From IMG/VR virus record IMGVR_UViG_3300045988_118370, positions 81,863 to 145,862 of that record: a stretch of DNA of 64,000 nucleotides; one strand, 5' to 3'. This DNA is from a virus. The position numbers were made by a program, and so were the translations under genes. Below the pieces are notes generated by a model. That model was not told the DNA's origin, did not search any database, and saw nothing but the letters and a program-made list of their open reading frames with translations. This document shows, in pieces, positions 1-64,000 of this stretch. Numbering within the stretch: position 1 is the stretch's first letter; the number at the start of each line of letters is the position of its first letter.

Positions 1-215
1 TTTATAAGTCATCTTATAATCAACTTGATTGGTTTTAAGATTAATAGCCTTCCGCACTCGGATCTCTTCAAGCACTTTACCATCATTATCAAAGTCAATC
101 ATAAGATAGATTTGTTCAATTTTCTTATGACGAACACTTTTTTCCTTCATCCAAGAAGGGATATTTTTAATATCAAACTTACGTTCGATTTCCATCTTTA
201 TACTCCTTTAACTCT
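1..215 (-). CDS. hypothetical protein, partial (N-terminal part; continues past window start)
   Basis: Minus-strand ORF starting at ATG about 213-215 (MEIERKFDIKNIPSW...). GGAG-type RBS upstream on the minus strand. Runs off the window edge. Confidence 0.35.
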
Positions 216-353
216 TGGAAATAAGTAAGAATCTACTCATTTTTATCAATAATCTCTGGACTATAATTATAATACTTCATAGAAGCAATCTAATCTTTCC
301 ATTCAGCGATTAACTAATCTATAGTATAATTCATGATTTCACCTACTTACTAT

Positions 354-429
354 TGGGGTGACTGACGGAATTCGAATCCGTGACATTCTGAGCCACAATC
401 AGACGCTCTACCAACTGAGCTACAGCCAC
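354..429 (-). tRNA. tRNA-His (anticodon GTG)
   Basis: Revcomp folds as a cloverleaf. Acceptor GTGGCTG/CAGTCAC, anticodon loop TTGTGGC, T-loop TTCGAAT, CCA encoded. Confidence 0.7.
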
Positions 430-430
430 A

Positions 431-518
431 TGGTGCTTTTGGTGAGACTCGAACTCACATGAACTTTACGCCCACTAGATTCTTAGTCTAGCATGTATAC
501 CAATTCCATCACAAAAGC
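431..518 (-). tRNA. class II tRNA (Leu-like); anticodon loop CTAAGAA gives AAG by standard numbering
   Basis: 88 nt. Acceptor GCTTTTG/CAAAAGC, 3-bp D stem, long variable arm, T-arm GTGAG-TTCGAGT-CTCAC, CCA encoded. A34 is unusual. Confidence 0.6.
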
Positions 519-535
519 ATTTTCTTATTTTCATA

Positions 536-570
536 TATTTATTATATAATATTTTTTTTATAAAGTCAAA
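536..570 (-). promoter_or_regulatory. sigma70-type promoter (TTGACT-N17-TATAAT on minus strand) upstream of the tRNA pair
   Basis: Revcomp reads TTGACTTTATAAAAAAAATATTATATAAT. Confidence 0.55.
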
Positions 571-572
571 AG

Positions 573-610
573 GGCCGATGTAAAGTATATTCACTTTACA
601 TCGGCCGTCG
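573..610. terminator. perfect 13-bp-stem hairpin (bidirectional terminator candidate)
   Basis: GGCCGATGTAAAG tatattca CTTTACATCGGCC lies immediately after the stop of the 613..1752 gene. Confidence 0.6.
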
Positions 611-612
611 CG

Positions 613-1752
613 TTAATAAAGATACTGTTCAATAGTGTTTGCGACCTTAGTTAAAACAACAGACTTAATTACGCGCTCATTTTTAGCCTTTTCAATAGCT
701 TCCTTACGCTTTTCAGCATCAGTAATCGTCCAAAAGTCATCAGGATCAATGTAAACTTCAACCTTTTTCGGATCAGCTGTAATCATACCCTTTTCAATCT
801 TAATCGAATCAGGAGTCAAGGCATAACGAATAGTCTTACTATCTGAGGCATAACCATCATACCATCTTTGATGATTGGTATTAGGATTGTTAAACAAATT
901 AACTGAAGCACCATAGGTATTATATACATCACCATTTACCGTAGTAATAGTGATATTGAAACGAACATTGGAAGTCTGAGAGATATTAAGGTCTTCAAGA
1001 GTTTCTGCCACACCATAACCCTGATTAAGTTCAAAAGCAATCGCTCGAAGATAATCATAAGTCATATTAACAGTGCGAGAAAAATTCACAATATCCTTAA
1101 TACCATCTGCGTATTTAGGCTTAACCTTATCAGTCAAATACTCAACGATCTCTTCCTCAGTTGGGAAAGTAATCTTAAAATGATAATGGAAACGACCAGG
1201 TCTATTCAAAAGATAAGTGCTAAGTCGATCAACTTCATTACAAGTAATGACAAAAAGCTTCTTACCATTATCAAGACCATCAAAAAGAGAAAGCATTTCT
1301 TCCTGCGGAGAGGGGCCCGCATGGTCGTCAGAGTTATTAGAGAAATTCTTTTCAAACTCATCAAAAATAATTACGACTTCTTGCTCGATACTGGAAATAA
1401 AATCTGCGATACCAGGCATATAAGTATTAGCCAAAAGGACAGGATATCCGTTTTCAATAGCGTGATGAGAAAGAATACGAGCAAACAATGACTTACCAAT
1501 ACCCTTCTGACCACTTAAAATAACACCAAGATTACGGTCTGAATACTTAAAAGAATTAAGCACCTTATTGACTTTAACTTCGTGATTACCATAAATTTTT
1601 TCCTCATTGACCGCAAGATCTGGACGAGAAGAAAGATAAAAACCTGCCATCTTACTAAAGCAGACTTCAAAAGACATAAGCGGAAGTCGCTTATAAGTCT
1701 TAACGTCCTCGCCATAAATCTGATAGCGAGAACCAGCGTTTACAATATTCAT
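613..1752 (-). CDS. AAA+ family ATPase
   Basis: 379 aa. Walker A GQKGIGKS, Walker B VVIIFDEFE, sensor LLNRPGRF. RBS AAGAGGA 8 nt upstream. TAA stop. Confidence 0.8.
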   Translation of the reverse strand: MNIVNAGSRYQIYGEDVKTYKRLPLMSFEVCFSKMAGFYLSSRPDLAVNEEKIYGNHEVKVNKVLNSFKYSDRNLGVILSGQKGIGKSLFARILSHHAIENGYPVLLANTYMPGIADFISSIEQEVVIIFDEFEKNFSNNSDDHAGPSPQEEMLSLFDGLDNGKKLFVITCNEVDRLSTYLLNRPGRFHYHFKITFPTEEEIVEYLTDKVKPKYADGIKDIVNFSRTVNMTYDYLRAIAFELNQGYGVAETLEDLNISQTSNVRFNITITTVNGDVYNTYGASVNLFNNPNTNHQRWYDGYASDSKTIRYALTPDSIKIEKGMITADPKKVEVYIDPDDFWTITDAEKRKEAIEKAKNERVIKSVVLTKVANTIEQYLY

Positions 1753-1779
1753 ACTTAATCCTCTTAATTTAAAATTTAA

Positions 1780-1870
1780 TGGCGAAGGAGAGAGGATTCG
1801 AACCTCCGGGCCCCAAATGAGGCCAACACCTTAGCAGGGTGCCGCATTCAACCAGCTCTGCCACTCCTTC
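1780..1870 (-). tRNA. tRNA-Ser (anticodon GCT), class II
   Basis: Acceptor GAAGGAG/CTCCTTC, anticodon stem-loop GCACC-CTGCTAA-GGTGT, long variable arm, T-arm GGAGG-TTCGAAT-CCTCT, CCA encoded. Confidence 0.7.
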
Positions 1871-1962
1871 ATAATATATAAATAGAATAATTTACTGCTT
1901 AAACAGATGATATCCTCGTTTAAACCATACCACACCCTCACCCAACGCCTCAATTATTCTAT

Positions 1963-2199
1963 TTATTTACACCTATATATAATTAGCTTAGGCTTAATAC
2001 TATATCCACAATAACTACGCCAAGTGCGATAATTACTAAAAATATAATATTTTCTATCAGGTTTAATATTACCAAATAAATTTAAAACTCTCAGTCCTTG
2101 CTTATAATGAGAAGTTTTATTATTCACTTGATAATTGGCCCAATCAAGAATTTCTTGACCGCTAAAACAAGGATTTTTATAGCTTAAAATATTTTTCAT
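1963..2199 (-). CDS. hypothetical protein (78 aa)
   Basis: ORF with RBS GGAGGTAGGAT before the ATG. TAA stop. Confidence 0.5.
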   Translation of the reverse strand: MKNILSYKNPCFSGQEILDWANYQVNNKTSHYKQGLRVLNLFGNIKPDRKYYIFSNYRTWRSYCGYSIKPKLIIYRCK

Positions 2200-2608
2200 A
2201 TCCTACCTCCTCTGCTTTTCTGGACTTGGAACCAGCCTATGGTAGCATTAGATAGGCGACCGCACTTATCGTTCGCTAGGACAAAACTCGCGCTCATCGC
2301 CAAAGATCAAATCATCAACATCTTTAAACATATCAGACAATCCTCCTTCTTTATTTATTTTTATGAAACAAAATAGAGAGTAGAAAAACAATTCATTTCT
2401 ATGGAAGTGAGAGAAAACAACAATCTATATATCAAACGAAAGGGGAAATCAAACAGAAAGATAAGTAAGAAAATGAACTAGATGTAAAAGACTCTCTCTA
2501 TTGTATAGTCTTTTGTTTCTATATATTTAAATATATAGAAGAGTAGCCTTTCTAACAGGCATCCCAACAGCCTCGAGCAGCAAAGAGGTTCCTCATTTGT
2601 TGGTCTTT

Positions 2609-2684
2609 TGGTGGGCGGAGACAGAATCGAACTGCCGACGCTAGGATCTTCAATCCTACGCTCTACCAACTGAGCTATCCGCCC
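2609..2684 (-). tRNA. tRNA-Phe (anticodon GAA)
   Basis: GGGCGGATAGCTCAGTTGGTAGAGC..., anticodon arm TAGGA-TTGAAGA-TCCTA, T-loop TTCGATT, CCA encoded. Confidence 0.75.
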
Positions 2685-2898
2685 ATAATATTTATATTGC
2701 TACGATTCCCGATTCTCCACGTAGTCATTCTTCCTTTAAAATTGACTAAAAGAATGTGATATTTTATTTATCGTACTACATCAACAATATAAATAGAACA
2801 AGACGCTATAAACAATCTTAAGCATATGTATTTTGTACATTGATGTTTTAAAGTTTGCTGTTAGCGCCTTAATTATTCAAAAAGAAAGGAAAGATAAA

Positions 2899-3102
2899 TT
2901 ATGCGTTTGCGGGTTCCGCGTTCTTCGGTCTGCGGAACTTTACATAACGCTCACCATCATATCGGGACATCCAAATGATTGTGCCATCCTTAAAATGGAA
3001 ATCATAAGTAAAATCTTTATCCTGTTCATCAACCTGATGGCAAAAGCCCTTACCATACTTCTTAGAATAAACCTTGTCGCCGGGCTTAAACTTAAACTTC
3101 AT
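2899..3102 (-). CDS. hypothetical small protein (67 aa)
   Basis: ORF with RBS AAAGGAGATATCTAA before the ATG. TAA stop. Confidence 0.5.
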   Translation of the reverse strand: MKFKFKPGDKVYSKKYGKGFCHQVDEQDKDFTYDFHFKDGTIIWMSRYDGERYVKFRRPKNAEPANA

Positions 3103-3147
3103 TTAGATATCTCCTTTTGGATTATTTTAATTTACAAGACACAAATG

Positions 3148-3219
3148 AAATATTTGTTGGAATTGAACCAACTACAATTTGTTTGACAGACAAATACTCT
3201 ACCAATGAGTTAAAATACT
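3148..3219 (-). tRNA. tRNA-Asp-like (anticodon GTC), AT-rich acceptor, no encoded CCA
   Basis: D arm ACTC-ATTGGTA-GAGT, anticodon arm TTTGT-CTGTCAA-ACAAA, T arm GTTGG-TTCAATT-CCAAC, acceptor AGTATTT/AAATATT. It sits inside a spurious plus-strand ORF. Confidence 0.5.
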
Positions 3220-3300
3220 TTCAATAGAAAATGATTGCTGTGTGTGTCTTTATTACTGTGATACCTCTTAAAAGAGGGCTTACGGCATTACGCCTAATAT

Positions 3301-4080
3301 TTATATGTTTTTCCATTCATCATCAGTGTATAAATTTATAATTTTTTTTGTATTAGGTAAATTATAAGAAATACACCATTTTCTAATGGAATTATCACTT
3401 ACATGATATATATTCGCGATAGAAGTAAAACTTTTATTACGAATCAATTTTTTTAATTTATCACGAGAAGGTCTTTTAATTTTTCGATGTTCTTTAGCAG
3501 AACATTTCTAACATTTTTGACCTTTTCCGCTCCACTCTCCACCACATATAGGACAAACTTTTTTTAAAAGTTTTTTCTCTTCTTCTGGTTTATTTTTATC
3601 AAAACGAGAATAATGTAAAGGATAATTTAATTTTTCATTAAACCAAGTTCTTCCAACATTTATATCTCTAATAGTATCTTTACTAACTTTATATTTTTTA
3701 GCTAATTCCGAATGATTAACTACACCTAACTTATCATTAATTAAAATATTTTGAATATCTTGGACTTCCTAATAATTTAATTTTTGATAAATTACGCGAT
3801 AATCTCCACCTATTGTCTAATTATACTCTGGTTTATAATAATCAATCCAATAAGTTTCTCTACTATTTAGATTATCAATTTCACATTCTTCTAACACTTC
3901 AAATATAAAATTAGAAACACCATATTTTCTGAAACTTTGATATAAGGGATAATTATAGCTTTTACTCTTTTCATCTTGGGAGCTATATATATGATTTTCC
4001 CAACGTTCTGCTATATTTCTTGACTATCCAATATAACAATGATTATTTATTTTATTAGTAATTTTATAAATTCCTATCAT
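3301..4080 (-). CDS. GIY-YIG family homing endonuclease; 4 in-frame TAG codons read as sense
   Basis: N-terminus MIGIYKITNKINNHCYIG(TAG)SRNIAERWENH carries the GIY and YIG motifs. CPICGGEW zinc finger and a C-terminal HTH-like tail. RBS AAGGAG 8 nt upstream. Continuous frame of 259 aa only if TAG is sense. TAA stop. Confidence 0.75.
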
Positions 4081-4163
4081 ATTACCATCTCCTTACACTA
4101 TAATTAAAATTTTATTTAAGATAATTATAATTTTTCGACCTCGAAAGTATTTAGGTGATGATA

Positions 4164-4238
4164 TGGTTGCGGTCGGGCGATTCGAACGCCGTTTTTGGCT
4201 TATGAGGCCAACGAGCTACCTTTGCTCCACCACCGCAA
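4164..4238 (-). tRNA. tRNA with CAT anticodon (Met, fMet or Ile2)
   Basis: Anticodon arm TTGGC-CTCATAA-GCCAA, T-loop TTCGAAT, CCA encoded. One mismatch at acceptor 7-66. Confidence 0.6.
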
Positions 4239-4315
4239 TGGTCGGTCAAATTAGAATCGAACTAATATCCCTTGTCTTATGAGAACAATGCTCTACCAGT
4301 TAAGCTATTGACCGA
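4239..4315 (-). tRNA. second tRNA with CAT anticodon (Met or Ile2)
   Basis: Acceptor TCGGTCA/TGACCGA, D arm AGCTTAACTGGTAGAGC, anticodon arm TTGTT-CTCATAA-GACAA, T-loop TTCGATT, CCA encoded. Confidence 0.65.
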
Positions 4316-4474
4316 AAATAGGATAGATATAATATTCATGACTATTATATCTATTGGACTTTCTAACCTATCGTCCCAAAATTCTTAATAGACCTCATCA
4401 AATGGCCAACTTTTGTAGAGGCTTTTGTGCGACCACCTGCGCACTTACATAGACATAAGAATAATGCCAACATA

Positions 4475-4550
4475 TGGCGACCCCGACGGGTGCCGACCCC
4501 GCTATCTCCAGCGTGACAGGCTGGCGGCTCTGCTGACTGCCCCCAGGGCC
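4475..4550 (-). tRNA. tRNA-Asp (anticodon GTC)
   Basis: Anticodon arm CCAGC-CTGTCAC-GCTGG and T arm GCGGG-GTCGGCA-CCCGT resemble E. coli tRNA-Asp. Acceptor GGCCCTG/CGGGGTC pairs including G-U pairs. CCA encoded. Confidence 0.55.
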
Positions 4551-4553
4551 ATA

Positions 4554-4630
4554 TGGTACTCCCAGCCGGATTCGAACCGGCGACTCCAACGTGAAAGGCT
4601 GGTGACTTAAGTCCGCTTGTCGATGGGAGC
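4554..4630 (-). tRNA. tRNA-Glu (anticodon TTC)
   Basis: Acceptor GCTCCCA/TGGGAGT, anticodon arm CCAGC-CTTTCAC-GTTGG, T arm GCCGG-TTCGAAT-CCGGC, CCA encoded. Long D-loop. Confidence 0.55.
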
Positions 4631-4706
4631 ATATTAAATAGACTATAAAGCCGTCTATTAGGGCAAATAATATTTCAGTTCCTTACTAAAAGCGATAAAA
4701 GTAAGG

Positions 4707-4784
4707 TGGTGGCGCGAAGGGGATTCGAACCCAACTATCGCGAGAGTGAGAATCTCGCATCCTAAACCGTTAGACGACCGCGTC
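4707..4784 (-). tRNA. tRNA-Glu-like (anticodon CTC)
   Basis: Glu-type D arm TC-GTC-TAACGGTTTAG-GAT, anticodon arm CGAGA-TTCTCAC-TCTCG, T-loop TTCGAAT, CCA encoded. One acceptor mismatch and a weak T stem. Confidence 0.5.
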
Positions 4785-4939
4785 ATATTTAAGCACATCT
4801 ATCATAATCTTGATTTTTGTGCTTTTGTTTTCGCTTAAACGAGCCTTTACCTTTCTTCGCAGGAACTTTAAATCCTCTGCGCCGAAACAATTGAAGATAC
4901 TCATTAAGCTCTTCCTTATTCTTTTTCATATAACTTTTA

Positions 4940-5044
4940 TTCACGGTATTCATCCTCATCTTCATAAAGGGAAAGATCCTGATAAGCAGCATATTCATCA
5001 CTCTGAATCTCGCAAGCATAGCTTTCATAGTAATCATTATACAT
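4940..5044 (-). CDS. small acidic peptide (34 aa), uncertain
   Basis: ATG sits 8 nt after RBS AAGGAAGA in the conserved promoter-leader module. Translates MYNDYYESYACEIQSDEYAAYQDL.... The track ORF 4789..5037 in another frame has no RBS. Confidence 0.3.
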
Positions 5045-5060
5045 AATTTAAATCTTCCTT

Positions 5061-5110
5061 TCTTAACTTTCTATAAATATTATAACTTATTTTTTATAAA
5101 ATGTCAAAAG
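5061..5110 (-). promoter_or_regulatory. type-1 early promoter-leader module (TTGACA-N17-TATAAT plus conserved leader with RBS)
   Basis: Revcomp reads TTGACATTTTATAAAAAATAAGTTATAATATTTATAGAAAGTTAAGAAAGGAAG. Near-identical modules recur at about 6770-6830, 7090-7150, 14760-14830, 18590-18650, 19255-19320, 24065-24120, 28085-28150, 30840-30900 and 33735-33790. Variants at 16440-16500, 22050-22110 and 25150-25210 have TTTATT in place of TTGACA. Confidence 0.6.
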
Positions 5111-5223
5111 ATTAAAAGACCAACCAAAAGCGATATTTGTTAACGATGGTCGCCACTCCACCGCCGTCAATATTCACAAACACTTACCATTTTCACACTA
5201 ACCTACTAATTAAAGGAGGTGAC

Positions 5224-5311
5224 TGGTGCTTCGAGAGAGACTTGAACTCTCACCATCCGTTCGGATAATCGGGTTTGAGCCGATCGCGTCTGCCAATTCC
5301 GCCATCAAAGC
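5224..5311 (-). tRNA. tRNA-Leu (anticodon CAA), class II
   Basis: Acceptor GCTTTGA/TCGAAGC, anticodon arm ATCGG-CTCAAAC-CCGAT, long variable arm, T-loop TTCAAGT, CCA encoded. Confidence 0.7.
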
Positions 5312-5332
5312 ATAACTAAGAGGATTTTTAAG

Positions 5333-5462
5333 AAGAATCCTCAAAACTTCTTTCTAATCATCTAATTGGATTTTTAAGAAGAACCCTCAAAACTTCTTTC
5401 TAATCTAACGGAAGTTTTAAGAAGATCTTCCAACTTCTTTCTAATCTTAATCGCACTTTAGG
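5333..5462. repeat. three tandem ~42-bp repeats, each an AAGAAG...CTTCTT hairpin
   Basis: The unit ttttaagaagaaNcctcaaaacttctttctaatc occurs three times head-to-tail, directly upstream (minus sense) of tRNA-Leu(CAA). Confidence 0.7.
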
Positions 5463-5858
5463 GCGGCCGTCCCTTCGCGGCGTCACGATTTGCATAATTT
5501 ACTGTATTACCATTTTATTTTCCGAAAAAGGCTACAAACCAAAATGGGAGTTATTTAAGAATAACTTCTAGACTACGCTAACTGCTCAAATTTTCTCTTC
5601 TTAGTGGGAAAAACTTTCTTAGCGCTGAAACCAAAATCACTATTAGCATTTTGTATATATTATCTTATTGTATATAAGTTTTATTAATATACCTTATCTA
5701 TTATATCATTTAGTATATTGTATTAATGTTTAATTAATAAGATAATATTTCTGGCTGCTTTTATCACCAATCATATAATTGGTTATATTGGGCAATGCTC
5801 CCAAACTTGCGGTTTACTTAACCGCCGTGCTTACTCTTTACACCATATAACCATATAA

Positions 5859-5929
5859 TGGTGGACCTCGTGAGAATCGAACTCACCTGATTTTCTGTGT
5901 GCAAGACAGACGACCACGCCATGCAGTCC
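5859..5929 (-). tRNA. tRNA-like, Ala-type anticodon arm (TGC), shortened D region
   Basis: T arm GTGAG-TTCGATT-CTCAC, acceptor GGACTGC/GAGGTCC (6 of 7 pairs), anticodon arm TCTGT-CTTGCAC-ACAGA, CCA encoded. Only about 10 nt between the acceptor and anticodon stems. Confidence 0.35.
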
Positions 5930-6024
5930 CGAAGCCCGGAATGCGACTTATTTATGTATAGATGGAGTCGCCAACCACCTGCGTTCAAAGTCCGCAAGCC
6001 TTCAACGCATTCCCAGGGAGGGAT

Positions 6025-6101
6025 TGGTGCTGGAGAAAGGACTCGAACCTTCAGATTAATGATCCTAAATCATTCGTCTATGCCAATTCGACTACACCAG
6101 C
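6025..6101 (-). tRNA. class I tRNA with anticodon TAG (reads CUA; Leu-like decoding but not class II)
   Basis: Acceptor GCTGGTG/CTCCAGC, D GTC-GAATTGGCATA-GAC, anticodon arm AATGA-TTTAGGA-TCATT, short variable arm AATCT, T arm GAAGG-TTCGAGT-CCTTT, CCA encoded. Confidence 0.55.
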
Positions 6102-6120
6102 AAATAAAGAGTTTTATAAC

Positions 6121-6215
6121 CCACATCGCGAAGATTCGAACTTCGTCAACCGTTAGGACTCGAACCAACTTTTACTCTTTTGGATTCCCAGAACCCATAG
6201 CCTTGATTAATGTGA
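6121..6215 (-). other. ambiguous tRNA-like segment with two T-loop motifs
   Basis: Perfect T arm CGAAG-TTCGAAT-CTTCG plus a second GGTTCGAGTCC motif 25 nt away. A 5' acceptor candidate CACATTA pairs with CGATGTG, but I could not fold a single clean cloverleaf. Confidence 0.3.
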
Positions 6216-6341
6216 GTATAGCCACTACTTCACAATAAGTTTTACTTCGCTTTCTTATATTTAGTCGGGCGTTTTCCGCAAACCACATACTCTTTCGATC
6301 GGTGGTAGTTTAAACTTACAAAATCCGTGTTAACGCCCCAA

Positions 6342-6418
6342 TGGCGGGAGAGATAGGATTCGAACCTATGACATCTTGTTTAACAGACAAGCGCTCTAAC
6401 CAACTGAGCTACACTCCC
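6342..6418 (-). tRNA. tRNA-Asn (anticodon GTT)
   Basis: GGGAGTGTAGCTCAGTTGGTTAGAGC..., anticodon arm CTTGT-CTGTTAA-ACAAG, T arm ATAGG-TTCGAAT-CCTAT, CCA encoded. Confidence 0.7.
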
Positions 6419-6439
6419 ATAAAAGAAGGACTTTTTAAA

Positions 6440-6500
6440 ATCCTTACTTTATATATTTATTATATTATATTTTTTTTAAAAAATCAACTTTTCTCTTTTA
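6440..6500 (-). promoter_or_regulatory. promoter (TTGATT-N17-TATAAT) for tRNA-Asn; a second consensus promoter at 6530-6570
   Basis: Revcomp reads TTGATTTTTTAAAAAAAATATAATATAAT. Upstream copy reads TTGACATTTTATAAAAAATATTATATAAT. Confidence 0.5.
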
Positions 6501-6571
6501 CCCAAATTTTTTTATTTTCTTTTTTCTTTCTTCATTTTATATAAATATTATATAATATTTTTTATAAAATG

Positions 6572-6754
6572 TCAATAAGGTCTTTGAATTGGCATTAAAT
6601 CATCTTCTGAAAGAAGCCACTTTTCACCATGCTCATCAAGGACTTCAATCTGATAATTTAATACTCGAATGACAGTACATTTAAGATACTGTCTACGATA
6701 ACAACGACCACGATAAGGGACAAAACAATAAGAATTACCAACTTCAATATTCAT
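6572..6754 (-). CDS. hypothetical protein (60 aa)
   Basis: ORF with RBS GAAAGGAGAAAATAAATA before the ATG and its own type-1 promoter at 6770-6830. TGA stop. Confidence 0.5.
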   Translation of the reverse strand: MNIEVGNSYCFVPYRGRCYRRQYLKCTVIRVLNYQIEVLDEHGEKWLLSEDDLMPIQRPY

Positions 6755-6910
6755 TATTTATTTTCTCCTTTCTCAACTTTCTATATATATTATATTATAT
6801 ATTTTTAATAAAATCAAAAAAGTTCTTTTTGTTTAAGTAGATTTAACAAATTTACCACAATTTTAGTCGAAATCAGGAACACCGCGTGAAGGTATTGTGG
6901 ATAGTTCCCG

Positions 6911-6982
6911 CAGGCGCCGTAGGATTCGAACCCACACCTCAAGATTTTGGAGATCCGAATGCGACCGTTACACCAGACGCCT
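6911..6982 (-). tRNA. tRNA-Trp (anticodon CCA), no encoded CCA tail
   Basis: Acceptor AGGCGTC/GGCGCCT (A1-U72), anticodon loop CTCCAAA with a 4-bp stem, T arm GTGGG-TTCGAAT-CCTAC. Confidence 0.5.
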
Positions 6983-7003
6983 ATAAAACAAGACCTTAAC
7001 TTT

Positions 7004-7074
7004 GTCCGGAAAATGGATTTGAACCATTAACTTAATCTTAAATGATTATGACCTAACCTTTAGTCTATTCTGGA
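7004..7074 (-). tRNA. atypical tRNA-like gene with a 6-nt anticodon loop (ATTTAA)
   Basis: Acceptor TCCAGAA/TTCCGGA, D GAC-TAAAGGTTAG-GTC, perfect anticodon stem TAATC/GATTA around loop ATTTAA, T arm AATGG-TTCAAAT-CCATT. No CCA. Confidence 0.4.
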
Positions 7075-7089
7075 AGTTATTTTTGCTGT

Positions 7090-7150
7090 AAAGGTCTTTC
7101 TTTATTTTATAAATATATTATATATTATTTTTTTAAAAATGTCAAAAAAT
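7090..7150 (-). promoter_or_regulatory. type-1 promoter (TTGACA-N17-TATAAT) upstream of tRNA-Trp and the atypical tRNA
   Basis: Revcomp reads TTGACATTTTTAAAAAAATAATATATAAT. Confidence 0.55.
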
Positions 7151-7153
7151 TTT

Positions 7154-8470
7154 TTAATTCGTTATTAGTTTCCATGTTGTACTATCTGTTTTTACATATA
7201 CTCTACTGTCAGGATGAGCCATATAATAAGTTAAATATACTGAACTATTTGCTGTACTATCACGATAAGGCTTAACATATATATAATAAGTAGTTCCAGC
7301 AGTAACTTTATAACAAATACCAAAATTAGCTCCAGTACCACCATATTTTTTTGCATAATCATCATCACTAACTAAAATATTAGAAGAAGGCTATCCACTA
7401 CTATTAAGAGAAGTAATATTTGATGTTAAATATCCATAAGTATCTATTGAAGAATTAGAATAAACAATAAAGTCCCCTGAAATAGTAGGAGTAAAAGAAA
7501 AATATCGACAAGTGCTTGGAGATAAAGTCCAAGAAGAGGTATTCTATTTGTTATAAGTAGGAGCAGATATTGACACAGTAGAATAAGCCCAATTTGCTAT
7601 AGACTAAATAGTAATTCTTATATAGCCATTTCCACCATGACCTGTTTCAGATGACCCTGTTGGAGAAATAAATGAAGAATTACCTGCGATAGTTGATGCA
7701 GAAGTTAAATAATAGTTACTATTTAACAAACAACCAGAAGGATAATTAGAAGCAGTGGATGAGGTATATACATAACCAGAACCTCCGCCACCATGATATT
7801 TTGTTCCACCCTGCATATTAGAGAGTGAAACAATTCCACCATACCAGCCGCCTCCTCCAGCTCCATTTATATTATAAGAAGAACTGGATGAATATCCATT
7901 TCCTCCTACTCCAAAGCTATTTCCTGAAGTTTGTGTACTTAGACCTGGACTATTAGACCCTGCTACACTACTGGTGCCCCCACCGGCATCTCCGCTTTCT
8001 GTATTAGATCCCCAAGAGGTAGCTCCGCCTCCGCCGGCGACAATTACACGAGCGTAGAGAGAGTTTGATCCAATACGAATATCAGAAGCTCCTCCACCAC
8101 CACCGCTTCGAGACATAGATCCGGAGACTCCTCCAGTACCGCCTCCATTAAATCCTCCTGTATAATCATTAGCAGAAGAAGAAATACAACCTCCTTTTCC
8201 ACCAGTATATAAATATACCGTTTGAGAGGAAGAAAGAGTTAAAATTCCCGTTGAATATCCACCTTTTCCTCCTATAGCTCCCGAAGAAGCGTCAAAACTA
8301 GAGTTACTATTAGCACCATTTCCTCCCTAAGCCCCCCAACATTCTAATTTATAAGTACCTTTTGGAAGGGCAATATTTTTATAAGTTCCACTATAAGGAC
8401 AATTTAATATATCTCCTGTTTTTAAAGAAGAAGAAGAAGGAATTGAAGAAGTTAAGTCGTAAGTTGCCAT
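7154..8470 (-). CDS. glycine-rich tail-fibre-like protein (paralog 2); 4 in-frame TAG read as sense
   Basis: Continuous 438-aa frame from ATG at 8470 (RBS AAGGAGGAG) to TAA at 7154 when TAG is sense. Motifs YKLECWGA, YLYTGG, GGGGGASDIRIG and GYIRITI are shared with the upstream paralog. Track fragments 7604..8116 and 8452..8670 are pieces of it. Confidence 0.65.
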
Positions 8471-9864
8471 GTAACGTCTCCTCCTTTCCAAGTTGTACTA
8501 TCTGTTTTTATATATATAGCTTTAGTAGGAGCATAAGTATTAGAATTGATTTTTATATTTAAAGGAGATAATACTGTAATACGAATATATCCATTTTGCC
8601 CTCCAGGATTAGTTTTACTATAGCCTATCGTAGTAGAGGCATTTGTTAAATAATAATTATTGTTTAACAAACAGCCAGAAGGATAATTAGAAGCAGTTGA
8701 TGAAGTATATACGTAGCCAGAGCCTCCCCCATTATAAGTTCTATAATCAGCAGAGCTATCACTAACATTAGTAGAAGCACCACCGCCATACCAGCCACCA
8801 CCACCACCACCGGGACCATAATTATAATTGGTAGATCCACTAGCATCAGCACCTTGACCAAAAGATCCATTTGTTCCTGCTTTAGTCTATGTAGCCTTAT
8901 ATTCTTCAACCGCAGAGTTACCCGTCAATCCGCCACCCTATTTAATAGAAGAATTACTTTCTCCCGCGCCACCACCACCACCACCGGCAACAATTACACG
9001 GGCATAAAGAGAGTCTTGACCTACGCGGATATCGGAAGCTCCTCCGCCTCCTCCACCTGATGTGTAAGCAGAAGTATACCATCTAATCCTAGAGCTACCT
9101 CCTCCATTAAATCCACCATTAACTATCTTACCTTTTTCACTATCACTTGAATAACTACCATGCCCCCCGGTGTATAAATAAATAGTGGTAGGAACTGGTA
9201 AAGAAAGAATTCCTATAGAATATCCTCCTGTTCCACCCCAATAACTATTTTTTGAACTCGCAGGAGTATAAGTAGTATTACTTTCCTATTTCTAAATCTA
9301 AAAATAAACTTCTTCATTATCCACGGAATTTGAGCTATCTTTAGTATAAGTCATTACGATAGTAGATCCTGATGATAAAGAATAAGTGCCAGTAGTAGTA
9401 AGAGAACTTGATCCAGAAACCGCATTTAAAACTGTATTTCCTCCAACAGTTAAAGTGACTTTATCATAGCTTGCTTCAGTTTTATAATAATATGAAAATT
9501 TATAAGTCCCCCCAGAAGTACAAGTTAATGTAGTTGTAGCAGTACTTGAATCTATTCCTCCGTTAGTAGCTATCCAGTCATTTCCGTCTTGACGAAAATA
9601 ATAATTTGAATCATTAACAGTAAAATAACTGGTCGCATTATGAGTTCCTATATATATCCATGAAGTTGTTGTTGATGAAGTTAAAGAACCAGAATAACCA
9701 ATTCCGCCATAGCCACCCCAACATTCTAATTGATAATTTCCCGCTGGAAGTTTTACTGGATTTACCGCTCCTGAATAGCTACTATTAATAATATCTCCTG
9801 GAATAAATTTAATAGAAGAATAATCTGTTATAGAAGTTCCAGAAGGATTATAAGTATTTGGCAT
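8452..9864 (-). CDS. glycine-rich tail-fibre-like protein (paralog 1); 5 in-frame TAG, three of them within 6 codons
   Basis: ATG at 9864 with RBS AGGAGGA. The frame continues through F-TAG-I-TAG-K-TAG-E at about 9286-9300 into a Gly-rich region with the same motifs as paralog 2. TAA at 8452. 470 aa if read through, 188 aa if the TAG cluster terminates. Confidence 0.6.
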
Positions 9865-9880
9865 TTAAATTCCTCCTCTA

Positions 9881-10435
9881 TTAAGTGAAATACTAAATCC
9901 AAATATCTCCAACATTTCCGTCTGAAGCGGTGGGAGCAGAAGTGGATACTTTAATATTTCTTAAAATATTATTGTTTAAATAAGAAGAATTAGTAGTGAC
10001 AGATAAATTAGATCCCATAGAACCATTAGTAATCTAAGCTAAGTCTAATCCTGGATTAATGGGTAAAATATAATCACCACTGGATGACCCTAATTGTATC
10101 TATCCGATAAATGCTTCATCTTTATATAGAAAATTTGCTTCTACAGCAGTATTCTAATGCCAACATCCTAATCCATTATTAGAATGTTCTTTTTTAATAT
10201 AATATTGAGTTAATTTTAATGCTCCTAAATTATTTATATTTATTGTTATATTAGTAATTGGATTTGTCGCAACATTATTCATATTTGGAATAAGGCCAAT
10301 AATCATTCCGTCTTTATATTCTTTAATAGATTTTGCGGTTCCTATGTAAGTTAATCCATCAGTAGAAGTAATTGGAATAATTTCTAAACTACCACTTCCA
10401 CTACGCATATGTTCTATTGCTTTTGGAATTGCCAT
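9881..10435 (-). CDS. hypothetical tail-associated protein; 4 in-frame TAG read as sense
   Basis: ATG at 10435 with RBS AAGGAGGT. The frame is open through 4 TAGs to TAA at 9881 (184 aa). Track fragment 10154..10435 is its N-terminus. Confidence 0.5.
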
Positions 10436-10517
10436 TTAAATGACCTCCTTATAAATTTTATTATTTCTATAAAATTTAAAAATTTATAGGTAAGTCATTA
10501 ATTTAATTTGGTTAAAT

Positions 10518-10546
10518 AAAAAAAGAGTAATGTCAAATGACATTAC
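10518..10546. terminator. perfect palindrome GAGTAATGTCA-AATGACATTACTC (bidirectional terminator candidate)
   Basis: Lies just downstream of the 10555..10860 stop and is followed by T-rich sequence. Confidence 0.5.
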
Positions 10547-10554
10547 TCTTTAGA

Positions 10555-10860
10555 TTAACTTAATCCCAATCTTGCCTTTAAATCGGCAATATTTTTCTTT
10601 TCATCTATAGTGATTTCAATTGGGGTTTCTCCGCCTGCAGTTGCCCCATCTTCAAAATTCAAAACATTTGAATCCGCGGTTGCACCTGCTTCACCGATCG
10701 GAGTCTTTGGGCACGTCATACTAATAGCAATCTGAATTCGCTCACCATTTTCATTAGCCCAAAGATAATACTTTTTATCTCGCTCGCCGATCCAATCAGC
10801 GCCAAATACTTCCGCCATTTTCTTAGCGATTTGTTCCTTAGCTACTGCACCTTTAGCCAT
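10555..10860 (-). CDS. hypothetical protein (101 aa)
   Basis: ORF MAKGAVAKEQIAKKMAEVFGADW..., TAA stop. RBS not inspected. Confidence 0.55.
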   Translation of the reverse strand: MAKGAVAKEQIAKKMAEVFGADWIGERDKKYYLWANENGERIQIAISMTCPKTPIGEAGATADSNVLNFEDGATAGGETPIEITIDEKKNIADLKARLGLS

Positions 10861-10872
10861 ATCTAATTCTCC

Positions 10873-12306
10873 TTAACTAAAATTATGTATAAAGTCTTTT
10901 AAAGACCTAAAATTATTAACTTTTTCTTCACCAGCATCTCTAAAGCACCAAGGACATAAATACATATCAGTCCCTTTATGATAGTGAATATCTTCTGTAT
11001 AATATAAATTATTACAACATTCGCATCGTTTACAATAAGTATCCGCACAACTATCGCAAACTAATTCATTCTCATCGCCTACGGAATTTGCTTCATCAAG
11101 AATTATACGAGAACCGCAACAAGCGCAATAACCATAGTTATCGTCTTCATTTACTCCATAACTGAATTCACAATCTCCGCATCGCATATATTCTCCACTT
11201 TCAATTATAGTTTTACCGCATTGTAAACAAGGAACATCACCACCAATAGACCAATGAGGAAGATCAGTCTTGTCAAATGGATAATAATACAATTTTAAAC
11301 TATAAATAGGCAAATAGCAAGAAGAATAAAGCAAATCATTATATTGAAGAGTATGCTCACCAATATCTTCAACGATATCACTAATAGGATATAAACGAGA
11401 CAAAATAGGAATCCATGTTTCAGATAATCCGATAGTCTCTTCTCCAAAAGGAGTGCTACTCATCCTATTAGAGACAGTAGTAATACCTCCGTCTACCCAT
11501 TCACGCAACTGAAAAGTCTTATCAAAAGTATTGATAATATCTTTAATTTTTATTAAAGCATTAGTTGTCATAAAAGGATATTGGCGACCAGCCATCAAAC
11601 CGCGTCGTTTATCTTCCATGTAAAGAAGCATACGCCATTTCTTAGAATTCCAAAGAACGTCTTCGGGGAAATGCGGAAGTTTCTGATTCTCCGCTCCGCG
11701 CAAATAGCAAATAAAAGTGCTTCTATCTACCATGTAAGATAAATTTCCTGCTCTGTATTCACCATCAAGCGCATGACAAGAACGCCAATTATAAGTATTT
11801 TCACTCACGCTCAGAAAATCCAAAGGATGAACTGAGAAACATAATGTTCCCTCAATCTTGTCCTCTTGGATAATACGACTTGCGTAATTTTGAATATCTT
11901 CCAAAGAGCGCGGATTCTCTTCAAAATACTTAAAAGCCTTAACTAATTTCATTCCTCTTGGAATCTTTTTATCCTTATAAAAATAAGTATCTATAACTGT
12001 ATTATTAAAGAATCCTTCTTTATTTACTGAAATAAAATCTTTTAAGTCTTCATTATTATAAGTATAATTAATTGTTTCAAGAAACTCCTCAAGACGATGC
12101 TCTTTAGTTTTATCATCTAAAGAAAAAGATACCTTTTCCGGCCATTCATAAATTAAATGACCGTGAAAAAATTTAATTAAGTCTTTTTTGGCTTTGAGGA
12201 ATCTTTCGAATAGTTCTTCTGTTTTTGGATTACTGATTCCTTGGGAGTAACTGATGACTTTGTTGAACTGTTCTCTAATGCTTTCGATGTCGAAGTCATA
12301 TGACAT
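10873..12306 (-). CDS. large paralog A of an unknown family with SVHPLD...W-SC core and a Cys-rich C-terminus (possibly PcfJ-like)
   Basis: Start at MSYDFDIE with RBS GGAGG 7 nt upstream; the track start at 12327 has no RBS. Core LCFSVHPLDFLSVSENTYNWRSCH is shared with the 14814..16418 protein. C-terminal CxxC clusters. Confidence 0.65.
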   Translation of the reverse strand: MSYDFDIESIREQFNKVISYSQGISNPKTEELFERFLKAKKDLIKFFHGHLIYEWPEKVSFSLDDKTKEHRLEEFLETINYTYNNEDLKDFISVNKEGFFNNTVIDTYFYKDKKIPRGMKLVKAFKYFEENPRSLEDIQNYASRIIQEDKIEGTLCFSVHPLDFLSVSENTYNWRSCHALDGEYRAGNLSYMVDRSTFICYLRGAENQKLPHFPEDVLWNSKKWRMLLYMEDKRRGLMAGRQYPFMTTNALIKIKDIINTFDKTFQLREWVDGGITTVSNRMSSTPFGEETIGLSETWIPILSRLYPISDIVEDIGEHTLQYNDLLYSSCYLPIYSLKLYYYPFDKTDLPHWSIGGDVPCLQCGKTIIESGEYMRCGDCEFSYGVNEDDNYGYCACCGSRIILDEANSVGDENELVCDSCADTYCKRCECCNNLYYTEDIHYHKGTDMYLCPWCFRDAGEEKVNNFRSLKDFIHNFS

Positions 12307-13283
12307 TTGACTAATCCTCCAATACAATCTTTACAATACTCGCTGTGTGGGTTCGCAGGGTCAATTTCAAATGCCTCTTCACACTCCGCACACCATTCAA
12401 CATTACTGGGAATACAATCAGGACAATAAAAACATGTATGTCCATCTAATCCCTTTACTGGAAATGTTTCATACTCACTAAATAGCTGACCGCATCCTCT
12501 ACAATGAACGTAGAATCCATCGCCATCAGTTGGAAAATTCTTACAAATATTATCGAACCAAATATTATGATAATTACGATAATACTCAAAATTAGGGATA
12601 TCTTTCTCTTGGAGCATGCGGATTACCTTATTAATCGTATCAAAAAGAGCGCCCGCATTTAATGTTTCAACATGACTATGTTCATTCTTGTATCCAACTG
12701 AAAGATTTACACCACAAATTTTCCATTCAGGACATAAAACACTAATATCACTAAACGTGCCAAAATCCTCTACAAATCCAAAAGATTCAATGTAATCAAT
12801 GAATTTAGGATTGTAAAGGTCGTAAAATACACAATCATTTGTGCCTTGTCTATCCAACTGAATAATATATTTCAAATCAGGAAATGGACACTCAAAATAT
12901 TGTAATACTAATGCTTCGGCGCCTAATCCACCAATTTCTTCATCAGTGGTAAAAATAATAGAAGGGCGCAAAGATGTATTCCTCAAAATATGAAGAATCG
13001 CATATACTCCTGCTCTATCATCTGCACCAAGACCTTCAGGTGACCAAAGCACATTTTTTCTTGTGTCATAATATAAATCTTTGACCGGTTTCTCAAACAC
13101 GGTATCAAGATGAGCCACTAAGGCAATCGGAATATCGCCAACCGCACAAACATACTCTTTAGTAATAACTACTTCAGAATATTTAGATTTCAATACATCG
13201 GCAACATATTCCCTTAACTCATCTTGCGTCGAGCGAACCAGATATTCAAATAACCAAAGTTCATTAGTTTTAAAACCTCTCAC
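12177..13283 (-). CDS. MH-clan (M20/M28/M42-like) zinc metallopeptidase-like protein with C-terminal zinc-ribbon
   Basis: Motifs HLDTV, GADDRAG, TDEEIGG, QLD and EHSH fit the His/Asp/Glu-Glu/Asp/His metal ligands. The C-terminal CxxC pairs and low-complexity tail overlap the next gene by about 130 nt. Confidence 0.6.
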   Translation of the reverse strand: MRGFKTNELWLFEYLVRSTQDELREYVADVLKSKYSEVVITKEYVCAVGDIPIALVAHLDTVFEKPVKDLYYDTRKNVLWSPEGLGADDRAGVYAILHILRNTSLRPSIIFTTDEEIGGLGAEALVLQYFECPFPDLKYIIQLDRQGTNDCVFYDLYNPKFIDYIESFGFVEDFGTFSDISVLCPEWKICGVNLSVGYKNEHSHVETLNAGALFDTINKVIRMLQEKDIPNFEYYRNYHNIWFDNICKNFPTDGDGFYVHCRGCGQLFSEYETFPVKGLDGHTCFYCPDCIPSNVEWCAECEEAFEIDPANPHSEYCKDCIGGLVKCHMTSTSKALENSSTKSSVTPKESVIQKQKNYSKDSSKPKKT

Positions 13284-13334
13284 AGTTTATTCTCCTATCT
13301 TTTATCTTATATTTATATTATAACATTATTTTTT

Positions 13335-14135
13335 TTATTTGTCAATTGAGTCCTCTTCCGCCTCGGGGATAGGATTATTCTGCTTACTTGCTTGAACGGC
13401 TTTATCTATAACACGAGAGAATATAAATGCGGTTTCACAATAATGGCACGTCCCTTGTCGTTGACAGCGCTGACCGCAATTGATGCGGTTGGGGCCAAAA
13501 TCTTCGGGGATTCCACGATTATCCGCATTATAATTTAGATTGGTTAATAAAAGGTTTAGATTACCTTGCCAATGACCGCTTTGGTAGATATCCAAAAGCA
13601 CAGCTTCTTTGGAGAGTGCGGGCTCGTCAAATTCTAAAGTTGAGACATATGTTCCATAATAATCTACGTCTTCCGGTCGGACGTAGGAACCGCATATTCC
13701 ATTTTCTCTTGGAAGATTATCGTCATAGCATTTATTCGCAATCATACGAATTGGGACTTTTGCTTGCTGATTTAATTGTCTCAAATCAAATGTAAGTGGT
13801 GCCCCGATGAAAAGTTCGCTAACTTTAAGATCAAGGAGAACGCGGACTTCTGCCCATGTAGTAGCGGGATAAGCGAAATAATACTTTACATCAATATTAC
13901 ATCCATTACGAGTAAGCATATCTTCAAATGCTACAATAAGATCGACTTTATCCTTAAAGGAATCAATCTCTTCCCAATTCACTTCTTCGTTTTTGCGGAT
14001 TCTGATAATATATCGCTTATTAGGAAATTTCTAAATCATATCATACATAATGTTTATATCATTATAATTAACCATAAGCTCATCAGCCTTCTCACGAACA
14101 ACATCAGGTTGACGCACAGAAACACAATATTTCAA
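13335..14135 (-). CDS. hypothetical protein with one in-frame TAG; probable TTG start
   Basis: TTGACA-N17-TATAAT promoter at about 14150-14190 and AAGGAG RBS, then TTG at about 14133-14135. The frame continues through TAG at about 14031-14033 into the track ORF 13335..13982. TAA stop. Confidence 0.45.
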
Positions 14136-14306
14136 ATTATATCACTCCTTTATAATATAATTATAACAAAAAACTCTAATTTTGTCAAGAAAATTCTAAA
14201 CGGCTTTTTACTTTTGGACTTTCGGTATATGCGACCAGCACCGGTCGGAGCAGATAACAAGAAAAAATGGACTGAAAAATTTTCAGTCCATTTAATCATT
14301 TAATTC

Positions 14307-14723
14307 TTAGTCCTCAGCGACAATCTTGCGATAAGCCACTTTCTTGGAAGCCTTACCGCCATCAGCGCCCGGAACAGAAACCTCAGTCTTCTCCGCGCGG
14401 TTCTCGCTCACAAGAGTGCGGAGTCGATAGCTTGCTTTCTGTGCGGAGACACTCTCATCGCCGAGAGCCTTGACGATCTCAGGAATGGTCATAAACTCAT
14501 CGTCATAAAGAACATTATAAATCTGCTCAGTCAGCTCATCGCCCTCAGCACGCTTGGCGGCCGCACGCTCCTTAGCCTTGGCAGTCTTCTTATCAAGCAG
14601 CTCAATCTCATGCTCGCAAAATGCGATCACGTCATTGGGATCATACTTGATCTCACCAGTGTGCATAGCTCCGATAATCGCGGTCAGATAATCGCGCTTA
14701 GAAACCTTAACTTCATTAGTCAT
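14307..14723 (-). CDS. hypothetical protein, family-1 paralog (putative winged-helix C-terminal domain)
   Basis: 138 aa. Shares the pattern KRD..HEIELL..KK and a C-terminal helix-rich region with 35275..35652 and 37898..38278. Confidence 0.55.
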   Translation of the reverse strand: MTNEVKVSKRDYLTAIIGAMHTGEIKYDPNDVIAFCEHEIELLDKKTAKAKERAAAKRAEGDELTEQIYNVLYDDEFMTIPEIVKALGDESVSAQKASYRLRTLVSENRAEKTEVSVPGADGGKASKKVAYRKIVAED

Positions 14724-14813
14724 AATTTTTACCTTAACCTTTCATAAATAACAATTTTATTTTTAGGAAGTATCTCTTCCTTTACCTTACATAAATATTA
14801 TATATTATTTTTT

Positions 14814-16418
14814 TTAAAAAATCAAAGAAGGTCTTTGATTTGGGTTAGTGCCATTCACCCAAGAAATAAATTCCTCTTCATTAATGTCAAAGAGGTCTCT
14901 GCCCTTTTCCGTGAGAGTTTCTCCATCGACATAATAATTAGAGCGCCAACCGTCTCTTTCTTCTTCAATTTCACCAGTGAAGAAGGTTTTTACTTTTTTA
15001 TCTCCACAACAATCCCAACAAATATCCGCATAGAATCCAACTGGCTTCTTTTGGAATCGAAGACGGATTTGCTTCATATCATCATAATCTTTACGAACTT
15101 CACAACAAGGACAAACTTCTGTGCTTTCATCATAACAATAAGCGCAGTAAGTTTTTCCATCGACATTATAAGTGTCATCGACATAAACAATATCGCCACA
15201 CTTATCGCACTTTACTGCACCCGAGCAACTTGGACAGATAGTCATTTCCGCGTTATTCTCTCTATCATCGAAGAGAGAATCATCAAGAAGCTCTCCACAA
15301 CACATACACTCAGATTCACCCGAGTAGTTAAGATCAATGTTTTCGTCCGTAGGAATCTTAGTGGAAACGTAAGCATTATGCTCTGAATAGATATCGTTAT
15401 ACATGAAATTGGTATCAAGATTGAAATAAATATTTCTATCAAACTCACCAATAATATTATTACTGTAATTCTGAATCTTATTTAAATACTTGGTATAAGG
15501 ACCAAAGCCAAGATTCTGTTCAGCGAGCTTCTTGATCCAAGCGAGACAAATACTTTCAAGGTTATCATTACAATAAGGATAACCCTTGATACCAAGGATA
15601 AGACTTTCATCTACGATGAAAAGTTCACGCCAGCGCTTGCTATTCCACATCACAGGCTTACCAACCTTATAACAAATTTCCATGTCCTTATCAGATTTAA
15701 GATAAGCTTCAAGGATAATGGGAGAATTCATCATCTCAACGGTTCCCTGACGATATTCGCCACCACCATTCTGCCATCTCATACAAGAATCCCAACCGCA
15801 ATTATTATCACTCATAGTGATATAATCAAGAGGATGAACAGAAAGACAAAGTTCACCAGAAATATTTTTCTGATTGAGGAACTGAGAATGAGCGATACGG
15901 AACTTTTCATAAACATCGCGGTCAATCTCCAAAATATCACTCAGCTTACCAAGCATCTTACTAAGCTTCATGCCCTTATTAATCATAAGAGTTTTATTAT
16001 TATAAGTGAATTTAAAAGATTCACCATCATAGATGTTAGACATTAAAGGTTCAACATCCAAAAGACTTGCCAAATTAAGATACTGAGTATTAGAGATGGT
16101 TGTCCTGAGATAAAGATCTCTTACCTTATTATTAAAGGTATTTCGGAATTCGAAACCATCACCATTTCTACCGAAATAATCATAATAATCATCACTCATC
16201 TCTTCATAAGAACGAGAATAACTTACCTTACGAGAAATGATAAGATTATCTCCCAACATCTTATAAAGATTCTGCTTATTATAAGCCCAAAAGCGGAGAA
16301 TGTAGTCGAGAGATGCCTTCATATCGGAACTATCTCCGCCGAGGCCCGCAAAATTACGAATATACTCTTCAATCTTTTCGCAATCTTCTTTGGAAAGGAG
16401 CTCAAATAAATTAGCCAT
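14814..16418 (-). CDS. large paralog B of the SVHPLD...W-SC family (possibly PcfJ-like) with a Cys-rich C-terminus
   Basis: 534 aa. Core GELCLSVHPLDYITMSDNNCGWDSCMRWQNGGGEYRQG. C-terminal Cys clusters. Own promoter and RBS. Confidence 0.7.
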   Translation of the reverse strand: MANLFELLSKEDCEKIEEYIRNFAGLGGDSSDMKASLDYILRFWAYNKQNLYKMLGDNLIISRKVSYSRSYEEMSDDYYDYFGRNGDGFEFRNTFNNKVRDLYLRTTISNTQYLNLASLLDVEPLMSNIYDGESFKFTYNNKTLMINKGMKLSKMLGKLSDILEIDRDVYEKFRIAHSQFLNQKNISGELCLSVHPLDYITMSDNNCGWDSCMRWQNGGGEYRQGTVEMMNSPIILEAYLKSDKDMEICYKVGKPVMWNSKRWRELFIVDESLILGIKGYPYCNDNLESICLAWIKKLAEQNLGFGPYTKYLNKIQNYSNNIIGEFDRNIYFNLDTNFMYNDIYSEHNAYVSTKIPTDENIDLNYSGESECMCCGELLDDSLFDDRENNAEMTICPSCSGAVKCDKCGDIVYVDDTYNVDGKTYCAYCYDESTEVCPCCEVRKDYDDMKQIRLRFQKKPVGFYADICWDCCGDKKVKTFFTGEIEEERDGWRSNYYVDGETLTEKGRDLFDINEEEFISWVNGTNPNQRPSLIF

Positions 16419-16482
16419 ATCTTATCAACCTCTTTTTAATATCTTTCTTAACTTTATATATATATTATAATATATTTTTTTA

Positions 16483-16525
16483 TAAAAATAAAGAAAGCCC
16501 TTTGCGGTCAATCAAAGGGCTTTCT
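16483..16525. terminator. hairpin GAAAGCCCTTTG-cggtcaat-CAAAGGGCTTTC
   Basis: Perfect 12-bp stem between convergently arranged gene ends. Confidence 0.55.
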
Positions 16526-16547
16526 TGCGAAAGGGGTTTTATTATAT

Positions 16548-17912
16548 TTACTTACAAAGATTACCCATGAACATGAGCGGAAGAAGATCATCCGCGTTCT
16601 TGGAATCCTTCATAAGGAAATACATCATCATAGGATTCTTAGAGAAATCCATACCACTCTGACCACCCATCATAGAGAGCATCAGCATGGTGTTCATGTC
16701 GAACTCACCACTATTCTCACTCATCATGAGGAAGGGAAGCATATTGCCGAACGGCGCATCCGGAGTGGGCGCATCAGAAGTCATGTTAAAGAGAGACACG
16801 ACCTTCGTTGCGAAGTTGAAACCAAACGGAGACTTGGTAAGCAGAATCTTCTTCTCCTCACCGGCCTGCGGATCAATCGCAGTCATACCCGTTTCAGCAA
16901 CCTCAGTCACAAACATCGCCTTGCGGTTGTGGATCACAATGTCGCCGACCTTAACGTCCTTGATGGCAACCGGCATCTTGTAAAGGAACTTACCGCCATC
17001 AAAGTTGAAGATATCGACGTCGATAATCTCCTTACTCTCAGGGTTGTAAGAAACCCAAGTGCCATTCGCGTTCTTCACGGCCAGGCCATACATAGACATA
17101 CGAATGTTATCAGTGGTGCAGGGGCCAAAATCAAAATTAAACGCCTTCATTTTCTTATTTCCTTTCTTATTATCAACATTATTGTTAAATGTATTTTGTT
17201 CGTTCAAAACTTTATTGATTCGATCATCAATATAATCGTTATCAATCATGGCACACTTATCTTTAATTGCGTCAATTTGACTACCACCGAGTGTAATTGT
17301 ATCAGGGGCAGAAGCGAGAGTAGTAGCAAAAATTGCGTTAGAATCAATTGAAGCAACCTTTCCAGTCATGCAATCATCATCAGAGACTACTGTAATAGGT
17401 GTGGCATTTAACTCTCCAAGAATCTTCTGGGCTTCTTCATCAGAAATAGTATTCGCGCAAGAAAATTCTGTGCTCCATATTCCCTTGTCATACACTTTGA
17501 TATAATCAAGGTCATCGCGGGTTTTGCTTATATCGTTATTCTTTTCAACAGTCTTCTTTGCCCTACGCATCTTATATTCAAGAAACTTTTCCGAACATTC
17601 AATCGCATAATCATTTGTAAAAATATTACAAACATTATCAACTAAGTATTCACCAAAAGAACCATCAATACCGTCAGCAAAGAAAGAATTCATAATATAA
17701 GTATCAGGAAAAATATCAAAGAAAATTTTACCATTAAGGTCAGATTTGACAACAATCCTAACACTATTTTTAGTAGTCTTTAATTTACGCCAAAAGACGT
17801 AATCAAGCTTATGATACTTACCATCTTGAACTGCTTGACTAAATTTATCTAAGACTTTATCAAAGACATTAGGTGGGAATTTATAAGTTCCCATTACATT
17901 AGATTCAGCCAT
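16548..17912 (-). CDS. hypothetical protein (454 aa) with a Met-rich C-terminus
   Basis: Long ORF with TAA stop. C-terminal MLMLSMMGGQSGMDF...PMMMYFLM. Confidence 0.6.
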   Translation of the reverse strand: MAESNVMGTYKFPPNVFDKVLDKFSQAVQDGKYHKLDYVFWRKLKTTKNSVRIVVKSDLNGKIFFDIFPDTYIMNSFFADGIDGSFGEYLVDNVCNIFTNDYAIECSEKFLEYKMRRAKKTVEKNNDISKTRDDLDYIKVYDKGIWSTEFSCANTISDEEAQKILGELNATPITVVSDDDCMTGKVASIDSNAIFATTLASAPDTITLGGSQIDAIKDKCAMIDNDYIDDRINKVLNEQNTFNNNVDNKKGNKKMKAFNFDFGPCTTDNIRMSMYGLAVKNANGTWVSYNPESKEIIDVDIFNFDGGKFLYKMPVAIKDVKVGDIVIHNRKAMFVTEVAETGMTAIDPQAGEEKKILLTKSPFGFNFATKVVSLFNMTSDAPTPDAPFGNMLPFLMMSENSGEFDMNTMLMLSMMGGQSGMDFSKNPMMMYFLMKDSKNADDLLPLMFMGNLCK

Positions 17913-18066
17913 TTAGTCTCCTCTCCACTTCTCGTCGGATATATTCCATATCGCTGTCTGTTAGAGTGAGCTCAGTCTGGAAAGTCGTTGCACCAGCACT
18001 AATTTCCTTGATAATTCTTTCAAGTTCCTCAGTGTGATTCGCATAACACATAAACAAATTATCCAT
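17905..18066 (-). CDS. small hypothetical protein (about 53 aa), translationally coupled
   Basis: ATG overlaps the TAA of the upstream gene (TAATG). TGA overlaps the start of the downstream gene. Not in the track because it is under 60 aa. Confidence 0.35.
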   Translation of the reverse strand: MDNLFMCYANHTEELERIIKEISAGATTFQTELTLTDSDMEYIRREVERRLNG

Positions 18067-18341
18067 TACTCCATCCACTCCAATGTATCTTTATCGTCCC
18101 AGAAGAAATCAAACTCAGTATGAGCTTTGCCATCCTTATCTTTATTAATAAGAATATCCATCATATGAGCATGAATACCATCTTCGGGATAATCCATTTC
18201 CCAAATTTCACGAATCTTATAACGAGACTTGTGAGGAATAGCTAAATGGGTAATGAATTCCTCGGGAGTCCAAGTTTCAGTAGCCGTGCAAAACACCAAG
18301 CCATAGCGCTCACTATGAATCGCGATTACTTTTTCAATCAT
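18066..18341 (-). CDS. hypothetical protein (91 aa)
   Basis: ORF with TAA stop. Coupled to neighbours on both sides. Confidence 0.5.
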   Translation of the reverse strand: MIEKVIAIHSERYGLVFCTATETWTPEEFITHLAIPHKSRYKIREIWEMDYPEDGIHAHMMDILINKDKDGKAHTEFDFFWDDKDTLEWME

Positions 18342-18576
18342 TGTTATCCTCTCCTAATATATCGCAAATTGCCTGATGACTAAACGTAATCTTCGCTCCA
18401 AGGTAAGGAACTGTTTTATCATCAGCGATAATAATTTCCACAAAAGCAATATCGTATTTATAGAAATACACAATACGCTTAATTGCTTCCAAATAATCAG
18501 AGGCTACCATTACACCCTGAAAATCTTCTTTTTCTGGGTCTACTGCATGAACATGAGCTATGTAGTGATACTCCAT
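18334..18576 (-). CDS. hypothetical protein (80 aa)
   Basis: ORF preceded by a type-1 promoter-leader. TGA stop. Confidence 0.5.
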   Translation of the reverse strand: MEYHYIAHVHAVDPEKEDFQGVMVASDYLEAIKRIVYFYKYDIAFVEIIIADDKTVPYLGAKITFSHQAICDILGEDNND

Positions 18577-18645
18577 AATAAATAACCTCTTTTCTTATTT
18601 TCTATATATATTATATATTATTTTTTTAAAAATGTCAAAAAGATC

Positions 18646-18930
18646 TTACCAACTACGACATACGAGAATACTTACATAGTCAGTATCACAAAAGACCTTA
18701 CGAAGCTCGGCATAAACACGATTCGCGTTAGCAAAAATTTCGCGCTCATCTTCATCAACAAGAGATAAATCTTCATCATTGTTAATGAAATAAACTTCGG
18801 TATAACTCCAATCACCAAGGATAATGTCTAAAACATCATCAATGTCATTCTCTGACCATTCAGGGAAAGTATCATGAAGCCAAATCCTAAATTGACTTCC
18901 ATATACAATAGGTTTCAAAGTATAATCCAT
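18646..18930 (-). CDS. hypothetical protein (94 aa), tandem paralog
   Basis: About 55 percent identical to 18963..19247 (..F..WLHDTFP.W.E.DI.DV... RVYAELRK.FC.TDY). Own type-1 promoter. Confidence 0.6.
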   Translation of the reverse strand: MDYTLKPIVYGSQFRIWLHDTFPEWSENDIDDVLDIILGDWSYTEVYFINNDEDLSLVDEDEREIFANANRVYAELRKVFCDTDYVSILVCRSW

Positions 18931-18962
18931 AAAAAAAGTCCTCTCTTAACTTTCTACATTTT

Positions 18963-19247
18963 TTACCAATCGCAACATACAAGCAGGATCTTGTAATCGG
19001 TATAGCAAAAGAATTTGCGGAGTTCCGCATAGACGCGATTTACATTGGCAAAGACTTCAAATTCATCTTCATCGCAGATAGATAGATCTTCGTCATTGCC
19101 AATAAAACGAATTTCTACATAATTACCATAATCAAGAAGGAATTCCACCACATCATTTATATCATCCTCAGTCCAATCGGGGAAAGTGTCATGAAGCCAT
19201 TCAATGAACTGATCATGACGCACAACAGGCTTAGAAATATAAGTCAT
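18963..19247 (-). CDS. hypothetical protein (94 aa), tandem paralog
   Basis: See 18646..18930. Type-1 promoter at about 19255-19320. Confidence 0.6.
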   Translation of the reverse strand: MTYISKPVVRHDQFIEWLHDTFPDWTEDDINDVVEFLLDYGNYVEIRFIGNDEDLSICDEDEFEVFANVNRVYAELRKFFCYTDYKILLVCCDW

Positions 19248-19330
19248 ATAAAAAAAAAGTCCTTTCTTAACTTTCTATAAATATTATATAATAATATTTA
19301 TAAAAAATCAAAAAAGGACTTTTAATTTAT

Positions 19331-20002
19331 TTAATTATTGAATAAATCAGTATCAATAATGGCGAAATTCGCACGATGAATATATACTGCCTTACCATCA
19401 ATCGTTAACTGAGTAGTCTTAGGAAGATTCTTCGGAATATTCCAAGAAATATTATCACCAGTAAACATACAAATGGGGTCGCCCATCTGAGACTGAATTA
19501 CTACAATCTTACTGCCGGTATCCGCATTGTTCAAATCCTTAGACTTCCAATACCACCAAGAAAGATCCCAATACTCATCCCAACTGCGGTCGGTAGGCGC
19601 GGAAATGCTGGCTCCATTGCCACTATTAGTCGAGGCTTCCGCGGGAATATCTACATCATACTGAGTGAGACGGCTATCCGCAAAAACAATAGTAGAACCG
19701 CAACTCTCAATACTTTTGCCATCAATGTCAATGCTTACAACTGACGAAAGAGAATACGAACCAACCCAACTACCATCAGTAGTATAAGCCCATTCCTTTA
19801 CCTTGTTAGGCTTAATGTCGAAGGTCTCGCCTTCACACCGAAGCCACTGGGCGCCGTGGTTATCATAGAAGGTAGCAAGGAAAGAAAGCTTAACATCGCC
19901 ATCTTCTGGCTCGGCAGTGATTGTAGTTGTTTCTGGACTATCGCACGCGGTCAACGAAAGGCAAAGGATAATTGCAATAATACCACAAATAAATCTCTTC
20001 AT
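19331..20002 (-). CDS. putative lipoprotein
   Basis: N-terminus MKRFICGIIAIILCLSLTAC is a signal peptide with a lipobox-like LTAC. 223 aa. Confidence 0.6.
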   Translation of the reverse strand: MKRFICGIIAIILCLSLTACDSPETTTITAEPEDGDVKLSFLATFYDNHGAQWLRCEGETFDIKPNKVKEWAYTTDGSWVGSYSLSSVVSIDIDGKSIESCGSTIVFADSRLTQYDVDIPAEASTNSGNGASISAPTDRSWDEYWDLSWWYWKSKDLNNADTGSKIVVIQSQMGDPICMFTGDNISWNIPKNLPKTTQLTIDGKAVYIHRANFAIIDTDLFNN

Positions 20003-20005
20003 AAT

Positions 20006-20179
20006 TTAATGCTCCTTTGGATTATTTTCCATATAATTTTTGATACGTTCACCATTAAACCGAGAAGGACATTTAAGACAAATATAACTATTATAATAGT
20101 CGCACCAGTGCTTTTCTGTCCCATCAGGATTCAGAGTAGGATTCAGCGTATCATACGCACAATACATCTTATCAGTCAT
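20006..20179 (-). CDS. small Cys-rich protein (about 57 aa), coupled
   Basis: ATG overlaps the TAA of the upstream gene (TAATG). MTDKMYCAYD...HWCDYYNSYICLKCP looks zinc-ribbon-like. It contains the RBS of the lipoprotein gene. Confidence 0.4.
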   Translation of the reverse strand: MTDKMYCAYDTLNPTLNPDGTEKHWCDYYNSYICLKCPSRFNGERIKNYMENNPKEH

Positions 20180-20898
20180 TATTTTACCTCACTACATCTT
20201 GTTAATGTGTTAATCTTTACATTCTTACGAACATCTTGCGACTTCACAGTTCCACGAATGTGATAAGTATTTCCAATAGTCCAATCACTCTTGGAAGAAG
20301 TGATCCACATAAACTGATTACCATCAACATCGCTCATAGAATAAGCAATGGTATGACCATATTTACTTTCAAGGGCGTGCTTGTCATCAATTTTCACAGT
20401 AATCTCAATGCGGTCGCCGATGTTGCCGATCCACTGAGCCAAACTCTCATCATACACAAGGGCATCAACCGCGTGCTTTACCACTTCTTCACGATAAAGC
20501 TCGCCGTCCGCTCCGCCGACCTTATCCCAATCAAGACGAATCGGTTCAACATCTGCGGGAAGCGCAGGAATCTCATCACAAGAGCGGAAATACCAACCCC
20601 ACAACCGCGTATAGCGCGCAGAGCTCATCTTAAACCAATCGTTCTCTTCATCACAATTACCTTTGAAAATCGTGATGTAGCCCGCATCGCCAAACCCAAG
20701 AACCTGACGATGCGGAGCCATCTTGGTTGCTACCTCTTGGGATTTTTCGGGGTAAAGTTTAGCATACTCCGCGTCTTCATACCAACGCACCTGACGAATA
20801 GTCCCGGTTTTCGGGTTCTTCACCTGGATATATTTCTTTCCCGCAGATACATACACGTCGCCAATGAATTCAAATTTTTGAAAACTCGGAGCTACCAT
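20179..20898 (-). CDS. hypothetical protein (239 aa)
   Basis: ORF with TAA stop. Confidence 0.6.
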   Translation of the reverse strand: MVAPSFQKFEFIGDVYVSAGKKYIQVKNPKTGTIRQVRWYEDAEYAKLYPEKSQEVATKMAPHRQVLGFGDAGYITIFKGNCDEENDWFKMSSARYTRLWGWYFRSCDEIPALPADVEPIRLDWDKVGGADGELYREEVVKHAVDALVYDESLAQWIGNIGDRIEITVKIDDKHALESKYGHTIAYSMSDVDGNQFMWITSSKSDWTIGNTYHIRGTVKSQDVRKNVKINTLTRCSEVK

Positions 20899-20901
20899 GC
20901 T

Positions 20902-21189
20902 TTACACCTCCCACATACTAACTATGCTAAAATGTTTTTCATCCTCTAAAATATAAGCTTCAAGCGTTTCATATTTCTTAGAGTTATTATACTTATTATA
21001 TAGCTCAAAAGAGCATTTCATACTATCAAAATAATCTTCAATGGATAAATCGTGATAAACACAAGACCAAAGAAAATCATCATAAGTTCTTTCTTCATAA
21101 AAAGAAAGAAGCATTTCATATGCATCTGAAAGATCACCGCAAGCTAAAACGGGGCGAAATTCATCACATACTAAGTGAACTCTTTTCAT
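20902..21189 (-). CDS. hypothetical protein (95 aa)
   Basis: ORF coupled to its neighbours. Confidence 0.5.
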   Translation of the reverse strand: MKRVHLVCDEFRPVLACGDLSDAYEMLLSFYEERTYDDFLWSCVYHDLSIEDYFDSMKCSFELYNKYNNSKKYETLEAYILEDEKHFSIVSMWEV

Positions 21190-21500
21190 AGGATTGTCTG
21201 CTCCTCAATATAATATTCATGGCTCTTAAACTGAATTGCGAAACCTTCGGTTGTGATATAGGGAGACTTCATGGCTTGAAGCTTGCTATACCAATCTTTC
21301 AAACTGGCGACCTCAGCCCACCACTTTTCCGGTTCAATGGTAAGATAAGAGCTTGTGAACCGCACGGTATCACTAAGGAATCGCTCATACATTGCTTCCT
21401 CTTGGAGAGAAAGAACTGTCTCCTGAGCGTCATCAATAGTTTCTGTAAGAAGAACAATCTCCTCAGTCTCATTGTCTCTAATAGCGTAAATCGTTTTCAT
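21186..21500 (-). CDS. hypothetical protein (104 aa)
   Basis: ORF with a 4-nt overlap with the next gene. Confidence 0.5.
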   Translation of the reverse strand: MKTIYAIRDNETEEIVLLTETIDDAQETVLSLQEEAMYERFLSDTVRFTSSYLTIEPEKWWAEVASLKDWYSKLQAMKSPYITTEGFAIQFKSHEYYIEEQTIL

Positions 21501-21502
21501 AA

Positions 21503-21754
21503 TTAAAACTCCTTATACTTTTCATATTCTTCTTCCGAGACTTCCCAAACATTGTATCCACATTCGGCAAGATAAGCGTCATACTCATCATAGAAGTCTT
21601 CTTCGCTTTGCTGATCCCACCACTCCATAGCGTCATCTTCAACACAAGATTCCGCATATTGTTCCATTTCTTTTTCCGTGCCTTTAAAGAAATGATCTAT
21701 TGTTTCGCCACAATAGCAGGTATATGTTTGAATGTGATAAAATTTAACTTCCAT
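21503..21754 (-). CDS. hypothetical acidic protein (83 aa)
   Basis: ORF. Confidence 0.5.
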   Translation of the reverse strand: MEVKFYHIQTYTCYCGETIDHFFKGTEKEMEQYAESCVEDDAMEWWDQQSEEDFYDEYDAYLAECGYNVWEVSEEEYEKYKEF

Positions 21755-21755
21755 A

Positions 21756-22034
21756 TTAATCCTCCATCAAATAGTCAAATCCATAACCGCATAAACGACC
21801 TTCTTCAACCCAAGAGATGAAGCAAGCGCCACCTTTTTCATTAGGCCATTCAGAGCAAGAAAGATTCCATTGCTGAGACGCGGGCTTACTCTGGAAGTAT
21901 TCAATAATTTTATCAACCGCGATCTCGTCGCAAGTCATTACATCATAACCACCATGACCATACTCAACGCAAATATTCTCAATATCTTCTTCAATTTTAG
22001 AATAAGGAATATTAACAGTGCCAAGCATAAGCAT
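21756..22034 (-). CDS. hypothetical protein (92 aa)
   Basis: ORF preceded by a type-1-variant promoter. Confidence 0.5.
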   Translation of the reverse strand: MLMLGTVNIPYSKIEEDIENICVEYGHGGYDVMTCDEIAVDKIIEYFQSKPASQQWNLSCSEWPNEKGGACFISWVEEGRLCGYGFDYLMED

Positions 22035-22099
22035 CTCTCCTTTTTTTATCTTCTCTTTAACTTTCTATAAATATTATAATATATTTTTTTATAAAAATA

Positions 22100-22135
22100 A
22101 AGAAAGACCTTATGGTTTACATAAGGTCTTTCTTA
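22100..22135. terminator. hairpin AAAGACCTTATG-gtttac-CATAAGGTCTTT
   Basis: Perfect stem followed by a T run. Confidence 0.55.
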
Positions 22136-22296
22136 TCATCATCTTTATCAGAAACTTTCCAGAAACAACGGATCGCTAAGACAGCCCAAGTAAGGAGTGC
22201 AGGAATGGCGATCTCTAACCCTATGCCCTCCATAATATTGATACAGGCCCCACCGCATAAGATGCAAAAACAAATTCCGCCTACTTTATTTATCAT
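22117..22296 (-). CDS. small membrane protein (about 59 aa)
   Basis: Internal ATG (MINKVGGICFCILCGG...) has RBS GGAGGAG 8 nt upstream. The track ORF start at 22404 has none. Hydrophobic. Confidence 0.4.
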   Translation of the reverse strand: MINKVGGICFCILCGGACINIMEGIGLEIAIPALLTWAVLAIRCFWKVSDKDDDKKDLM

Positions 22297-22471
22297 CGGG
22301 ATGCTCCTCCATGTCTTCATTTTCGGCGATAAAGTCATACCAATAGCTAAAAGCAATGGCGCCGGACAGAAGCACTGGAACAATCCAATGAATAGGATGC
22401 CCATGGATTCCCTCTAAACAAAGGAACGTTGTAAGGAAAGTATAACACCCAGCGATAAGAAATTTCGTCAT
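22286..22471 (-). CDS. small membrane protein (61 aa)
   Basis: ORF MTKFLIAGCYTFLTTFLCLEG..., hydrophobic. Confidence 0.45.
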   Translation of the reverse strand: MTKFLIAGCYTFLTTFLCLEGIHGHPIHWIVPVLLSGAIAFSYWYDFIAENEDMEEHPDDK

Positions 22472-22474
22472 AAA

Positions 22475-22639
22475 TTAACCCCTCCGACAATCGCTAGCGT
22501 CAAGAAAACCAGAAGCAGAAATTATTCCGGCAAAAGCTACGGTAATAGGCCAAGGAATAGTGCCTCCTGACGCCCCAACAAAGGTAAAAAAGATAGCCAA
22601 AAGCCCATAGGCAATGCCAATTACAAAACCAGCTTTCAC
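22475..22639 (-). CDS. small membrane protein (54 aa), GTG start
   Basis: RBS GGAGGA 7 nt before GTG. VKAGFVIGIAYGLLAIFFTFVG.... TAA overlaps the start of the next gene. Confidence 0.35.
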   Translation of the reverse strand: MKAGFVIGIAYGLLAIFFTFVGASGGTIPWPITVAFAGIISASGFLDASDCRRG

Positions 22640-22938
22640 AGTTCAAATCCTCCATACATCATAGCCTGAGAAGAGAAACGAAGCAAGCCCGCGATCATTT
22701 CGCGGTTCTTAATATCTTTTTTGAGAGTCTCAGGGCAACAACCCGTGGTTTCCTCAATATAAGAGACGAGTTCCGCATTGCGCTCACAAGCTTCCGCGAG
22801 TTCTTTCTTCGCGGTTTCCAGCTCCTTTTGGGCTTCCGCAAGCTCTCTACAAAGTTGAAGATTACGTGCTTGAAGCTTAACCTTCTCGCGTTCAAAAGCG
22901 AGATCTTTCGCGCTCTTCTTATACTTACTCGTTGCCAT
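22636..22938 (-). CDS. hypothetical coiled-coil protein (100 aa)
   Basis: ORF rich in E/K/A heptads. Confidence 0.55.
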   Translation of the reverse strand: MATSKYKKSAKDLAFEREKVKLQARNLQLCRELAEAQKELETAKKELAEACERNAELVSYIEETTGCCPETLKKDIKNREMIAGLLRFSSQAMMYGGFEL

Positions 22939-23524
22939 TAAGATTCATCTCCTTATTATAAAGCTCCTCGTAAATCTGACAGGTCTCAAGGTAAACATAT
23001 ACGCCATACTGCTTATTATATTCCGTAGCAAAATGCTCCTCAAAGGTTTCGATCTGAGCATCAATCTCAGTGTTAGAATAACCCTTAACCTTGATATACA
23101 CAGGATCACCAACATGTTCCTTAGTGATAGAATTGTAATAATCAATGCGATAATACTCTTCGCGCATTTCATTATCCTCTTCATCTTCAAGGCCATTGGC
23201 TCGATCCCAAAGAGTATTAAGCATCTGCCCATAAGGGAAGAATCCAAACTCAGGGAACTTCTTACCGAAGACCATTTCAATGCCTTCGGGATACTCTTCG
23301 AACTCAGACGTCTCAAAGGCACTAAGGAACTCATCGACGTTATTATATTCAATTTCCTCATTAGAGCCAACTTGGTAGATAAACGGCTGACCGCACTCCA
23401 TGTCCGTAATAATCGCGTTCAGAGCTACAACATAACGCTCATATTCCTTTTCGTCCATAATGGAGAAACCTTCAATGGTCATTTCATCAGCCCAGCTATC
23501 AGTATAACGAACACAATAAAACAT
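22925..23524 (-). CDS. hypothetical acidic protein (199 aa)
   Basis: ORF. Confidence 0.55.
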   Translation of the reverse strand: MFYCVRYTDSWADEMTIEGFSIMDEKEYERYVVALNAIITDMECGQPFIYQVGSNEEIEYNNVDEFLSAFETSEFEEYPEGIEMVFGKKFPEFGFFPYGQMLNTLWDRANGLEDEEDNEMREEYYRIDYYNSITKEHVGDPVYIKVKGYSNTEIDAQIETFEEHFATEYNKQYGVYVYLETCQIYEELYNKEMNLNGNE

Positions 23525-23545
23525 ATTGATTACTCCTTTACACTC

Positions 23546-23854
23546 TTAATAAACATCAATGCCTTCAACCGCATCTTCGCAATTCCAAAGAATTTCGAAA
23601 GCCTTCACAGTCTCTTCGGTATGAAATAACTCAGTAGAAGAATCCATTGCTTCAAAAGCTTCTACGACATTGCTTTCTTCGAGGTCTTCATAATGGATAG
23701 TTTTAATGATATAAGTTTCATTATGACAAATTGCAATCTTATTAACAAAAAGCCAGAAACTATACTTATGAATATCGCCTTCACAGATGACATACTTATC
23801 GTGATAGCCATCATCAAAAACGATTGCATTAATAAACTTCTCCATAATTATCAT
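23546..23854 (-). CDS. hypothetical protein (102 aa)
   Basis: ORF starting MIIMEKF with a GGAATGATAATT leader. Confidence 0.5.
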   Translation of the reverse strand: MIIMEKFINAIVFDDGYHDKYVICEGDIHKYSFWLFVNKIAICHNETYIIKTIHYEDLEESNVVEAFEAMDSSTELFHTEETVKAFEILWNCEDAVEGIDVY

Positions 23855-23881
23855 TCCCTTTCTTTTACTAATATTTATTGA

Positions 23882-24064
23882 TTACTCTTTTACCGACCTA
23901 ATAAAACTTTCAAGAATTGAAATGTTTAAAGTAAGTTCATCAAGCTCATCGCTATCAATGATACCCTGCCAGTCAAGCATATCAACATAAGTGTCAATTA
24001 CTTCAAGAGCCTTAACTGCGTCTTCCTTAGTAAAGGGCTTTTCTACCAACTTCATAATTATCAT
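23882..24064 (-). CDS. hypothetical protein (60 aa)
   Basis: ORF starting MIIMKLVEK with the same leader as 23546..23854. Confidence 0.45.
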   Translation of the reverse strand: MIIMKLVEKPFTKEDAVKALEVIDTYVDMLDWQGIIDSDELDELTLNISILESFIRSVKE

Positions 24065-24300
24065 TCCCTTTCTTAACTTTCTATAAATATTATATTATAT
24101 TTTTTATAAAAAATCAATAAAACTCTTTTTTGGAGGTATCATACAATCAAGGATTCAGCGTATATAATATAGCCTATTCAAGTTTGTTAGCAGAACTATC
24201 ATACCCACTTATAATCTAACCTTATTGAATAGCACCCCTGAGCGGTATGGACTGAAACTTTATCCTATTGGGGAAGAGAATGCCCTTCCAGAGTTTTATA

Positions 24301-24618
24301 TTAAGTATTGTGGATATCTACACAACAATACTCATCAATAAAGAGACTTCTACCGAGGTTCGCAAATTCGCAGTCAAGCTCACTAACGGAAAGCCCAGTG
24401 TTATCGCGGACGGGCCAAACTTCCCATTCAATGCCTTCCTCTACCTCTTCTAAGTCGTAATCCTCAAAGGCATGACTATAACCGTCGATTACGTCATAAG
24501 CCATTCCTTTGCCAATATCATCAGCTTCTGCGACACTATCAACCTCAAAGACACCACCAGTATTAATACCGTGGAGTCCGCAATAGACGCTTTCATAAGC
24601 ATAAATCATTACAACCAT
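24301..24618 (-). CDS. hypothetical protein (105 aa)
   Basis: ORF. Confidence 0.5.
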   Translation of the reverse strand: MVVMIYAYESVYCGLHGINTGGVFEVDSVAEADDIGKGMAYDVIDGYSHAFEDYDLEEVEEGIEWEVWPVRDNTGLSVSELDCEFANLGRSLFIDEYCCVDIHNT

Positions 24619-24875
24619 TAGATAGTCTCCTTATCAACTTCCATAATCTTTATATAGTAGTCGCCGTAGCCGTGAACGAAAAACCCATCAAACGAAGGCT
24701 TTTTACAATATGAGATAGACTTATTTTTTTCCCAACGTTCTTGCGCTTCCTTTTCTTTCTTTCGTCCTGCTTCAAAAGCCTTTTCCTCAGTAGAATAAAG
24801 GGCAAGCACCGCGGTATCATCACCGCCAAAACTATCATAATGATAACAAAGAGCATAAACAGTCATTAATGACAC
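24618..24875 (-). CDS. hypothetical protein (85 aa)
   Basis: ORF, coupled. Confidence 0.5.
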   Translation of the reverse strand: MSLMTVYALCYHYDSFGGDDTAVLALYSTEEKAFEAGRKKEKEAQERWEKNKSISYCKKPSFDGFFVHGYGDYYIKIMEVDKETI

Positions 24876-25150
24876 ACCTCCGTATAATAAGTTCCAAGAG
24901 AGCCATCTGCGTTAATCCAAGAGACAATCAGCACGTAAACCATTTCGATGCCGATTGTATCAAAAACGCAGGGGATTTCAATGTTATACTCGCGGATTCG
25001 ACCCTCACCCTTAGCCTTAGAGAAAAGAATCTCAACCGCGTTGGCGATATGAATGCCATCCTTAGAAACGAGCATTGCGTATTCATCATCTTCTGGATCA
25101 GTATACTTTCTACCAATTAGATCCCAAAGCTCTACATACATAATTTTCAA
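24866..25150 (-). CDS. hypothetical protein (94 aa)
   Basis: ORF. Confidence 0.5.
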   Translation of the reverse strand: MKIMYVELWDLIGRKYTDPEDDEYAMLVSKDGIHIANAVEILFSKAKGEGRIREYNIEIPCVFDTIGIEMVYVLIVSWINADGSLGTYYTEVCH

Positions 25151-25238
25151 TTCCTTTCTTAACTTTATATATATATTATATTATATTTTTTTATAAAAAT
25201 AAAATAAGGACTTATGAATTAACATAAGTCCTTATTGT

Positions 25239-25844
25239 TTAATACGCATTATCTGCTTCGCCGAGATAATACATAACTTCACCAACATCAGTAATTTTAC
25301 CTTCAACAGTGATATAAGTTCCAATAGTAGTATTTTTAATAAACTCATATACATCAGAAGTTTTCTTCATCTTCCACTGAATTGTATTGGTAATAACAAA
25401 ACTATCATCATCTTCGGCAATGGTAAAATATTTACCATCACTATCCACATTCCGCACATAGCCTGAAACGCGGATATATTGACCCTCATAATCTTCTGCT
25501 TGCATAGGGTAATTATCCACAAGAGCGATCATATCACTAATATTTTCATTAGAATATTTATCTTCTTCACTCTTAGGCGCGGTTTCCTGTTCATCGATCT
25601 CTTCGATGGGATCATCCGAACTCTGAGACGAGGCTTCCGCGTTCTCTACAATTGGAGTGCGATATACAGTAGGTTCGGGATCGGGATTCCTAATGACATA
25701 ATCAATCCCCGCAAAGATGATAAGCACAAGGAGAATATGGAACCATGTCTTATCATAGAAAGGAACTTTTACATTGCCTCCACAAAACGGACAAATCTTT
25801 GACTTATCAGAAATGGGCTGACCGCAATGTTTACAAATAATCAT
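25239..25844 (-). CDS. membrane protein with N-terminal zinc-ribbon
   Basis: CKHCGQ...CPFCGG followed by one TM segment and a C-terminal beta-rich domain. Confidence 0.55.
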   Translation of the reverse strand: MIICKHCGQPISDKSKICPFCGGNVKVPFYDKTWFHILLVLIIFAGIDYVIRNPDPEPTVYRTPIVENAEASSQSSDDPIEEIDEQETAPKSEEDKYSNENISDMIALVDNYPMQAEDYEGQYIRVSGYVRNVDSDGKYFTIAEDDDSFVITNTIQWKMKKTSDVYEFIKNTTIGTYITVEGKITDVGEVMYYLGEADNAY

Positions 25845-25855
25845 TTTTATTCTCC

Positions 25856-26260
25856 TTACTTTAACTCAATAGGTTCAAGTCGATCAACATATTCTCCGGC
25901 GTAGATCTTCAACCAAGGGTTCGCGCGATTAGATTTTGCGCCCGCAAGGTCTTCATTATATTCCTGAATTTCTTTATAAAGTTCAGTTGCGCCAAGGTTG
26001 TTATCATTATCGGTATAATCCTGTTCGAGTCGCCATTCAAGAGCTTCTCGACGAGTTGTATATTTCTCATAAAGAGCATCACTGTATACATTTTCATTGA
26101 TAATCACAATAGTAGAAAATACCATTACGATTCCAAAGATAACGGTGCCAGCGATGCCGACAATCGAAGTAAGACAACCAAGAGCAGAATATTTATCAAA
26201 ACCCCAAATTGCGAGAGCAATAAAGCCCGCAAACGCAAGAATAAAAACTACATAAAGCAT
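25856..26260 (-). CDS. membrane protein (134 aa)
   Basis: Two predicted TM helices at the N-terminus. Confidence 0.5.
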   Translation of the reverse strand: MLYVVFILAFAGFIALAIWGFDKYSALGCLTSIVGIAGTVIFGIVMVFSTIVIINENVYSDALYEKYTTRREALEWRLEQDYTDNDNNLGATELYKEIQEYNEDLAGAKSNRANPWLKIYAGEYVDRLEPIELK

Positions 26261-26273
26261 AACTATTTTCTCC

Positions 26274-26480
26274 TTAATGAATAAAATATTGAATTACTCC
26301 ATATACTCCTGATATGATTGGGAGTGTAGAAATTATAAGTAATAAGCTTCCAGTAATGACACAAGTGTCAATTAAAAACGTATCTTCGGGAGCACTTGCG
26401 CCGTCAGCAAGCTTGAAGATACATAAGGCAAGCCTTGCTATAATTAATCCAAGAATAATTTCTACAATAAACTCTACCAT
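26274..26480 (-). CDS. small membrane protein (68 aa)
   Basis: Hydrophobic. RBS AAGGAGGAGGAGGA upstream. Confidence 0.45.
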   Translation of the reverse strand: MVEFIVEIILGLIIARLALCIFKLADGASAPEDTFLIDTCVITGSLLLIISTLPIISGVYGVIQYFIH

Positions 26481-26558
26481 ATATCCTCCTCCTCCTTAAT
26501 CTAAGTCATCGAACAAAACGGATAAAATGCCAAGAGCGCAAAAACAAAGAATGATTGC

Positions 26559-26729
26559 TTTAAGCATAAAAGACTGACTGAATGAAACCGGCAAACAGGC
26601 AAAGCAACATGCCCATACCGCAGTAATAATACTTCTCATTAAGAGACATAGTATTATCATCCAGCAAATCCATATACATAAAGCCGAAAAATACTAATAT
26701 AATAAATAGCATAATAATCATTTCTCCCA
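26559..26729 (-). CDS. small membrane protein (about 56 aa)
   Basis: RBS GGAGGTAAAAAGAT before the ATG. MGEMIIMLFIILVFFGF.... A further 23-aa hydrophobic micro-ORF may follow. Confidence 0.35.
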
Positions 26730-27452
26730 TATCTTTTTACCTCCTCGCTTCTGTTTTCTCTTGGTCGCGGTGTCGATTGTTTTTCTGTGGACGCTCCCGA
26801 TCTTTGCGGTTGGACCATTTTTCATGAACTGGTTTAGATTCAAAGGAGCGGGGCCAAACACATCTACACAAACATTCTTGTGATAGATGTCCGTCTCTTT
26901 ATGATTGTGGTCGTGGCCGTGAAGATCGAGAGCCCAGTCCTGCTTAATCGGTTCGTGAGAAAGCATAAGTTTCTCACCAATGATGAGCGCGCCATCATAT
27001 ACTTCGTCAAAAAGACCGTTGTCCGCGGTAATCTCCCAATATTCAAAGGAAGTGTGGAAATCAAATCCTGAATCAATAGAATACTTGCAATCAGGATAAA
27101 GACGCTTCATTTCCATAAGCGCTTCGTCCTTTTGGTAGTAATCCATAGAGAACTTCTTCTTGACGATTTTGCGCTTATAGTTTTCAGATCCCGCATCATG
27201 GTTGCCCTTGATAAGAACCTTATAACCGGCGCGCAGTTTCCGCACATAGGAGATCTTACCTACATCACCGAGGCAAATAAGCGTGTCTTTCCGACCGGCT
27301 TTGCTATTCAAAAGTTTTACGAGGTCATCATCAGAAATGCGGTCGGGATGGCCAATCCGCAGGTCTGAATCGCCAAAATGCCAATCAGAGGATACCCAGA
27401 CCGTCTGACCGCCCCAGCGCGTATTAAAGATTTCATAAAGTCCAGGAATCAT
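26718..27452 (-). CDS. calcineurin-like metallophosphoesterase (Ser/Thr phosphatase-like)
   Basis: Motifs SDWHFGD, LGDVG, KGNHD and HGHDH match the phosphoesterase signature. Confidence 0.8.
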   Translation of the reverse strand: MIPGLYEIFNTRWGGQTVWVSSDWHFGDSDLRIGHPDRISDDDLVKLLNSKAGRKDTLICLGDVGKISYVRKLRAGYKVLIKGNHDAGSENYKRKIVKKKFSMDYYQKDEALMEMKRLYPDCKYSIDSGFDFHTSFEYWEITADNGLFDEVYDGALIIGEKLMLSHEPIKQDWALDLHGHDHNHKETDIYHKNVCVDVFGPAPLNLNQFMKNGPTAKIGSVHRKTIDTATKRKQKRGGKKIWEK

Positions 27453-27463
27453 TTATATCCTCC

Positions 27464-27745
27464 TTAAAATACGTAAGCATTAAATTTATACATATAGAAC
27501 TCGCCATCCATAAGAAGAAGTTTATCAACCTCTTTCTGATAATCCACTTCTGTTCTCCACCAATCGGGCTTAGGAAGAGGGAGATCGAAGTATTCAATTC
27601 GTTGCGTTTCCATAATGTCTTCTTCGATCGCACCTTCAAGGAAAGCGAGATATAACTCTTCCGCTTCTGCTTCTGAAATATTGGCGAAGGTCCAAGACTT
27701 ACTGGTCATCTCATCTTCAATTTTATAACAAGAAATTTCTTTCAT
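27464..27745 (-). CDS. hypothetical protein (93 aa)
   Basis: ORF. Confidence 0.5.
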   Translation of the reverse strand: MKEISCYKIEDEMTSKSWTFANISEAEAEELYLAFLEGAIEEDIMETQRIEYFDLPLPKPDWWRTEVDYQKEVDKLLLMDGEFYMYKFNAYVF

Positions 27746-27756
27746 AATTATTCTCC

Positions 27757-28077
27757 TTACATTTCAACCGCATCAACGAAATCAATGAAAACATCATTTG
27801 CGACCTCGTTCATCATATCGAGGTAAGAAGAAAATCTTCTTGTCCACTCGCCGGTCATCTCACCGTGGTAAAGATACCAATCATAATCAGAATCTTTCTG
27901 AATTGTCTCGAACTGACGCTCCATAAGGCTATCATCGACCATATCTCGACAATACTCCATAAACATTTCCTGCATATCAGCTTCGGACGCATTCAGGAAA
28001 TAGAAATTATGGTCTCCGGCCGTATCACAAAGAATACCAATGGAATGAGTTTTAATCTTAGAATTAGAAGTAGTCAT
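27757..28077 (-). CDS. hypothetical protein (106 aa)
   Basis: ORF with a type-1 promoter at 28085-28150. Confidence 0.5.
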   Translation of the reverse strand: MTTSNSKIKTHSIGILCDTAGDHNFYFLNASEADMQEMFMEYCRDMVDDSLMERQFETIQKDSDYDWYLYHGEMTGEWTRRFSSYLDMMNEVANDVFIDFVDAVEM

Positions 28078-28174
28078 AATTTTTATTTCCTTTCTTTACT
28101 TTATATATATATTATATATTATTTTTTATAAAAAATCAAAAAAGGATTTGCGGTTTACGCAAATCCTTTAAAGA

Positions 28175-28390
28175 TCAGAGAACGGGAACATATTCGTAAT
28201 AGACAATCATATGTTCAAGTGCTTTATTATAGATCTGAGCATCGAACTTATGACAGTGGAATTGCTCTTCGACGTTCTTCTCGATAGCAGACATAGTAAT
28301 TTCAAGCGCATCAGATTCACCGAGATTTGTTGCGCAATAAATTTCATCGCGAGACTCATTATAGATGAATAAAACAGGGATACGACTCAT
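28175..28390 (-). CDS. hypothetical protein (71 aa)
   Basis: ORF. The hairpin at 28140-28172 is its terminator. Confidence 0.45.
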   Translation of the reverse strand: MSRIPVLFIYNESRDEIYCATNLGESDALEITMSAIEKNVEEQFHCHKFDAQIYNKALEHMIVYYEYVPVL

Positions 28391-28448
28391 ATATTATTCC
28401 TCCATTAATTGATTTTACCCAAAATTTTTGTTATAATATATTTAGAAA

Positions 28449-28694
28449 TTAAAAGATTTCAATCGCGTTTTCAAAAAGATTGAGAAATTCATCAGCCACT
28501 TCGGAAGTTGCGAGAAGGCCGGTAGAAGAACCGCCATACCAATCAATGTAGATACGCGTGAGTGGACTACCGCCTGCTTCCGCAATCTCATCCGCATACT
28601 GCTTAGAATCGACCGCAGAAAAGCTAACGCTATTGATATTATTAGTATTGATAAGATACTTAATACCGCGGAAGTTGTGTAAAATTACAGTCAT
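28449..28694 (-). CDS. hypothetical protein (81 aa)
   Basis: ORF. Confidence 0.5.
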   Translation of the reverse strand: MTVILHNFRGIKYLINTNNINSVSFSAVDSKQYADEIAEAGGSPLTRIYIDWYGGSSTGLLATSEVADEFLNLFENAIEIF

Positions 28695-28706
28695 CTAAAT
28701 GCCTCC

Positions 28707-28961
28707 TTAGTATAAGAAATTTCTAAGTTGTCTCATAACTGCCATACCATCAGGATCATTGTCCTCGAACTCATATGAATAAAGAGTTTTATTACTCATA
28801 CAAAAATCAAGTTTTGTTTCAAAAGTTTCAGTAGAAATACTGTCATTGTCTGAATTATCCTTAGTAGTATGGGAAATAAGGACCGCGATAATTTCATTCG
28901 CATTAAGAAAAACGCTGTCGCCGTTAGACATTTTTAAATAAATCAAATCACCTTTGTTCAT
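28707..28961 (-). CDS. hypothetical protein (about 84 aa)
   Basis: Internal ATG (MNKGDLIYLK...) with RBS GGAGAAG. The longer track ORF would overlap the upstream gene by 128 nt. Confidence 0.45.
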   Translation of the reverse strand: MNKGDLIYLKMSNGDSVFLNANEIIAVLISHTTKDNSDNDSISTETFETKLDFCMSNKTLYSYEFEDNDPDGMAVMRQLRNFLY

Positions 28962-28962
28962 T

Positions 28963-29562
28963 TTACTTCTCCACAATATAGTCTTTTGCCACGTCTGTTC
29001 CTTCTGGAATATAAAGATAAGCTCGCGTTGATTTAGTGCAGACAAAGAACCACTCTCTCCAATCGCCATAACGAGGGAGACGCTTTTCAATGTGCGGAAC
29101 CTGATTAGAGTAAATAACTACTGTGCTATTCACGGGATAATTTTCAGTGCTTGTAATGCCATCAGCACTGAGTGTAAGATAAGTGTAATAAACACTTTCC
29201 CCTTCGAATGCGCGGTAAGTATAGATATTGCCATCATTATCCATACTTGTTAGCTCTTGGGCTTCCGCAATCGTATAATCATACTTAGAATAGTCCTTAT
29301 TAACAGAAGACATTATAACTCCACCAAACATACCCACGGCAAGATAAAGACAAACGCCGATCCAAAAGGCGGGAATAATTTGACGGGGAATGTTAACGCG
29401 GTCGCGGTGAGACCAATTGCGGAAGCGCTTGGCCTTAGGATCGGAAAGAGTGCTGTAATAGCCATAGCTACAATAAGCAGAATGAATGGCGAAAATCAGA
29501 AAAATAATTAAGGTCGGTAGAACAAATCCGCCCACCAGCGTTTTCAAGAAGAAGATAAACAT
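28963..29562 (-). CDS. membrane protein (199 aa)
   Basis: Two N-terminal TM helices. Confidence 0.55.
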   Translation of the reverse strand: MFIFFLKTLVGGFVLPTLIIFLIFAIHSAYCSYGYYSTLSDPKAKRFRNWSHRDRVNIPRQIIPAFWIGVCLYLAVGMFGGVIMSSVNKDYSKYDYTIAEAQELTSMDNDGNIYTYRAFEGESVYYTYLTLSADGITSTENYPVNSTVVIYSNQVPHIEKRLPRYGDWREWFFVCTKSTRAYLYIPEGTDVAKDYIVEK

Positions 29563-29576
29563 ATTTAAAAACTCCT

Positions 29577-30026
29577 TTAAAGAATAGGTTTGAGGTTATC
29601 GCAACAATTGAAATCTCTCATACAACCATTTTCTTCGCTGAAACAAGAACAACCATTTTGGCATGTGTCTCGGACAATGTCGGGATTACGGACATTCATA
29701 ACGGTTTGCATATTTCCAACGACTTCTCGCTTTTGGATCATTTTCGGCGTGTCGGGAGAAGCATTAAATGCGCAGTTCACATTTTGTTCACAATTAGCGC
29801 ATGTGTTAAGTTTTGCCCAACATTTATTACAATAAGTGTTGCCTTGATCGTCGATGATCATTTGCTTATGGAAAATTGGAGTATGACATACTTTACAAGT
29901 GTAATATTCACCGCAAAGAAAATTATCGCAGATCGCATGATTTGGATCAATTGTATTGCCTGTGATTTGACATAATCCGGTTGTTGGCCGGTAATAACCG
30001 CAGTTATTACAATAAAAAGTCATCAT
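29577..30026 (-). CDS. Cys-rich protein with multiple zinc-ribbon-like motifs (149 aa)
   Basis: 26 Cys in CxxC spacing patterns, for example CNNCGYY and CNKCWAKLNTCANC. Confidence 0.55.
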   Translation of the reverse strand: MMTFYCNNCGYYRPTTGLCQITGNTIDPNHAICDNFLCGEYYTCKVCHTPIFHKQMIIDDQGNTYCNKCWAKLNTCANCEQNVNCAFNASPDTPKMIQKREVVGNMQTVMNVRNPDIVRDTCQNGCSCFSEENGCMRDFNCCDNLKPIL

Positions 30027-30277
30027 AGTGTTTTAGCAGAATAGGGTTCATCTTCGCTGTCAAATTTTAGAATCTTGTTAGCAAGATCGCGGTTGACGCG
30101 CAAAGGGCCATCGTCAAGAGGGGTAAATGCGACAGTAATAAGATCGTCGAAATACTCTTCTGCCCAACGACCAGCCTCAGTGAGAGTTTCCGCGAAGATA
30201 AAACCGCACGTAAATCTATCCATTTTATCAGAGTCGTCCCAATAGCGCGCTTCATAATAAACGGGGCATTGTTTCAT
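30023..30277 (-). CDS. hypothetical protein (84 aa)
   Basis: ORF. Confidence 0.5.
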   Translation of the reverse strand: MKQCPVYYEARYWDDSDKMDRFTCGFIFAETLTEAGRWAEEYFDDLITVAFTPLDDGPLRVNRDLANKILKFDSEDEPYSAKTL

Positions 30278-30293
30278 ATTTATTTTCCTTTCT

Positions 30294-30632
30294 TTAAGAA
30301 ATTGTGGAGATTAGAAAAATCTCGGGATCATCGAGGCTTTCAATGGGGATTTTAAGAAACTTTGCATAAGCTTCTTTCATCGCGTCATTAAGGCGATAAT
30401 ACTCCTGCGGAGCGATGAAGATATTGTCGATGCGGATGGCTTCACCTGCGGAAGACTCACCGAGAAGATAGCCGAAGATAGGATTCTCGTCGTTATCATA
30501 ATCGCTTGCGCGATGCCAATAACCTTCCTCGGTAAGCTGTTCGATAGCTTCAGTCATATTATCATAGTTCTCAAGAAGGTTCTTGGGGACTTTATAACCA
30601 CATACGAGCTTAGAACCAAAATCAACAGACAT
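30294..30632 (-). CDS. hypothetical protein (112 aa)
   Basis: ORF. Confidence 0.5.
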   Translation of the reverse strand: MSVDFGSKLVCGYKVPKNLLENYDNMTEAIEQLTEEGYWHRASDYDNDENPIFGYLLGESSAGEAIRIDNIFIAPQEYYRLNDAMKEAYAKFLKIPIESLDDPEIFLISTIS

Positions 30633-30633
30633 A

Positions 30634-30831
30634 TTACTTATCCTCCTTAAAAATAGAATTGATAAAAGTGCTATATTCAGTGGGTCTTACATAATACGCG
30701 GTTTTCGCTTCATTATCCCAAAAAATCATCACAAGTTTATCCGACCCAGAATTCTTTACGGAAATTGAATGAATATGAGTCGTATTAAGGATATGAGTTT
30801 GACCTTGATTATCAATAAGTTTAGCAAGCAT
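30634..30831 (-). CDS. hypothetical protein (65 aa)
   Basis: ORF with a type-1 promoter at 30840-30900. Confidence 0.45.
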   Translation of the reverse strand: MLAKLIDNQGQTHILNTTHIHSISVKNSGSDKLVMIFWDNEAKTAYYVRPTEYSTFINSIFKEDK

Positions 30832-31039
30832 TTTTTATCACCTTTAATAGTTTTTCTTTATTTTATATTTATATTATATATTAAAATTTAATAAAAATCA
30901 ATAAAGAATAAGCGATTGGACAAAAATGTTAAATGTAATTAAATGTTAAAAAATTGTGTTAAAATTTTAGACATCTATGTGTAGGTATTAGAGATCGCTA
31001 TGCTTAGGATAGAAGGAACATTAGACGGGAAAACCGCGT

Positions 31040-31200
31040 CTTTTTACCAAAAATGGTCATTTCAAATGAAAATGGTCAAAATTTTCTATATGTTGGTCAA
31101 AAATTTCTATAAAAATGGTCAAAAATTTCTATATTTTTGGTTAAAAAATGGTAGATAAATGGTCAAAAATTTCTATATTTTTGGTTGTATTTTTTAGGTC
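31040..31200. repeat. iteron-like direct repeats (about 5 copies of aaaatggtcaaaaatttctata)
   Basis: Tandem, imperfect repeats with variable spacing immediately upstream of the plus-strand winged-helix gene. Confidence 0.7.
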
Positions 31201-31256
31201 AGGAACAAATAATAGATTATAAATAATTTTTAAATAATAGTGAGAGGAGGTGTGTT

Positions 31257-31880
31257 ATGGAGATAAAGAAAAATTCTCGATAGATTCCCTCTGTTCCGAC
31301 TATTACACGAGAAAAAGATTATTGTGATTTATTATATGCTTGGTTGTAGTGTCATTCAGAGAGAATTACTATGGATAGTGAAGGTCGTCGAATTAATAAG
31401 TCATTAGTTAAATGGACGGCCATAGAAAAAGACTTTGTTAGAACATTGTCAGATGGCACAACTGAAAAAGTTATGTCAAGAAAAACTATTGCGAAATATT
31501 TCAAATATTTAGAAGATAAAGGTTTAATTCAATTACAAGATGATGGTTATTATTATTTGACTATATTAGATGCTACAGAAGCTAATTTAATTGAATATAA
31601 TACTTTATCTAAATTAATAAATGTTTTATAGAAAAATAGTTTGAGTATTTATGTTTATTTGTTTAATAGATATTACGCCAATGGTTTTTAGCCATTTATT
31701 GCTACTATTAAATAGATAAAAGAATTTATTGGTATTGCCACTACCACAACATCTAATAATATTATTGTAGATGATACAATTGATATTTTAAAAAGATTAG
31801 GATTATTAGATTATAGAATTAAAACTGAAGATAATAAAAGTTATTTAGAGTTTTAGTGGGTAAAGAACGCGTTAGAATAA
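31257..31880 (+). CDS. putative origin-binding or replication-initiator-like winged-helix protein; 6 in-frame TAG read as sense
   Basis: RBS GAGAGGAGG 6 nt before ATG 31257. The frame is open through TAGs to TAA at about 31878 (207 aa). The wHTH segment RKTIAKYFKYLEDKGLI sits in the track fragment 31371..31631, whose own stop is a TAG. Flanked by iteron arrays on both sides. Confidence 0.5.
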
Positions 31881-31960
31881 AAATGGTCAAAATTTTCTGA
31901 CGGAGTGGTCAAAATTTTCTGATAAATGGTCAAAATTTTCTACATTTTGGTCGTTTTTTA
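31881..31960. repeat. second iteron array (4 copies of tggtcaaaattttct)
   Basis: Same core repeat as 31040-31200, immediately downstream of the wHTH gene. Confidence 0.65.
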
Positions 31961-32087
31961 GAAACCATATAAATAGTAATAGTAATAGTTTTTAAAATAG
32001 AGGGTATATATTTATAAAACTCCGGGCTACGCCCTTCGTTTTATAAATATATACCGGGGTATTTTTTGAGAGTAAAAGGAGTAAAAT

Positions 32088-32339
32088 ATGAGTTATAGTT
32101 ATACAGATATAAGAGGCGGGAAAGGCAATCCTTCAATAATAAGATTTGTAAGAGGAACGCAAGAATAGTTTGATAAGATGGATAAAACAAATATGATAAA
32201 ACCTGAATTATATATGAGAGATGATATTCTTTATTTTGTTATTCCAAGTAATACAAAACCAGTAAAAGTAGCATTTGACAATGATAGACCTGAATCAATA
32301 GAAGAAAATCCATTCTTACAAGAGTCAATTGACTTTTGA
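32088..32339 (+). CDS. hypothetical protein (83 aa) with one in-frame TAG
   Basis: RBS AAAAGGAGTAAAAT before the ATG. TGA stop. Confidence 0.4.
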
Positions 32340-32569
32340 CTCGGATACTACGTATCCTCGTTGATAAGGGTATTATTGACTTCGGGCATAAATGCCCTCG
32401 TTTATAGGGGTATTATTTGATTTATAATAAATAATATATTATAATATATATAATAAAAGAAAAAATGAAATGAAAATAATACCCCGTAGGCAGGGAGGAT
32501 CGTAGATCCGAGTCGCCTGCCGGCGTGGCGAACGCAATTTCAAATGAAAAAACGAAAAGGAAAAATGAA

Positions 32570-32941
32570 ATGAAATTTACGATTGAAGAATTAAAGAAGA
32601 ATAATGGAGAAAAGGTAGGCGTCTTCCGCAATTGGAATGTAATTGCTACTACTAAGAAAGAGTTCTTTAATAGAGAGAATACGCAAGGCGCATATCTTAT
32701 TTGGGACGATTGTAATAAGTTGGTTTTTAATGGTAAGGTTCTTGGTCGAATTAGTGAGCAAGGTAAGGTGGAATATATTGAGAGTGAGTATAGATATGTG
32801 AAGCCTGTATTAGAAGAGAAACCGCAGGCTACTAATTCTGTTGCTCCTGGATCTGAGGATGTGGATCTCAGTAAGAGAACGCTTGCTGATGATATTCTTG
32901 ATAGTGCATTTAAAACAAAGTTGGAGGAGTTGCTTGTATGA
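32570..32941 (+). CDS. hypothetical protein (about 123 aa)
   Basis: ATG with RBS AAAGGAAAAATGAA. The track ORF start at 32525 is upstream. A possible 24-aa hydrophobic micro-ORF follows at about 32938-33012. Confidence 0.5.
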   Translation: MKFTIEELKKNNGEKVGVFRNWNVIATTKKEFFNRENTQGAYLIWDDCNKLVFNGKVLGRISEQGKVEYIESEYRYVKPVLEEKPQATNSVAPGSEDVDLSKRTLADDILDSAFKTKLEELLV

Positions 32942-33235
32942 GTGGTATTATTTGGTTTTTAATTGGTGTAGCTGTTGGATATTGCATATGGAACGCTGGA
33001 AGAGACCGATAATAGACCTATATTGGTTGATTCGCTTCTGGATAGTGATTAAGTTTTTAGGTTCAGAATCGGATGACGTAGAGTAAAGTGCGGTTGAGTG
33101 GAATAATTGATCGGAAATATAGAAATTATTATGAATTGCTGAAATTTGCGAAAATGCTGGAAATTGTGGTCGTGTGGTGCCGATCGGTTTAACCAATCAC
33201 CAACCACATTTTCCCCGTCTCCGATCTCCGAACCT

Positions 33236-33275
33236 AAAAAAAAGAGAGACTTTTTTTAGTCTCTCTTTTTTCATA
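33236..33275. terminator. hairpin AAAGAGAGACT-ttttt-AGTCTCTCTTT flanked by A and T runs (bidirectional)
   Basis: Ends the plus-strand locus and faces the minus-strand genes. Confidence 0.6.
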
Positions 33276-33338
33276 TTAGGCAATTCTTGGTGAAATTGTC
33301 GATTCTTAGGATGAAAAATATCTCACCCGACACATTGT

Positions 33339-33716
33339 TCACTTATTGATGAAAGTATTCAAAAAATCGGCAATTACATCATCATCAGTTCTCTTGACCT
33401 TCTTAACCTTTACTTTTTCACTCTTGGGAAAAAGCACGTCAAGAAGATCGTTAACCCCGGTCATAAGACCGTAAACCTCAGCAAAGATGTTCTCCACATC
33501 GGACGCGGTCAACGCGGAATCCTTGTAGCCATTAAGAGCGGCATACTCGTTAATCCGATCGGCGATTTCCTGCGCGAGCGCGGTCTTCCGATCGGCCTGC
33601 TTGGTTTCCTTCTCCACCTGCTTAACCGCATCGTTCAGAGACTTAGCCATTTCGTCCGCAATAGCCTGAGCGTCCTCACCATTTTTCAGACGAGCAATAA
33701 TATCATTCATATCCAT
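33339..33716 (-). CDS. hypothetical protein (about 125 aa)
   Basis: Start at MDMNDIIARL with RBS AAGAGGTATTCAT. The longer track ORF begins inside the promoter. Confidence 0.5.
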   Translation of the reverse strand: MDMNDIIARLKNGEDAQAIADEMAKSLNDAVKQVEKETKQADRKTALAQEIADRINEYAALNGYKDSALTASDVENIFAEVYGLMTGVNDLLDVLFPKSEKVKVKKVKRTDDDVIADFLNTFINK

Positions 33717-34084
33717 ATGAATACCTCTTTTCTTATTTTCTATATATATTATATACTTTTTTTTTAAAAATGTCAAGATTTTTTTAAATGAAAACATACG
33801 TGTGAAACAATGTAAGGGCGAAGCAATTTTTAATTAATCATAAAGGCATATGATCCTACGCGGGCTTAAAAAAGTCTTTTTTTATTATTATAACATATTT
33901 TTTATAAAAAGTCAATTTTCGGGATTTTTTTGGGCCATATGGAGAGGTGCTAGAAGTATGAGAAATTTTGCATATGGGTATACCGATCGGAAACTCGGCC
34001 CGGCACGTTCCACCGCGGGCCGGCCAAATAAACTGAGCATTCCGGGATTTTAGTCTGAGTCTATTTTAGACGCTTTTTTCGCGC

Positions 34085-34230
34085 AAAATTTGCTAAACCT
34101 ATAATTATTTCGAAATTCCGCCCGGAGCGTCAGTGATCGGGCGGTCCATTATACCACATTTTCCGATCGGTGTCAATAGGCAAAATACACAAAAAAAATC
34201 AGCAGGTTTTAGCCAACCTGCTGATTGAAT
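34085..34230. promoter_or_regulatory. cassette copy 0 (GC hairpin, minus-strand consensus promoter, bidirectional terminator; plus promoter weak)
   Basis: Hairpin ccgcccggagcgtcagtgatcgggcgg. Revcomp promoter CCTATTGACACCGATCGGAAAATGTGGTATAATGG. Terminator aatcagcaggttttagccaacctgctgatt. Confidence 0.6.
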
Positions 34231-34232
34231 AT

Positions 34233-34649
34233 TTATGCAAGAAATGCGCTTACAATTTCATCGAAAACCGTGGGGTTAATGTCCACGTTAAAAAAGCGGT
34301 CATTCTTGCGGAACGCTTTGGGGTATCGTCTAATCAGTTCCGCACGCAACGCGCTTTCCGCACCCTCGGCGGGATAGTCCCCGCAAGAACGGATTCGATG
34401 AACTTCAACGCGCGTGATAGAATACTTTTTCGAGTATTCGCCGATTTCATCACGCAAGCGCCCTACAACGTCTTTTGCGGACGTGCCTACCTTGTTAAAT
34501 TCAAGTTTGTTGTTGTTGTAAAACTTGAAAAAGTAGACCGCTTGAACGTCTTTCAGATTCTCGCCACAATTAGGCATAAACTCCATTGAAACGGGTGGTC
34601 TACCGTCCTTAAATCGGCGTAGCTTAATAGTAATTTCTTCCATCGGCAC
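34233..34649 (-). CDS. GIY-YIG nuclease-domain protein (138 aa)
   Basis: AVYFFKFYNNNKLEFNKVGTSAKDVVGRL aligns with the I-TevI segment GIYQIKNTLNNKVYVGSAKDFEKRW. Conserved R, E and N follow. Confidence 0.6.
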   Translation of the reverse strand: MPMEEITIKLRRFKDGRPPVSMEFMPNCGENLKDVQAVYFFKFYNNNKLEFNKVGTSAKDVVGRLRDEIGEYSKKYSITRVEVHRIRSCGDYPAEGAESALRAELIRRYPKAFRKNDRFFNVDINPTVFDEIVSAFLA

Positions 34650-34766
34650 AAAATCCTCTCTATTGATTGAGGTTTACCATCGTTCTCTCAACCATTATTT
34701 TTTACCCTTTTTTGCTTGTTTTTGGGTGAAAAACCGCATTTTTCAGCGGTTTTTCACCCTTTTTCG

Positions 34767-35174
34767 TCAGTTTTTGGGCTTTCGCTTTTGAATCAGGGTC
34801 AATTCATAGTCATTTTCGCCCACATGGAACGCAATCATGCGCTCGACATTCGTAATTTCTACATTTTCGCACGCATTTTCGCTGTTTTCACGCAAAAAAG
34901 TCGCAAGTTCAGCGATAATCGAGCGTTTTGTGGGGTTTTCCTTGCGCTGTCGCTTCTCAAACTTATAAGCGGTCGGCGCTTTGCGTGTTCCGGTCTTAGA
35001 ATACTTGTTAGCTTCTTTCAGCTTTTCCGCGGACAGGTCAAAGTCCTTGGCGATTCCATGGTCAATGTCATCATCGTCCATGAGAATTTCTTTTGCTTCC
35101 TCGGCAGTACAATCCAACTTTTTCATCAGATTATCAATCTTTGCCTGAAAGTCCTTTTCACTCATTTTAGGCAT
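34767..35174 (-). CDS. hypothetical protein (135 aa)
   Basis: ORF. Confidence 0.5.
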   Translation of the reverse strand: MPKMSEKDFQAKIDNLMKKLDCTAEEAKEILMDDDDIDHGIAKDFDLSAEKLKEANKYSKTGTRKAPTAYKFEKRQRKENPTKRSIIAELATFLRENSENACENVEITNVERMIAFHVGENDYELTLIQKRKPKN

Positions 35175-35274
35175 TTCTTTTGCCCCCTTTCAAGTATGAT
35201 TATAACACCGCCGTCAGCAAATGTCAAGAGAAATTTTTGGGAGCGCCTAATTTTTTTTAGGCGCTCCCCCTGAA

Positions 35275-35652
35275 TCAGTGAGCGAGACGGAAGTAGGACT
35301 TGCGCTTGTCCACAATCTTCTCGACGCCGTTCGCTTCAATCATCTGACGCAGAAGAGCGGAAACGCGCTGGTTGGTGAGGTCGCCCAGACCGTCCACGTT
35401 CTTGATGAGGTCGGTCACGGTATACAGCTTGTCAGGATTCGCGGACAGCTCAGCGAAGATAATGTCCTTGTAGCCGTCGTTGGCAATCTGATTCGCGGTC
35501 GGCTTCTTATCTCCCGAGTTCTTACGAGCCAACAGGTCAATCTCGTGATTGATAAACTCAACCATAGCGGGGTCAGCCTGAACCTCGCTCATTTTGAGCA
35601 GAGCCTCGAAACGGTCGCGCTTGGTGAGCTTCTTAACAGTAGAAGTAGACAT
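35275..35652 (-). CDS. family-1 paralog (putative winged-helix protein, about 125 aa)
   Basis: Start at MSTSTVKKLTKRD with RBS AAAGGAATTGATACT. About 75 percent identical to 37898..38278. Confidence 0.6.
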   Translation of the reverse strand: MSTSTVKKLTKRDRFEALLKMSEVQADPAMVEFINHEIDLLARKNSGDKKPTANQIANDGYKDIIFAELSANPDKLYTVTDLIKNVDGLGDLTNQRVSALLRQMIEANGVEKIVDKRKSYFRLAH

Positions 35653-36184
35653 AGTATCAATTCCTTTCTTTGGCGGTAGGTCGCTACCCTTTTGATATAT
35701 TGAGTATACCACATTTTAGAGTGCTTGTCAAGAGGTTTCACAAACTTTTCACACGAATTACTACCCCGACCTGACGGATAATTTATTGTTTGTTGATTCA
35801 ATCTATTTGTCAGCGGAAAACCGCGTCAAGGATAGTTGGTTCAATCAAACTCACTTTCGCGTTCAACGTTTGGCTTTACAACGTGGTGTATTATGTTTTC
35901 TTCCTGTACTTTCTCAAGGTCGCGCGCCCTCGGATTTCTTGGGCTACTCCCTCTTGACATTTTCTATTGTAGCACACTCGCTGGGATTTGTCAAGAGGTT
36001 TTCAAGAAAAAACTCATGAATTTTTTCTTTTATCCCGTGCGTTCCGCTCCGAAGAGACCTTAACGTAATAGGTGAACGGTCTATTGCTACTTCCAACCGT
36101 AGCCCCACACCGACCTGTGGCTCAGGGGTTCCCCTCTTGACATTATCTATTATAACAGATTGCCCACGGATTACAATTGACAAA

Positions 36185-36380
36185 ATAACCAAATTACGGG
36201 AAAAAATTTTCTTTACTTTTGTGCAACTTTTCTCTTGACAAAATTGGCGGGGCGTGATATAATGGTGAATTCGGCCCGCTTTGGGCGTTGGCGGGCCGGC
36301 CATTTTATCATAAAAGTTCTTGTTTGTCAATAGACAAAATAGACAAAAAAAACTACCCATTTTTGGGCAGTTTTTTTATT
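36185..36380. promoter_or_regulatory. cassette copy 1 (plus promoter, GC hairpin, facing minus promoter, terminator)
   Basis: TTGACA at 36235-36240, 17-nt spacer, TATAAT at 36258-36263. Hairpin ggcccgctttgggcgttggcgggcc. Revcomp promoter TTGACAAACAAGAACTTTTATGATAAAAT. Terminator aactacccatttttgggcagttttttt. Confidence 0.65.
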
Positions 36381-36626
36381 TTAGTCCAGCAGGTTAATCT
36401 CACCGGGAATTTTGAAAGAATCAGCGTCCAGTGTGGAATTGTAGTCCTCGGTAAAAAGGTCAATCATTCCACATTCCATGATGTAATTCTGCACCGCCCG
36501 CTGAACATTTCTCCAAAGGTCAATCTTTCGGCTTTCCTCGCGGGCTTTTCTGGCTTCCTGTATCTGGATAATGAGTTCGTCCAGTTCCTCGTCGGTCATG
36601 TAATTCAAATCTAAATCCATTTTCAA
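36381..36626 (-). CDS. hypothetical protein (81 aa)
   Basis: ORF. Confidence 0.5.
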   Translation of the reverse strand: MKMDLDLNYMTDEELDELIIQIQEARKAREESRKIDLWRNVQRAVQNYIMECGMIDLFTEDYNSTLDADSFKIPGEINLLD

Positions 36627-36910
36627 AACTCCCCTTTAATTGCTTCTTTCCATGCATCCCAGCCGAATTTTTCCTCGCGGTCTAACTTCTTGCCAATGTC
36701 TTTTGCGGTCAGTAGGTCAAGCTCGTCCGCAATCTCATCTTCAAAGTTTACCCAAGAGTCGTAGGTCTGAATAATGAAAACTTCATCGGCTTCAAAGACG
36801 CCACCGCACTCGGCGCAGATAATATAGTCATGGTCGATTAAAATGCCCATGTGAGGGTCATTGTCATCAGGGACTACAAAAAGGACTTGTTTAGCGTTCA
36901 TGTGAAACAC
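36623..36910 (-). CDS. hypothetical protein (95 aa)
   Basis: ORF, coupled. Confidence 0.5.
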   Translation of the reverse strand: MFHMNAKQVLFVVPDDNDPHMGILIDHDYIICAECGGVFEADEVFIIQTYDSWVNFEDEIADELDLLTAKDIGKKLDREEKFGWDAWKEAIKGEF

Positions 36911-36978
36911 CTCTTTCGTTTGATGTATTGATTATACCATAGGGAATAGGACTTGTCAAGCCCTATTCCCTATTTTTT

Positions 36979-37755
36979 TTAGCTCATGTTTACAACGGGA
37001 TTTTCCTTAATGTTTCGCATGAGCGCGCGCTGAAACTCGGTAGGCTTGGGGCGTTCCGCCGTGGGAGTTTTGAAAAGGGACTTTTCCATGGTCTTATGCT
37101 GTCGGACGCAATAGCGCAGAATCTCAACTTCAATGAGAACATCTTCAAGTCCCGTGTGGGATTCATCAAAGCTGTCCTCACCGCTGATAAAGCGATAAAG
37201 AATTTCTGCGGTAAAGCGGAGCTGTCCGTTCTTGGTCTTGTAGCCGTTCTTTTCGCAATAGTCGCGGTAAGTGGGCATTTTGCCGATAACCTGTCGCGCC
37301 ATTTTCAACGTGTCCCAAATTTCGAGGTCGTAGGGAAAGAAATAGCGATACTTGCTTTTCGTGTCCCATCTTTGCGCGTTGTTGCAGGCGTTAAGGTCGA
37401 ACCGCATATTATGAGCACAGACAAAAGAGCAGTTGTAGCGCTCGACACATTCGCAGAACGCAAGACGAATTTCGTAAAGGTCAGCCATAATGCGCGAACC
37501 GTTCTTAATGTCCTCAATGTAGCGAGGAATCTTGTCGGCGTAGTAGGCAGACCGCATGAGGTCGCGTTCGTAGCAGAAAATGTCGCGATTCACAAAGGAA
37601 TGAGTTTCATAAACATTTCCCTTGGAATCAATGACCGCCCAGCCGAAGTCGTAGGGAAGCACATTTGACATATCCAGCTTATCGCCATCCTGAATGGTGT
37701 TTGCGGTTTCCGTGTCCAGCATAATGCCGTAGTTTTTGCGCCTATCAATACCCAT
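36979..37755 (-). CDS. DnaQ-like (DEDD) 3'-5' exonuclease
   Basis: Exo I MLDTETAN, Exo II CAHNMRFDLN, Exo III HTGLEDV. Confidence 0.75.
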   Translation of the reverse strand: MGIDRRKNYGIMLDTETANTIQDGDKLDMSNVLPYDFGWAVIDSKGNVYETHSFVNRDIFCYERDLMRSAYYADKIPRYIEDIKNGSRIMADLYEIRLAFCECVERYNCSFVCAHNMRFDLNACNNAQRWDTKSKYRYFFPYDLEIWDTLKMARQVIGKMPTYRDYCEKNGYKTKNGQLRFTAEILYRFISGEDSFDESHTGLEDVLIEVEILRYCVRQHKTMEKSLFKTPTAERPKPTEFQRALMRNIKENPVVNMS

Positions 37756-37897
37756 CTTATCGTCTCCTATTGGAAAAGTAGATTGAGGTTTACCATCGTT
37801 CTCTCAACCTCTGATAATAGTATAGCACTTTGCTATTGGTTTGTCAACAGTTTTTTTTGTAGGGCAGGGGATTTTTTTATCCCCTGCCCTTTTCCCT

Positions 37898-38278
37898 TTA
37901 CGCGAGGGAGAAGTAGGACTTGCGCTTGTCAACCGTCTTGACAACGGTGTTGGCCTCAATCATCTGACGCAGAAGAGCGGAAACGCGCTGATTGGAGTAG
38001 TCCGCAAGCTCGGGAACGCCCTTGATGAGGTCGGTCACGGTATACAGCTTGTCAGGGTTTGCGGTCATCTCGTCCAGAATGACCTGCTTCACAGTGTCAT
38101 TCTCCATCTGCTTGGCCGTGGGCTTCTTGTCGCCCGCGTTCTTCTTGGCGAGCAGTTCAATCTCATGCTCGATGAACGCCACCATGTCAGGATTTGCCTG
38201 AACCTCGCTCATTTTGAGCAGAGCCTCGAAACGGTCGCGCTTGGTGAGCTTCTTAGTGGTAGAAGTAGAAGTAGCCAT
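37898..38278 (-). CDS. family-1 paralog (putative winged-helix protein, 126 aa)
   Basis: MATSTSTTKKLTKRDRFEALLKMSEVQ... with the same RBS as 35275..35652. Confidence 0.6.
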   Translation of the reverse strand: MATSTSTTKKLTKRDRFEALLKMSEVQANPDMVAFIEHEIELLAKKNAGDKKPTAKQMENDTVKQVILDEMTANPDKLYTVTDLIKGVPELADYSNQRVSALLRQMIEANTVVKTVDKRKSYFSLA

Positions 38279-38729
38279 AGTATCAATTCCTTTCTGGTTT
38301 TTAAGACTGTCCTTGTCTTTGATGTAGTTATTATACCATAAGCGGAGCAGGTTGTCAATAGTTTTTGCAAATTTTTTTTAGGGGCGGTCGCGAGGTTTAT
38401 TACTATACATCTTGTTTATACCTACCTTTATCTATACTCATAAACCAATTCATTTTACTAAACCAAATTAGTCTTTAAGGCGGTGGGCGAGCATTAGAAG
38501 TCATCTTGTTTTTACCTCTCTCATTTGATGTATTCATTATACCCTACGTAGAACGGTTTGTCAAGGGGTTTTTCAAACTTTTTTTGAAAGTTTGTTCGGC
38601 ACGCCACGCTTGGAACATTCCGTCGGATTTTGGTATAATGAATGGTCAAGGGAACTGCCTTTCCGAAGGTCTTACTCTTTCCTCCTGACATTATGTAGTA
38701 TAGCAGATTGGTAATGATTTGTCTATTGG

Positions 38730-38930
38730 TAAAATAGCTAAATAACGGGAAAAAATAAAATTGAAATTTGTGCGAAATTTCTCTTGACAAAAATGCTGGC
38801 AGGGTGTATAATGGTAAATTCCGGCCGTAGCGCGCGGAAACGGCCGGCCCATTATATCACATTCAAGGAATTTTGTCAATGGTCAAAGTAAACAAAAAAA
38901 TCTCCCCATTTTTGGGGAGATTTTCTTTTA
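38730..38930. promoter_or_regulatory. cassette copy 2
   Basis: TTGACA 38784-38789, 17-nt spacer, TATAAT 38807-38812. Hairpin ccggccgtagcgcgcggaaacggccgg. Revcomp promoter TTGACAAAATTCCTTGAATGTGATATAAT. Terminator tctccccatttttggggaga. Confidence 0.7.
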
Positions 38931-39185
38931 GCCAATCACACTGACTTCGGTTCTGACAGGCGTTACCATCTTGTCGCGCGAGAACTCGCGAACCTGACCT
39001 GTTTCAAGATTCACCGCGTAGCAATACTGCGAACCTCTCGACCGGACAAACGGCGTGTTGTTGTTGCTGTCAATTTTGAGATACATTCCCATACCGCTAC
39101 CGTTAGAGCGCAGAGTGGTGAACGTGCCACCGCTGAGAATGTTGATAATTTGGAGCTGACCCTTAGTGCCAAAATTTACTTTCAT
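38928..39185 (-). CDS. hypothetical protein (85 aa)
   Basis: ORF ending at the cassette terminator. Confidence 0.5.
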   Translation of the reverse strand: MKVNFGTKGQLQIINILSGGTFTTLRSNGSGMGMYLKIDSNNNTPFVRSRGSQYCYAVNLETGQVREFSRDKMVTPVRTEVSVIG

Positions 39186-39201
39186 TTTTATTTCTCCTCT
39201 C

Positions 39202-39345
39202 TTAAAGCAGATGTTCCTTGACCCATTTTGCGGTCACGGTCGCGCGTTCTTTGGTGATAACAGTTTCATAGATGAAAAGGTCGTCATCAATCTTTTCAAC
39301 TACTTTTCCGATGATTCCAACATCAACCCAAAAATAAGGCATCAT
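39202..39345 (-). CDS. small hypothetical protein (about 47 aa)
   Basis: Internal ATG MMPYFWVDVG.... The longer track ORF overlaps the upstream membrane gene. Confidence 0.3.
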   Translation of the reverse strand: MMPYFWVDVGIIGKVVEKIDDDLFIYETVITKERATVTAKWVKEHLL

Positions 39346-39350
39346 TTTTA

Positions 39351-39584
39351 TCACCCCTTTGAACCGACCGAGAAGATGGACTGCAAAAGCACGAGAATAA
39401 TCCAAATTGCGAGTGCCAGCTTCCACGAGAACACGATGACGAAAGTGCCGATTGCGGTAATACCGAGGGCGGGAAGAAGCCAACAGAGAAGCCAAACCAG
39501 ACCAGAGGTAGCAAGGAACGAAAATGCGAGAGACAGCAGAATCAAAAGAACAAACATTTTATTTTCCCCTTTCATTTGATACAT
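39351..39584 (-). CDS. small membrane protein (77 aa)
   Basis: Two TM helices. Confidence 0.5.
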   Translation of the reverse strand: MYQMKGENKMFVLLILLSLAFSFLATSGLVWLLCWLLPALGITAIGTFVIVFSWKLALAIWIILVLLQSIFSVGSKG

Positions 39585-39611
39585 TTATTATACCATTGGA
39601 GTAGGGTTTTG

Positions 39612-40112
39612 TCAAGCCCTTTTCTCCAAAAGTTCCGAAAGTTTTTCGATAATGTTTACTGCGGTTGGGTCAATGGTTTCACCCAAGTGCCAACCATTCC
39701 GAACCTTTTCATTATCGTCAACCAAGATGGACACGTCATAGCGGTCGCGCACGCTGTCGGCCTTAGTCGCGCCATATTGGACGCCGTGGAAGTGGTCATA
39801 GTGGAAGCCCTGTTCTTCAAGCCACGCGCGCTTTGCTTCACGCACGAGGTTTTTGTATTCCTCGCTCGAATCTTTGGAAAGCCAAGTGATGATGTTGATT
39901 TCCCAGCCCTCGGCGCGGAGAAGTTCGCAAACCTCATTCAATTCAGCCATATCACACATGGGAACGGCAGTCCGATAGGGCTTAGGATTTTCCGAACGGA
40001 GAAGTGCAAGCCAATCCTTGACGCCGTAGAGGTCAGCAATAGTGCCGTCCATGTCAAAGTTGATGGAACGTCGAGTGGCCACAACGTGGGACTTGATGTA
40101 AGTGATTTTCAT
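39612..40112 (-). CDS. HAD-superfamily 5'(3')-deoxyribonucleotidase-like phosphatase
   Basis: Motif I FDMDGTIADL of DxDxT type. Later conserved K and LVDDN. Confidence 0.7.
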   Translation of the reverse strand: MKITYIKSHVVATRRSINFDMDGTIADLYGVKDWLALLRSENPKPYRTAVPMCDMAELNEVCELLRAEGWEINIITWLSKDSSEEYKNLVREAKRAWLEEQGFHYDHFHGVQYGATKADSVRDRYDVSILVDDNEKVRNGWHLGETIDPTAVNIIEKLSELLEKRA

Positions 40113-40180
40113 AGGTATTACCCCTTTCCTTTACTGTATCTGTATTATACCATACATCTGCGCGGTTGTCAAGAGAAATT

Positions 40181-40471
40181 TTAGCAATTTCCCGCTTTAT
40201 TTATCCATTCTTTCCATTCATCTTTGGCAAACTTTTTATATTCTTCTTGCCAAATACCACCTGCAATGGCTTCTTTTACTGCATCATCAATAGAAAGATA
40301 TTGGTTGGGAAAAACAAAGTCATCACAAAAGAACCGAGTTCGACCAAAGAATTTGCGGTTAGGGCGGATAACTTCATCAACAGAGATATAGATTAGCCCA
40401 TATGATTCATCGTTGTATACCTTAACCTCAAAGGTTCTTCCCTCATATTCATAAGTTTTCGGCTTACTCAT
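40181..40471 (-). CDS. hypothetical protein (96 aa)
   Basis: ORF. Confidence 0.5.
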   Translation of the reverse strand: MSKPKTYEYEGRTFEVKVYNDESYGLIYISVDEVIRPNRKFFGRTRFFCDDFVFPNQYLSIDDAVKEAIAGGIWQEEYKKFAKDEWKEWINKAGNC

Positions 40472-40558
40472 AGCGTTTGCCCTCCTTTACTATGCTTGTA
40501 TTATACCACTATTGGATTTGCTTGTCAAGTATTTTTTTCAAAATTTTCGCGGTCTTTC

Positions 40559-40702
40559 TCAATACACGAAAGATAAGAAATTAAGCAAAATCAGCACAGG
40601 AATAGCGTAGACGATATTGAAAGAGTCCCACCCGAGACTTTCACAGGAATAGGCAAAAATAAAGCCAAAAACGAGGCCGAAAATGCCGATTAAAATAATC
40701 AT
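40559..40702 (-). CDS. small membrane protein (about 47 aa)
   Basis: Internal ATG with RBS AGAGGATTTAGA. ATGA overlap with the upstream stop. Confidence 0.4.
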   Translation of the reverse strand: MIILIGIFGLVFGFIFAYSCESLGWDSFNIVYAIPVLILLNFLSFVY

Positions 40703-40962
40703 TCTAAATCCTCTATATGACCGTAGTGTTCGTTGATATGCCATTCAAGATAGGTATTAGTCGCAATCTGAATTTCTCTATCTAACCAGTCGTAAAAGTC
40801 CTCGGGGTCGCGGGCCATGCGTTCGTCAATAATATCAGCAAGAGAAACGCGATGGGCGATAAACTCTGAAATATCAAGAGAATCCATAGAAGAAAGAAGT
40901 TCTTCTACACATTCTCCGCGAGTAGAGAACTTTTCAGTAGAAAAATCGTGAGTGTAATACAT
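40699..40962 (-). CDS. hypothetical protein (87 aa)
   Basis: ORF. Confidence 0.5.
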   Translation of the reverse strand: MYYTHDFSTEKFSTRGECVEELLSSMDSLDISEFIAHRVSLADIIDERMARDPEDFYDWLDREIQIATNTYLEWHINEHYGHIEDLE

Positions 40963-41039
40963 TGTTTGTATCCCCTTTCTTTACTGTATCCATAGTATAG
41001 CAGATTATTACATTCTTGTCTATTGGTAAAATACCCAAA

Positions 41040-41230
41040 TTCGGGAAAATAATTAGTTGGACTTTTGGCTAAATTTCCTATTGATAAATTGCTGAGATGG
41101 TGGTATAATGGAAATTCCGGCCGTGGCATGCGCAAACGGCCGGCCATTTTATCACACTATTGGATTTTTGTCAATAGGCAAAATAAATAAAATTTTGAGA
41201 CGAGATTTGGTTATCTCGTCTCAAAATATT
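41040..41230. promoter_or_regulatory. cassette copy 3
   Basis: TTGATA-N17-TATAAT (41080-41109). Hairpin ccggccgtggcatgcgcaaacggccgg. Revcomp promoter TTGACAAAAATCCAATAGTGTGATAAAAT. Terminator tttgagacgagatttggttatctcgtctcaaa. Confidence 0.65.
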
Positions 41231-41231
41231 T

Positions 41232-41684
41232 TTAACGTTCGGACACAATGCTGAGGTAGCGGACAATCATGTCCATTTCGCAACCCATGTCCTGCTGGTC
41301 GCAAACCGCATAACCCACAAGGTCGCCGTCCGCACAAATCGGGTAAACGCCATAAGTGTTATTGAAAACAAACGGCTTTCTTTTAAAATCCCACTGGGTC
41401 GAAACATAAGGCGGAAAGTTTTCCATACCCCGCAGTTTCACGGTAGTATCATAGATTGCGATGGGACGCAAACCGGAATTTGATGCCATTGTAATAGCGG
41501 TTCGCAGAGCTTCTTCGGTCAAAGAGCCAAGCACCGAATACCTCTGAAAACAAACGCAGTTGTCTTCTCCAAGGAAGATTTCAAGCGGGTCTCCCTCGCG
41601 AATCTTCAAAGTTCGGCGAATCTCTTTCGGAATGACCACACGTCCAAGGTCATCAATTCTGCGGATAATACCAGTAGCTTTCAT
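41232..41684 (-). CDS. SpoVT/AbrB-family transcriptional regulator-like protein
   Basis: N-terminus MKATGIIRRIDDLGRVVIPKEIRRTLKIREGDPLEIF resembles the AbrB swapped-hairpin domain MKSTGIVRKVDELGRVVIPIELRRTLGIAEKDALEIY. About 100-aa C-terminal domain, 150 aa total. Confidence 0.75.
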   Translation of the reverse strand: MKATGIIRRIDDLGRVVIPKEIRRTLKIREGDPLEIFLGEDNCVCFQRYSVLGSLTEEALRTAITMASNSGLRPIAIYDTTVKLRGMENFPPYVSTQWDFKRKPFVFNNTYGVYPICADGDLVGYAVCDQQDMGCEMDMIVRYLSIVSER

Positions 41685-41748
41685 TTTAATTTTCCCCTTT
41701 CACTTGATACGTTAAGTATAGCAGAACAAAAGGCTTTTGTCAAGCCCT

Positions 41749-42231
41749 TTATTCAAGATTTTTGCTTTCCGCGACAAAATATTTTGCTTCGTATTGATTG
41801 GCAATAGCCTTGACTTTTGCGCTTTCCTTTTGAGTTGCGCAGTAAAAATTGAAAAGCGTATGTTTATCGCTCAATTCAATGTAAGAGTGTGGAACATCAT
41901 GCAAATCAAAGTCAATGGTATTAGTGTATTTTGTCGGGACAGTTAGCTCGACTTTCCATAACCGGTCTTTGCGGGCTTTCTCTTCAATCCACTTGACAAA
42001 GTAAACGCCCACAAAATTACAAACAGCAGTAATAGCCATTTTTAACCAGATAGGCATACCGTCCGCGGAAGTCAGCACAATCACATAGGAATAAAATCCA
42101 TATGTGATGGCATTGATAAGAGAAGCACTAAACTTCCCGCCGTTGACAGTCAAGATGCTTTTGATAGTTGACAGAATCACATTCACCGCCGTGCAAAGCG
42201 CGAACAGAAGAATTGTATTCATTATTATCAC
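41749..42231 (-). CDS. membrane protein (160 aa)
   Basis: Several TM helices at the N-terminus. Confidence 0.5.
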   Translation of the reverse strand: MIIMNTILLFALCTAVNVILSTIKSILTVNGGKFSASLINAITYGFYSYVIVLTSADGMPIWLKMAITAVCNFVGVYFVKWIEEKARKDRLWKVELTVPTKYTNTIDFDLHDVPHSYIELSDKHTLFNFYCATQKESAKVKAIANQYEAKYFVAESKNLE

Positions 42232-42295
42232 CCTTTCCTTTTTCTATTATAATAATATCATATTATAATAGAAATGTCAATAGAGAGTTTTTAAT

Positions 42296-42454
42296 TTACT
42301 CTTTTAATTTTTCTAATAGGTCATCAGCACATTCATAGCTGATACTTCTGCGGTCGCACTCGTTGGACAAAGGACAACAAGCGCAGTCATTAAAGGTTTC
42401 CGTCCAAACGCGCAACCAGTCAATCAAACGCAAAGTGTTAACTTCCTCATACAT
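42296..42454 (-). CDS. small Cys-rich protein (52 aa)
   Basis: RBS GGAGAGTGATAACA before the ATG. MYEEVNTLRLIDWLRVWTETFNDCACCPLSNECD.... TAA stop. Confidence 0.35.
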   Translation of the reverse strand: MYEEVNTLRLIDWLRVWTETFNDCACCPLSNECDRRSISYECADDLLEKLKE

Positions 42455-42791
42455 TGTTATCACTCTCCTTTACTCGGACAAAAAAGACCTTGTTATAGAT
42501 TTTATTTGCTTTAAGGTCAATCCAAAAATACACGTTTCCGCATACTCGATAGATTTTACAAGTCTCTCCGCTAACCTTTTTAACTTCCTCAAACTTCTCT
42601 TGCGTGGTGGGGTGGAAAACCGTCAGTTTGAGAAATATGCAATAGAAAGCCAAAGGAACAAAGCCGATAATCAGAGCAATCCATGCGAGAACGTCAGTTA
42701 AGGTATTTTCCCATTCGCACCATTCATCGGTGATTGTAGCGAACGCAATACCCACGCAAAACGCGAGAATCAACCAATACCATGCCCCCAT
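42447..42791 (-). CDS. membrane protein (114 aa)
   Basis: Three TM helices. Confidence 0.5.
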   Translation of the reverse strand: MGAWYWLILAFCVGIAFATITDEWCEWENTLTDVLAWIALIIGFVPLAFYCIFLKLTVFHPTTQEKFEEVKKVSGETCKIYRVCGNVYFWIDLKANKIYNKVFFVRVKESDNNV

Positions 42792-42859
42792 TATTTTATT
42801 CCCCCTTTATTTGTTGTATACATCTTACCACATTATAGGATTTTTGTCTATTGGCATTT

Positions 42860-43015
42860 TACACAAAAATTCGTGCGAAAATTTGTTGAACTTACCTCTT
42901 GACAAAAAACTCGGCGCGCCACAATCGTCCGCGCGCCGACAATTTTATCACATTCAAGGAACTTTGTCAATAGTCAAAGTAAACAAAAAAAATCACCCAA
43001 TTTGGGTGATTTTTC
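42860..43015. promoter_or_regulatory. cassette copy 4 (plus-strand -35 present, -10 replaced by the hairpin)
   Basis: TTGACA 42899-42904, then hairpin cggcgcgccacaatcgtccgcgcgccg. Revcomp promoter TTGACAAAGTTCCTTGAATGTGATAAAAT. Terminator aaatcacccaatttgggtgattt. Confidence 0.6.
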
Positions 43016-43017
43016 AT

Positions 43018-43209
43018 TTAGTTTCCTACGGCTTCGAGGTCGACGAGAATGGGAACGAGCTTGTCTTCAAGAAGCGCGACACGCTCAATCATTTCATTTG
43101 CTGCTGTTCCGCCCGACGGGTATCTCTTCTGAATGCCGTATCGAGCCATTCTGCACACCGTTTCAACAACCTCGCTCAGTTTCTCATTTTTCATTTTTCT
43201 TATCTCCAT
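43018..43209 (-). CDS. hypothetical protein (63 aa)
   Basis: ORF. Confidence 0.45.
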   Translation of the reverse strand: MEIRKMKNEKLSEVVETVCRMARYGIQKRYPSGGTAANEMIERVALLEDKLVPILVDLEAVGN

Positions 43210-43306
43210 TCAATTTATTTTTTGGAAAGGGTGGCGGTTGTTTCAGGCACAACCGCCAAAGCCATAGGAAAGGGGGAGAAAAAACACGAACAAAAGTTCG
43301 GTTTTG

Positions 43307-43555
43307 TCAAGGGATAATCAGTTCCGCGTCATAGACAGGCCGAACCATGCAGGGCGCGCCAAAGCAGTCGAGATTGTAAGTGTCTAAATTGAGAGCGTTC
43401 CATTCTTCTGCACCGGTATCTTCATCAACCACAGTCGCGATTTTGATGTAATAGACGTTTCCAGAAGCAGGGTCTTGAAAAATCATACCCTCGGGGAGGT
43501 CTTCAAATGCAACCATTTTGTTGCTATGCTTAACAGTAATTTTCATTTCGTTCAC
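43307..43555 (-). CDS. hypothetical protein (82 aa)
   Basis: ORF. Confidence 0.5.
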   Translation of the reverse strand: MNEMKITVKHSNKMVAFEDLPEGMIFQDPASGNVYYIKIATVVDEDTGAEEWNALNLDTYNLDCFGAPCMVRPVYDAELIIP

Positions 43556-43908
43556 CCTTTATAATAGTATTTGTAAGCCCATTCAATGATTTCATGGCTT
43601 GTGGTAGTCCATTCCTCTTTGGGACTATCGAACTTTTCCGCATACTTTTTGATGTAGTTATTATACTCCATGCGCGCGGTGTCGTATGCTCCAATAGCCA
43701 CAATTAAAGCGTGTTTCGCTTCTTCGGCGTCGGAGACTGCTTTCTTGCGGTCGGGGCAGTCAGGATAAAGGTTAATCACCCCTACGCGCGTAATGGCTTG
43801 CCTTGTCTTTTCATAAAGGCGGTCGCGCTCTTCCCAAACCTTATAAAGCATTTCGTCTGTGTGATTCTCATAGGGATTGAATTTCTTTTCTTTTTTCTTA
43901 CCGAACAT
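43552..43908 (-). CDS. hypothetical basic protein (about 118 aa)
   Basis: Internal ATG (MFGKKKEKKFNPYEN...). The longer track ORF overlaps the upstream gene in another frame. Confidence 0.4.
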   Translation of the reverse strand: MFGKKKEKKFNPYENHTDEMLYKVWEERDRLYEKTRQAITRVGVINLYPDCPDRKKAVSDAEEAKHALIVAIGAYDTARMEYNNYIKKYAEKFDSPKEEWTTTSHEIIEWAYKYYYKG

Positions 43909-44236
43909 TTTTCTTTTTCTCCTTTTCCTGTTTATTCCACATTCTATCGAAGAACGCATTTGCGAGGACACGCTTGTAAAGGTTGTCAGGCATGGGGCGC
44001 TCACCGTGCTTGTTTCTCCATATCGCGGTGATTTTATCAATATCCGCGATATAGGCGGTAATGAGTGTGCCATCGGAAGCGCTACGAACGAGAAGAACGC
44101 CGGTTGTAGTGATAGTGTAGAGAATATCGTTCTCAACGCTGTCGATATATGGTTCGCCGATTCCTACATTATCGTAGATGAAGAGCAGACGGTCAATGCG
44201 GTCTTGCGTGGCGTGTTTTGACATTTTGATAAGCAT
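43898..44236 (-). CDS. hypothetical protein (about 112 aa)
   Basis: Internal ATG MLIKMSKH with RBS GAAAGAGGTAAAACAA. Confidence 0.4.
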   Translation of the reverse strand: MLIKMSKHATQDRIDRLLFIYDNVGIGEPYIDSVENDILYTITTTGVLLVRSASDGTLITAYIADIDKITAIWRNKHGERPMPDNLYKRVLANAFFDRMWNKQEKEKKKNVR

Positions 44237-44308
44237 TTGTTTTACCTCTTTCTTTTCCTCTTGGATTGATTGTATTATACCATATGGGGAGGGGCTTGTC
44301 AAGCCCCT

Positions 44309-44458
44309 TTAATATAATTGTTCCCCATCGTGGTAGCGCTCATATTCCGCTTCAAGGAAGTCGAGAATAGTTTCAAAGTCGTCTGCATCTGCGGGGTCTG
44401 CAAAGACCTTTTCAAGGACTTCGTTAGTGTGTCTGTTGTAAACTCGAATCATATCCAT
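44309..44458 (-). CDS. small acidic protein (49 aa)
   Basis: RBS GAAAGAGGTAAGTAAA before the ATG. MDMIRVYNRHTNEVLEKVFADPADADDF.... TAA stop. Confidence 0.35.
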   Translation of the reverse strand: MDMIRVYNRHTNEVLEKVFADPADADDFETILDFLEAEYERYHDGEQLY

Positions 44459-44527
44459 TTTACTTACCTCTTTCTTGATTGTATATGTATTATATCATGC
44501 GAAAGGGCTTTTGTCAAGCCCTTTTTA

Positions 44528-44734
44528 TCAGAAATGATAATTTCTGATGATGGCGTCGAACTTGGGAGCATATACGTTTTCCCACTGTTCTTCAAGAGTC
44601 TGGTCATTCGTGCGATATAATTCCCACGAGACTGCGCCATAAGCGTTATGCTTGAAAAACTCGGCGTCGCAGGGCATCTGCTCGGCATAGAGAAGCTGGG
44701 TCTTGATAAAAGAGTGAATGTTGTAGTTAGTCAT
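44528..44734 (-). CDS. hypothetical protein (about 68 aa)
   Basis: Internal ATG MTNYNIHSF with RBS GAGGT. Confidence 0.4.
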   Translation of the reverse strand: MTNYNIHSFIKTQLLYAEQMPCDAEFFKHNAYGAVSWELYRTNDQTLEEQWENVYAPKFDAIIRNYHF

Positions 44735-44819
44735 TTTATTTACCTCATCTTTCCGTTCCCCTTGGAACAATTATAGTATAGCAAATGCTTAGGCATTTGT
44801 CTATTGACGGATCACACAA

Positions 44820-45140
44820 AATTGGGAAAAATAATTTGTGCAAATTTTCGCAACTTTTTGCTTGACAAATTGCTGGCCCTGTGATATAATGGAAATTCCG
44901 GGCGCGTGGGCCGTGCGCGCCCGGCCGAACAACCATTGTTAAAATTTTAACAAAAATGAAATAGAAAGGGCGCGGTAATTATCGGCTACCGCGCAAACCA
45001 TAGTATGAAAAATTTGTTTACTACTTCAAGAGGCTTACCATTTCCTCTTGACATGATTATAATACCACAACGGGGCGAGTTTGTCAATAGTTTTTTGAAA
45101 AAAAATTTCAGGCGAGATAATTAAATCTCGCCTGAAAATT
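44820..45140. promoter_or_regulatory. cassette copy 5 (extended, carries a second 8-bp-stem hairpin)
   Basis: TTGACA 44862-44867, 17-nt spacer, TATAAT 44885-44890. Hairpin ccgggcgcgtgggccgtgcgcgcccgg. Extra hairpin gcgcggtaattatcggctaccgcgc. Revcomp promoter TTGACAAACTCGCCCCGTTGTGGTATTAT. Terminator tttcaggcgagataattaaatctcgcctgaaa. Confidence 0.65.
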
Positions 45141-45366
45141 ATACGTCCCACATGGCTTCCGCAATCCAGAAGTATTCATAGCGGAGTTTGGACTGAATCG
45201 CAAACAAGGCGTTCGCAAGTTCTCCGCCGTCTTTGTAGTCTTCCGCGTCTGAAAATTTCTGACTTTCTTTCGCAATTCTTTGAGCCAACTTTTCAAGGGC
45301 GTCTGCCTGTTCTCTCAAAGCCTGCGGGATAGGTTTTTCATTCATTATTTGTTTCCCCCTTTGCAA
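45139..45366 (-). CDS. hypothetical protein (75 aa)
   Basis: ORF. Confidence 0.5.
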   Translation of the reverse strand: MQRGKQIMNEKPIPQALREQADALEKLAQRIAKESQKFSDAEDYKDGGELANALFAIQSKLRYEYFWIAEAMWDV

Positions 45367-45694
45367 AGTTAGAGGTTAGCTCTAACGTATGTCCGCATTC
45401 ATCGCAATACCAATAGTAATAAACTGTTCCATACCGGCCATGAGAAGCATTTACAAATTTCATTTCATTTCCGCAGATGGAGCAATAGCCGTCATTCCAT
45501 GCTTTTTTGTCGGCATTGTGGTCAGCGACTACTGCGCCCGTCATGCCATAGCCAAGAGCGCACGAAATGAGAAGACCAACCAACAGTCTGACTACTGGGT
45601 GAGACTTTTCCATGTTGCACCAACAGACAAGGCAGACAAATAGCGCAAGGACTGCGCTAAAAATTCCGCCAACAATTAAAAATTCCGTTCCCAT
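45338..45694 (-). CDS. membrane protein with C-terminal zinc-ribbon (118 aa)
   Basis: Two TM helices, then CSICGN...YWYCDECGH. Confidence 0.5.
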   Translation of the reverse strand: MGTEFLIVGGIFSAVLALFVCLVCWCNMEKSHPVVRLLVGLLISCALGYGMTGAVVADHNADKKAWNDGYCSICGNEMKFVNASHGRYGTVYYYWYCDECGHTLELTSNFAKGETNNE

Positions 45695-45846
45695 TTTTAT
45701 TTCCCCTTTTCACATTTAATGCATTGAGCGTGTGTTCCGCACTTTCCATCGCAATAAGGACATTCCATTATTTTATTCCCCTTTCCTTTGATACATTAAG
45801 TATAGCAGAAAAAGGGCTTTTTGTCAAGCCCTTTTTCTTATTTTTT

Positions 45847-46209
45847 TTAATTTTCTTTTCTAATGGAATAGTAGGTTCGGCTTCCCTTTTTGGTGTAGGT
45901 CAACTTTTTGTCAATCCAACAAAGATGACCGCAATACCATGCAACGGTGGCGCAAGGATATTCTTTGCCTGTCTCACGGTAAAGAATAAACTGGATTTCC
46001 GTAGGGCACAGGGGCTTTTCCGCCTTTGAGAGAACGTCGAGCATCATGTTTTTCATCATGGTGTTGCGGATTTCCTGTTTCAGTTTCCGCGCTTCCTGAG
46101 CTTCCTCGAATTTCTGGCAAGCCCGTTCCGCCTGAAACACGTCCATTCCGGTGAAAGTGCCATCATCAAGGCATTTTCTCAAAAGACTATAAACTTCAAA
46201 GTTCATCAT
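45847..46209 (-). CDS. hypothetical protein (120 aa)
   Basis: ORF. Confidence 0.5.
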   Translation of the reverse strand: MMNFEVYSLLRKCLDDGTFTGMDVFQAERACQKFEEAQEARKLKQEIRNTMMKNMMLDVLSKAEKPLCPTEIQFILYRETGKEYPCATVAWYCGHLCWIDKKLTYTKKGSRTYYSIRKEN

Positions 46210-46312
46210 GTTAGCATTTCCCTTTCCTTTATTGTGCTTTTATTATAGCATCTGCTTTTGAATTTGTCAAGAAGTTTTTTGGAAAAAAGAGGGAAAAATT
46301 TTCCCTCTTTAT

Positions 46313-46585
46313 TTATCCCCAATAGATCGAAAGAACGTTGTCAATGTAGCTGGCTTTATAGCCATAATTCTGCATAATATCTTTGCAAGCCTGCCTGACG
46401 CCCTTGTCATTTAATGAAGCAAGAGAACACTCGTAAAGTGTTTCTCCCGTTCCTGCCACACGCTCAATTTCCGGCATGATGTGGTCTCCGATAAACGCAC
46501 GCGCGAGGGCATTATTTTTAGCTTGGATTTCTTTGCGGACTTCTTCGGCTTTGCGCGTCATTTCATAAGCATATTTAATTTCCAT
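46313..46585 (-). CDS. hypothetical protein (90 aa)
   Basis: ORF. Confidence 0.5.
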   Translation of the reverse strand: MEIKYAYEMTRKAEEVRKEIQAKNNALARAFIGDHIMPEIERVAGTGETLYECSLASLNDKGVRQACKDIMQNYGYKASYIDNVLSIYWG

Positions 46586-46660
46586 GGTGTTTCTCCCTTT
46601 CCTTTGATGCTTTTATTATAGCATAGAGGGCTTGTTTTGTCAAGCCCTCTATTTAATTTT

Positions 46661-46969
46661 TTAGCAATAGGCCAGATTCCCGCGCGCCCAGCCATATACG
46701 CTGATTTGATTGCACGCCTTGCCGATTTCAAGTGCCTGCTTCTTGGTCTGCACTCTCTTGGACTTGTCAACATAATAGATGCCGTTCGCAAGCCACACAC
46801 CGCAGTTTCCGCCGAAGTCCTTGACCGCATTGATAGCTTCGCGGGCGGTCTTACACTCAACGCCGTTGGTAGCGACCTGCCAGCCGGACTTGTAGTTGAC
46901 TTTCTTGCCATATTTGAGAGTCATGCCGTCGTTTTCAGCGAGTTTGAGAATAGAACGAATGTTAATCAT
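46661..46969 (-). CDS. hypothetical protein (102 aa)
   Basis: ORF. The alternative-frame ORF 46558..46911 is rejected. Confidence 0.5.
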   Translation of the reverse strand: MINIRSILKLAENDGMTLKYGKKVNYKSGWQVATNGVECKTAREAINAVKDFGGNCGVWLANGIYYVDKSKRVQTKKQALEIGKACNQISVYGWARGNLAYC

Positions 46970-47059
46970 GTTGTAAATCCCTTTCCGGTTTGGTAGGTTT
47001 TCCTTCCCTTACTGTGATTATAGTATAGCACCGATTCGGGATTCTGTCTATTGACACTT

Positions 47060-47220
47060 TGCACAAAAATTTGCCCCAAAAATTTGTTGAATCTGCCTAT
47101 TGACAAAAACTCGGCGCGCCAGGTCCGTTCGCGCGCCGGCCGATTATACCACAAAATTTTGAAATTGTCAATAGGTAAAATGCACAAAAAAATCTTCCCA
47201 TTTTTGGGGAGATTTTCATT
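47060..47220. promoter_or_regulatory. cassette copy 6
   Basis: TTGACA 47099-47104, then hairpin cggcgcgccaggtccgttcgcgcgccg. Revcomp promoter TTGACAATTTCAAAATTTTGTGGTATAAT. Terminator tcttcccatttttggggaga. Confidence 0.65.
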
Positions 47221-47228
47221 TTTATTTT

Positions 47229-47468
47229 TTAGCCATCAACATAAACGATAAGAACATCATCTTTGGCTTTCAAACCGCTGACAGGCAATCCCAGCACCCA
47301 TTCTTCGCTTACGCCCAAAACCTCACCATTCAGAGTCATGCGACCTTTGCGGTCTTTGAGGTAGCGCCCGCAAGTGTTTTCATTTATCACTTCGATGCCG
47401 TTCCCCTCATAGAACATCAGCGCGCCCTTTACCAGACCAATCACATTTTTAACCATGCCCAAAGTCAT
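47229..47468 (-). CDS. hypothetical protein (about 79 aa)
   Basis: Internal ATG MTLGMVKNV with RBS AAAGAGGTTGACAAA. Confidence 0.4.
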   Translation of the reverse strand: MTLGMVKNVIGLVKGALMFYEGNGIEVINENTCGRYLKDRKGRMTLNGEVLGVSEEWVLGLPVSGLKAKDDVLIVYVDG

Positions 47469-47598
47469 TTTGTCAACCTCTTTCGTTTTTAATGTCGTTC
47501 CCCTTGGAACAATTATAGTATAACATGAGCTATAATAAAAGTCAATAGGCAAAATGTATAAAAACTCGGCAGGATTTTGTATGTCCTGCCGAGTTTTT

Positions 47599-47790
47599 TT
47601 AGTTCAAACTCTCGATGACTTCGCCGGTCAGTGCGTCGATAACATCGACCGAAACAACGTTGTCCGCGTCGATGAACTTCTTTGCAAGGATACAAGCGTT
47701 TTCCCGCCCGAACACCGGAATTTCATGGCGATAATAGAATACATCGCTTGCCTTGTAGTTGTAGTAGTTGATAGAAACATTAAATAACAT
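47599..47790 (-). CDS. hypothetical protein (63 aa)
   Basis: ORF. Confidence 0.45.
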   Translation of the reverse strand: MLFNVSINYYNYKASDVFYYRHEIPVFGRENACILAKKFIDADNVVSVDVIDALTGEVIESLN

Positions 47791-47895
47791 TTGGTTTATC
47801 CCCTTTCCTTTTATATTCTTATTATACCATAGATTCGGGATTTGTCAATAGTTTTTTTGAAAAAAGTTTGAAAAAAAATAAGAGCGTTTCCGCCC

Positions 47896-48150
47896 TTATT
47901 TCTCATAAACGATAATGTTGTTGCCTAACTTTTCAACGCGAGAATCTTCACAAAAGTGATAGGTGAAGTCCGCTGAAAGATGTTTGAGAAATTCGCGTCT
48001 CCATTCGCGGGACTTCGGCTCTAATTCAAAGAGAATGTAAAGCGTTTCCTCTAACCGGTCGAGAAAGTTTTCAGTGTCCGCGATGTTGAATTTGCCCGCG
48101 AGCTTCGGAGCAGAAGAAGTGCCAATAATAAGAATGTTGTAAGTAGTCAT
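47896..48150 (-). CDS. hypothetical protein (about 84 aa)
   Basis: Internal ATG MTTYNILIIG with RBS GAAAGGGGATAAAAACC. The longer track ORF reads through the leader and promoter. Confidence 0.4.
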   Translation of the reverse strand: MTTYNILIIGTSSAPKLAGKFNIADTENFLDRLEETLYILFELEPKSREWRREFLKHLSADFTYHFCEDSRVEKLGNNIIVYEK

Positions 48151-48251
48151 GGTTTTTATCCCCTTTCTTATTGTATCTACATTATAACATTTGCTTCTGG
48201 ATTTGTCAAGAGTTTTTATAAAAAAATAAGGGCTTTTTTCAGCCTTTATTC

Positions 48252-48413
48252 TTAGCACTTGACCCACGTGTTGACTAACTTCCGCTCAATGGTCGCGGGC
48301 TTCGTCAGAGTGTTTGCATACGCCTGCGCTTCTTTCTTAGTCTTAAAGTAAGTCGGCAGGTAATAGCCAAGGCGAGCGCTGTAATTATCTTCGGTGTAAA
48401 CTCTGTATTTCAT
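48252..48413 (-). CDS. small protein (about 53 aa)
   Basis: ATG with RBS GAAAGGGGAAAACAAAAG. Confidence 0.35.
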   Translation of the reverse strand: MKYRVYTEDNYSARLGYYLPTYFKTKKEAQAYANTLTKPATIERKLVNTWVKC

Positions 48414-48509
48414 CTTTTGTTTTCCCCTTTCTTTACTGTAATTATAGTATAGCACTTACTTCTGGATTTGTCAAGGGCTTTTATAAAAAAATTAAGGGCT
48501 AAAAAGCCC

Positions 48510-48671
48510 TTAATTTAACACCGCGACGACCTCGCCGTTCATGCAGGCGTGGACATCGAACTCCACGCCCTTATAGGTGTCGGAGTAAAGATACGTCCAG
48601 TCATCGCCGAGGACATAGGCCAGGGGCTTGACAGGAAGAACGCCGTCGAGAAGAGTCTTGATAGTAGTCAT
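48510..48671 (-). CDS. small protein (about 53 aa)
   Basis: ATG with RBS GAAAGGTTAATTCA. Confidence 0.35.
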   Translation of the reverse strand: MTTIKTLLDGVLPVKPLAYVLGDDWTYLYSDTYKGVEFDVHACMNGEVVAVLN

Positions 48672-48779
48672 TGAATTAACCTTTCTGGTGTTTGGGATTT
48701 TCCTTTCCCTTTCTGATATTATAATACCACAGACCGCAAAGAATGTCAAGTGTTTTTTTCAAAAAAAAAGAGAAGTTTT

Positions 48780-48902
48780 TCAACTTCTCTTTCTACGGCG
48801 AATCGCTCTCTTTACGCGGTGCTCCACGTATTCGATGAGCGCACCCGCGCCGATAACACCGACATAGATAGCGAGAAGAACAAGACCATCGTGAGTAGAC
48901 AT
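48780..48902 (-). CDS. membrane micro-protein (about 40 aa)
   Basis: ATG with RBS GAAAGAGGTAAATCAA. One TM helix and a basic tail. Confidence 0.3.
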   Translation of the reverse strand: MSTHDGLVLLAIYVGVIGAGALIEYVEHRVKRAIRRRKRS

Positions 48903-48981
48903 TTGATTTACCTCTTTCTTTCTTTTGATGTATTCATTATACCAGACAAAGGGGCTTTTGTCAAGCCCCTTTTTTATTTTT

Positions 48982-49200
48982 TTACAGTTCTTTTCCAACC
49001 TTAACAAATACGATTTTCTCCGGTAAGACTTCGATGCCCTTAATGCCCGCTTCATTGACTTCCTTGTTCGTGCAAGTCCACCCAAACTCATCTAATGCGT
49101 CCCATTCATCGTTCCCGCTGGGAGTCCAAGTGTTGAATCCATCATCAATCATCACGTCATAGCCCTTGCTGTAAGTCTCCATAATCTGTTCGATAGTCAT
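48982..49200 (-). CDS. hypothetical protein (about 72 aa)
   Basis: ATG MTIEQIMETY with RBS GGAAAGGGGAATACAACAA. Confidence 0.4.
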   Translation of the reverse strand: MTIEQIMETYSKGYDVMIDDGFNTWTPSGNDEWDALDEFGWTCTNKEVNEAGIKGIEVLPEKIVFVKVGKEL

Positions 49201-49383
49201 TTGTTGTATTCCCCTTTCCTTTGATGATACTATTATAGCATTTCGGGATAGGAATGTCAAGTGGTTTTTGGCAAAAAATGGAAAAAATTTTGCTTTAACG
49301 CTTTACTGTGGTAAAGTTCGGGCTGGGACGCCCTACACGCGCACTACGGCGCAAGAGAAAGAGCGGGAAGCCCGCTCCCGCCC

Positions 49384-49593
49384 TTAATACATTTCGCTAT
49401 TGGGTTCAACTGTGAAATACTCGACATTCCGCAAGTCGAGCTTGCCATAGGATTTGTCATTATACATTGTAGCACCTGTCGCGAGTAAGTCATTCATCTT
49501 ACCTGCAATCTCCATAGCGCGCTGTTCCTCGAACGCCTGCTGGAAGAGATAGCCCTGACCGCCCTTAGTGTAATAAACAATGCCGTAAATCAT
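49384..49593 (-). CDS. hypothetical protein (69 aa)
   Basis: ORF. Confidence 0.45.
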   Translation of the reverse strand: MIYGIVYYTKGGQGYLFQQAFEEQRAMEIAGKMNDLLATGATMYNDKSYGKLDLRNVEYFTVEPNSEMY

Positions 49594-49724
49594 TTTTCAT
49601 TCCCCTTTCCTTTTGTGATTATAGAATACCACACTCTAACTGATTTGTCAAGACCTTTTTGAGAAAAAATCTTTGTTAATTTTTTAACAATCTACGCCGT
49701 TGGAAAGAGAGCATTACTGCTCCC

Positions 49725-50015
49725 TTATTCTGCGTAAAGACTTATCAATTCATTTATCTTTTCAATGGCTTCATCAATGTCATCGAGGTAGTTGTCTGCT
49801 AACATACTTGCATGGCTGGCTTCCTCGTAATCATCATACGCGTCGCTGAGTTCCTGTGTGCCAAACTTGTCTGCCTGTTCGAGTGCATCTACCTCGTGCC
49901 ATGCCCTCGACATCTCACCACGCTTAACCTGACAGTCGCGGAACGCCTGCTTGCTTTCGTTCATTAAACGTTCCTTTTCTGCTTTGAGAGCCTTGTAAAA
50001 ATCCTGATTAGTCAT
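49725..50015 (-). CDS. hypothetical acidic protein (about 96 aa)
   Basis: ATG MTNQDFYKAL with RBS GAAAGGGGAATACTCAA. Confidence 0.4.
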   Translation of the reverse strand: MTNQDFYKALKAEKERLMNESKQAFRDCQVKRGEMSRAWHEVDALEQADKFGTQELSDAYDDYEEASHASMLADNYLDDIDEAIEKINELISLYAE

Positions 50016-50144
50016 TTGAGTATTCCCCTTTCTTATTGTATCTACATTGTAGCACATTACCGCGCATTTGTCAAGACCTTTTTTACTCTTCTCTGCTTGT
50101 TAATTTTTTAACAATCTTCGCCGATCCGCAAGAAAGAGAGAGAC

Positions 50145-50507
50145 TTAATAAGCCTCTCTCCATACCTTAATGATTGTATCATCTTCCACAGTATCAGTGT
50201 CATTGTCGTTAATCCACAAGAGCAAGAAGTCGTTGTCATCAATGTTGAGTGCTTCCACGTTCCACAGGTTGTCCTGCTCATCAATGAGCGTCAGGGTATC
50301 GTCTTCGCGTGCGTAGACCTCTGCGCCGACGAAACGAATGCTTCCGCGCTCCGTACCTGCACCGCACCAATTCTCAATGACCGAGAGGTCGTAGGACTGG
50401 GGTGCTTCCTCACAGGCTTCCGCCGTTGTGTGGTCGTGGAATCCGAAGAAAGACACGGAAAGAATGATGGCAATGGCCATGGTGATGATTTTGGAAACGT
50501 TCTTCAT
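50145..50507 (-). CDS. secreted or exported protein (120 aa)
   Basis: N-terminal signal-like MKNVSKIITMAIAIILSVSFFGF. Confidence 0.5.
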   Translation of the reverse strand: MKNVSKIITMAIAIILSVSFFGFHDHTTAEACEEAPQSYDLSVIENWCGAGTERGSIRFVGAEVYAREDDTLTLIDEQDNLWNVEALNIDDNDFLLLWINDNDTDTVEDDTIIKVWREAY

Positions 50508-50879
50508 TTTGATTTACCTCTTTCTTTTTGATGATACAAGTATAGCACATGACTACTGGATTGTCAATAGTCATTTTGCACAAATGTGATGGCGTAGTTT
50601 CGGGTATTTTGACTATTGTGCATTATGACGAAGTTTCGGCGAGAAATTTGTGCAAACTGCTGATTTTTATAAAATTCGGCTCGCCACTACCGCCAGCGAG
50701 CCGAGCAACGTTTACCGGGGTGTTTGTGCGGGATGGCATCGTGCGTTCCGCAAAAGAGCGAGAGTAAGGCTGGTATACTCTCAGAGAATAAACGAGTTAG
50801 AACCTTATGGATGGGGGTGTATTTCGGGAAAAAATTTTTTTTGATTTGTGTTTTTTCTTTTGCGTGGACAAAACACAGT

Positions 50880-50965
50880 CTAAATCAATTTTCAATTTCA
50901 AAATACGATTTAAAACAACAAATCAATTTTCAATTTCAAATTACGAAGAATAATTTTCGATTTTA
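50880..50965. repeat. two tandem ~38-bp repeats (aaatcaattttcaatttcaaaNtacga...)
   Basis: Direct repeat in the gene-free 50.5-51.06 kb region. Confidence 0.6.
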
Positions 50966-51064
50966 AATCACGACTTCTTTTTTCTACCTCTTTTAGGTTT
51001 TTCACCCCACATAAGAGTGTATAATCCAGAAGTAGCAGAATAAGTAGCTTTCTGCTGATACTTT

Positions 51065-51460
51065 TTAGCAACTGCCTTCAAGGGACTGAGTGGTTTCCGC
51101 ATTTAATTTTTCCTCCATACATTTGATTAATTTATCTTTATATTTACAACTATTAATATACCTATTAATAGTATTTATATCATATTTTTCCATTAAATGT
51201 TCCAATACATATTTGTATTTATTCAACTGATATTCTTCTTGTTCTTCTTTGGTGCTTAATTGAGCCTTTTCCGCGTCTGATAAAGGTCTGTAAGTAATCG
51301 TTCTTGACCCATTATCCTTTTGCTCAATACGTATTGTTTTAAATAATTTCCAATCTCTTACAAAAGGGTCTTTATCTCTTGTAGTGTTAAAATATTCTTG
51401 TTCTAATCTAAATATTACTGCGTCTATCCCTCTTACTTCAAAAGGCTGGTTCCGCCTCAT
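51065..51460 (-). CDS. hypothetical protein (about 131 aa)
   Basis: Start MRRNQPFEV with RBS GGGAGGA 9 nt upstream, overlapping the end of the upstream gene. Confidence 0.4.
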   Translation of the reverse strand: MRRNQPFEVRGIDAVIFRLEQEYFNTTRDKDPFVRDWKLFKTIRIEQKDNGSRTITYRPLSDAEKAQLSTKEEQEEYQLNKYKYVLEHLMEKYDINTINRYINSCKYKDKLIKCMEEKLNAETTQSLEGSC

Positions 51461-51830
51461 CTTCAATATCCTCCCATTCAAATGTTCCATCATCTAATTC
51501 ATATACAAATGCTTGTTTATAGAATGATGAAACAATTCTATCATTTGTAATTCCTTTTGGACTATTTTTTGCATCATGAAAACAATTATAAACAATTAAT
51601 CCTTGCGTTTCATATCGCGAAAAATCTACTGCTCTTCCCTCAAAATCATAATTATAAAATATATTTAACAATAGCATACACTCATATTGTGCGATTGGCC
51701 ATTTATTCAATTCTTTTTGCTAATTTGCCATTTTTTGGTATAACACCCAAAAAGCTTTTCTATATAACCATAAAAAAAGGAGTGATGCTACTAATGCACA
51801 ACTCAATAATATAATAAAAATAGTTTCCAT
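51438..51830 (-). CDS. membrane-anchored protein (130 aa) with one in-frame TAG
   Basis: ATG 51830 with RBS GGAGTATTT. N-terminal TM IFIILLSCALVASLLFLWLY. The frame continues through a TAG at about 51721 into the track ORF 51438..51710. First gene of the leftward arm. Confidence 0.4.
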
Positions 51831-51844
51831 AAATACTCCTTTTC

Positions 51845-52010
51845 TTTTTTCTTATAATAATAATAAAATAAAAATAAAGAAATGTCAAGTCGTAGAGTGT
51901 GATTGGGCAAAAGTTATTTGTTTTGTTAAAAAAATTTTTAAATATAAAAAGAAAAAATTTTAAATGAAACTTGACAAAAAAAATTTTTTCGAGTATAATA
52001 TAAATATAGA
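51845..52010. promoter_or_regulatory. divergent promoter pair: leftward TTGACA-N17-TATTAT and rightward TTGACA-N17-TATAAT at the early/late boundary
   Basis: Plus strand: TTGACA 51971-51976, 17-nt spacer, TATAAT 51994-51999, RBS CTGGAGGTAGAAA, ATG 52024. Minus strand: revcomp TTGACATTTCTTTATTTTTATTTTATTAT at about 51855-51890. Confidence 0.6.
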
Positions 52011-52023
52011 CTGGAGGTAGAAA

Positions 52024-53079
52024 ATGATAAAACTTGATTATTCTTTACAAACTCCAGAAGAAAGAAATCAATTAGTCGAACAAATTTTGGCTGATAATCC
52101 AGATCCGCCTGAAAAGTATTTAGAAATTTTAGCAGACTATTTGGTTCTTTGTATGGAGAAACAAGAAAAAAAGGAGAAAAAATTATTAACTGATAATCGT
52201 ATGGCTACAGTTAATAAGCGTGAGACTTCTTTTGAAGGTCTTGTTTCCCAACTCGAAAATGGCGAAGATGGAATTTATAATTTAATTACAGATAATAGAA
52301 ATACAATATTTCAACCACATATTACAATTACAAAAAAAGATTTAGAAGAGATACCAAGTTTAAATTAGTTAAGAGAAGCCATTAATGTTTGGGAGGCTAA
52401 ATTAAAAGTAACAGAAGGCAAAGATGCTTTTGTTATTAAAAAGGCTCTTATTGAAATGCGTAAAGATTAGTATGTTATGAAAAATGCTTATCGTCGTCCA
52501 ATAGTGCCTACAAAATTAACCAGATCAAAGTCTTATATTCCATTAGACGATAAAACATTTATTTTTGATGATGATGGTTTTCCCATTCCTGATGGAATTA
52601 GTTTATTAAGACCTGAAATATGTTCTGCGGTTTTATGTAATTATTCCCGATTAAAGCAAGATAGTTGGGGCGAATATGATAAAGACTTATGGTATTTAAT
52701 GGAGGATTTTGATAAGCTTTGTGATAAAGCTTTAGCTAATTATCCTCTTTATGATAGAATCGTTGAATATAAAATTGATGGTTTACAAAATATTGACATT
52801 CAAGAGAAAATACAAATGGAATTTGGTATTAAACATAGTCTTGAATATATTTCAAGTTTATGGCGTAATAAAATTCCAAAATTAATTGCTTCGACTGCGG
52901 AAGATGAATATTTAGATAATTATTATTTAAATGTTGAAAAAGGTAAATATAAAAAATGTAGTCGTTGTGGTAAAATAAAATTAGCTCATAATAAATATTT
53001 TAGTAAAAATAAAACAAGTAAAGATGGCTTTTATAGTATTTGTAAAAGTTGTCGAAATTCTAAGGTCAAAAAATCTTAA
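52024..53079 (+). CDS. hypothetical late protein (351 aa) with 2 in-frame TAG; C-terminal zinc-ribbon
   Basis: Track fragments 52024..52368 and 52477..53079 are in one frame, joined through TAG 52366 and TAG 52468. CSRCGK...CKSCR at the C-terminus. Confidence 0.6.
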
Positions 53080-53128
53080 TATTGTCCTTTTGTTTATAAT
53101 AAATAATTGAAAGGAGAATTTTTTATTT

Positions 53129-54028
53129 ATGGCTGAAACATATTATTGCGAAAAATGTAATCGCACAATGAATGGCACAGAATTTTATTCATCTAATAAT
53201 TTAGAAAAATATCCTAATGATGGTAAATTTCCTGTGTGCAAAAAATGTATGACAATGCACGTTGATAATTGGAATCCAGATACTTATTTATGGATTTTAC
53301 AAGAAGCGGATGTTCCTTATGTTCCAGATGAATGGAATAAATTAATGGAAAAATATGGACGCGATCCGCAGTCTATGACCGGTATGACAATTCTTGGACG
53401 TTATTTGTCAAAAATGAAACTCAAATAGTTTAAAGATTATCGTTGGAAAGATACAGAATTTTTACAGTAGATGGCAAATAATAAATTAGAGCAAACTATG
53501 AAACGTCAAGGGTATGATGCTCAATAGATTGCAACCGCTATTGAAAAAAGTTCTATCACTATTCCAGAAGGAGAACTAAAAGAGCCGGTTTACGCTCCAC
53601 CACCCAATGCCCCTACGGAAGATTATTTCGCACAATAGAGCGGTGAAGTGGAACAAGAATTAGACTTAACTGATGAAGACCGCACTTATTTAAGACTTAA
53701 ATGGGGCAAAACTTATAAACCTGAAGAATGGGTTAAACTTGAATAGTTATATGAAGAAATGATGGCTTCTTATGATATTCAAGGCGCCGGACATAAAGAT
53801 ACGCTAAAATTAATATGTAAGACATCTTTAAAGGCAAATCAATTGATCGATATTGGTGATATTGAAGGTTTCCAAAAGATGAGCAAAGTATACGATAGCT
53901 TGATGAAGTCTGGTAAATTTACCGCTGCTCAAAACAAAGCAGAATCAGGTGAATTTGTTGATTCAATTGGCGAATTAATTGAATTATGTGAAAAAGAAGG
54001 ATATATTGAAAGATATTATGTTGAATAG
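53129..54028 (+). CDS. hypothetical late protein (299 aa) with 5 in-frame TAG; N-terminal zinc-finger
   Basis: Fragments 53129..53428 and 53759..54028 share one frame with no TAA or TGA between them. CEKCNR...CKKCM. RBS GAAAGGAGAA. Confidence 0.6.
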
Positions 54029-54040
54029 CCACATGATAAA

Positions 54041-54316
54041 GTGGATTTAACTATTCAAGATATGCAACGTTATACTCGCACTCTTATCGAAGATGAAACT
54101 AATATTAGCACAATGGTAGAAAAGGCTTTACGCGAAAATGCTAAAGAAGATGAAGAGAAAGCAAAGAACGCGGAAAGCGATATTGTTGATGATGCTGATT
54201 TAAGTATTGAAGAACTTGAAAAAACTATTAAAGATAGTGATTACGCGGATTTTGAGGAATTTAAAGAATAGGAGTCCGCGCAAGATAATGAGTTCTTATA
54301 GGGTTTAGATAAATAA
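54041..54316 (+). CDS. small acidic protein (91 aa) with 2 in-frame TAG
   Basis: ATG 54041. TAA 54314-54316 overlaps the terL start (TAATG). Confidence 0.45.
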
Positions 54317-56055
54317 TGGCATTACAAGATTTACTGTAGTTAAGTGATAGCCGTAGAAAAATAGGTCTATCACCGGAGCGAGTAGAAGCGGTAATGCCCA
54401 CTATCCGCAAATACGTTGCCTTTTGGAGAGAATATCCTGATTTATTTGTAGATTTTATGGTGCGAGGAAGACGCACTGAAATAAAAGATGGAGAATTTAA
54501 TTTTTATTTTTATTAGAGAGTATTTCTCCGTTCTGTTATGCGTTATTAGTATGTTTACGCGGTTTTTCCTCGTGCTTATTCTAAATCATTTTTGTCTGTT
54601 ATGGCATTAATGATTAGATGTATTTTATATCCTGGCGCACATTTGTTTGTTACTTCTGGAGGTAAAGAGCAAGGTGCTAGTATTCTTCATGATAAAGTTC
54701 AAGAAATATGTGAACTTATTCCAAGCTTTAATCGAGAAATTGATTGGAGTCGAGGAAAAACTCTTGAAGGAAAAGATAAAGTTAGATATGTGTTTAAAAA
54801 TGGTTCAGTTTTGGATAACCTCGCAGCCCGTGAAAGCACTCGTGGTCAGCGTCGTCATGGTGGACTAATGGAAGAATGTGTCGGTATTGATGATGCTATT
54901 CTTCGTGAAGTTATTATTCCTGTTATGGCAATTTCTCGTAGAGCTAAAGATGGCACTACCAATGAACAAGAGCCATTAAACAAATCACAAATCTATATTA
55001 CTACTGCTGGTTATAAGGGCACATTCCCTTATGATAGACTTATTGGTTTCTTAGTTCGTATGGTGACTTAGCCCGATCGTTGTATGGTATTAGGTGGAAC
55101 ATGGCGAACTCCTGTTGCGGTAGGATTACAAAGTAAAACATTTATTACTGACCAAAAGAATGAAGGAACTTATAATGAAGCTTCATTCGAACGTGAATAT
55201 GAATCTAAGTGGTCAGGAACTGTTGAGGATGCTTTCTTTAATGGAGAGCATTTTGATAGAAATAGAAAATTATTATAGCCTGAGTATGAAGCTTCTGGAC
55301 GGGCGGGCGCACAAGCTTATTATGTACTTTCTGTAGATGTAGGTCGTAAAGGATGCGATTCAGTAGTTTGTGTATTTAAAGTAACACCACAAGCCCAAGG
55401 TCCAGCTATTAAGTCTTTAGTAAATATGTATACTATGTCAGATGATCATTTTGAAGATTAGGCTATTAAATTAAAGAAATTATTTTATAAATATAAAGCT
55501 AAAACTTTAGTTATAGATGGTAATGGTTTAGGTATTGGACTTTTGGATTATATGGTAAAATCTCAAAATGATGAAGATGGTGAATTTTTACCTGATTTTG
55601 GTGTTGAGAATGATGATGATGGATATTATAAAAAATATCGCACACCAAATACTCAATTTGATGCTATGTATGTTATTAAAGCAAATGCTCCAATAAATAC
55701 TGAATGTCATGCTAATGCTTAGACTCAGTTACAAGCGGGTAAGGTAAAATTCTTAATAGATGAGAGAACAGCTAAAGAAAAATTATTAGCTACTCAAAAA
55801 GGTTCAAAAATGACTCCTGAACAAAGGGCAGATTATTTAAAACCATTTACTTTAACCTCCATATTAAAAGAAGAAATGATGAATTTACGCGAAGAAAATG
55901 AAGGTATTAATATTATTTTAAAATAGGCAAATCGCGGAATTCGTAAAGATAAATTTTCGGCTTTTGAATATGGATTATATTATTTAAAACTTGAAGAAGA
56001 TAAAAAGAAAAAACGTAAAAAGTTTAATGCGGCTGATTGGTGCTTTTTAAATTAA
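54316..56055 (+). CDS. terL: terminase large subunit (579 aa) with 8 in-frame TAG
   Basis: Single frame 54316 to TAA 56053-56055 once TAG is sense; track fragments 54592..55071 and 55084..55278 are in it. ATPase-like FVTSGGKEQGAS and GGLMEECVGID. Nuclease-domain motifs VLSVDVGRKG and LVIDGNGLGIG. Position is just upstream of the putative portal. Confidence 0.7.
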
Positions 56056-56067
56056 GGAGGGTGGAAA

Positions 56068-56424
56068 GTGCGTGCTTCAAGAGGAGAAATTAAAATTGAA
56101 GAAATCTTAGAAGAAGCAGGACTACCTTTTAAAATGGAATACATCTTTCCAGATTTAAAAAGCCCAAGCGGGCGTCCGCTTCGTTTTGATTTTGTTATAT
56201 TTGATGATGATGGAAAAATTGATTTCATTATTGAGTATTAGGGAAAATAGCATTATGAAGCCAGTTCTAAATTTGGTGGAAAGCGCGGTTTATACCAGTA
56301 GCAATATAATGATAATCAAAAAAGACGTTTTTGCGCTTTACATGATTTTAGATTAATAGAGATTCCATATACCGACGAAAACCTTATTTCTTATGATTAT
56401 ATAATGAAATTAGCAGGTTATTAA
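56068..56424 (+). CDS. putative PD-(D/E)xK-type endonuclease-like protein (118 aa) with 3 in-frame TAG; GTG start
   Basis: RBS AAGGAGGGTGGAAA before GTG. Candidate catalytic motif RFDFVIFDDDGKIDFIIEY(TAG)GK(TAG)HY. Wedged between terL and the putative portal. Confidence 0.4.
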
Positions 56425-56437
56425 AGGAGGTGGAACT

Positions 56438-58087
56438 TTGGATACGCAAGATCGTAATGAATAGATTCATGCTAAAGGTTTTGATATTTATAATAGTCGT
56501 TATGAATATAATTACAATGATACTATGGATTATGCTAATAGAAAAATAAAAGTTGGCACAAAAACTTTAGATGATGCTATTTTAAAACTTGGTGATTATA
56601 GTAAGATTAGATACCCAGGTCAAACTCGTATTATCACGAAACCCGATGTGCTTCGCGCACTAGCAGAAAGAGATTTAAATGCTTTGCGATATATTTCTAA
56701 TTTTTATTATGATATAAGTGGTGTATATCAACGAGTTTGTAATTATGTTGCTTTTTTATACCGCTATGACTGGTATATCGCGGCTGAGACTTATGATGAT
56801 AGTGTAAAAGAAGAAAAAGTTTTAAAAGATTTTTATAGAATGTTGAATTATTTTGATAATAGTTATATTAAAAAGATTTGTGGAGATATTGCTTTACAAG
56901 TTGTTAAAAATGGATGCTATTATGGATATATAGTTCCTTCAGAGAAAAATCTAATTTTACAAGAATTACCAGTTAGATATTGTAGAACACGTTATAGTGT
57001 AAATAATACCCCAGTTGTTGAATTTGATATGCGATTTTTTGATACTTTTAGAGATATGAATTATCGTTTAAAAGTATTAAAATTATTTCCAGAAGAATTT
57101 GCTAAAGGTTATGTTCTATATAAACAAGGAAAACTTGCTTTAGAAGAGGCAGTTGGATGCTAGCATACTGGTAGTTGGTATGTTCTTGAACCAGAAAATT
57201 GTGTTAAATTTAATATTAATAATAGTGATGTTCCTATTTTTGTAAATTCGATTCCTACTATTATGGATTTAGATGCGGCGCAAGATCTTGATCGCAAGAA
57301 ACAAATGTAGAAGTTACTTAAAATTTTAGTCCAAAAGCTCCCAATGGATAAAAATGGTGATTTGATATTTGATGTTGATGAAGCCAGAGATATCCATAAT
57401 AATGCCGTTTAGATGTTATAGAGGGCTATTGGAGTAGATGTTTTAACTACATTTACTGACGTAGATTCTATTGATATGTCTGATAAGAATACTACTACAA
57501 CGACAGATGATTTAGCTAAAGTTGAACGTAGTGTTTATAATTCATTAGGTATTTCATAGAATTTATTTAATACTGATGGTAATATGGCTTTAGAAAAATC
57601 AGTATTAAATGATGAATCTACAATAAGAAGTTTAATTTTATAGTTTAATATATTTTTTAATAGAATTATTGAAAAAAAGAGTAGTAATAAGAAATATAAT
57701 TTTAGATTTTATTTATTAGAAACTACTTAGAATAATTATCAAACACTTTCTAAAATGTATAAAGAACAAGCGCAAATGGGACAATCAAAGTTATTGTCTT
57801 AGATTGCTCTTGGACATTCGTAGAGTTTTATTCTTAATGCAGCTCATTTTGAAAATGAGATTTTACATTTAAGTGAAATTATGATTCCTCCTCTTATGAG
57901 TTCTACTATGGGTAGTGAAGATATTTTGGGTTTAAAAGGTTCATCATCTAATAATAAAACTCAAAATAATTCAGGAAGCTCAGGTTCTGGAACTGCTAAA
58001 GCTTCTAATGGTGAGGCAGGACGTCCGGAAAAACCTGACGATTAGAAAAGTGAAAAAACTATTCAAAATAAAGAAGCAATGAAATAA
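56438..58087 (+). CDS. putative portal protein (549 aa) with about 11 in-frame TAG
   Basis: RBS AAAGGAGGTGGAACT before TTG 56438. One frame, containing track fragment 56525..57163, to TAA 58085-58087. Called from size and position after terL. Confidence 0.5.
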
Positions 58088-58096
58088 GGAGGATTT

Positions 58097-59674
58097 ATGA
58101 AACATACAAGTATTAAATTAAATACACCTTGTGAGTTTATAAATATAACTCCTGTAAATCCTTTAATTTCTAAATGCCAAATTAAGGTTTGCTATGTAGA
58201 TGATAAACCTAATCGCAATAAAAGCGTAATTACTAAAGACGTAGCAACTGAGATGGCTAATAGCCTTCCTGGTAGTCCTATTGTTGGTTTTTTTAATGAA
58301 AATACCGAAGATTTTGAAGAACATAATAGGATAATTGAATTATCTAATGGCGAATTTAGAATGAAAGATAATACTCGCCCTTATGGTTTTGTTGATCTTG
58401 GAGCTAGAGTTTGGTTTTAGAAATTTTTGGATGATGGTGTTGTCGAACGTGAATATTTAATGACTGAAGGTTATTTGTGGACTGGTTAGTATCCTGAATG
58501 TAAACGTGTAGTTAATAAAGGAAATAATCATTCTATGGAGCTTGATGAAAAAACATTAAATGCTACGTGGGCAAAAGATAGCAATGGAAAACCTTAGTTT
58601 TTTATTATAAATAAGGCAATTATTTCTAAACTTTGTATTTTGGGAGAAGAAAATGAACCTTGTTTCGAAGGCTCCCAAATCAATGTGAATTTTTCATTCG
58701 ATGATGGTTTTAAGAACACTTTGTTCTCCATGATGAATGAACTTAAAGAATTTATGAAAGAAGGAGGAGCCAAAGTGTTTACACAATACGCTGTTAATAT
58801 TGGCGACAATTTGTGGAATTCTCTTTATTCTTATATTGAGAATAAGTATCCTGTCGAACCAAAGAATTATTGTTCTGTTTATCGCATTGAAGGCGTTTGC
58901 GAAGATGGTGAACAAAAGTTTGCTGTTTTGAAGAATAAGCAAGATGAAAAATACTATCGTATGGATTTTTCTCTTGAAGCAGAGAATTTCGTTCCTTCTG
59001 ATACTTTAATTGAAGTAACTGATTATGCTCCTGCGGCCGAGCCTCAGTTTGCTCTTAATGCTGTAGAAGAATTTGAAAATGAGTATGCTTCAAAAAAGAA
59101 AGCAGAAGAGGACAAAAATAATAAATCAAATAATCCTGACGGTGAAAATAAATCAGAGGGTAATGATAATAAAAAGAACCCTGATAATGGAGATCCCTCT
59201 AATAAGTCTGATAAAGGCGACAACGGTGAGAATGATGATGATAAAAAGAAAAAGAAAAATTATTCTCTTGAGGATGTTGTTGAATATACTGAACTTAAAG
59301 CTCAGTATGATGAATTACAGACTAAATTCGCGGCTCTTGAAACTGAAAATAATAGCTTGAAAGAGCAAATTGCTCCACTTGCTGAATTTAAAAATGCCGC
59401 TGAAAAGAAAGATAAAGAAGATATGATTGCTAAATTCTATATGCTTTCTGATGAAGATAAGGCTGATGTTGTTGAAAATATTGATAAATATTCTCTTGAT
59501 GATATTGAAGCTAAATTATCTGTTATTTGTGTTCGCAACAAGGTGAGTTTCGACCTTGACGAAAATAATAAGCCCAATGGTGCTACTACTTTTAATTTGA
59601 ACGATAATGGTTCAGAAGATGATGATATGCCCGCTTGGGTGAAGGCGGCTTTTGCTACCGCCAACAAAAATTAA
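58097..59674 (+). CDS. putative scaffold (possibly protease-scaffold fusion) protein with 3 in-frame TAG
   Basis: Fragments 58097..58420 and 58640..59674 are in one frame. Long acidic and coiled-coil low-complexity C-terminal half. Located between the putative portal and the capsid genes. Confidence 0.5.
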
Positions 59675-59691
59675 TAAGGAGGACATACTAA

Positions 59692-60609
59692 ATGTTTAAA
59701 GACTTTTTGAATAAGAATCTTCCTATTAAGTCTCAGGCAAAGTATGTTGAGTTTGGTTACGGTCAGGTCGAGCCTAATCACCTTTCCGCACAAAGAAATG
59801 CTCAAATCTATGCTCAACTTCCCGCCAATAAAGACATTGAGATTCTTGAAAATGGTCAGTTTGTAAAGTATGACTATGCTGCTAATAATAACGGTGTCGG
59901 CGAAGTCAACTTCACTGGCGAAGGCGAATGGATGCTCGTTTATAACGAGATTAAACTTTATCGTGATCATTATGATGGCAGTAAGCAGTGGGATTGCGAA
60001 TTTGCTATGATTAAAGATGACTATCAGGCTCGTGTTTATAGCCCTTATGATTGGGAGCATACCGAGGTTGAATATGGTGGTCGTTTCTGGAATGGTGTTG
60101 ATGAAAAGGGTCAAACCTATAAGTTAATCAATCAGACCGTTTCCGCAGATCAAGGTTTAAAGACTGTTACTATTGCTGGTCGTGTTTATGATGTTGATGA
60201 AACCGGCAAGTTTACTTATGATGGTAATGAATATACTCTTGATAGTAATCATCAGGTTGCTAATGTTCCTGTAAAGTATTACTATGATAAGCTTCTTACT
60301 GATGTTCCTGATATGTATGAAATGAATTGGACCAATGATCCATATCATAAGTTAGGTATTTATCATGAGAAGTTCATGGAATCTGGCACTTCTATGGTTC
60401 CTCGTGTATTTAAGACCATGATTGGTGATCTTTATACTACTAATATGATTAATGAAGAGACTCTTGCTGTTGGAGATAAGCTTTCTCCTTCTGCTGCTAC
60501 AAAGGGTATTCTTAGCAAAACTGGCGACGATTCAATGACCTGGCAGGTTGTTAAGGTTTATACTATGCCTGATGGTCAAAAGGGTGTCAAGGTAATGCGT
60601 ATTAAGTAA
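59692..60609 (+). CDS. capsid-associated protein (305 aa), no TAG
   Basis: Intact ORF immediately upstream of the major capsid gene. RBS TAAGGAGGA. Confidence 0.55.
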   Translation: MFKDFLNKNLPIKSQAKYVEFGYGQVEPNHLSAQRNAQIYAQLPANKDIEILENGQFVKYDYAANNNGVGEVNFTGEGEWMLVYNEIKLYRDHYDGSKQWDCEFAMIKDDYQARVYSPYDWEHTEVEYGGRFWNGVDEKGQTYKLINQTVSADQGLKTVTIAGRVYDVDETGKFTYDGNEYTLDSNHQVANVPVKYYYDKLLTDVPDMYEMNWTNDPYHKLGIYHEKFMESGTSMVPRVFKTMIGDLYTTNMINEETLAVGDKLSPSAATKGILSKTGDDSMTWQVVKVYTMPDGQKGVKVMRIK

Positions 60610-60626
60610 GAAAGGAGAAAAGGATA

Positions 60627-61733
60627 ATGTTAGATAAAAATAATTTAATTGCTCTTATGAAGCAAGTTGCTAAGGCTGATCCTTCTGCTCCTGTTGCTTA
60701 TAGTTATGAGGGAAAAAATCTTAGTTATGAAGCCTTAAATGAAACTCTTCGTAATGAAATGAATGAGTTGGCTGGTACTTACGCTCTTTATCGTGAAAAT
60801 AAGAATCTTATTTTCTCTATGATTGAGCAGACTCTTGATGAGGTTCTTCCTAAGAAAGTTATTCAGCAATATGATCAGTTTGCTGAGGTTAAGACTTTCG
60901 CTCAGGGTGATAAGCCTATTTTCCGCCGTCCTCTTAATAATCGTGCTCGTGCTAAGCAGTTTGTAACTCGCGTTGGTCTTGCTGGTATTTATGAAGTCTT
61001 CAAGCTCGGACCTAAAGAGAATGAAGCCTTCGAGGTACGCACTAGCGCTATCGGCGGAGCTGCTCAGATTGGCTTCGAAGAATTCCTTGATGGTCGTGTT
61101 GATTTTGGTGAAGTAACCAAGATCATCATGGATGGTATGGATGAACTTATTTATAAAGAAGTCGCTGCTGCTCTTAGATCTTCTATCAATCAGCTTCCTC
61201 CTGCTAACCGCGTTGCGGCTGCCGGATTTGATGAAGCTGCTATGGATCGTTTGATCACTATTGCTTCTGCTTATGGTACTCCTACTATTTATTGTACTTA
61301 TGAGTTTGCTGTTAAGATGATTCCTCATGAGGCTTGGAGATATACTGAAGCTATGAAGAACGAGCTTTGGAATAATGGTCGTCTTGCCACTTACAAGGGT
61401 ACTAAGGTTATTATTCTTGAGCAGGGCTTTGAAGATGAAACCAATACTCGTAAGGTTATTGATCCTGGTTATGCTTGGGTTATTCCTACGGGCGCTGATG
61501 GTAAGCCTGTAAAGATTGCTTTCGAAGGTGGCACTATTGTTGATGAATTCAACAATTATGATCGTTCTCGTGAGATTCAGGTTTACAAGAAGGTTGGCGT
61601 AGTTTGTATGCTTGCCAATAACATCTGTGCTTATGTTGATACTTCACTTCTCGGTCAGATGTATACTTGGAATTATGATGGAGTTACTGGTAAGGTTATC
61701 ACTTATGATGGTCGCCTTGACGGTACTGTCTAA
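60627..61733 (+). CDS. major capsid protein candidate (368 aa), no TAG
   Basis: Intact ORF in codon-optimised style, RBS AAAGGAGAAAAGGATA, strong terminator directly downstream. Typical position and size for an HK97-fold capsid protein. Confidence 0.6.
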   Translation: MLDKNNLIALMKQVAKADPSAPVAYSYEGKNLSYEALNETLRNEMNELAGTYALYRENKNLIFSMIEQTLDEVLPKKVIQQYDQFAEVKTFAQGDKPIFRRPLNNRARAKQFVTRVGLAGIYEVFKLGPKENEAFEVRTSAIGGAAQIGFEEFLDGRVDFGEVTKIIMDGMDELIYKEVAAALRSSINQLPPANRVAAAGFDEAAMDRLITIASAYGTPTIYCTYEFAVKMIPHEAWRYTEAMKNELWNNGRLATYKGTKVIILEQGFEDETNTRKVIDPGYAWVIPTGADGKPVKIAFEGGTIVDEFNNYDRSREIQVYKKVGVVCMLANNICAYVDTSLLGQMYTWNYDGVTGKVITYDGRLDGTV

Positions 61734-61746
61734 TTTAATATAAATT

Positions 61747-61790
61747 ATTCCATGGGGAGAAGGGATTAAACTCCCTCTCCCCATATTTTT
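61747..61790 (+). terminator. rho-independent terminator after the capsid gene
   Basis: GGGGAGAAGGGA-ttaaa-CTCCCTCTCCCC followed by TATTTTTGTTTT. Confidence 0.7.
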
Positions 61791-61819
61791 GTTTTATGAG
61801 TAAAAGGAGAAATTGAATA

Positions 61820-62413
61820 ATGATTAATAATGAAGATATTTATAATGTAAAAAATAGAAGCACTAGTGTAGTTGTTTATACTATTCCTGATACTAATTTG
61901 CGTCGTGAATTTGCGCCCGGTGAAACTAAGCGCATTCCATTTGGTGAGCTAGAGAAGTTAACTTATCAGGCGGGCGGCCGCGAATTAATTGCTAATTTTT
62001 TACAAATTTTAGAGCCAGAAGTAACTCATACTCTTAATGTTCATACTGAACCTGAATATAATATGTCAGAGCAACAAGTTGCTGATTTAATTCTTAATGG
62101 CTCATTAGATGCTTTTTTAGATGCTCTTGATTTTGCTCCTATTGGAATTATTGACTTAATCAAGAATTTATCTGTTAGCCTTCCTATTACTGATATTAAT
62201 AAGCGTAGAGCTTTGAAGGAAAAAACTGGGTTTGATGTTGATAAAGCTATTGCTAATGATATCGCTAGTAAAGAAGAAGATACTATTGTAGAGAAAGAAC
62301 CCGCTGCTAAGCGTCGTGTAGTAAGAGAAGAACCTGTTACTCAAGGTCGTCGCACAAGCGGTTCTGGATATAAAGTAATTAATAAAACCGAGGAAACTTC
62401 CTCCAAGAAATAA
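61820..62413 (+). CDS. hypothetical structural protein (197 aa), no TAG
   Basis: ORF with RBS AAAGGAGAAATTGAATA. Confidence 0.55.
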   Translation: MINNEDIYNVKNRSTSVVVYTIPDTNLRREFAPGETKRIPFGELEKLTYQAGGRELIANFLQILEPEVTHTLNVHTEPEYNMSEQQVADLILNGSLDAFLDALDFAPIGIIDLIKNLSVSLPITDINKRRALKEKTGFDVDKAIANDIASKEEDTIVEKEPAAKRRVVREEPVTQGRRTSGSGYKVINKTEETSSKK

Positions 62414-62432
62414 TTTATAGGAGGGTGATTAA

Positions 62433-63005
62433 GTGGGAACATTATTCTCAACTGTTTATAATCGCTTTCTAAACAAGGTTACTGATGATATGTATCTGGA
62501 ATTAACTCCCGAAGATACTCTAAGAGATTTATAGAATCTTATAATAGATGCTATTCCTGGATTTGAATTTCCGCGAAAAAATCTTTTAGATTATAATTTA
62601 GATGTCGCTACTATTAATGAATCTGATGCTATGCCGGATGATTTTATTGTAGGAACAGTATGGGGGGAACTTCCAGAACCGGGTGGAGAACCTCAAGTTT
62701 TAGTTGATAGATCCAGTTTTAATTGTGATCTAACTGAAGAAGAAATTAATATTTTAGCTATTTTAATGATGTGCGGTTGGACGCAAAGACAAGTCACTTC
62801 AATTGAGAATACTCGAATGAAATATAGTGGCTCTGATTTTAAATTTACTTCTTAGGCAAATCATCTATCAAAGCTATTGAATTTATTAGGTGAATGCCAA
62901 AGACAATCTCACCATATGTAGCGTTTATATAAACGCAGACGTCTAAATAACAAAGGTGAGTATGAATCTAATTGGGATGTGTTTAAAAGTCGATATGATT
63001 ACTAA
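62433..63005 (+). CDS. hypothetical structural protein (190 aa) with 3 in-frame TAG; GTG start
   Basis: RBS AGGAGGGTGATTAA before GTG 62433. Contains track fragment 62631..62855. TAA 63003-63005. Confidence 0.45.
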
Positions 63006-63303
63006 ATATAATTTTGATATTCCAATAGAGAGTATAAAAGTAAATTGTTTGCGCTTAACCAATCAATTATGGAAATTAATTCCAATGCGCGAAAATAATG
63101 AAGATTGGCATAAATAGCTAGAAACTGTTATAAATGAAATTGTGGGGTTTAGTGTGATTTTTAACGCTGAACCCCTTTATTTATAGTTATTAAATAAACT
63201 TGAGGGATTGTAGAATCAAGATACTGATTTTAATTTTTATCGTAAGACTGTGTTTGAAACGATCAGTCTTTTATAGGAGATAAATTATGGCGTCAGGGTT
63301 TGA
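62995..63303 (+). CDS. hypothetical protein (102 aa) with 4 in-frame TAG
   Basis: ATG 62995 overlaps the end of the previous gene. TGA 63301-63303. Confidence 0.35.
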
Positions 63304-64000
63304 TTATAGTAGTAAGCAACCTTTTAGATTATAGCAAGGTCGCTTAGAAATTTATGATAAGCCACCCTTTAAAGGTAGCCCTGTTGAAGGCGTTAATTAT
63401 ATGGCGGTTCGGCTCGGTCAGATGGGCGGAAATCGCCAACAAGAGCGTATGATTTTATCTAAGCGCAGAAGTTTAGATAGAGCAGTATGGAATTCATACC
63501 AAGCCGCGGAAATCATTAAATAGGATGCGGAATATAAAAAACCTATTAGGTGTTTGATTAATCCTAATAAATTAAAATAGGATTATGATGACAAGATTTT
63601 GTCTGTTGGAAATGAATATTAGTTTAAACCAGGAGATATTTTTGAATGGTGTGGAACTAATACCTATTGGATTTGTTATCTTTAGGATTTGACTGAATTA
63701 GCTTATTTTAGAGGAGATATTAGAAAATGCTCTTATAAAATAAATTGGGTAGATGAGGGAGAGAAGAAATCTACTTATGCAGCAATTCGCGGTCCTGTAG
63801 AAACGAAAATTAATTATATTCAGAAACATGAAATTAGTATAGATAATCCTAATTATTCATTAAATATTTTAATGCCAAAAAATAAAGATACATTAAGATA
63901 TTTTAAACGTTATACTAAATTTTATTTAGATAGTTAGGATGAGGGAGACAATTTAATTTGTTGGCGTGTTGAAGCTGTAGATTCTATAAGTATGCCTGGC
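63287..64000 (+). CDS. hypothetical tail-module protein, partial (continues past window end), at least 6 in-frame TAG
   Basis: RBS AGGAGATAAATT before ATG 63287. Same frame as track fragment 63689..63937. No TAA or TGA before the window end. Confidence 0.45.

Follow-up and report, generated by a model that had tools for sequence, protein, structure and literature searches.

The tRNA array at 354-7074 of the window, the stretch of 64,000 nucleotides of viral DNA analysed here, very probably belongs to a phage that reads TAG as glutamine and is cut short by the left window edge; the cognate tRNA(CUA) would lie outside the window, and there is none inside it. The suppressor is missing because the window truncates the array, which in related contigs continues to a tRNA(CUA) gene. 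The preliminary description had left three places for it: elsewhere in the genome, in the host or hidden in one of the atypical tRNA-like genes. The first stands, since tRNA(CUA) is present in the arrays of all 12 relatives and the array runs off the left edge, whereas the third finds no support and the second is unnecessary.

Composition of the tRNA array

With default settings, ARAGORN detects 16 tRNA genes between 354 and 7074, all on the minus strand, and a score threshold of 90% adds a 17th, the second tRNA-Asp(GUC) (Table 1). The Rfam tRNA model places 13 of the 17 at or above its gathering score (35.5-74.7 bits) and retrieves a 14th, the gene at 7004-7074, with relaxed filters; the other three, tRNA-Ala(UGC), 'Thr(AGU)' and the second tRNA-Asp(GUC), are called by ARAGORN only. 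An array of about 17 tRNA genes with duplicated specificities, as described earlier, is thus recovered (e.g. two Asp(GUC) and two CAU tRNAs), the two programs together matching the earlier list item by item, including three atypical genes. So tight a grouping on a single strand goes well beyond what chance would produce, and the remaining 57 kb of the window yield no Rfam tRNA match even at E<1.

Table 1. Features of the array and its surroundings, in window coordinates.
Feature	Position	Strand	Remarks	Evidence
tRNA-His(GUG)	354-429	-		ARAGORN; Rfam 67.8 bits
tRNA-Leu(AAG), class II, A34	431-518	-	CCA encoded	ARAGORN; Rfam 56.2 bits
Sigma-70-type promoter, 11/12	541-569	-	upstream of Leu(AAG)-His	consensus scan
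AAA-type ATPase gene	613-1752	-	inside array, no TAG	PHROG ATPase E 6e-103; Pfam AAA
tRNA-Ser(GCU), class II	1780-1870	-	CCA encoded	ARAGORN; Rfam 53.6 bits
tRNA-Phe(GAA)	2609-2684	-	CCA encoded	ARAGORN; Rfam 68 bits
tRNA-Asp(GUC), A+T-rich	3147-3219	-	without CCA	ARAGORN; Rfam 63.8 bits
GIY-YIG homing endonuclease gene	3301-4080	-	within array	PHROG homing endonuclease E 3e-34
Second tRNA with anticodon CAU	4164-4237	-	CCA encoded	ARAGORN; Rfam 57.4 bits
tRNA with anticodon CAU	4239-4314	-	CCA encoded	ARAGORN; Rfam 64.1 bits
Second tRNA-Asp(GUC)	4475-4550	-	CCA encoded	ARAGORN at 90% threshold only
tRNA-Glu(UUC)	4554-4630	-	CCA encoded	ARAGORN; Rfam 54.2 bits
tRNA-Glu(CUC)	4707-4784	-	CCA encoded	ARAGORN; Rfam 35.5 bits
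Sigma-70-type promoter, 12/12	5079-5107	-	upstream of small ORF and Glu, Asp, Met tRNAs	consensus scan
tRNA-Leu(CAA), class II	5224-5311	-	CCA encoded	ARAGORN; Rfam 51.6 bits
tRNA-like 'Thr(AGU)', doubtful	5779-5853	-	without CCA	ARAGORN only
tRNA-Ala(UGC)	5859-5937	-	CCA encoded	ARAGORN only
Class-I tRNA, anticodon UAG	6025-6101	-	77 nt, short variable loop	ARAGORN; Rfam 59.8 bits
tRNA-Asn(GUU)	6342-6418	-	CCA encoded	ARAGORN; Rfam 74.7 bits
Sigma-70-type promoter, 12/12	6547-6575	-	upstream of tRNA-Asn	consensus scan
Theta (minimal HDV-like) self-cleaving ribozyme, predicted	6854-6909	-	directly 3' of tRNA-Trp	motif
tRNA-Trp(CCA)	6910-6982	-	ends G73-C74, without encoded CCA	ARAGORN; Rfam 42.3 bits
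tRNA-like, 6-base anticodon loop AUUUAA	7004-7074	-	without encoded CCA	ARAGORN; Rfam 42.7 bits (relaxed)
Sigma-70-type promoter TTGACA-17-TATAAT, 12/12	7117-7145	-	array head	consensus scan

Several genes deviate from the canonical form. tRNA-Ala(UGC) has a G3:U70 pair, a 3-bp D-stem and a long variable loop; its only Rfam match is a 23-bit one to tRNA-Sec, and the gene occurs in relatives. In the 'Thr(AGU)' element, position 33 is A, the acceptor stem is 8 bp long and a T-psi-C loop is lacking; the element has no Rfam match at E<5 and is missing from several relatives. The second tRNA-Asp(GUC) is G+C-rich with an atypical T-loop and is a default ARAGORN call in three relatives (L001, L004, L008). 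The body of the A+T-rich tRNA-Asp(GUC) is identical to a tRNA-Asn(GUU) gene at the same site in eight relatives; compared with L001, only one base differs (C/T, at anticodon position 36). The CAU tRNA at 4239-4314 is not of the initiator type because its C1 and G72 are paired.

The extended sequence of the promoter at the array head is repeated at the other three promoters, of which the one at 541-569 comes after a strong terminator-like hairpin (573-606). The homing endonuclease gene contains four in-frame TAG codons according to ORF analysis, and Pfam GIY-YIG is found on the identical gene in L028.

A probable suppressor gene beyond the left edge

The preliminary description had read no CUA in the anticodon loops of the array, and no method reveals a credible CUA anticodon in the whole 64 kb: none was found by ARAGORN (default settings, intron mode or 90% threshold), by Rfam, by BLAST of the window with three CUA tRNAs from relatives or by a regular-expression search for N-U-CUA-R-N stem-loops. 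Lowering the ARAGORN threshold to 80% gives 33 extra low-score calls, among them a single 'cta' (13603-13693, plus strand); this is regarded as a false positive, having a 9-base T-loop without T-psi-C motif, lying antisense to a minus-strand ORF and being invisible to Rfam.

The final tRNA before the left window edge is tRNA-His(GUG), and the array goes on in three contigs. L030, which is 100% identical to window positions 1-8384, reaches 1229 bp past position 1 and carries a tRNA-Ile(UAU) about 1 kb beyond the edge; its extension is 99.84% identical to L028. Window positions 1-11752 are collinear with the ENA contigs L028 and L029 at 99.5-99.7% identity; these two share the 16 tRNAs in unchanged order and add Ile, Ile, Val, tRNA(CUA) (contig positions 15957-16046) and Tyr, which places tRNA(CUA) about 4.2 kb outside the left edge. 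The position between Val(UAC) and Tyr(GUA) is the same in 12 of 12 related contigs (10 from IMG/VR and 2 from ENA), which were fetched with the array ATPase gene as anchor and chosen for carrying a relative of it (protein 88-100% identical). We infer a CUA gene for the strain of the window as well, from relatives with 99.5-99.8% identity over the shared DNA.

In the relatives, base 1 of tRNA(CUA) is U or C and does not pair with position 72, base 73 is G and the loop reads C-U-CUA-A-A; by sequence, this tRNA looks Gln-like at its acceptor end. Its three cassettes are not clearly derived, by sequence, from the tRNA-Gln(UUG) genes of the same phages.

The strain of the window might instead have lost its CUA tRNA and depend on a host-encoded suppressor or some other means of evading release factors, a reading that we consider very unlikely. 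Beyond position 1 this strain is readable for only 1.2 kb, through the identical contig L030, and TAG suppressors were detected in only 40% of TAG-recoded genomes (Borges et al., bioRxiv 10.1101/2021.08.26.457843). Moreover, the array is visibly mosaic among strains, with tRNA cassettes swapped and Trp, Ser and 'Thr' variable, so that a strain-specific loss is formally conceivable. However, as far as it was followed, the strain is 99.84% identical to L028, and the unit of tRNA(CUA) and ribozyme is retained in all 12 related contigs although the tRNA cassette was exchanged three times, which argues for strong selection on its function.

Probable decoding of TAG as glutamine

That TAG is read as sense, as claimed earlier, is borne out by PHROG matches that run across the in-frame TAG positions of the genes for terminase (8 TAGs), portal (12) and sigma factor (3) and of tail-fibre-like genes (4-5 each). 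Position 67 of TerL, encoded by TAG, is Gln in 50 of 51 diverse homologues and position 382 in 46 of 51; Enterococcus phage H1 and Geobacillus virus E3, which are cultured and use the standard code, have Gln at the two positions as well. In TAG-containing genes TAG takes the place of CAG: per 1000 codons, these genes have 1.9 CAG and 14.1 TAG, as against 13-22 CAG and no TAG in TAG-free genes. TAA and TGA are retained as stops, TAA terminating 72 of the 99 predicted genes. The major capsid protein gene and two adjacent late genes contain no TAG, and no gene for a release factor or aminoacyl-tRNA synthetase is seen in the window.

Theta ribozymes and a possible route to the suppressor

The predicted theta ribozyme of the window begins with G1 as the very next base after the 3' end of tRNA-Trp(CCA), and its segments read GGGAAC-TA-TCCACAAT-ACC-T-TC-ACGC-GGT-GTTCCT-GA-TTTCGA-CTAAA-ATTGTGGT, following the motif layout in the Supplementary Data of Kienbeck et al. 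2024 (PMC10879173). A refined motif, run over both strands of the 64 kb, has no second match there and matches directly 3' of the CUA tRNA in every relative examined; in P1.1, the two ribozymes show covariation of the paired bases (CC/GG versus TC/GA). The ribozyme of the window thus appears to serve tRNA-Trp(CCA) as the same device that accompanies the suppressor in relatives. The anticodon stem of this tRNA-Trp contains four SNPs relative to L028. L003, L043 and L051 also have a Trp tRNA of this type, but there an encoded CCA comes next instead of the ribozyme.

These observations could be combined in the following manner. The window would hold about the first three quarters of the array (17 of ~22 genes) of a gut phage of roughly 160-196 kb whose late genes are read after a switch to genetic code 15 (TAG = Gln), and Ile(UAU), Ile(GAU), Val(UAC), tRNA(CUA) and Tyr(GUA) would follow beyond the left edge. 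The array is probably expressed as several short transcription units from consensus host-type promoters, interspersed with small ORFs, the ATPase gene and the homing endonuclease gene, and the suppressor would be co-transcribed with it. Its 5' end may be released by RNase P and its 3' end, judging from the motif, by a theta ribozyme starting right after C74, whereupon the 3' end would be repaired and then completed to CCA. The unpaired 1-72, G73 and U35 suggest charging with Gln by the host GlnRS; the charged suppressor would then read UAG in late genes, where codon counts and alignments show that TAG took over the role of CAG.

Candidates for a hidden suppressor

The tRNA-like gene with the 6-base anticodon loop, labelled 'tRNA-?(Lys|Stop)(tt)' by ARAGORN, is the first after the perfect-consensus promoter at the array head. 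All contigs examined have the 6-base loop (besides the window, 7 from IMG/VR, 8 from metagenome_contigs and 3 ENA assembly contigs), with ATTTAA and CTTCAA as the only two alleles. This strictly conserved tRNA is the remaining oddity in an otherwise known kind of system.

It is extremely improbable that this well-formed gene is itself the hidden suppressor, with A32, U33, UUA as anticodon and A37, reading UAA and, by U:G wobble, UAG. Its conservation and its place at the array head would fit, as would the complementarity of both alleles to stop codons in that register (UUA in AUUUAA, UCA in CUUCAA), but the canonical CUA tRNA in every relative makes a second UAG reader superfluous. In addition, the UCA allele cannot read UAG, yet in-frame TAGs occur in the same genes of its carriers L028, L029 and L001, and a UUA anticodon would suppress the predominant terminator TAA too. 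An anticodon loop of only six bases is not known to support decoding.

The class-I tRNA with anticodon UAG is of the Leu type in its D-arm, has G37 and A73 and encodes its CCA; its D-loop GAATTGGCATA is the same as in the two class-II Leu tRNAs. In the L011 orthologue, the class-I form is kept through many compensatory stem changes, whereas in L010 a class-II Leu(UAG) tRNA occupies the site. That this gene is the recoding agent, through an opposite-strand CUA (the reverse complement of its loop UUUAGGA, UCCUAAA, contains one) or through non-Leu charging (it lacks the long variable arm usual in bacterial Leu tRNAs), has a practically negligible probability, since the Rfam match and the CCA are on the minus strand, the plus strand, with C33 and no T-psi-C loop, is called by neither ARAGORN nor Rfam, and the D-loop, A73 and G37 are shared with the neighbouring Leu tRNAs, as is the site with the Leu(UAG) gene of L010.

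Comparison with known systems

With the suppressor thus placed outside the window, the system is of a known kind, of which recoded gut phages have provided earlier descriptions (Borges et al., Kienbeck et al., phAss-1). Stop-codon-recoded gut phages that use code 15 and encode suppressor tRNAs (Borges et al., bioRxiv 10.1101/2021.08.26.457843; Peters et al. 2022, PMC9523058) share with the phage studied here the large genome, the origin in gut metagenomes, a phage tRNA(CUA) (here in the relatives), the concentration of in-frame TAG in structural, packaging and tail genes, blocks of other genes in standard code and TAA/TGA as stops; they differ from it with respect to the synthetase and release factor genes, none of which is seen in the window, and the TAG-free major capsid gene.

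The theta ribozyme-tRNA units of Kienbeck et al. 2024 (PMC10879173) have the same segment-by-segment architecture, likewise with G1 at the 3' end of a tRNA without encoded CCA and tied to tRNA-Sup(CUA) in code-15 phage, whereas the partner of the window ribozyme is tRNA-Trp(CCA). Neither ribozyme sequence occurs in the accessible part of their supplementary tables.

The human-gut phage phAss-1 of the Phassvirus group (136 kb) is likewise TAG-to-Gln recoded, and Phassviruses have 28-36 tRNA genes including tRNA-Sup-CTA and no dedicated synthetase (Babkin et al. 2023, PMC10607447). The likeness comprises the recoding, the large tRNA set with a CUA suppressor (here in the relatives), the missing synthetase (here in the window) and a TerL related to those of phages infecting Bacillota. 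However, TerL is only 44.8% identical to that of phAss-1, the genomes are larger (159-196 kb), and the relatives have one CUA gene per array in contrast to 2-3 in Phassviruses.

Classical phage tRNA clusters of the T4, T5 and mycobacteriophage type are tight, lie on one strand under host-type promoters and contain small ORFs and homing endonuclease genes between the tRNAs as well as duplicated specificities. The array described here has the same one-strand layout, promoters, inserted ORFs and duplicates. Unlike those clusters, it appears to be linked to a change of the genetic code and to small ribozymes for 3' processing, and one of its tRNAs, a conserved one, has an anticodon loop of six bases.

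Reading of the TAG codon

The preliminary description took the phage to use TAG as a sense codon, and homology bears this out: with TAG read through, open reading frames become long and match phage proteins over their whole length (PHROG), the alignments spanning the in-frame TAGs of the terminase large subunit (TerL), the portal, the sigma factor and the tail-fibre-like genes. Judged from these alignments, TAG is a sense codon in this phage. The amino acid is indicated by TerL, which was compared with 51 diverse full-length homologues. Two of its eight TAG positions fall in conserved columns, occupied by Gln in 50/51 and 46/51 homologues, and both positions hold Gln in two cultured standard-code phages too, Enterococcus phage H1 and Geobacillus virus E3; the remaining six columns are variable and uninformative. 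In the codon counts, CAG is depleted where TAG is used (CAG 1.9 and TAG 14.1 per 1000 in TAG-containing genes vs CAG 13-22 and TAG 0 in TAG-free genes). By these comparisons TAG is predicted to be read as Gln (code 15). The orthologous codons of close relatives were uninformative on the meaning of TAG, 80 of 86 aligned codons still being TAG.

In a crude gene map, TAG is present in 35 of 99 predicted genes, which stop at TAA (72) or TGA (27). TAG hardly occurs in the long minus-strand block at 10.5-30.8 kb or in the small genes at 34-51 kb. Treating TAG as sense lifts the coverage by ORFs of 100 aa or more from 65% to 83%, and removing TAA lifts it to 94%. TAA is the true main stop; because its removal raises coverage more, the gain in coding density is an unsafe test of recoding here, and homology across the TAGs was used instead.

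The stretch 34000-51000 has 45% G+C compared with ~35% elsewhere and contains no long ORFs in any code. The block, odd at first sight (34-50 kb), is made up of many small phage genes in standard code, most of them on the minus strand (antitoxin-like, PNK/HAD-like and exonuclease-like examples). Across 34-51 kb, the minus strand has 2-3 times fewer TAG triplets than the plus strand, whichever frame is read.

Features of the window, with positions, strand and remarks
Feature	Position	Strand	Remarks
tRNA-His	354-429	-
Leu(AAG)	431-518	-	A at wobble position
sigma-70-type promoters	7145-7117, 6575-6547, 5107-5079, 569-541	-
ATPase gene	613-1752		within array
78-codon ORF	2199-1963
twister-P1-like element	2254-2204	-
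A+T-rich Asp(GUC)	3147-3219	-
GIY-YIG homing endonuclease	3301-4080		within array; 4 in-frame TAGs
second Asp(GUC)	4475-4550	-	ARAGORN, 90% score threshold
tandem hairpin-forming repeat	5322-5447
doubtful 'Thr(AGU)'	5779-5853	-	atypical, without U33 and T-psi-C loop; ARAGORN
Ala(UGC)	5859-5937	-	atypical, G3:U70 but odd D-arm; ARAGORN
class-I tRNA(UAG)	6025-6101	-
spacer, tRNA-Asn to tRNA(UAG)	6102-6341	-	240 nt
putative theta ribozyme	6909-6854	-
tRNA-Trp(CCA)	6910-6982	-
six-base-loop tRNA	7004-7074	-	atypical; ARAGORN + Rfam 42.7 bits
8-bp inverted repeat	7091-7098 / 6990-6997	-
tail-fibre-like genes	7154-10435		4-5 in-frame TAGs each
HAD_PNKP-like ORF	39612-40112	-	166 aa
sigma factor	51964-53079		3 in-frame TAGs
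conserved protein	53129-54316		8 in-frame TAGs
TerL	54316-56055		8 in-frame TAGs
portal	56408-58087		12 in-frame TAGs
major capsid protein and two neighbours	59692-62413		no TAG

The tRNA array within the window

The array of about 17 tRNA genes reported earlier was recovered with every tRNA listed for it: ARAGORN in its default mode finds 16 genes in the window, every one on the minus strand within 354-7074, and a lowered score threshold adds the second Asp(GUC) as the 17th. In a whole-window scan with the Rfam tRNA model (RF00005), 13 array genes reach the gathering score of 29 bits (35.5-74.7 bits); a 14th match, obtained with relaxed filters, is the six-base-loop tRNA, the first gene after the promoter at the head of the array. 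The doubtful 'Thr', Ala(UGC) and the second Asp(GUC) stay below the gathering score and are ARAGORN calls only. Between 7075 and 64000 the Rfam model gives no tRNA match, even at E<1. The CCA end is encoded in 13 of the 17 genes, the exceptions being Trp, the six-base-loop tRNA, the A+T-rich Asp and the 'Thr' element.

The earlier statement that none of these anticodons is CUA, the anticodon of an amber suppressor, also holds: no CUA tRNA was found in the window by ARAGORN (default, intron and 90% modes), by the Rfam tRNA model or by BLAST with the CUA tRNAs of relatives, and a regular-expression scan gave no CUA stem-loop. A lone 'cta' call at the 80% threshold of ARAGORN, beside 33 other weak calls, is without a T-loop motif and antisense to an ORF, and was rejected; the extra calls in intron mode and at low thresholds are either implausible, with long introns, or low-scoring and within ORFs.

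The suppressor tRNA in related contigs

Three places for a suppressor had been considered: elsewhere in the genome, in the host, or hidden in an atypical tRNA-like gene. The first is favoured by related DNA, fetched with the ATPase gene of the array as anchor, which yielded ten IMG/VR contigs (32-196 kb, ATPase protein 88-100% identical) and ENA contigs with an identical ATPase protein. Two of the latter, L028 (193 kb) and L029 (195 kb), align collinearly with window 1-11752 (99.5-99.7% identity) and have 16 tRNAs in common with it in unchanged order. Beyond tRNA-His, the next tRNA genes in both are Ile(UAU), Ile(GAU), Val(UAC), a CUA tRNA and Tyr(GUA). The CUA tRNA (L028 15957-16046) maps to the same strand, ~4.2 kb outside the left edge of the window; it lies between Val and Tyr in 10/10 IMG/VR relatives and belongs to the array in 12/12 related contigs. 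A third ENA contig, L030 from sample ERZ2663948, is 100% identical to window 1-8384 and reaches 1229 bp past its left end; this extension is 99.84% identical to L028 and carries the Ile(UAU) gene. The array of the window strain therefore demonstrably continues past the left edge. The CUA gene itself would presumably follow in this strain, which could be traced for 1.2 kb to the left of position 1. The proposal of a suppressor elsewhere in the genome thus stands as far as the array runs off the window and the relatives carry their CUA tRNA outside it; for this strain, the gene is predicted. An exact 60-mer from the left end of the window matches two IMG/VR contigs only, and no GenBank phage is near-identical to window 1-12000 or 52000-64000.

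A hidden suppressor finds no support. The anticodon of the class-I tRNA(UAG) reads CUA, not UAG, and the antisense strand of the gene is not tRNA-like (ARAGORN, Rfam). This tRNA has the D-loop, A73 and G37 of the neighbouring Leu tRNAs, and its short-arm form is kept in a distant relative (L011) with many compensatory stem changes, features by which it is a real, conserved tRNA. Most likely it is still a Leu acceptor, because E. coli LeuRS does not need the long arm. For the six-base-loop tRNA as amber suppressor, no support was found.

Among the relatives, three unrelated CUA tRNA cassettes (90, 73 and 72 nt) occupy the site between identical flanks. All three have an unpaired 1-72 position (U1.U72, U1.C72 or C1.U72), G73 and the loop C-U-CUA-A-A, and none encodes CCA. 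A weak or unpaired 1-72 position, G73 and U35 form the identity set of E. coli GlnRS. By its sequence, the CUA tRNA fits this tRNA-Gln identity set at 1-72, G73 and U35, and it would presumably be charged with Gln. The sequences give no clear sign of descent from the phages' tRNA-Gln(UUG) genes.

Around the CUA tRNA of L028, an uncalled tRNA-like 3' half (…CTGGTTCGAGTCCAGCCGGCCGTGCCA) lies ~260 bp upstream (15640-15700), and the stop of a 39-codon ORF precedes the tRNA start by 10 nt. Downstream of Tyr(GUA), L008 (16911-16990) and L010 (16489-16568) each give one more weak tRNA call, 80 nt long, with anticodon UCA and several mismatches in the acceptor stem.

Putative theta ribozymes at tRNA 3' ends

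Directly after C74 of the CUA tRNA, the relatives carry the element GGTGCT-A-AAAACAAA-ACC-T-CC-TCGC-GGT-AGCACT-GG-GTAATG-CTAA-TTTGTTTA. Each of its segments matches the layout of the theta ribozyme, a minimal HDV-like self-cleaving ribozyme, as tabulated in the supplement of Kienbeck et al. 2024 (PMC10879173): nested P1/P2/P3/P1.1 with a G1:U wobble and a 3-bp P3, L3 reading U-NN-NCG(C/U), and the catalytic C as first base of J4/2. A scan based on this layout gives a match directly after the CUA tRNA in every relative. In the window, it gives a single match in 128 kb (64 kb, both strands): GGGAAC-TA-TCCACAAT-ACC-T-TC-ACGC-GGT-GTTCCT-GA-TTTCGA-CTAAA-ATTGTGGT, in which every segment of the published layout is present. 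Its G1 adjoins the ARAGORN 3' end of tRNA-Trp (6910/6909), and in both the window and L028 the predicted cleavage site is at most 5 nt from the tRNA 3' end. Compensatory changes separate the two ribozymes in P1, P2 and P1.1 (CC/GG vs TC/GA); neither sequence occurs in the part of those tables that was searched. An earlier scan for HDV-like motifs, which gave dozens of matches, was too permissive in A+T-rich DNA.

The tRNA-Trp(CCA) of the window is without an encoded CCA and has the ribozyme directly 3' of it; L003, L043 and L051 have a Trp tRNA of this type with an encoded CCA after it in place of the ribozyme. This exchange fits a role of the ribozyme in 3'-end formation, with cleavage predicted from the layout. 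The HAD_PNKP-like ORF scores 21.6 bits with the Pfam model of the polynucleotide kinase phosphatase domain, below its cut-off of 27.6, and matches a PHROG polynucleotide kinase (E 6e-8); its product is a candidate for healing the 2',3'-cyclic phosphate that ribozyme cleavage would leave.

A tRNA with a six-base anticodon loop

The most unusual element is the gene at the head of the array, which has a six-base anticodon loop in every contig examined, ~20 in all (window, 7 IMG/VR contigs, 8 of the metagenome_contigs collection, 3 ENA assembly contigs). Only two loop alleles occur: AUUUAA in the window and most contigs, and CUUCAA in L001, L028, L029 and L048. With U33 in its usual register, they yield UUA and UCA, the anticodons for the two remaining stop codons of the phage. 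The tRNA body is nearly invariant, the flanking DNA and genes falling to ~89% identity; positions 4 and 69 are mismatched (A4.C69), the discriminator base is C and CCA is not encoded. A literature search on six-base anticodon loops in phage tRNAs brought no useful result.

It is improbable, in our estimate, that this gene is no dead tRNA and plays a functional, non-canonical part in the code switch. If functional, it could modulate UAA/UGA termination, decode in an unusual register, or serve as decoy for a tRNA-targeting host enzyme; it is the one element here that could reward experimental work. An 8-bp inverted repeat (AAGACCTT / AAGGTCTT) flanks the gene, is followed by GTTTTAT and is conserved in all copies seen; as an enclosing stem, it could be a processing site or a terminator-like structure.

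Organisation of the array and codon usage

Four near-perfect sigma-70-type promoters, which have an extended sequence in common, head short transcription units. The array is mosaic between strains, with tRNA cassettes swapped: against the 99.5%-identical L028, SNPs cluster within tRNA genes (3 in His, 4 in the anticodon stem of Trp, 3 in the six-base-loop tRNA), and long stretches between tRNAs are identical. At the A+T-rich Asp(GUC), the body is identical to Asn(GUU) at this site in eight IMG/VR relatives, and a single C/T at position 36 separates GUC, in the window and L028-L032, from GUU in the relatives.

Codon usage differs sharply between TAG-containing (7154-10435, 51964-63303) and TAG-free genes (10555-30831), the former favouring A-ending codons: TTA 46 vs 9, AAA 67 vs 26, ATA 17 vs 2.5 and GGA 34 vs 13 per 1000, AGA also being abundant. 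The major capsid protein and its two neighbours have the 'early' codon style. In full, the array provides Ile(UAU), Leu(UAG), Glu(UUC), Ala(UGC) and Val(UAC) along with the suppressor; Leu(UAA), Lys(UUU) and Gly(UCC) are missing from it. The comparison with early and late codon usage that had been suggested thus comes out mixed, the tRNA set following the late-gene bias only partly; early and late here denote a presumed timing of expression.

Other elements of the array

Both Leu(AAG) and the doubtful 'Thr'(AGU) carry A34 at the wobble position, which in bacteria is unusual except in Arg(ACG). Most relatives keep Leu(AAG), L007 and L009 giving no ARAGORN call. The twister-P1-like element scores 39 bits, compared with the RF03160 gathering score of 67.2 (E 6.9e-6 in an 8-kb scan); its conserved core nucleotides align and P3 is absent. 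Its 3' strand (GAGGAGGUA) shares bases with the Shine-Dalgarno sequence of the 78-codon ORF. A hairpin-forming unit of 43-46 bp (…AGAAAGAAGTTTTGAGGATTCTTCTTAAAAATCC…), present in 2.9 tandem copies, directly precedes tRNA-Leu(CAA). Within the spacer between tRNA-Asn and tRNA(UAG) lie a long imperfect hairpin (GGGCGUU…AACGCCC) and a pair of T-arm-like motifs (GGTTCGAGTCC and GAAGTTCGAATCTTC); the overall fold of the spacer is no better than that of shuffled sequence (z = 0.27). In L001 (9444-9973), a 438-bp insertion with a ~131-codon ORF interrupts tRNA-Ser(GCU) just 3' of the anticodon; a group I intron was suspected, and Rfam gives none.

Relation to known systems

The puzzle of a TAG-recoded phage without an amber suppressor is dissolved by an array that runs off the window. 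The apparent absence is an edge effect, and 'absence' claims near an edge in fixed-window scans therefore call for caution. The locus offers a clean natural example of a tRNA and theta ribozyme device: a constant ribozyme follows the suppressor while three different CUA tRNA cassettes are exchanged in front of it, and a Trp tRNA of one type occurs with either the ribozyme or an encoded CCA.

The lineage is abundant (>7600 close TerL homologues in the protein collection) and appears uncharacterised. Its nearest cultured relatives infect Bacillota; among the recoded groups described so far, Phassvirus (phAss-1) is closest, with 44.8% TerL identity. Borges et al. (10.1101/2021.08.26.457843) described a gut phage that reads TAG as Gln for its late genes with a suppressor of its own; the window phage would likewise be a gut phage with TAG as Gln in late genes and, as predicted from its relatives, a suppressor of its own. 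The arrangement of tRNA and theta ribozyme documented by Kienbeck et al. 2024 (PMC10879173) is present here too. The phage therefore belongs to an already known kind of system.

Follow-up and report, generated by a model that had tools for sequence, protein, structure and literature searches.

The locus described here raises the question of how a GIY-YIG homing endonuclease gene that carries four in-frame TAG codons came to stand among the tRNA genes of a phage, whether it is intact, and how its product could be made. The gene lies in a 64,000-nucleotide stretch of viral DNA (positions 81,863 to 145,862 of IMG/VR record IMGVR_UViG_3300045988_118370), referred to below as the window. The best explanation, to which we assign a probability of roughly 0.8, is that the gene encodes an intact, mobile, freestanding endonuclease of the I-TevI type, carried on a cassette of about 0.9 kb between tRNA(CAT)-2 and the next tRNA gene of a gut phage that reads TAG as glutamine.

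The minus strand from 4080 to 3301 contains one frame of 259 codons, beginning with ATG (the reverse complement of 4078–4080) and ending with TAA (3301–3303); these are exactly the coordinates at which a sequence-only reading had placed a GIY-YIG endonuclease with four TAG codons. The in-frame stops are all TAG (codons 19, 88, 104 and 191, each seen on the plus strand as 'cta' at the positions given in Table 1) and none is TAA or TGA, while the remaining five frames of the same 780 bp contain 12–40 TAA and TGA triplets per frame. The gene has a GC content of 24%, versus 37% for the whole window, and for a gene of this composition the chance that four of four stops would be TAG under random nonsense mutation is about 0.003–0.007; an open frame with TAG-only stops goes beyond chance. 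The glutamine-type codons of the gene are six CAA, no CAG and four TAG. Under the standard code the frame would yield only a peptide of 18 residues.

Table 1. Features of the endonuclease locus, in window coordinates.
Feature	Position	Strand	Basis or remark
AT-rich tRNA, conserved downstream flank	3147..3219	-	anticodon GTC (Asp) here, GTT (Asn) in most relatives
Cassette of ~912 bp missing from endonuclease-less relatives	3250..4161	-	11-genome alignment
3' end of cassette, 51 bp	3250..3300	-	two small hairpins, GGCGTAATGCC and CCTCTTTTAAGAGG
Freestanding GIY-YIG homing endonuclease gene	3301..4080	-	translation; Pfam, PHROG, I-TevI profile and Foldseek matches
Putative DNA-binding half: Cys4 zinc finger (codons 176–193) and C-terminal HTH (codons ~206–258)	3307..3555	-	Cys columns, AlphaFold2 helices
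TAG codon 191, in second CxxC of Cys4 zinc finger (C190-Q-K-C193)	3508..3510	-	column variable
TAG codon 104	3769..3771	-	variable column (homologues E 51, Q 20, others); kept in 6 alleles
GIY-YIG catalytic domain, ~residues 1–92	3805..4080	-	alignment to I-TevI
TAG codon 88 (EYN-TAG-T), adjoining catalytic Asn87	3817..3819	-	Gln in 117/119 homologues (best 119 of >2000)
TAG codon 19 (YIG-TAG-S)	4024..4026	-	Gln column; kept in 6 alleles
Shine-Dalgarno AAGGAG	4089..4094	-	8 nt 5' of ATG; from sequence
Palindrome TTTCGAGGTCGAAA between tRNA(CAT)-2 and endonuclease gene	4133..4146	-	read from sequence
tRNA(CAT)-2, allele A	4164..4237	-	Rfam tRNA 57.4 bits; only in genomes with this endonuclease
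tRNA(CAT)-1, conserved upstream flank	4239..4314	-	97–100% identical in all relatives

Protein comparisons, made with TAG translated as Gln, place the product among the homing endonucleases. The GIY-YIG family of Pfam (PF01541) matches over its full profile (E=3.7e-10), and the 'homing endonuclease' family phrog_7168 covers residues 1–234 (E=3e-34), a span that passes all four TAG positions. By tblastn it also matches homing endonucleases annotated in phages of Enterococcus, Flavobacterium and Bacillus, and a large protein collection contains more than 2000 full-length homologues. When a profile built from 34 family members was compared with the PDB, the sole matches were to the catalytic domain of I-TevI (1MK0 and 1LN0, E=2.6e-11). 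An AlphaFold2 model was built on P0001, a protein 95% identical to that of the window, and has a mean pLDDT of 88.9; its top three Foldseek matches are again the I-TevI catalytic domain (1LN0/1MK0), with a probability of 1.00, a TM score of 0.73–0.79 (normalised to the target; 0.77–0.79 for 1LN0 and 1MK0), an rmsd of 2.0 Å and 30% identity. The α/β GIY-YIG fold was recovered both by profile and by AlphaFold2 with Foldseek, so the absence of this fold, named with the sequence-only reading as a ground for rejecting it, is contradicted.

Residues 3–88 of the endonuclease align with residues 4–88 of I-TevI, the enzyme of the T4 td intron, with the catalytic residues matched; such an alignment had been proposed as a check of the sequence-only reading. 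Both motifs, G3-I4-Y5 and Y16-I17-G18, are N-terminal, and their G, Y and G do not vary among 120 homologues; these motifs and the other key residues of the catalytic domain, R26, H30, E75 and N87, are invariant or nearly so in the same set (R26 120/120, E75 117/120, N87 120/120). R26, E75 and N87 align with R27, E75 and N90 of I-TevI (HMMER; 1LN0, which has the wild-type Glu, and 1MK0). In the C-terminal half, C176, C179, C190 and C193 are invariant columns of the family alignment, and the helices of residues 206–258 have a pLDDT above 90 in the model of P0001. Pfam matches to HTH families in this region are weak, all lying under the curated cut-offs (HTH_Tnp_ISL3, E=9e-5, 22.3 bits versus a cut-off of 27.4), and Foldseek with the P0001 model did not retrieve the DNA-binding domain of I-TevI. 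Sequence and model together predict an N-terminal nuclease, a linker, a Cys4 zinc finger and a C-terminal HTH, the modular build of I-TevI. The two proteins differ in that the window protein has an extra helical or HTH-like module at residues ~103–142 and four amber codons, and in that I-TevI is intron-encoded whereas the window gene is freestanding.

Two of the TAG codons fall at positions that are informative about the amino acid inserted. The residue after the YIG motif (codon 19) is Gln in 118 of 119 homologues and Ser in I-TevI, so that the TAG does stand at a conserved position, as had been proposed; codon 88 is similarly placed beside the catalytic Asn (Table 1). These counts refer to the best 119 of the more than 2000 homologues, the near-identical P0001 being left out. 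Because some database proteins derive from recoded contigs in which the TAGs have already been translated as Gln, the DNA of homologues was inspected directly. The homologues in L018 and L021, which are translated with the standard code in phages that terminate genes with TAG, have CAA at the positions of both codon 19 and codon 88, and the L020 homologue has CAA at the position of codon 88 as well. The other two TAGs (104 and 191) are at variable positions, and are therefore uninformative on the inserted amino acid. Six alleles (window, L002/L003, L009, L013, L015 and L016) retain all four TAGs, although as many as 32 nucleotide sites differ between them. Pairwise dN/dS among the alleles is 0.10–0.22, and is 0.15–0.18 when just the codons past the first, third or fourth TAG are counted; the entire frame is under purifying selection. 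From the Gln columns of the homologues and the retention of the TAGs under low dN/dS, the four TAGs can be taken as sense codons, as the sequence-only reading had held, with Gln as the best reading.

The same usage is found in other genes of the phage. By PHROG assignment, the terminase large subunit gene has eight in-frame TAGs, the portal gene 12 and a sigma-factor-like gene three, and three minus-strand glycine-rich fibre-like genes (7154–10435) have four to five each; the suggestion that recoding extends beyond a plus-strand late module is borne out by these minus-strand genes. All 21 window genes examined end at TAA, and the 21 called genes of contig L015 terminate at TAA or TGA. Genes of the window that use TAG are nearly devoid of CAG, while CAG is freely used in TAG-free genes, so it looks as if TAG has displaced CAG in one gene class. 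The codon pattern of the endonuclease matches that of the terminase, portal and fibre-like genes. Some stop-to-stop ORFs with TAG codons from the central part of the window (e.g., 24647–25162 and 40641–41210) look like non-coding frames and were set aside.

The carrier appears, from sequence comparison, to be a gut phage of about 197 kb that reads TAG as Gln and is a distant relative of phAss-1. In tblastn searches its terminase large subunit (TerL) grouped with those of Enterococcus phage EF1, Geobacillus virus E3 and phAss-1 at 44–47% identity (45% to phAss-1), and the best match was an unannotated human faecal contig at 60%. A megablast search of window positions 1–12000 against 50,697 phage records gave no match. 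The phage can be called abundant because the index of the assembly collection places a 67-aa protein encoded near the endonuclease gene in about 2000 blocks. NCBI files phAss-1 under the 'Caudoviricetes code 15 clade', and phAss-1 is a TAG-to-Gln phage with tRNA-Sup(CTA) genes (PMC10607447). The relative and the present phage (the former from the proposed 'Phassvirus'; Babkin et al. 2023, PMC10607447) share a large genome, a gut habitat, the TAG-to-Gln code, a tRNA-Sup(CTA), about 30 tRNAs, and TAGs in the terminase, portal and fibre genes, but they are only distantly related by TerL identity and by the absence of a megablast match. The terms homing endonuclease and GIY-YIG have no occurrences in the phAss-1 paper (PMC10607447).

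The window itself contains no tRNA with anticodon CTA according to a relaxed ARAGORN search with introns included, which gave implausible intron-containing calls only. As a correction to the sequence-only reading, the suppressor must be sought beyond the window: contig L015 (197,006 bp; 100% identity to window positions 1–13102) encodes a tRNA(CTA) at 17306–17395, 4.2 kb past the window's left edge, on the strand and in the array of the endonuclease gene. A tRNA(CTA) was found in all 10 related loci (L015 and nine others), in three sequence forms: one of 90 nt (L010 and L012–L015), which has an extra variable region of about 17 nt, and forms of 73 nt in L016 and in L009. All three have a 1:72 mismatch, G2:C71 and G73, as read from their sequences, features that we take to resemble the identity elements of tRNA-Gln.

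The endonuclease gene belongs to a minus-strand array in which ARAGORN and Rfam identify 16 tRNA genes between 354 and 7074, and it stands, as the sequence-only reading had described, between a tRNA-Asp(GTC) and a pair of tRNA(CAT) genes. A comparison of 11 genomes (the window and 10 related contigs of ~56–383 kb found through the 67-aa neighbour protein, the window and its duplicate L015 being counted separately) revealed three states of the site. The 259-codon endonuclease gene is found in five (window, L009, L013, L015 and L016); an unrelated GIY-YIG gene of 213 codons, which likewise has four TAGs, is found in two (L012 and L014); and the site is empty in the other four (L008, L010, L011 and L017), an uninterrupted array in relatives of the kind that the sequence-only reading had proposed to look for. 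The flanks of the cassette are 93–100% identical across all 11 genomes. The cassette is bordered by ...CCGCAACCATA on one side and AGACACACACAGC... on the other, and these sequences are directly joined in the empty genomes; the BLAST breakpoints against L008 are at 3250 and 4233. No target-site duplication is visible around the cassette in the multiple alignment of the 11 genomes. The 51 bp at its 3' end are common to the unrelated 213-aa GIY-YIG cassette of L012 and L014 (96% identity to L012) and are missing from genomes without an endonuclease. These comparisons point to a mobile cassette. A scan of positions 2800–4700 for promoters and terminators gave 13 promoter-like sites versus 9.5 expected, and no terminators. 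Inverted repeats similar to the palindrome in Table 1 are seen upstream of homologues in L018, L021, L023 and L025.

The tRNA(CAT)-2 gene next to the cassette has two alleles. Allele A, that of the window, is 99–100% identical in L009, L013, L015 and L016, and has 58–62% identity to allele B of the six genomes without this endonuclease, which is still scored as a tRNA (Rfam, 39.1 bits). Among the 11 genomes, allele A occurs in every one that has this endonuclease and in none that lacks it. Co-conversion and target protection around freestanding endonucleases leave a pattern of this kind, a homing-type gene beside a sharply diverged stretch of an otherwise conserved neighbour. Allele A is probably part of the co-converted tract, a protected version of the target, or both, and from the linkage in these 11 genomes we infer a cleavage site in or beside tRNA(CAT)-2. 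An exact-pattern scan of IMG/VR for allele A gave no match, and an endonuclease-based search of IMG/VR for related loci gave four, in none of which this gene occupies this site. Homologues in other phages are likewise located in tRNA arrays, that of L018 directly 3' of an intact tRNA(CAT). Sequences resembling tRNA(CAT) fragments can be seen by eye 5' of the homologues in L020 and L021.

Several other explanations of the gene and its TAG codons were considered. Degenerate homing endonuclease genes are common in phages, and with the standard code giving just 18 residues, the ORF might effectively be over at codon 19 and the rest a remnant. This is extremely unlikely, and a decaying pseudogene was rejected: the 259 codons hold no TAA, TGA or frameshift, four of four stops are TAG (the probability given above for random nonsense), the TAGs are identical in six alleles that have diverged at up to 32 sites, dN/dS stays low past the TAGs, and the essential genes for terminase and portal, also in the window, contain eight and 12 TAGs. 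Homology, purifying selection, the Cys4 cluster and the HTH all lie downstream of the first TAG. It might also be supposed that TAG specifies some amino acid besides Gln, or is read through only in part, given that the long, class-II-like variable region of the 90-nt tRNA(CTA) could attract a different synthetase and that two of the TAG positions are variable among homologues. The same endonuclease allele with its TAGs occurs, however, alongside all three suppressor alleles (73 nt in L016 and L009, 90 nt in L013 and L015), whose shared features resemble the identity elements of tRNA-Gln, and the near-invariant Gln columns at codons 19 and 88 led us to reject a non-Gln residue, a reading that is very unlikely. 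The TAGs of phAss-1 also fall on conserved Gln positions in TerL (PMC10607447). As for an origin within a group I intron of a tRNA gene, databases often give close homologues the label 'group I intron endonuclease', but both flanking tRNAs are complete (57–64 bits, Rfam), Rfam at gathering thresholds finds no group I intron in the window, and plain intergenic sequence joins the two tRNAs in genomes lacking the endonuclease; this reading, the probability of which is close to negligible, was rejected as well. The gene is freestanding (Seg/Mob type), as had been claimed, with its own Shine-Dalgarno sequence, between complete tRNAs.

That the gene follows whichever code its carrier uses is, of all the arguments for reading its in-frame stops as sense codons, the strongest. 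Family members in other TAG-to-Gln phages have one TAG (L020), four (L024), three (L025) or four (L004), at positions that are partly different, and those in the standard-code L018 and L021 have no recoded stops. The phage of L023 (25% GC) encodes a tRNA(TCA) and terminates genes with TAG; its family member lacks TGG altogether and has TGA at four invariant or near-invariant Trp columns (W27, W146, W235 and W256), whereas the Trp codons of its neighbours are 12 TGG and one TGA (4/4 TGA in the family member, Fisher p=0.002). The endonuclease gene thus adopts the code of its carrier, and one family of tRNA-array GIY-YIG genes may have been recoded in independent code changes, TAG to Gln here and TGA to Trp in L023. 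In the related TAG-to-Gln genomes, the GIY-YIG and HNH endonuclease genes, which span at least nine distinct types, each contain 1–5 TAGs and 0–1 CAG at 24–29% GC. A broader claim, that the homing endonucleases of recoded phages are systematically and selectively written with the reassigned stop, so that a private code would serve both as a timing and containment switch for the phage's selfish nucleases and as a barrier to their working in phages with another code, is speculative, and we consider it improbable.

The intact, mobile endonuclease in a TAG-to-Gln phage could operate as follows. The phage's own tRNA(CUA), encoded 7.3 kb further along the same strand and array, would decode the TAGs. 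Host release factor 1 would otherwise stop translation at codon 19, after 18 residues, so that production of the nuclease would depend on the phage tRNA(CUA), and the enzyme would appear only once the suppressor tRNA had built up during infection. Where two phages infect the same cell, the nuclease would then cut genomes lacking the endonuclease in or beside tRNA(CAT)-2, at allele B or the empty junction, and recombinational repair would transfer the cassette together with allele A, much as happens with SegB in the T4 tRNA cluster. Late gating of the endonuclease, which the sequence-only reading had suggested, is therefore plausible, although the gene lies 5' of the suppressor in a co-oriented block, which could permit joint transcription without a clear early/late separation. 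The idea of late gating is not new here: Borges et al. put it forward for a group I intron endonuclease that is TGA-recoded in Agate phages (bioRxiv 10.1101/2021.08.26.457843), and full-text literature searches turned up no further paper connecting homing endonucleases with stop-codon recoding in this way.

The best explanation, extended by selection, gives an adaptive late gate: recoded stops would have been selected in homing endonuclease genes to block translation until the suppressor was abundant, which would limit the harm done early on to replicating genomes or the host. Such a gate would be consistent with the fact that I-TevI translation is delayed by other means, with the occurrence of 1–5 TAGs and nearly no CAG in every GIY-YIG and HNH endonuclease gene of the related TAG-to-Gln genomes, with the absence of TAG from several small array genes and an AAA ATPase, and with the contrast in L023 between four TGA of four Trp codons in the family member and one of 13 in its neighbours (Fisher p=0.002). 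The intron endonuclease of Agate phages is preferentially TGA-recoded as well (Borges et al., bioRxiv 10.1101/2021.08.26.457843). However, TAG makes up 40% of the Gln codons of the endonuclease, a share that falls inside the 23–75% seen in ordinary recoded genes; TAG is absent from three of four PDDEXK_5 nuclease-like genes; the L020 copy has only one TAG; and low GC with late expression could by themselves yield the pattern. The selective gate is possible but less likely than not; the TAG content of the endonuclease is most simply explained by its membership in the phage's recoded, late-type gene class.

The nearest parallels are in other mobile endonucleases. T4 SegB is a freestanding GIY-YIG endonuclease in the T4 tRNA cluster with a target site that includes the TψC motif, and it drags neighbouring tRNA genes and markers along; its activity and homing were shown experimentally (PMC2330249). 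By published description, the present locus is alike in having a GIY-YIG gene between the tRNA genes of a large lytic phage, missing from close relatives, with one allele of a neighbouring tRNA, tRNA(CAT)-2, linked to it, and different in that SegB is written in the standard code and has demonstrated homing, which is inferred here. The endonuclease of Agate phages (Borges et al.) likewise has the reassigned stop of its carrier in frame and would, by the same reasoning, not be makeable until the alternative code is active. It is recoded TGA to Trp, intron-encoded and in an early gene, while the window gene is recoded TAG to Gln, freestanding and in a tRNA array; the present family has a TGA-to-Trp member as well, in L023. 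I-TevI itself shares with the window protein the aligned catalytic domain, with its GIY, YIG, Arg, Glu and Asn.

In summary, the locus joins three subjects previously described separately, namely homing endonucleases in phage tRNA clusters, stop reassignment in gut phages, and the proposal that reassigned stops delay the translation of certain genes. As an I-TevI-like or SegB-like endonuclease written in an amber-to-Gln code, it belongs to kinds already known. Beyond the first reading, the comparison adds filled, empty and alternatively filled alleles of one site, a tRNA allele linked to the endonuclease, and a single family written in three codes. The locus would be suited to experiment, with an abundant phage, coexisting filled, empty and alternatively filled alleles, and a suppressor in the same array. 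That a selfish gene takes on the code of its carrier bears on how easily such genes move between phages that use different codes.

Homing endonucleases have a hot spot in the tRNA array of these phages: six or more GIY-YIG types, together with several HNH types, were found across the population at differing intergenic sites of the array in differing genomes, and examples from five related phage loci are listed in the table. The 51-bp 3' end of the window cassette, the roughly 912-bp unit that holds the I-TevI-like GIY-YIG endonuclease gene, is common to a 213-codon GIY-YIG type. The region upstream of the array also varied. At the position occupied in the window by glycine-rich fibre-like genes, three relatives (L011, L013, and L016) have genes for a radical-SAM/glycosyltransferase, a YcaO protein, and a 292-aa product (for example L011:1458-7019). 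A fourth (L017) has fibre-like genes plus the YcaO and 292-aa genes.

Features of the array, of related loci and of the wider window
Feature	Location	Strand	Details
AT-rich tRNA	window 3147-3219		directly downstream of the endonuclease
Palindrome TTTCGAGGTCGAAA	window 4133-4146		in the spacer separating tRNA(CAT)-2 from the endonuclease gene
GC-rich tRNA-Asp(GTC)-like sequence	window 4475-4550		relaxed ARAGORN settings only
tRNA-Thr(AGT)	window 5779-5853		ARAGORN; T-arm odd
tRNA-like gene	window 7004-7074		ARAGORN 'tRNA-???', anticodon 'tt'
207-codon ORF	window 31257-31880	+	AT-rich, 26% GC
Terminase gene	window 54316-56055		
96-codon gene	window 56134-56424	+	between terminase and portal; 3 TAGs
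TAG-free gene	window 60606-61733		
Array endonuclease sites	L010:17197-17952		
	L012:8006-8626, L012:9167-9808		
	L014:9166-9807		
	L016:4808-5575, L016:6653-7285		
	L017:6072-6716		
Suppressor tRNA(CTA)	L015:17306-17395		outside the window, 4.2 kb off its left end
Endonuclease family member	L023:4001-4756		
tRNA(TCA)	L023:6704-6779		

One member of the window endonuclease family (57% identity) lies in L023, a phage of 25% GC in which TGA is read as Trp and TAG is a stop. This gene contains no TGG and has TGA at all four conserved Trp positions; its neighbouring genes hold 12 TGG codons versus a single TGA. Upstream of this gene, and of the family genes in two standard-code phages (L018 and L021) and a TAG-recoded phage (L025), are inverted repeats containing TCGA that resemble the palindrome preceding the window endonuclease. 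That palindrome may be an operator or processing site, or else the remains of a terminator.

Two tRNAs near the endonuclease differ among relatives. The AT-rich tRNA carries the Asp anticodon GTC in the window and the identical contig L015 but the Asn anticodon GTT in all other relatives checked; one C/T difference separates the two forms, which otherwise match exactly. The switch was found solely in genomes in which default ARAGORN settings do not call the GC-rich tRNA-Asp. The window sequence at that locus had no Rfam match at the gathering score, and its identity to L002, which bears another allele of the endonuclease gene, was about 70%, versus about 96% for adjoining sequence; the counterpart was called normally in six relatives (L008, L009, L011, L012, L014, and L017).

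Two further array genes are atypical. The tRNA-like gene with the 'tt' anticodon has a 6-nt anticodon loop and received no Rfam call; its counterpart, read as 'tt' or 'tc', is kept at the array head in relatives. The tRNA-Thr(AGT), unreported by Rfam at the gathering score, is kept in several relatives. The suppressor tRNA(CTA) occurs as three strongly differing alleles across close relatives (L015, L008, L009, and others), two of 73 nt and one of 90 nt; the last, with an extra variable region of about 17 nt, looks like a class II tRNA.

Beyond the array, the AT-rich 207-codon ORF resembles the endonuclease genes in composition, with TAG at six of its eight Gln codons; a family search gave no confident match (DUF6945, E=0.009). 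The 96-codon gene, which had a weak match to DUF2726 (PD-(D/E)XK-like) under the Pfam cut-off, may be another small nuclease-type insert. Window-wide codon usage consists of two dialects: CAG is nearly absent from TAG-using genes, as in the terminase (15 CAA, 2 CAG, 8 TAG), whereas it is frequent in TAG-free genes (2 CAA and 10 CAG at 60606-61733), and such TAG-free genes are found within the plus-strand late module itself (59692-62413).

Follow-up and report, generated by a model that had tools for sequence, protein, structure and literature searches.

Three clustered in-frame TAG codons in a phage glycine-rich-domain gene are most probably ordinary glutamine codons under genetic code 15

The 64-kb stretch of viral DNA analysed here (the window) contains a gene whose frame is crossed by three TAG codons within five codons of one another. 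The question raised by this locus is whether these codons terminate a protein, regulate its extension or simply form part of its coding sequence. On the minus strand, positions 9300-9286 read TAG-ATT-TAG-AAA-TAG, in frame with an open reading frame (ORF) starting at 9864. The surrounding codons are GTT TAT TTT TAG ATT TAG AAA TAG GAA AGT, which correspond to V-Y-F-TAG-I-TAG-K-TAG-E-S. The original prediction described three clustered in-frame TAGs at 9286-9300, as the minus-strand reading confirms, and interpreted them as a possible regulated read-through junction in a tail-fibre-like gene. Since the phage appears to read TAG as glutamine in its late genes, we consider it very probable that the three TAGs are instead ordinary glutamine codons of a code 15 phage, specifying a single 470-aa product with no regulated junction. 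The gene (g1), its cluster and its two neighbours are as follows.

8452..9864, minus strand: g1, 470 aa with TAG read as glutamine; TAGs at residues 189, 191, 193, 309 and 326
9286..9300, minus strand: the TAG cluster, Gln189-Ile190-Gln191-Lys192-Gln193 of the 470-aa protein
9300-9298, 9294-9292 and 9288-9286, minus strand: the three cluster TAGs, in frame with the ATG at 9864-9862
7154..8470, minus strand: g2, a paralogue of 438 aa with an uninterrupted N-terminal glycine-rich domain
9881..10435, minus strand: g0, the upstream gene, 184 aa with 4 in-frame TAGs

The start codon of g1 at 9864-9862 is preceded by an AGGAGG ribosome-binding site. Under the standard code the resulting ORF, 9298..9864 on the minus strand, encodes only 188 aa. 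With TAG as a sense codon the frame remains open, through TAG309 (8940-8938) and TAG326 (8889-8887), until a TAA at 8454-8452. No in-frame ATG, GTG or TTG is present between residues 190 and 312 (about 120 codons after the cluster), in agreement with the earlier statement that the downstream part continues in the same frame without a start codon. Comparison with orthologues for a continuous frame, the check originally proposed, was run: full-length homologues of about 470 aa number more than 100 and are continuous across the cluster site, where the three cluster positions are occupied by Q, I, T, K, E, S, A or L, and public gene calls on contigs of 193-195 kb give a single 470-aa gene. Upstream of the cluster, the ratio dN/dS is 0.08-0.28 (11 of 12 relatives); beyond it, the ratio is 0.08-0.17 (12 of 12 relative comparisons). 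Because of these low downstream values, taken with the continuous homologues, sequence comparison indicates that the part of g1 beyond the cluster is translated and that the TAGs act as sense codons instead of ending the protein, as had been proposed.

In-frame TAGs are not restricted to g1. The window holds 103 of them, in about 36 of its 94 rough ORFs, and they recur in a second region.

51964..59674, plus strand: late/packaging block with TAG as a sense codon; sigma factor (3 TAGs), large terminase (8), portal (10), phrog_3314 protein (8) and phrog_3313 protein (3)

Once TAG is read as glutamine, g1, g2, the terminase and the portal all become full-length family matches. The early block (10.5-51.7 kb, minus strand) is essentially free of in-frame TAG, and its ORFs stop at TAA (28), TGA (9) and TAG (1). 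Recoding favours late, structural and packaging genes, a late-gene bias that has already been described for TAG recoding (bioRxiv 10.1101/2021.08.26.457843), and TAG is avoided as a terminator in the early block. The codon counts differ accordingly in composition: TAG-free genes use CAA 94 and CAG 136 times, as against TAG 58, CAA 84 and CAG 10 in the 11 confidently recoded genes. CAG is replaced by TAG in the recoded genes, the two codons being one C-to-T change apart. Together, g0, g1 and g2 form a small TAG-recoded island. The start codon of g2 (ATG) follows a separate GGAGGAG ribosome-binding site, and g2 shares 19 nt with the end of g1; its in-frame TAGs fall at residues 48, 289, 309 and 360.

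The identity of the amino acid can be addressed through relatives in which the same sites are spelled differently. Among 12 close relatives of g1 (89-95% protein identity), every one has TAG at residue 189. TAG and CAA are found in 8 and 4 of them, respectively, at residue 191, in 9 and 3 at residue 193, in 5 and 7 at residue 309, and in 5 and 7 at residue 337. These proportions are indicative rather than population frequencies, because the metagenome scan patterns were back-translated with CAA or CAG for Q and are biased against TAG-bearing loci. All three cluster sites are TAG in 5 of these relatives, and two of the three in the other 7. The constancy of TAG189 is compatible with shared ancestry, and selection keeping TAG there is also possible. 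Q326 is invariant across 37 homologues; this lineage encodes it by TAG, and most aligning relatives without in-frame TAG have CAA or CAG there. Site 48 of g2 is CAA (32) or CAG (19) in 51 of 53 such relatives. In the terminase, sites 67 and 382 are exclusively TAG, CAA or CAG (80/80 relatives), and sites 469 and 537 carry one of these codons in 77/80 and 76/78 relatives, respectively. The TAG sites would derive from ancestral CAG or CAA glutamine codons.

Decoding of TAG would be expected to use a tRNA with the anticodon CUA, and the window contains a tRNA array.

354..7074, minus strand: tRNA array, 15 tRNA genes and one doubtful tRNA-like element

None of the array's tRNA genes within the 64-kb window has a CUA anticodon. 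Window positions 1-11752 match another contig, L081, at 99.5%. The array in L081 extends past window position 1 and includes a CUA tRNA at L081:15957-16046, 4.2 kb beyond the window edge, with the anticodon loop CUCUAAA and an Rfam tRNA score of 57.8 bits. From this near-identical contig we infer that the present phage also encodes the CUA tRNA and decodes TAG with it. The tRNA has a length of 90 nt, of which the variable region takes up about 21 nt, and since both are atypical for tRNA-Gln, glutamine charging is not settled by the tRNA sequence. Its U1·U72, G2-C71, G10 and G73 recall identity elements of E. coli tRNA-Gln. Charging with glutamine appears probable. Suppressor tRNAs encoded by the phage itself are frequent in code 15 phages, though not universal according to the literature. 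The tRNA-like element at 7004-7074 was rejected as a suppressor, as it has a 6-nt anticodon loop, scores below the Rfam threshold and differs in loop sequence in the 99.5%-identical contig.

How unusual, then, is the cluster itself? The motif TAGNNNTAGNNNTAG occurs in 8 copies in the window against 0.36 expected, but among these only the copy at 9286-9300 lies in the frame of an assignable gene. Of two further copies inspected by eye, one (9083-9097) is not in frame and the other (38254-38280) runs antisense to an ORF on the minus strand. In the 11 confidently recoded genes TAG accounts for 38% of the glutamine-type codons, and given a Q-x-Q-x-Q peptide the probability that all three are TAG is about 0.056. 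The TAG cluster is genuine, yet no statistical anomaly if TAG is counted as a glutamine codon. With TAG read as Q, the tryptic peptides across the cluster are DSSNSVDNEEVYFQIQK, which contains Q189 and Q191, and QESNTTYTPASSK, which contains Q193.

The cluster had also been placed at a domain boundary, between a 188-aa N-terminal module and a glycine-rich module repeated in g2. The repetition is borne out, as the glycine-rich part of g1 is 47% identical to g2 over 260 aa. The domain layout of g1 is as follows.

9697..9798, minus strand: first segment of the glycine-rich domain (residues 23-56; GDIINSSYSGAVNPVKLPAGNYQLECWGGYGG), upstream of the TAG cluster
9250..9696, minus strand: inserted beta-sandwich of about 150 aa (residues 57-205), with the TAG cluster in its last strand
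8569..9252, minus strand: rest of the glycine-rich domain (residues 205-432), PF12810 positions 24-243, containing TAG309 and TAG326

Both g1 and g2 match the ALK/LTK-type glycine-rich domain (PF12810), which is common in phage tail-fibre-like proteins, with 119.5 and 156 bits, respectively (gathering threshold 24.5 bits). The match of g1 residues 205-432 has E = 3.2e-34. The domain in g1 is split, unlike the usual ALK/LTK type: residues 23-56 cover its first ~23 profile positions, and the remainder follows only after a carbohydrate-binding-module (CBM)-like sandwich. Residues 23-56 match residues 19-52 of g2 (BLASTP, E = 2e-9), and the Pfam match of g2 begins within this equivalent region, at residue 32 and profile position 2. 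The insert is missing from g2 in the BLASTP alignment, and is also missing at the corresponding position in P0105. An AlphaFold2 model was made from P0001, a public homologue 97% identical to the protein of the window; its mean pLDDT is 91.2, with 87-96 in the beta-sandwich block. Predicted strands of the insert run from 56-72 through 185-201, and residues 185-201 form one continuous predicted strand spanning the cluster, in which the three glutamines occupy alternate positions of V-Y-F-Q-I-Q-K-Q-E. From profile coordinates and secondary structure, rather than measured contacts, we infer that strands 56-72 and 185-201 pair and that residues 23-56 pack on the C-terminal glycine-rich part. Foldseek searches gave weak matches of the sandwich to CBM29, CBM35 and CBM36 (E about 1e-2, target TM 0.4-0.47). 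For the glycine-rich part the top PDB matches were ALK/LTK glycine-rich-domain structures, with low overall TM-scores to ALK (0.22-0.37).

Because the glycine-rich domain starts upstream of the cluster and strand 185-201 runs through it, the cluster site is, according to the model, not a domain boundary. Termination after residue 188 would leave a broken fragment, with the sandwich cut within its exit strand. The N-terminal 188 aa are thus predicted not to be the self-contained module once proposed, and a functional short isoform is therefore unlikely. The full-length protein is putatively a receptor-binding or tail-fibre-like protein with a glycine-rich domain. The label 'tail fibre' is kept as a tentative one because a PHROG search of g1, g2 and g0 gave either no match or families whose function is unknown; g0 matched no Pfam or PHROG family, and blastn of the 6-kb region against an annotated phage collection gave no match.

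These observations allow the competing explanations to be weighed. Programmed read-through is known from the Q-beta A1 protein and from the retroviral gag-pol UAG. In systems of this type one leaky stop ends a complete protein and is kept as a stop, so that two functional products are made, and a stimulatory context is often present. By analogy, g1 might yield a functional 188-aa protein and an extended isoform, in a ratio tuned by the level of suppressor. Like these systems, g1 has in-frame stops decoded by a tRNA with continuation in the same frame; it also lacks an internal start, has TAG at residue 189 in 12/12 close relatives, and concentrates three TAGs in five codons (a chance of about 5.6% given Q-x-Q-x-Q). 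Unlike them, however, TAG here serves generally as a sense codon, can be exchanged for CAA and lies inside a beta-strand. Two of the three cluster TAGs are swapped for CAA in close relatives, and distant relatives have I, E, K, S, A or L instead. Further TAGs occur in g1 itself, at 309 and 326, and in about 35 other ORFs, which is difficult to reconcile with a local programmed signal. A product truncated at the cluster would have only part of its fold, namely the first glycine-rich segment and a sandwich cut inside strand 185-201. In RNA folding, the 131 nt made up of the cluster and the roughly 110 nt that follow it did not differ from shuffled controls towards greater stability (z = -0.94). 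We therefore regard junction-specific read-through as extremely unlikely. It is very improbable, though slightly less so, that the triple TAG acts as an extra-tight lock until suppressor is abundant, or that an early 188-aa fragment has a role of its own; this reading is left standing because TAG189 is fixed in 12/12 relatives, and nothing demands either version of it.

Two further explanations concern the meaning of the codon and the integrity of the gene. TAG could be a sense codon for another amino acid, such as Tyr, Ser or Leu, if the suppressor was derived from a tRNA with a long variable arm. The length and variable region of the L081 CUA tRNA are indeed as in class II tRNAs, and a 90-nt tRNA-Tyr lies 600 nt from it in that contig. 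Yet at g1 site 326, g2 site 48 and terminase sites 67 and 382 TAG alternates only with CAA and CAG, and codons for Tyr, Ser or Leu do not occur. CAG is depleted specifically in genes that use TAG, and glutamine was found by metaproteomics in other TAG-recoded gut phages, although in two crAss-like phages only (PMC9523058). We give this explanation as little credence as junction-specific read-through. Decay of g1 into a pseudogene gathering nonsense mutations has next to no chance of being correct. The standard code does yield fragments of 188, 81 and 72 aa and a start-less gap, but purifying selection is strong on either side of the cluster (dN/dS about 0.1), full-length homologues number more than 100, the structure prediction is confident, and the same TAG pattern occurs in the essential terminase and portal.

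The favoured explanation is as follows. The DNA would belong to an uncultivated phage of about 190 kb whose late, structural and packaging genes use genetic code 15, with TAG reassigned to glutamine and decoded by a phage-encoded CUA-anticodon tRNA. Q189, Q191 and Q193 would be ordinary residues in the strand leaving the CBM-like insert, and g1 (9864..8452, minus strand) would yield one 470-aa protein. Of the proposal that suppressor activity sets a product ratio, one part survives: decoding would depend on the suppressor, perhaps with an effect on timing throughout the genome, since late genes could be completed only after the suppressor tRNA is active. Short and long products specific to this junction are not supported. 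Such a genome-wide timing role has been proposed for recoded late genes (bioRxiv 10.1101/2021.08.26.457843), and may apply here.

The case is a routine instance of the known TAG-to-glutamine (code 15) recoding of phages; another large gut-phage lineage joins the known TAG-recoded set, with no new mechanism. As in the code 15 gut phages of the crAss-like, Lak and 'gemstone' clades (bioRxiv 10.1101/2021.08.26.457843; proteomic validation in PMC9523058), in-frame TAG is found mainly in structural and packaging genes, early genes keep to the standard code, glutamine codons of relatives align with the TAG sites, and a CUA tRNA is phage-encoded. The present phage differs in the unusually long variable region of its predicted suppressor tRNA. 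In practical terms, the standard code fragments g1 and its neighbours and invites misreading as a 'read-through junction' or a 'pseudogene', whereas code 15 restores a 470-aa glycine-rich protein with a CBM-like insert, a plausible receptor-binding protein. The contig in its entirety is thereby flagged for re-annotation under code 15, with TAG read as glutamine.

Within the phage collection, the closest named TAG-recoded phage is phAss-1 of the proposed Phassvirus, from the human gut (PMC10607447). It shares TAGs within terminase, portal and tail-fibre genes, and has tRNA-Sup(CTA) genes. The relationship is distant: the terminases are 44.7% identical over 90% of the query, the phAss-1 genome measures 136 kb as against about 190 kb, and its tail fibre has pectate-lyase domains rather than a glycine-rich domain.

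The three TAG codons lie in g1, a minus-strand gene at 8452..9864, where 9309-9283 reads GTT TAT TTT TAG ATT TAG AAA TAG GAA (V-Y-F-TAG-I-TAG-K-TAG-E) in frame with an ATG at 9864, itself preceded by an AGGAGG ribosome-binding site:

9300-9298, minus strand, first TAG of the cluster
9294-9292, minus strand, second TAG
9288-9286, minus strand, third TAG

Under the standard code the ORF spans 9298..9864 (188 aa); with TAG as a sense codon it stays open to a TAA at 8454-8452, giving 470 aa with two further in-frame TAGs at residues 309 and 326. The original prediction took the triplet, correctly described in this frame, for a possible regulated read-through junction at a domain boundary of a tail-fibre-like gene. 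Its statement that no start codon follows the cluster holds (ATG, GTG and TTG are absent from residues 190-312), as does the repetition of the glycine-rich module in the next gene (g2, 8470..7154; 47% identity over 260 residues). In our assessment, this is very probably a large gut phage with genome-wide TAG-to-glutamine reassignment (code 15), and the flagged codons are ordinary glutamine codons. This kind of phenomenon is already well described: glutamine at TAG was shown by metaproteomics in two crAss-like phages (PMC9523058). Among the named phages of the phage collection, phAss-1 (PMC10607447) is the nearest that is TAG-recoded, the two terminases sharing 44.7% identity. Judged by the same protein, the cultivated phages most closely related to this one are those of Enterococcus and Geobacillus (46-47%), which hints at a Firmicutes host.

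More than 100 public g1 homologues of ∼470 aa are continuous across the cluster site, and public gene calls in contigs of 193-195 kb place a single 470-aa gene ahead of a 438-aa one, so that the suggested comparison with orthologues favours a single decoded frame. At the three TAG positions homologues have Q, I, T, K, E, S, A or L, and Ile190, between the first two, is almost invariant; this matches a beta-strand that varies on one face. Against 12 relatives, pairwise dN/dS is 0.08-0.17 for residues 194-470 and 0.08-0.28 for residues 1-188, bar one pair with almost zero divergence. The region after the cluster is clearly translated in this frame.

The decisive point for one protein rather than two modules is the domain layout. 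Pfam PF12810 (ALK/LTK glycine-rich domain) covers residues 32-288 of g2 (profile positions 2-242) and only residues 205-432 of g1 (positions 24-243); the counterpart of the missing first ∼23 profile positions is g1 residues 23-56, which align to g2 residues 19-52 (E = 2e-9). Since the profile is split in this way, the domain begins upstream of the cluster, breaks off for ∼150 residues and continues beyond them. In the AlphaFold2 model of P0001, a 97% identical public homologue (mean pLDDT 91.2), one long strand (56-72) leads into the insert and another (185-201) leads out, with the three cluster glutamines in the latter (pLDDT ∼89-92). Contrary to the original prediction, the cluster is therefore not at a domain boundary. 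The best PDB matches by Foldseek are ALK and LTK glycine-rich-domain structures, and the insert has weak CBM29/35/36-like matches. Termination at F188 would leave a truncated beta-sandwich and an orphan piece of glycine-rich domain, which makes a short functional isoform unlikely. A PHROG search of the protein matched only families of unknown function. Glycine-rich domains are frequent in phage fibre proteins, and the putative tail-fibre-like label derives only from this frequency and the CBM-like insert.

The identity of the inserted residue is indicated by the codons aligned to TAG sites, tabulated from the retrieved DNA of relatives.

Codons at g1 sites in 12 relatives (g1 protein 89-95% identical)
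Residue 189: window TAG; relatives TAG 12, CAA 0
Residue 191: window TAG; relatives TAG 8, CAA 4
Residue 193: window TAG; relatives TAG 9, CAA 3
Residue 309: window TAG; relatives TAG 5, CAA 7
Residue 326: window TAG; relatives TAG 12, CAA 0
Residue 337: window CAA; relatives TAG 5, CAA 7

Q326 is conserved in all 37 sequences of an alignment and, where aligned, is CAA/CAG in most relatives without in-frame TAG; TAG48 of g2 (ECWGA-Q-GG) aligns with CAA/CAG in 51/53 such relatives. Terminase sites 67 and 382 are exclusively TAG, CAA or CAG in 80/80 relatives, as are site 469 in 77/80 and site 537 in 76/78. Terminase relatives at 68-72% identity frequently have zero TAG, so the code change arose within this clade. 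The number of in-frame TAGs varies between 0 and 9 among terminase genes 68-77% identical to this one (L115-L164), so that the clade includes both standard-code and TAG-recoded phages.

When the window was scanned with TAA and TGA as the only stops, long ORFs with in-frame TAGs fell into distinct blocks:

3301-4092, minus strand, TAG-containing ORFs
7154-10435, minus strand, TAG-containing ORFs
51964-59674, plus strand, TAG-containing ORFs
62433-64000, plus strand, TAG-containing ORFs

In a rough gene set, ∼36 of 94 ORFs have in-frame TAGs (103 in total), among them a sigma factor, the large terminase (8) and the portal (10, ATG-trimmed gene). The minus-strand block running from 10.5 to 51.7 kb has essentially no TAG, and its ORFs stop at TAA (28), TGA (9) or TAG (1).

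Glutamine-type codons by gene class
11 confidently recoded genes: TAG 58, CAA 84, CAG 10
TAG-free genes: TAG 0, CAA 94, CAG 136

Glutamine codon preference flips between 10555-51000 (minus strand) and 51964-59674 (plus strand): CAG exceeds CAA in TAG-free genes (136 vs 94) and makes up 10/152 glutamine-type codons in the 11 recoded genes. This flip suggests wholesale CAG-to-TAG replacement, a single C-to-T change. Within the recoded structural block, two adjacent genes at 59692-61733 (plus strand; 305 and 368 aa; phrog_35301 and phrog_4088, families whose functions are not known) have zero TAG and are CAG-rich (18 CAG vs 8 CAA); they may encode virion proteins that are expressed at a high level and kept free of TAG. 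A GIY-YIG endonuclease gene inside the tRNA array (3301-4080, minus strand; PF01541, public gene call) has 4 in-frame TAGs, one within the YIG-q-S motif.

The original interpretation is upheld in part, in that the TAGs are decoded in one frame, but the cluster is not a programmed junction: TAG is a general glutamine codon here and is exchanged with CAA at residues 191 and 193. Since 38% of the glutamine-type codons in recoded genes are TAG, the three glutamines of a Q-x-Q-x-Q peptide would all be TAG with a probability of ∼0.056; in the 12 relatives the cluster has three TAGs in 5 and two in 7. The motif TAGNNNTAGNNNTAG is enriched in the window (8 copies vs 0.36 expected), and the flagged copy is the only one in frame of an assignable gene; of two others inspected by eye, one lies out of frame and the other on the strand opposite a coding ORF. 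Three overlapping copies at 38254-38280 (plus strand) are antisense to the minus-strand ORF 37898-38278, where they would read as repeated CTA/CTT-containing codons. The predicted fold of 131 nt (cluster and ∼110 nt downstream) was not better than shuffles (z = -0.94). The regulatory idea that survives is a general one, already proposed (bioRxiv 10.1101/2021.08.26.457843): TAG-containing late genes may stay incomplete until the phage suppressor is active.

The window's tRNA array (354-7074, minus strand) has 15 tRNA genes and one doubtful element, none with a CUA anticodon. It runs on past the left edge in L081, a public 193-kb contig 99.5% identical to window positions 1-11752, which carries:

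L081:15957-16046, tRNA with anticodon CUA, anticodon loop CUCUAAA, Rfam tRNA 57.8 bits

This gene lies 4.2 kb outside the window (beyond position 1, minus-strand side). Its U1·U72 mismatch, G2-C71, G10 and G73 recall E. coli tRNA-Gln identity elements. Its length (90 nt) and variable region (∼21 nt), together with the U1·U72 mismatch, are atypical for a tRNA-Gln; because the variable region is unusual, we infer glutamine charging from the codon evidence and not from the tRNA sequence.

The doubtful element (7004-7074, minus strand; L081:4679-4749), just downstream of g2, has a 6-nt anticodon loop with no anticodon assignable by ARAGORN. Because it scores below the Rfam threshold and its loop is AUUUAA in the window vs CUUCAA in L081, it could represent a decaying tRNA or a non-canonical one. 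Rfam also detects tRNAs missed by ARAGORN at L081:12967-13041 and L081:14626-14709 (46 and 35 bits); the anticodon loop of the former, CCUCUAA, could hold UCU (Arg), in which case C33 would be unusual, or else CUA in a shifted position. Also outside the window, L081:19127-21140 encodes two consecutive 415-aa proteins with Pfam Mtd_N domains, a kind of protein targeted by diversity-generating retroelements, near a Flg_new-repeat protein (L081:17227-18720).
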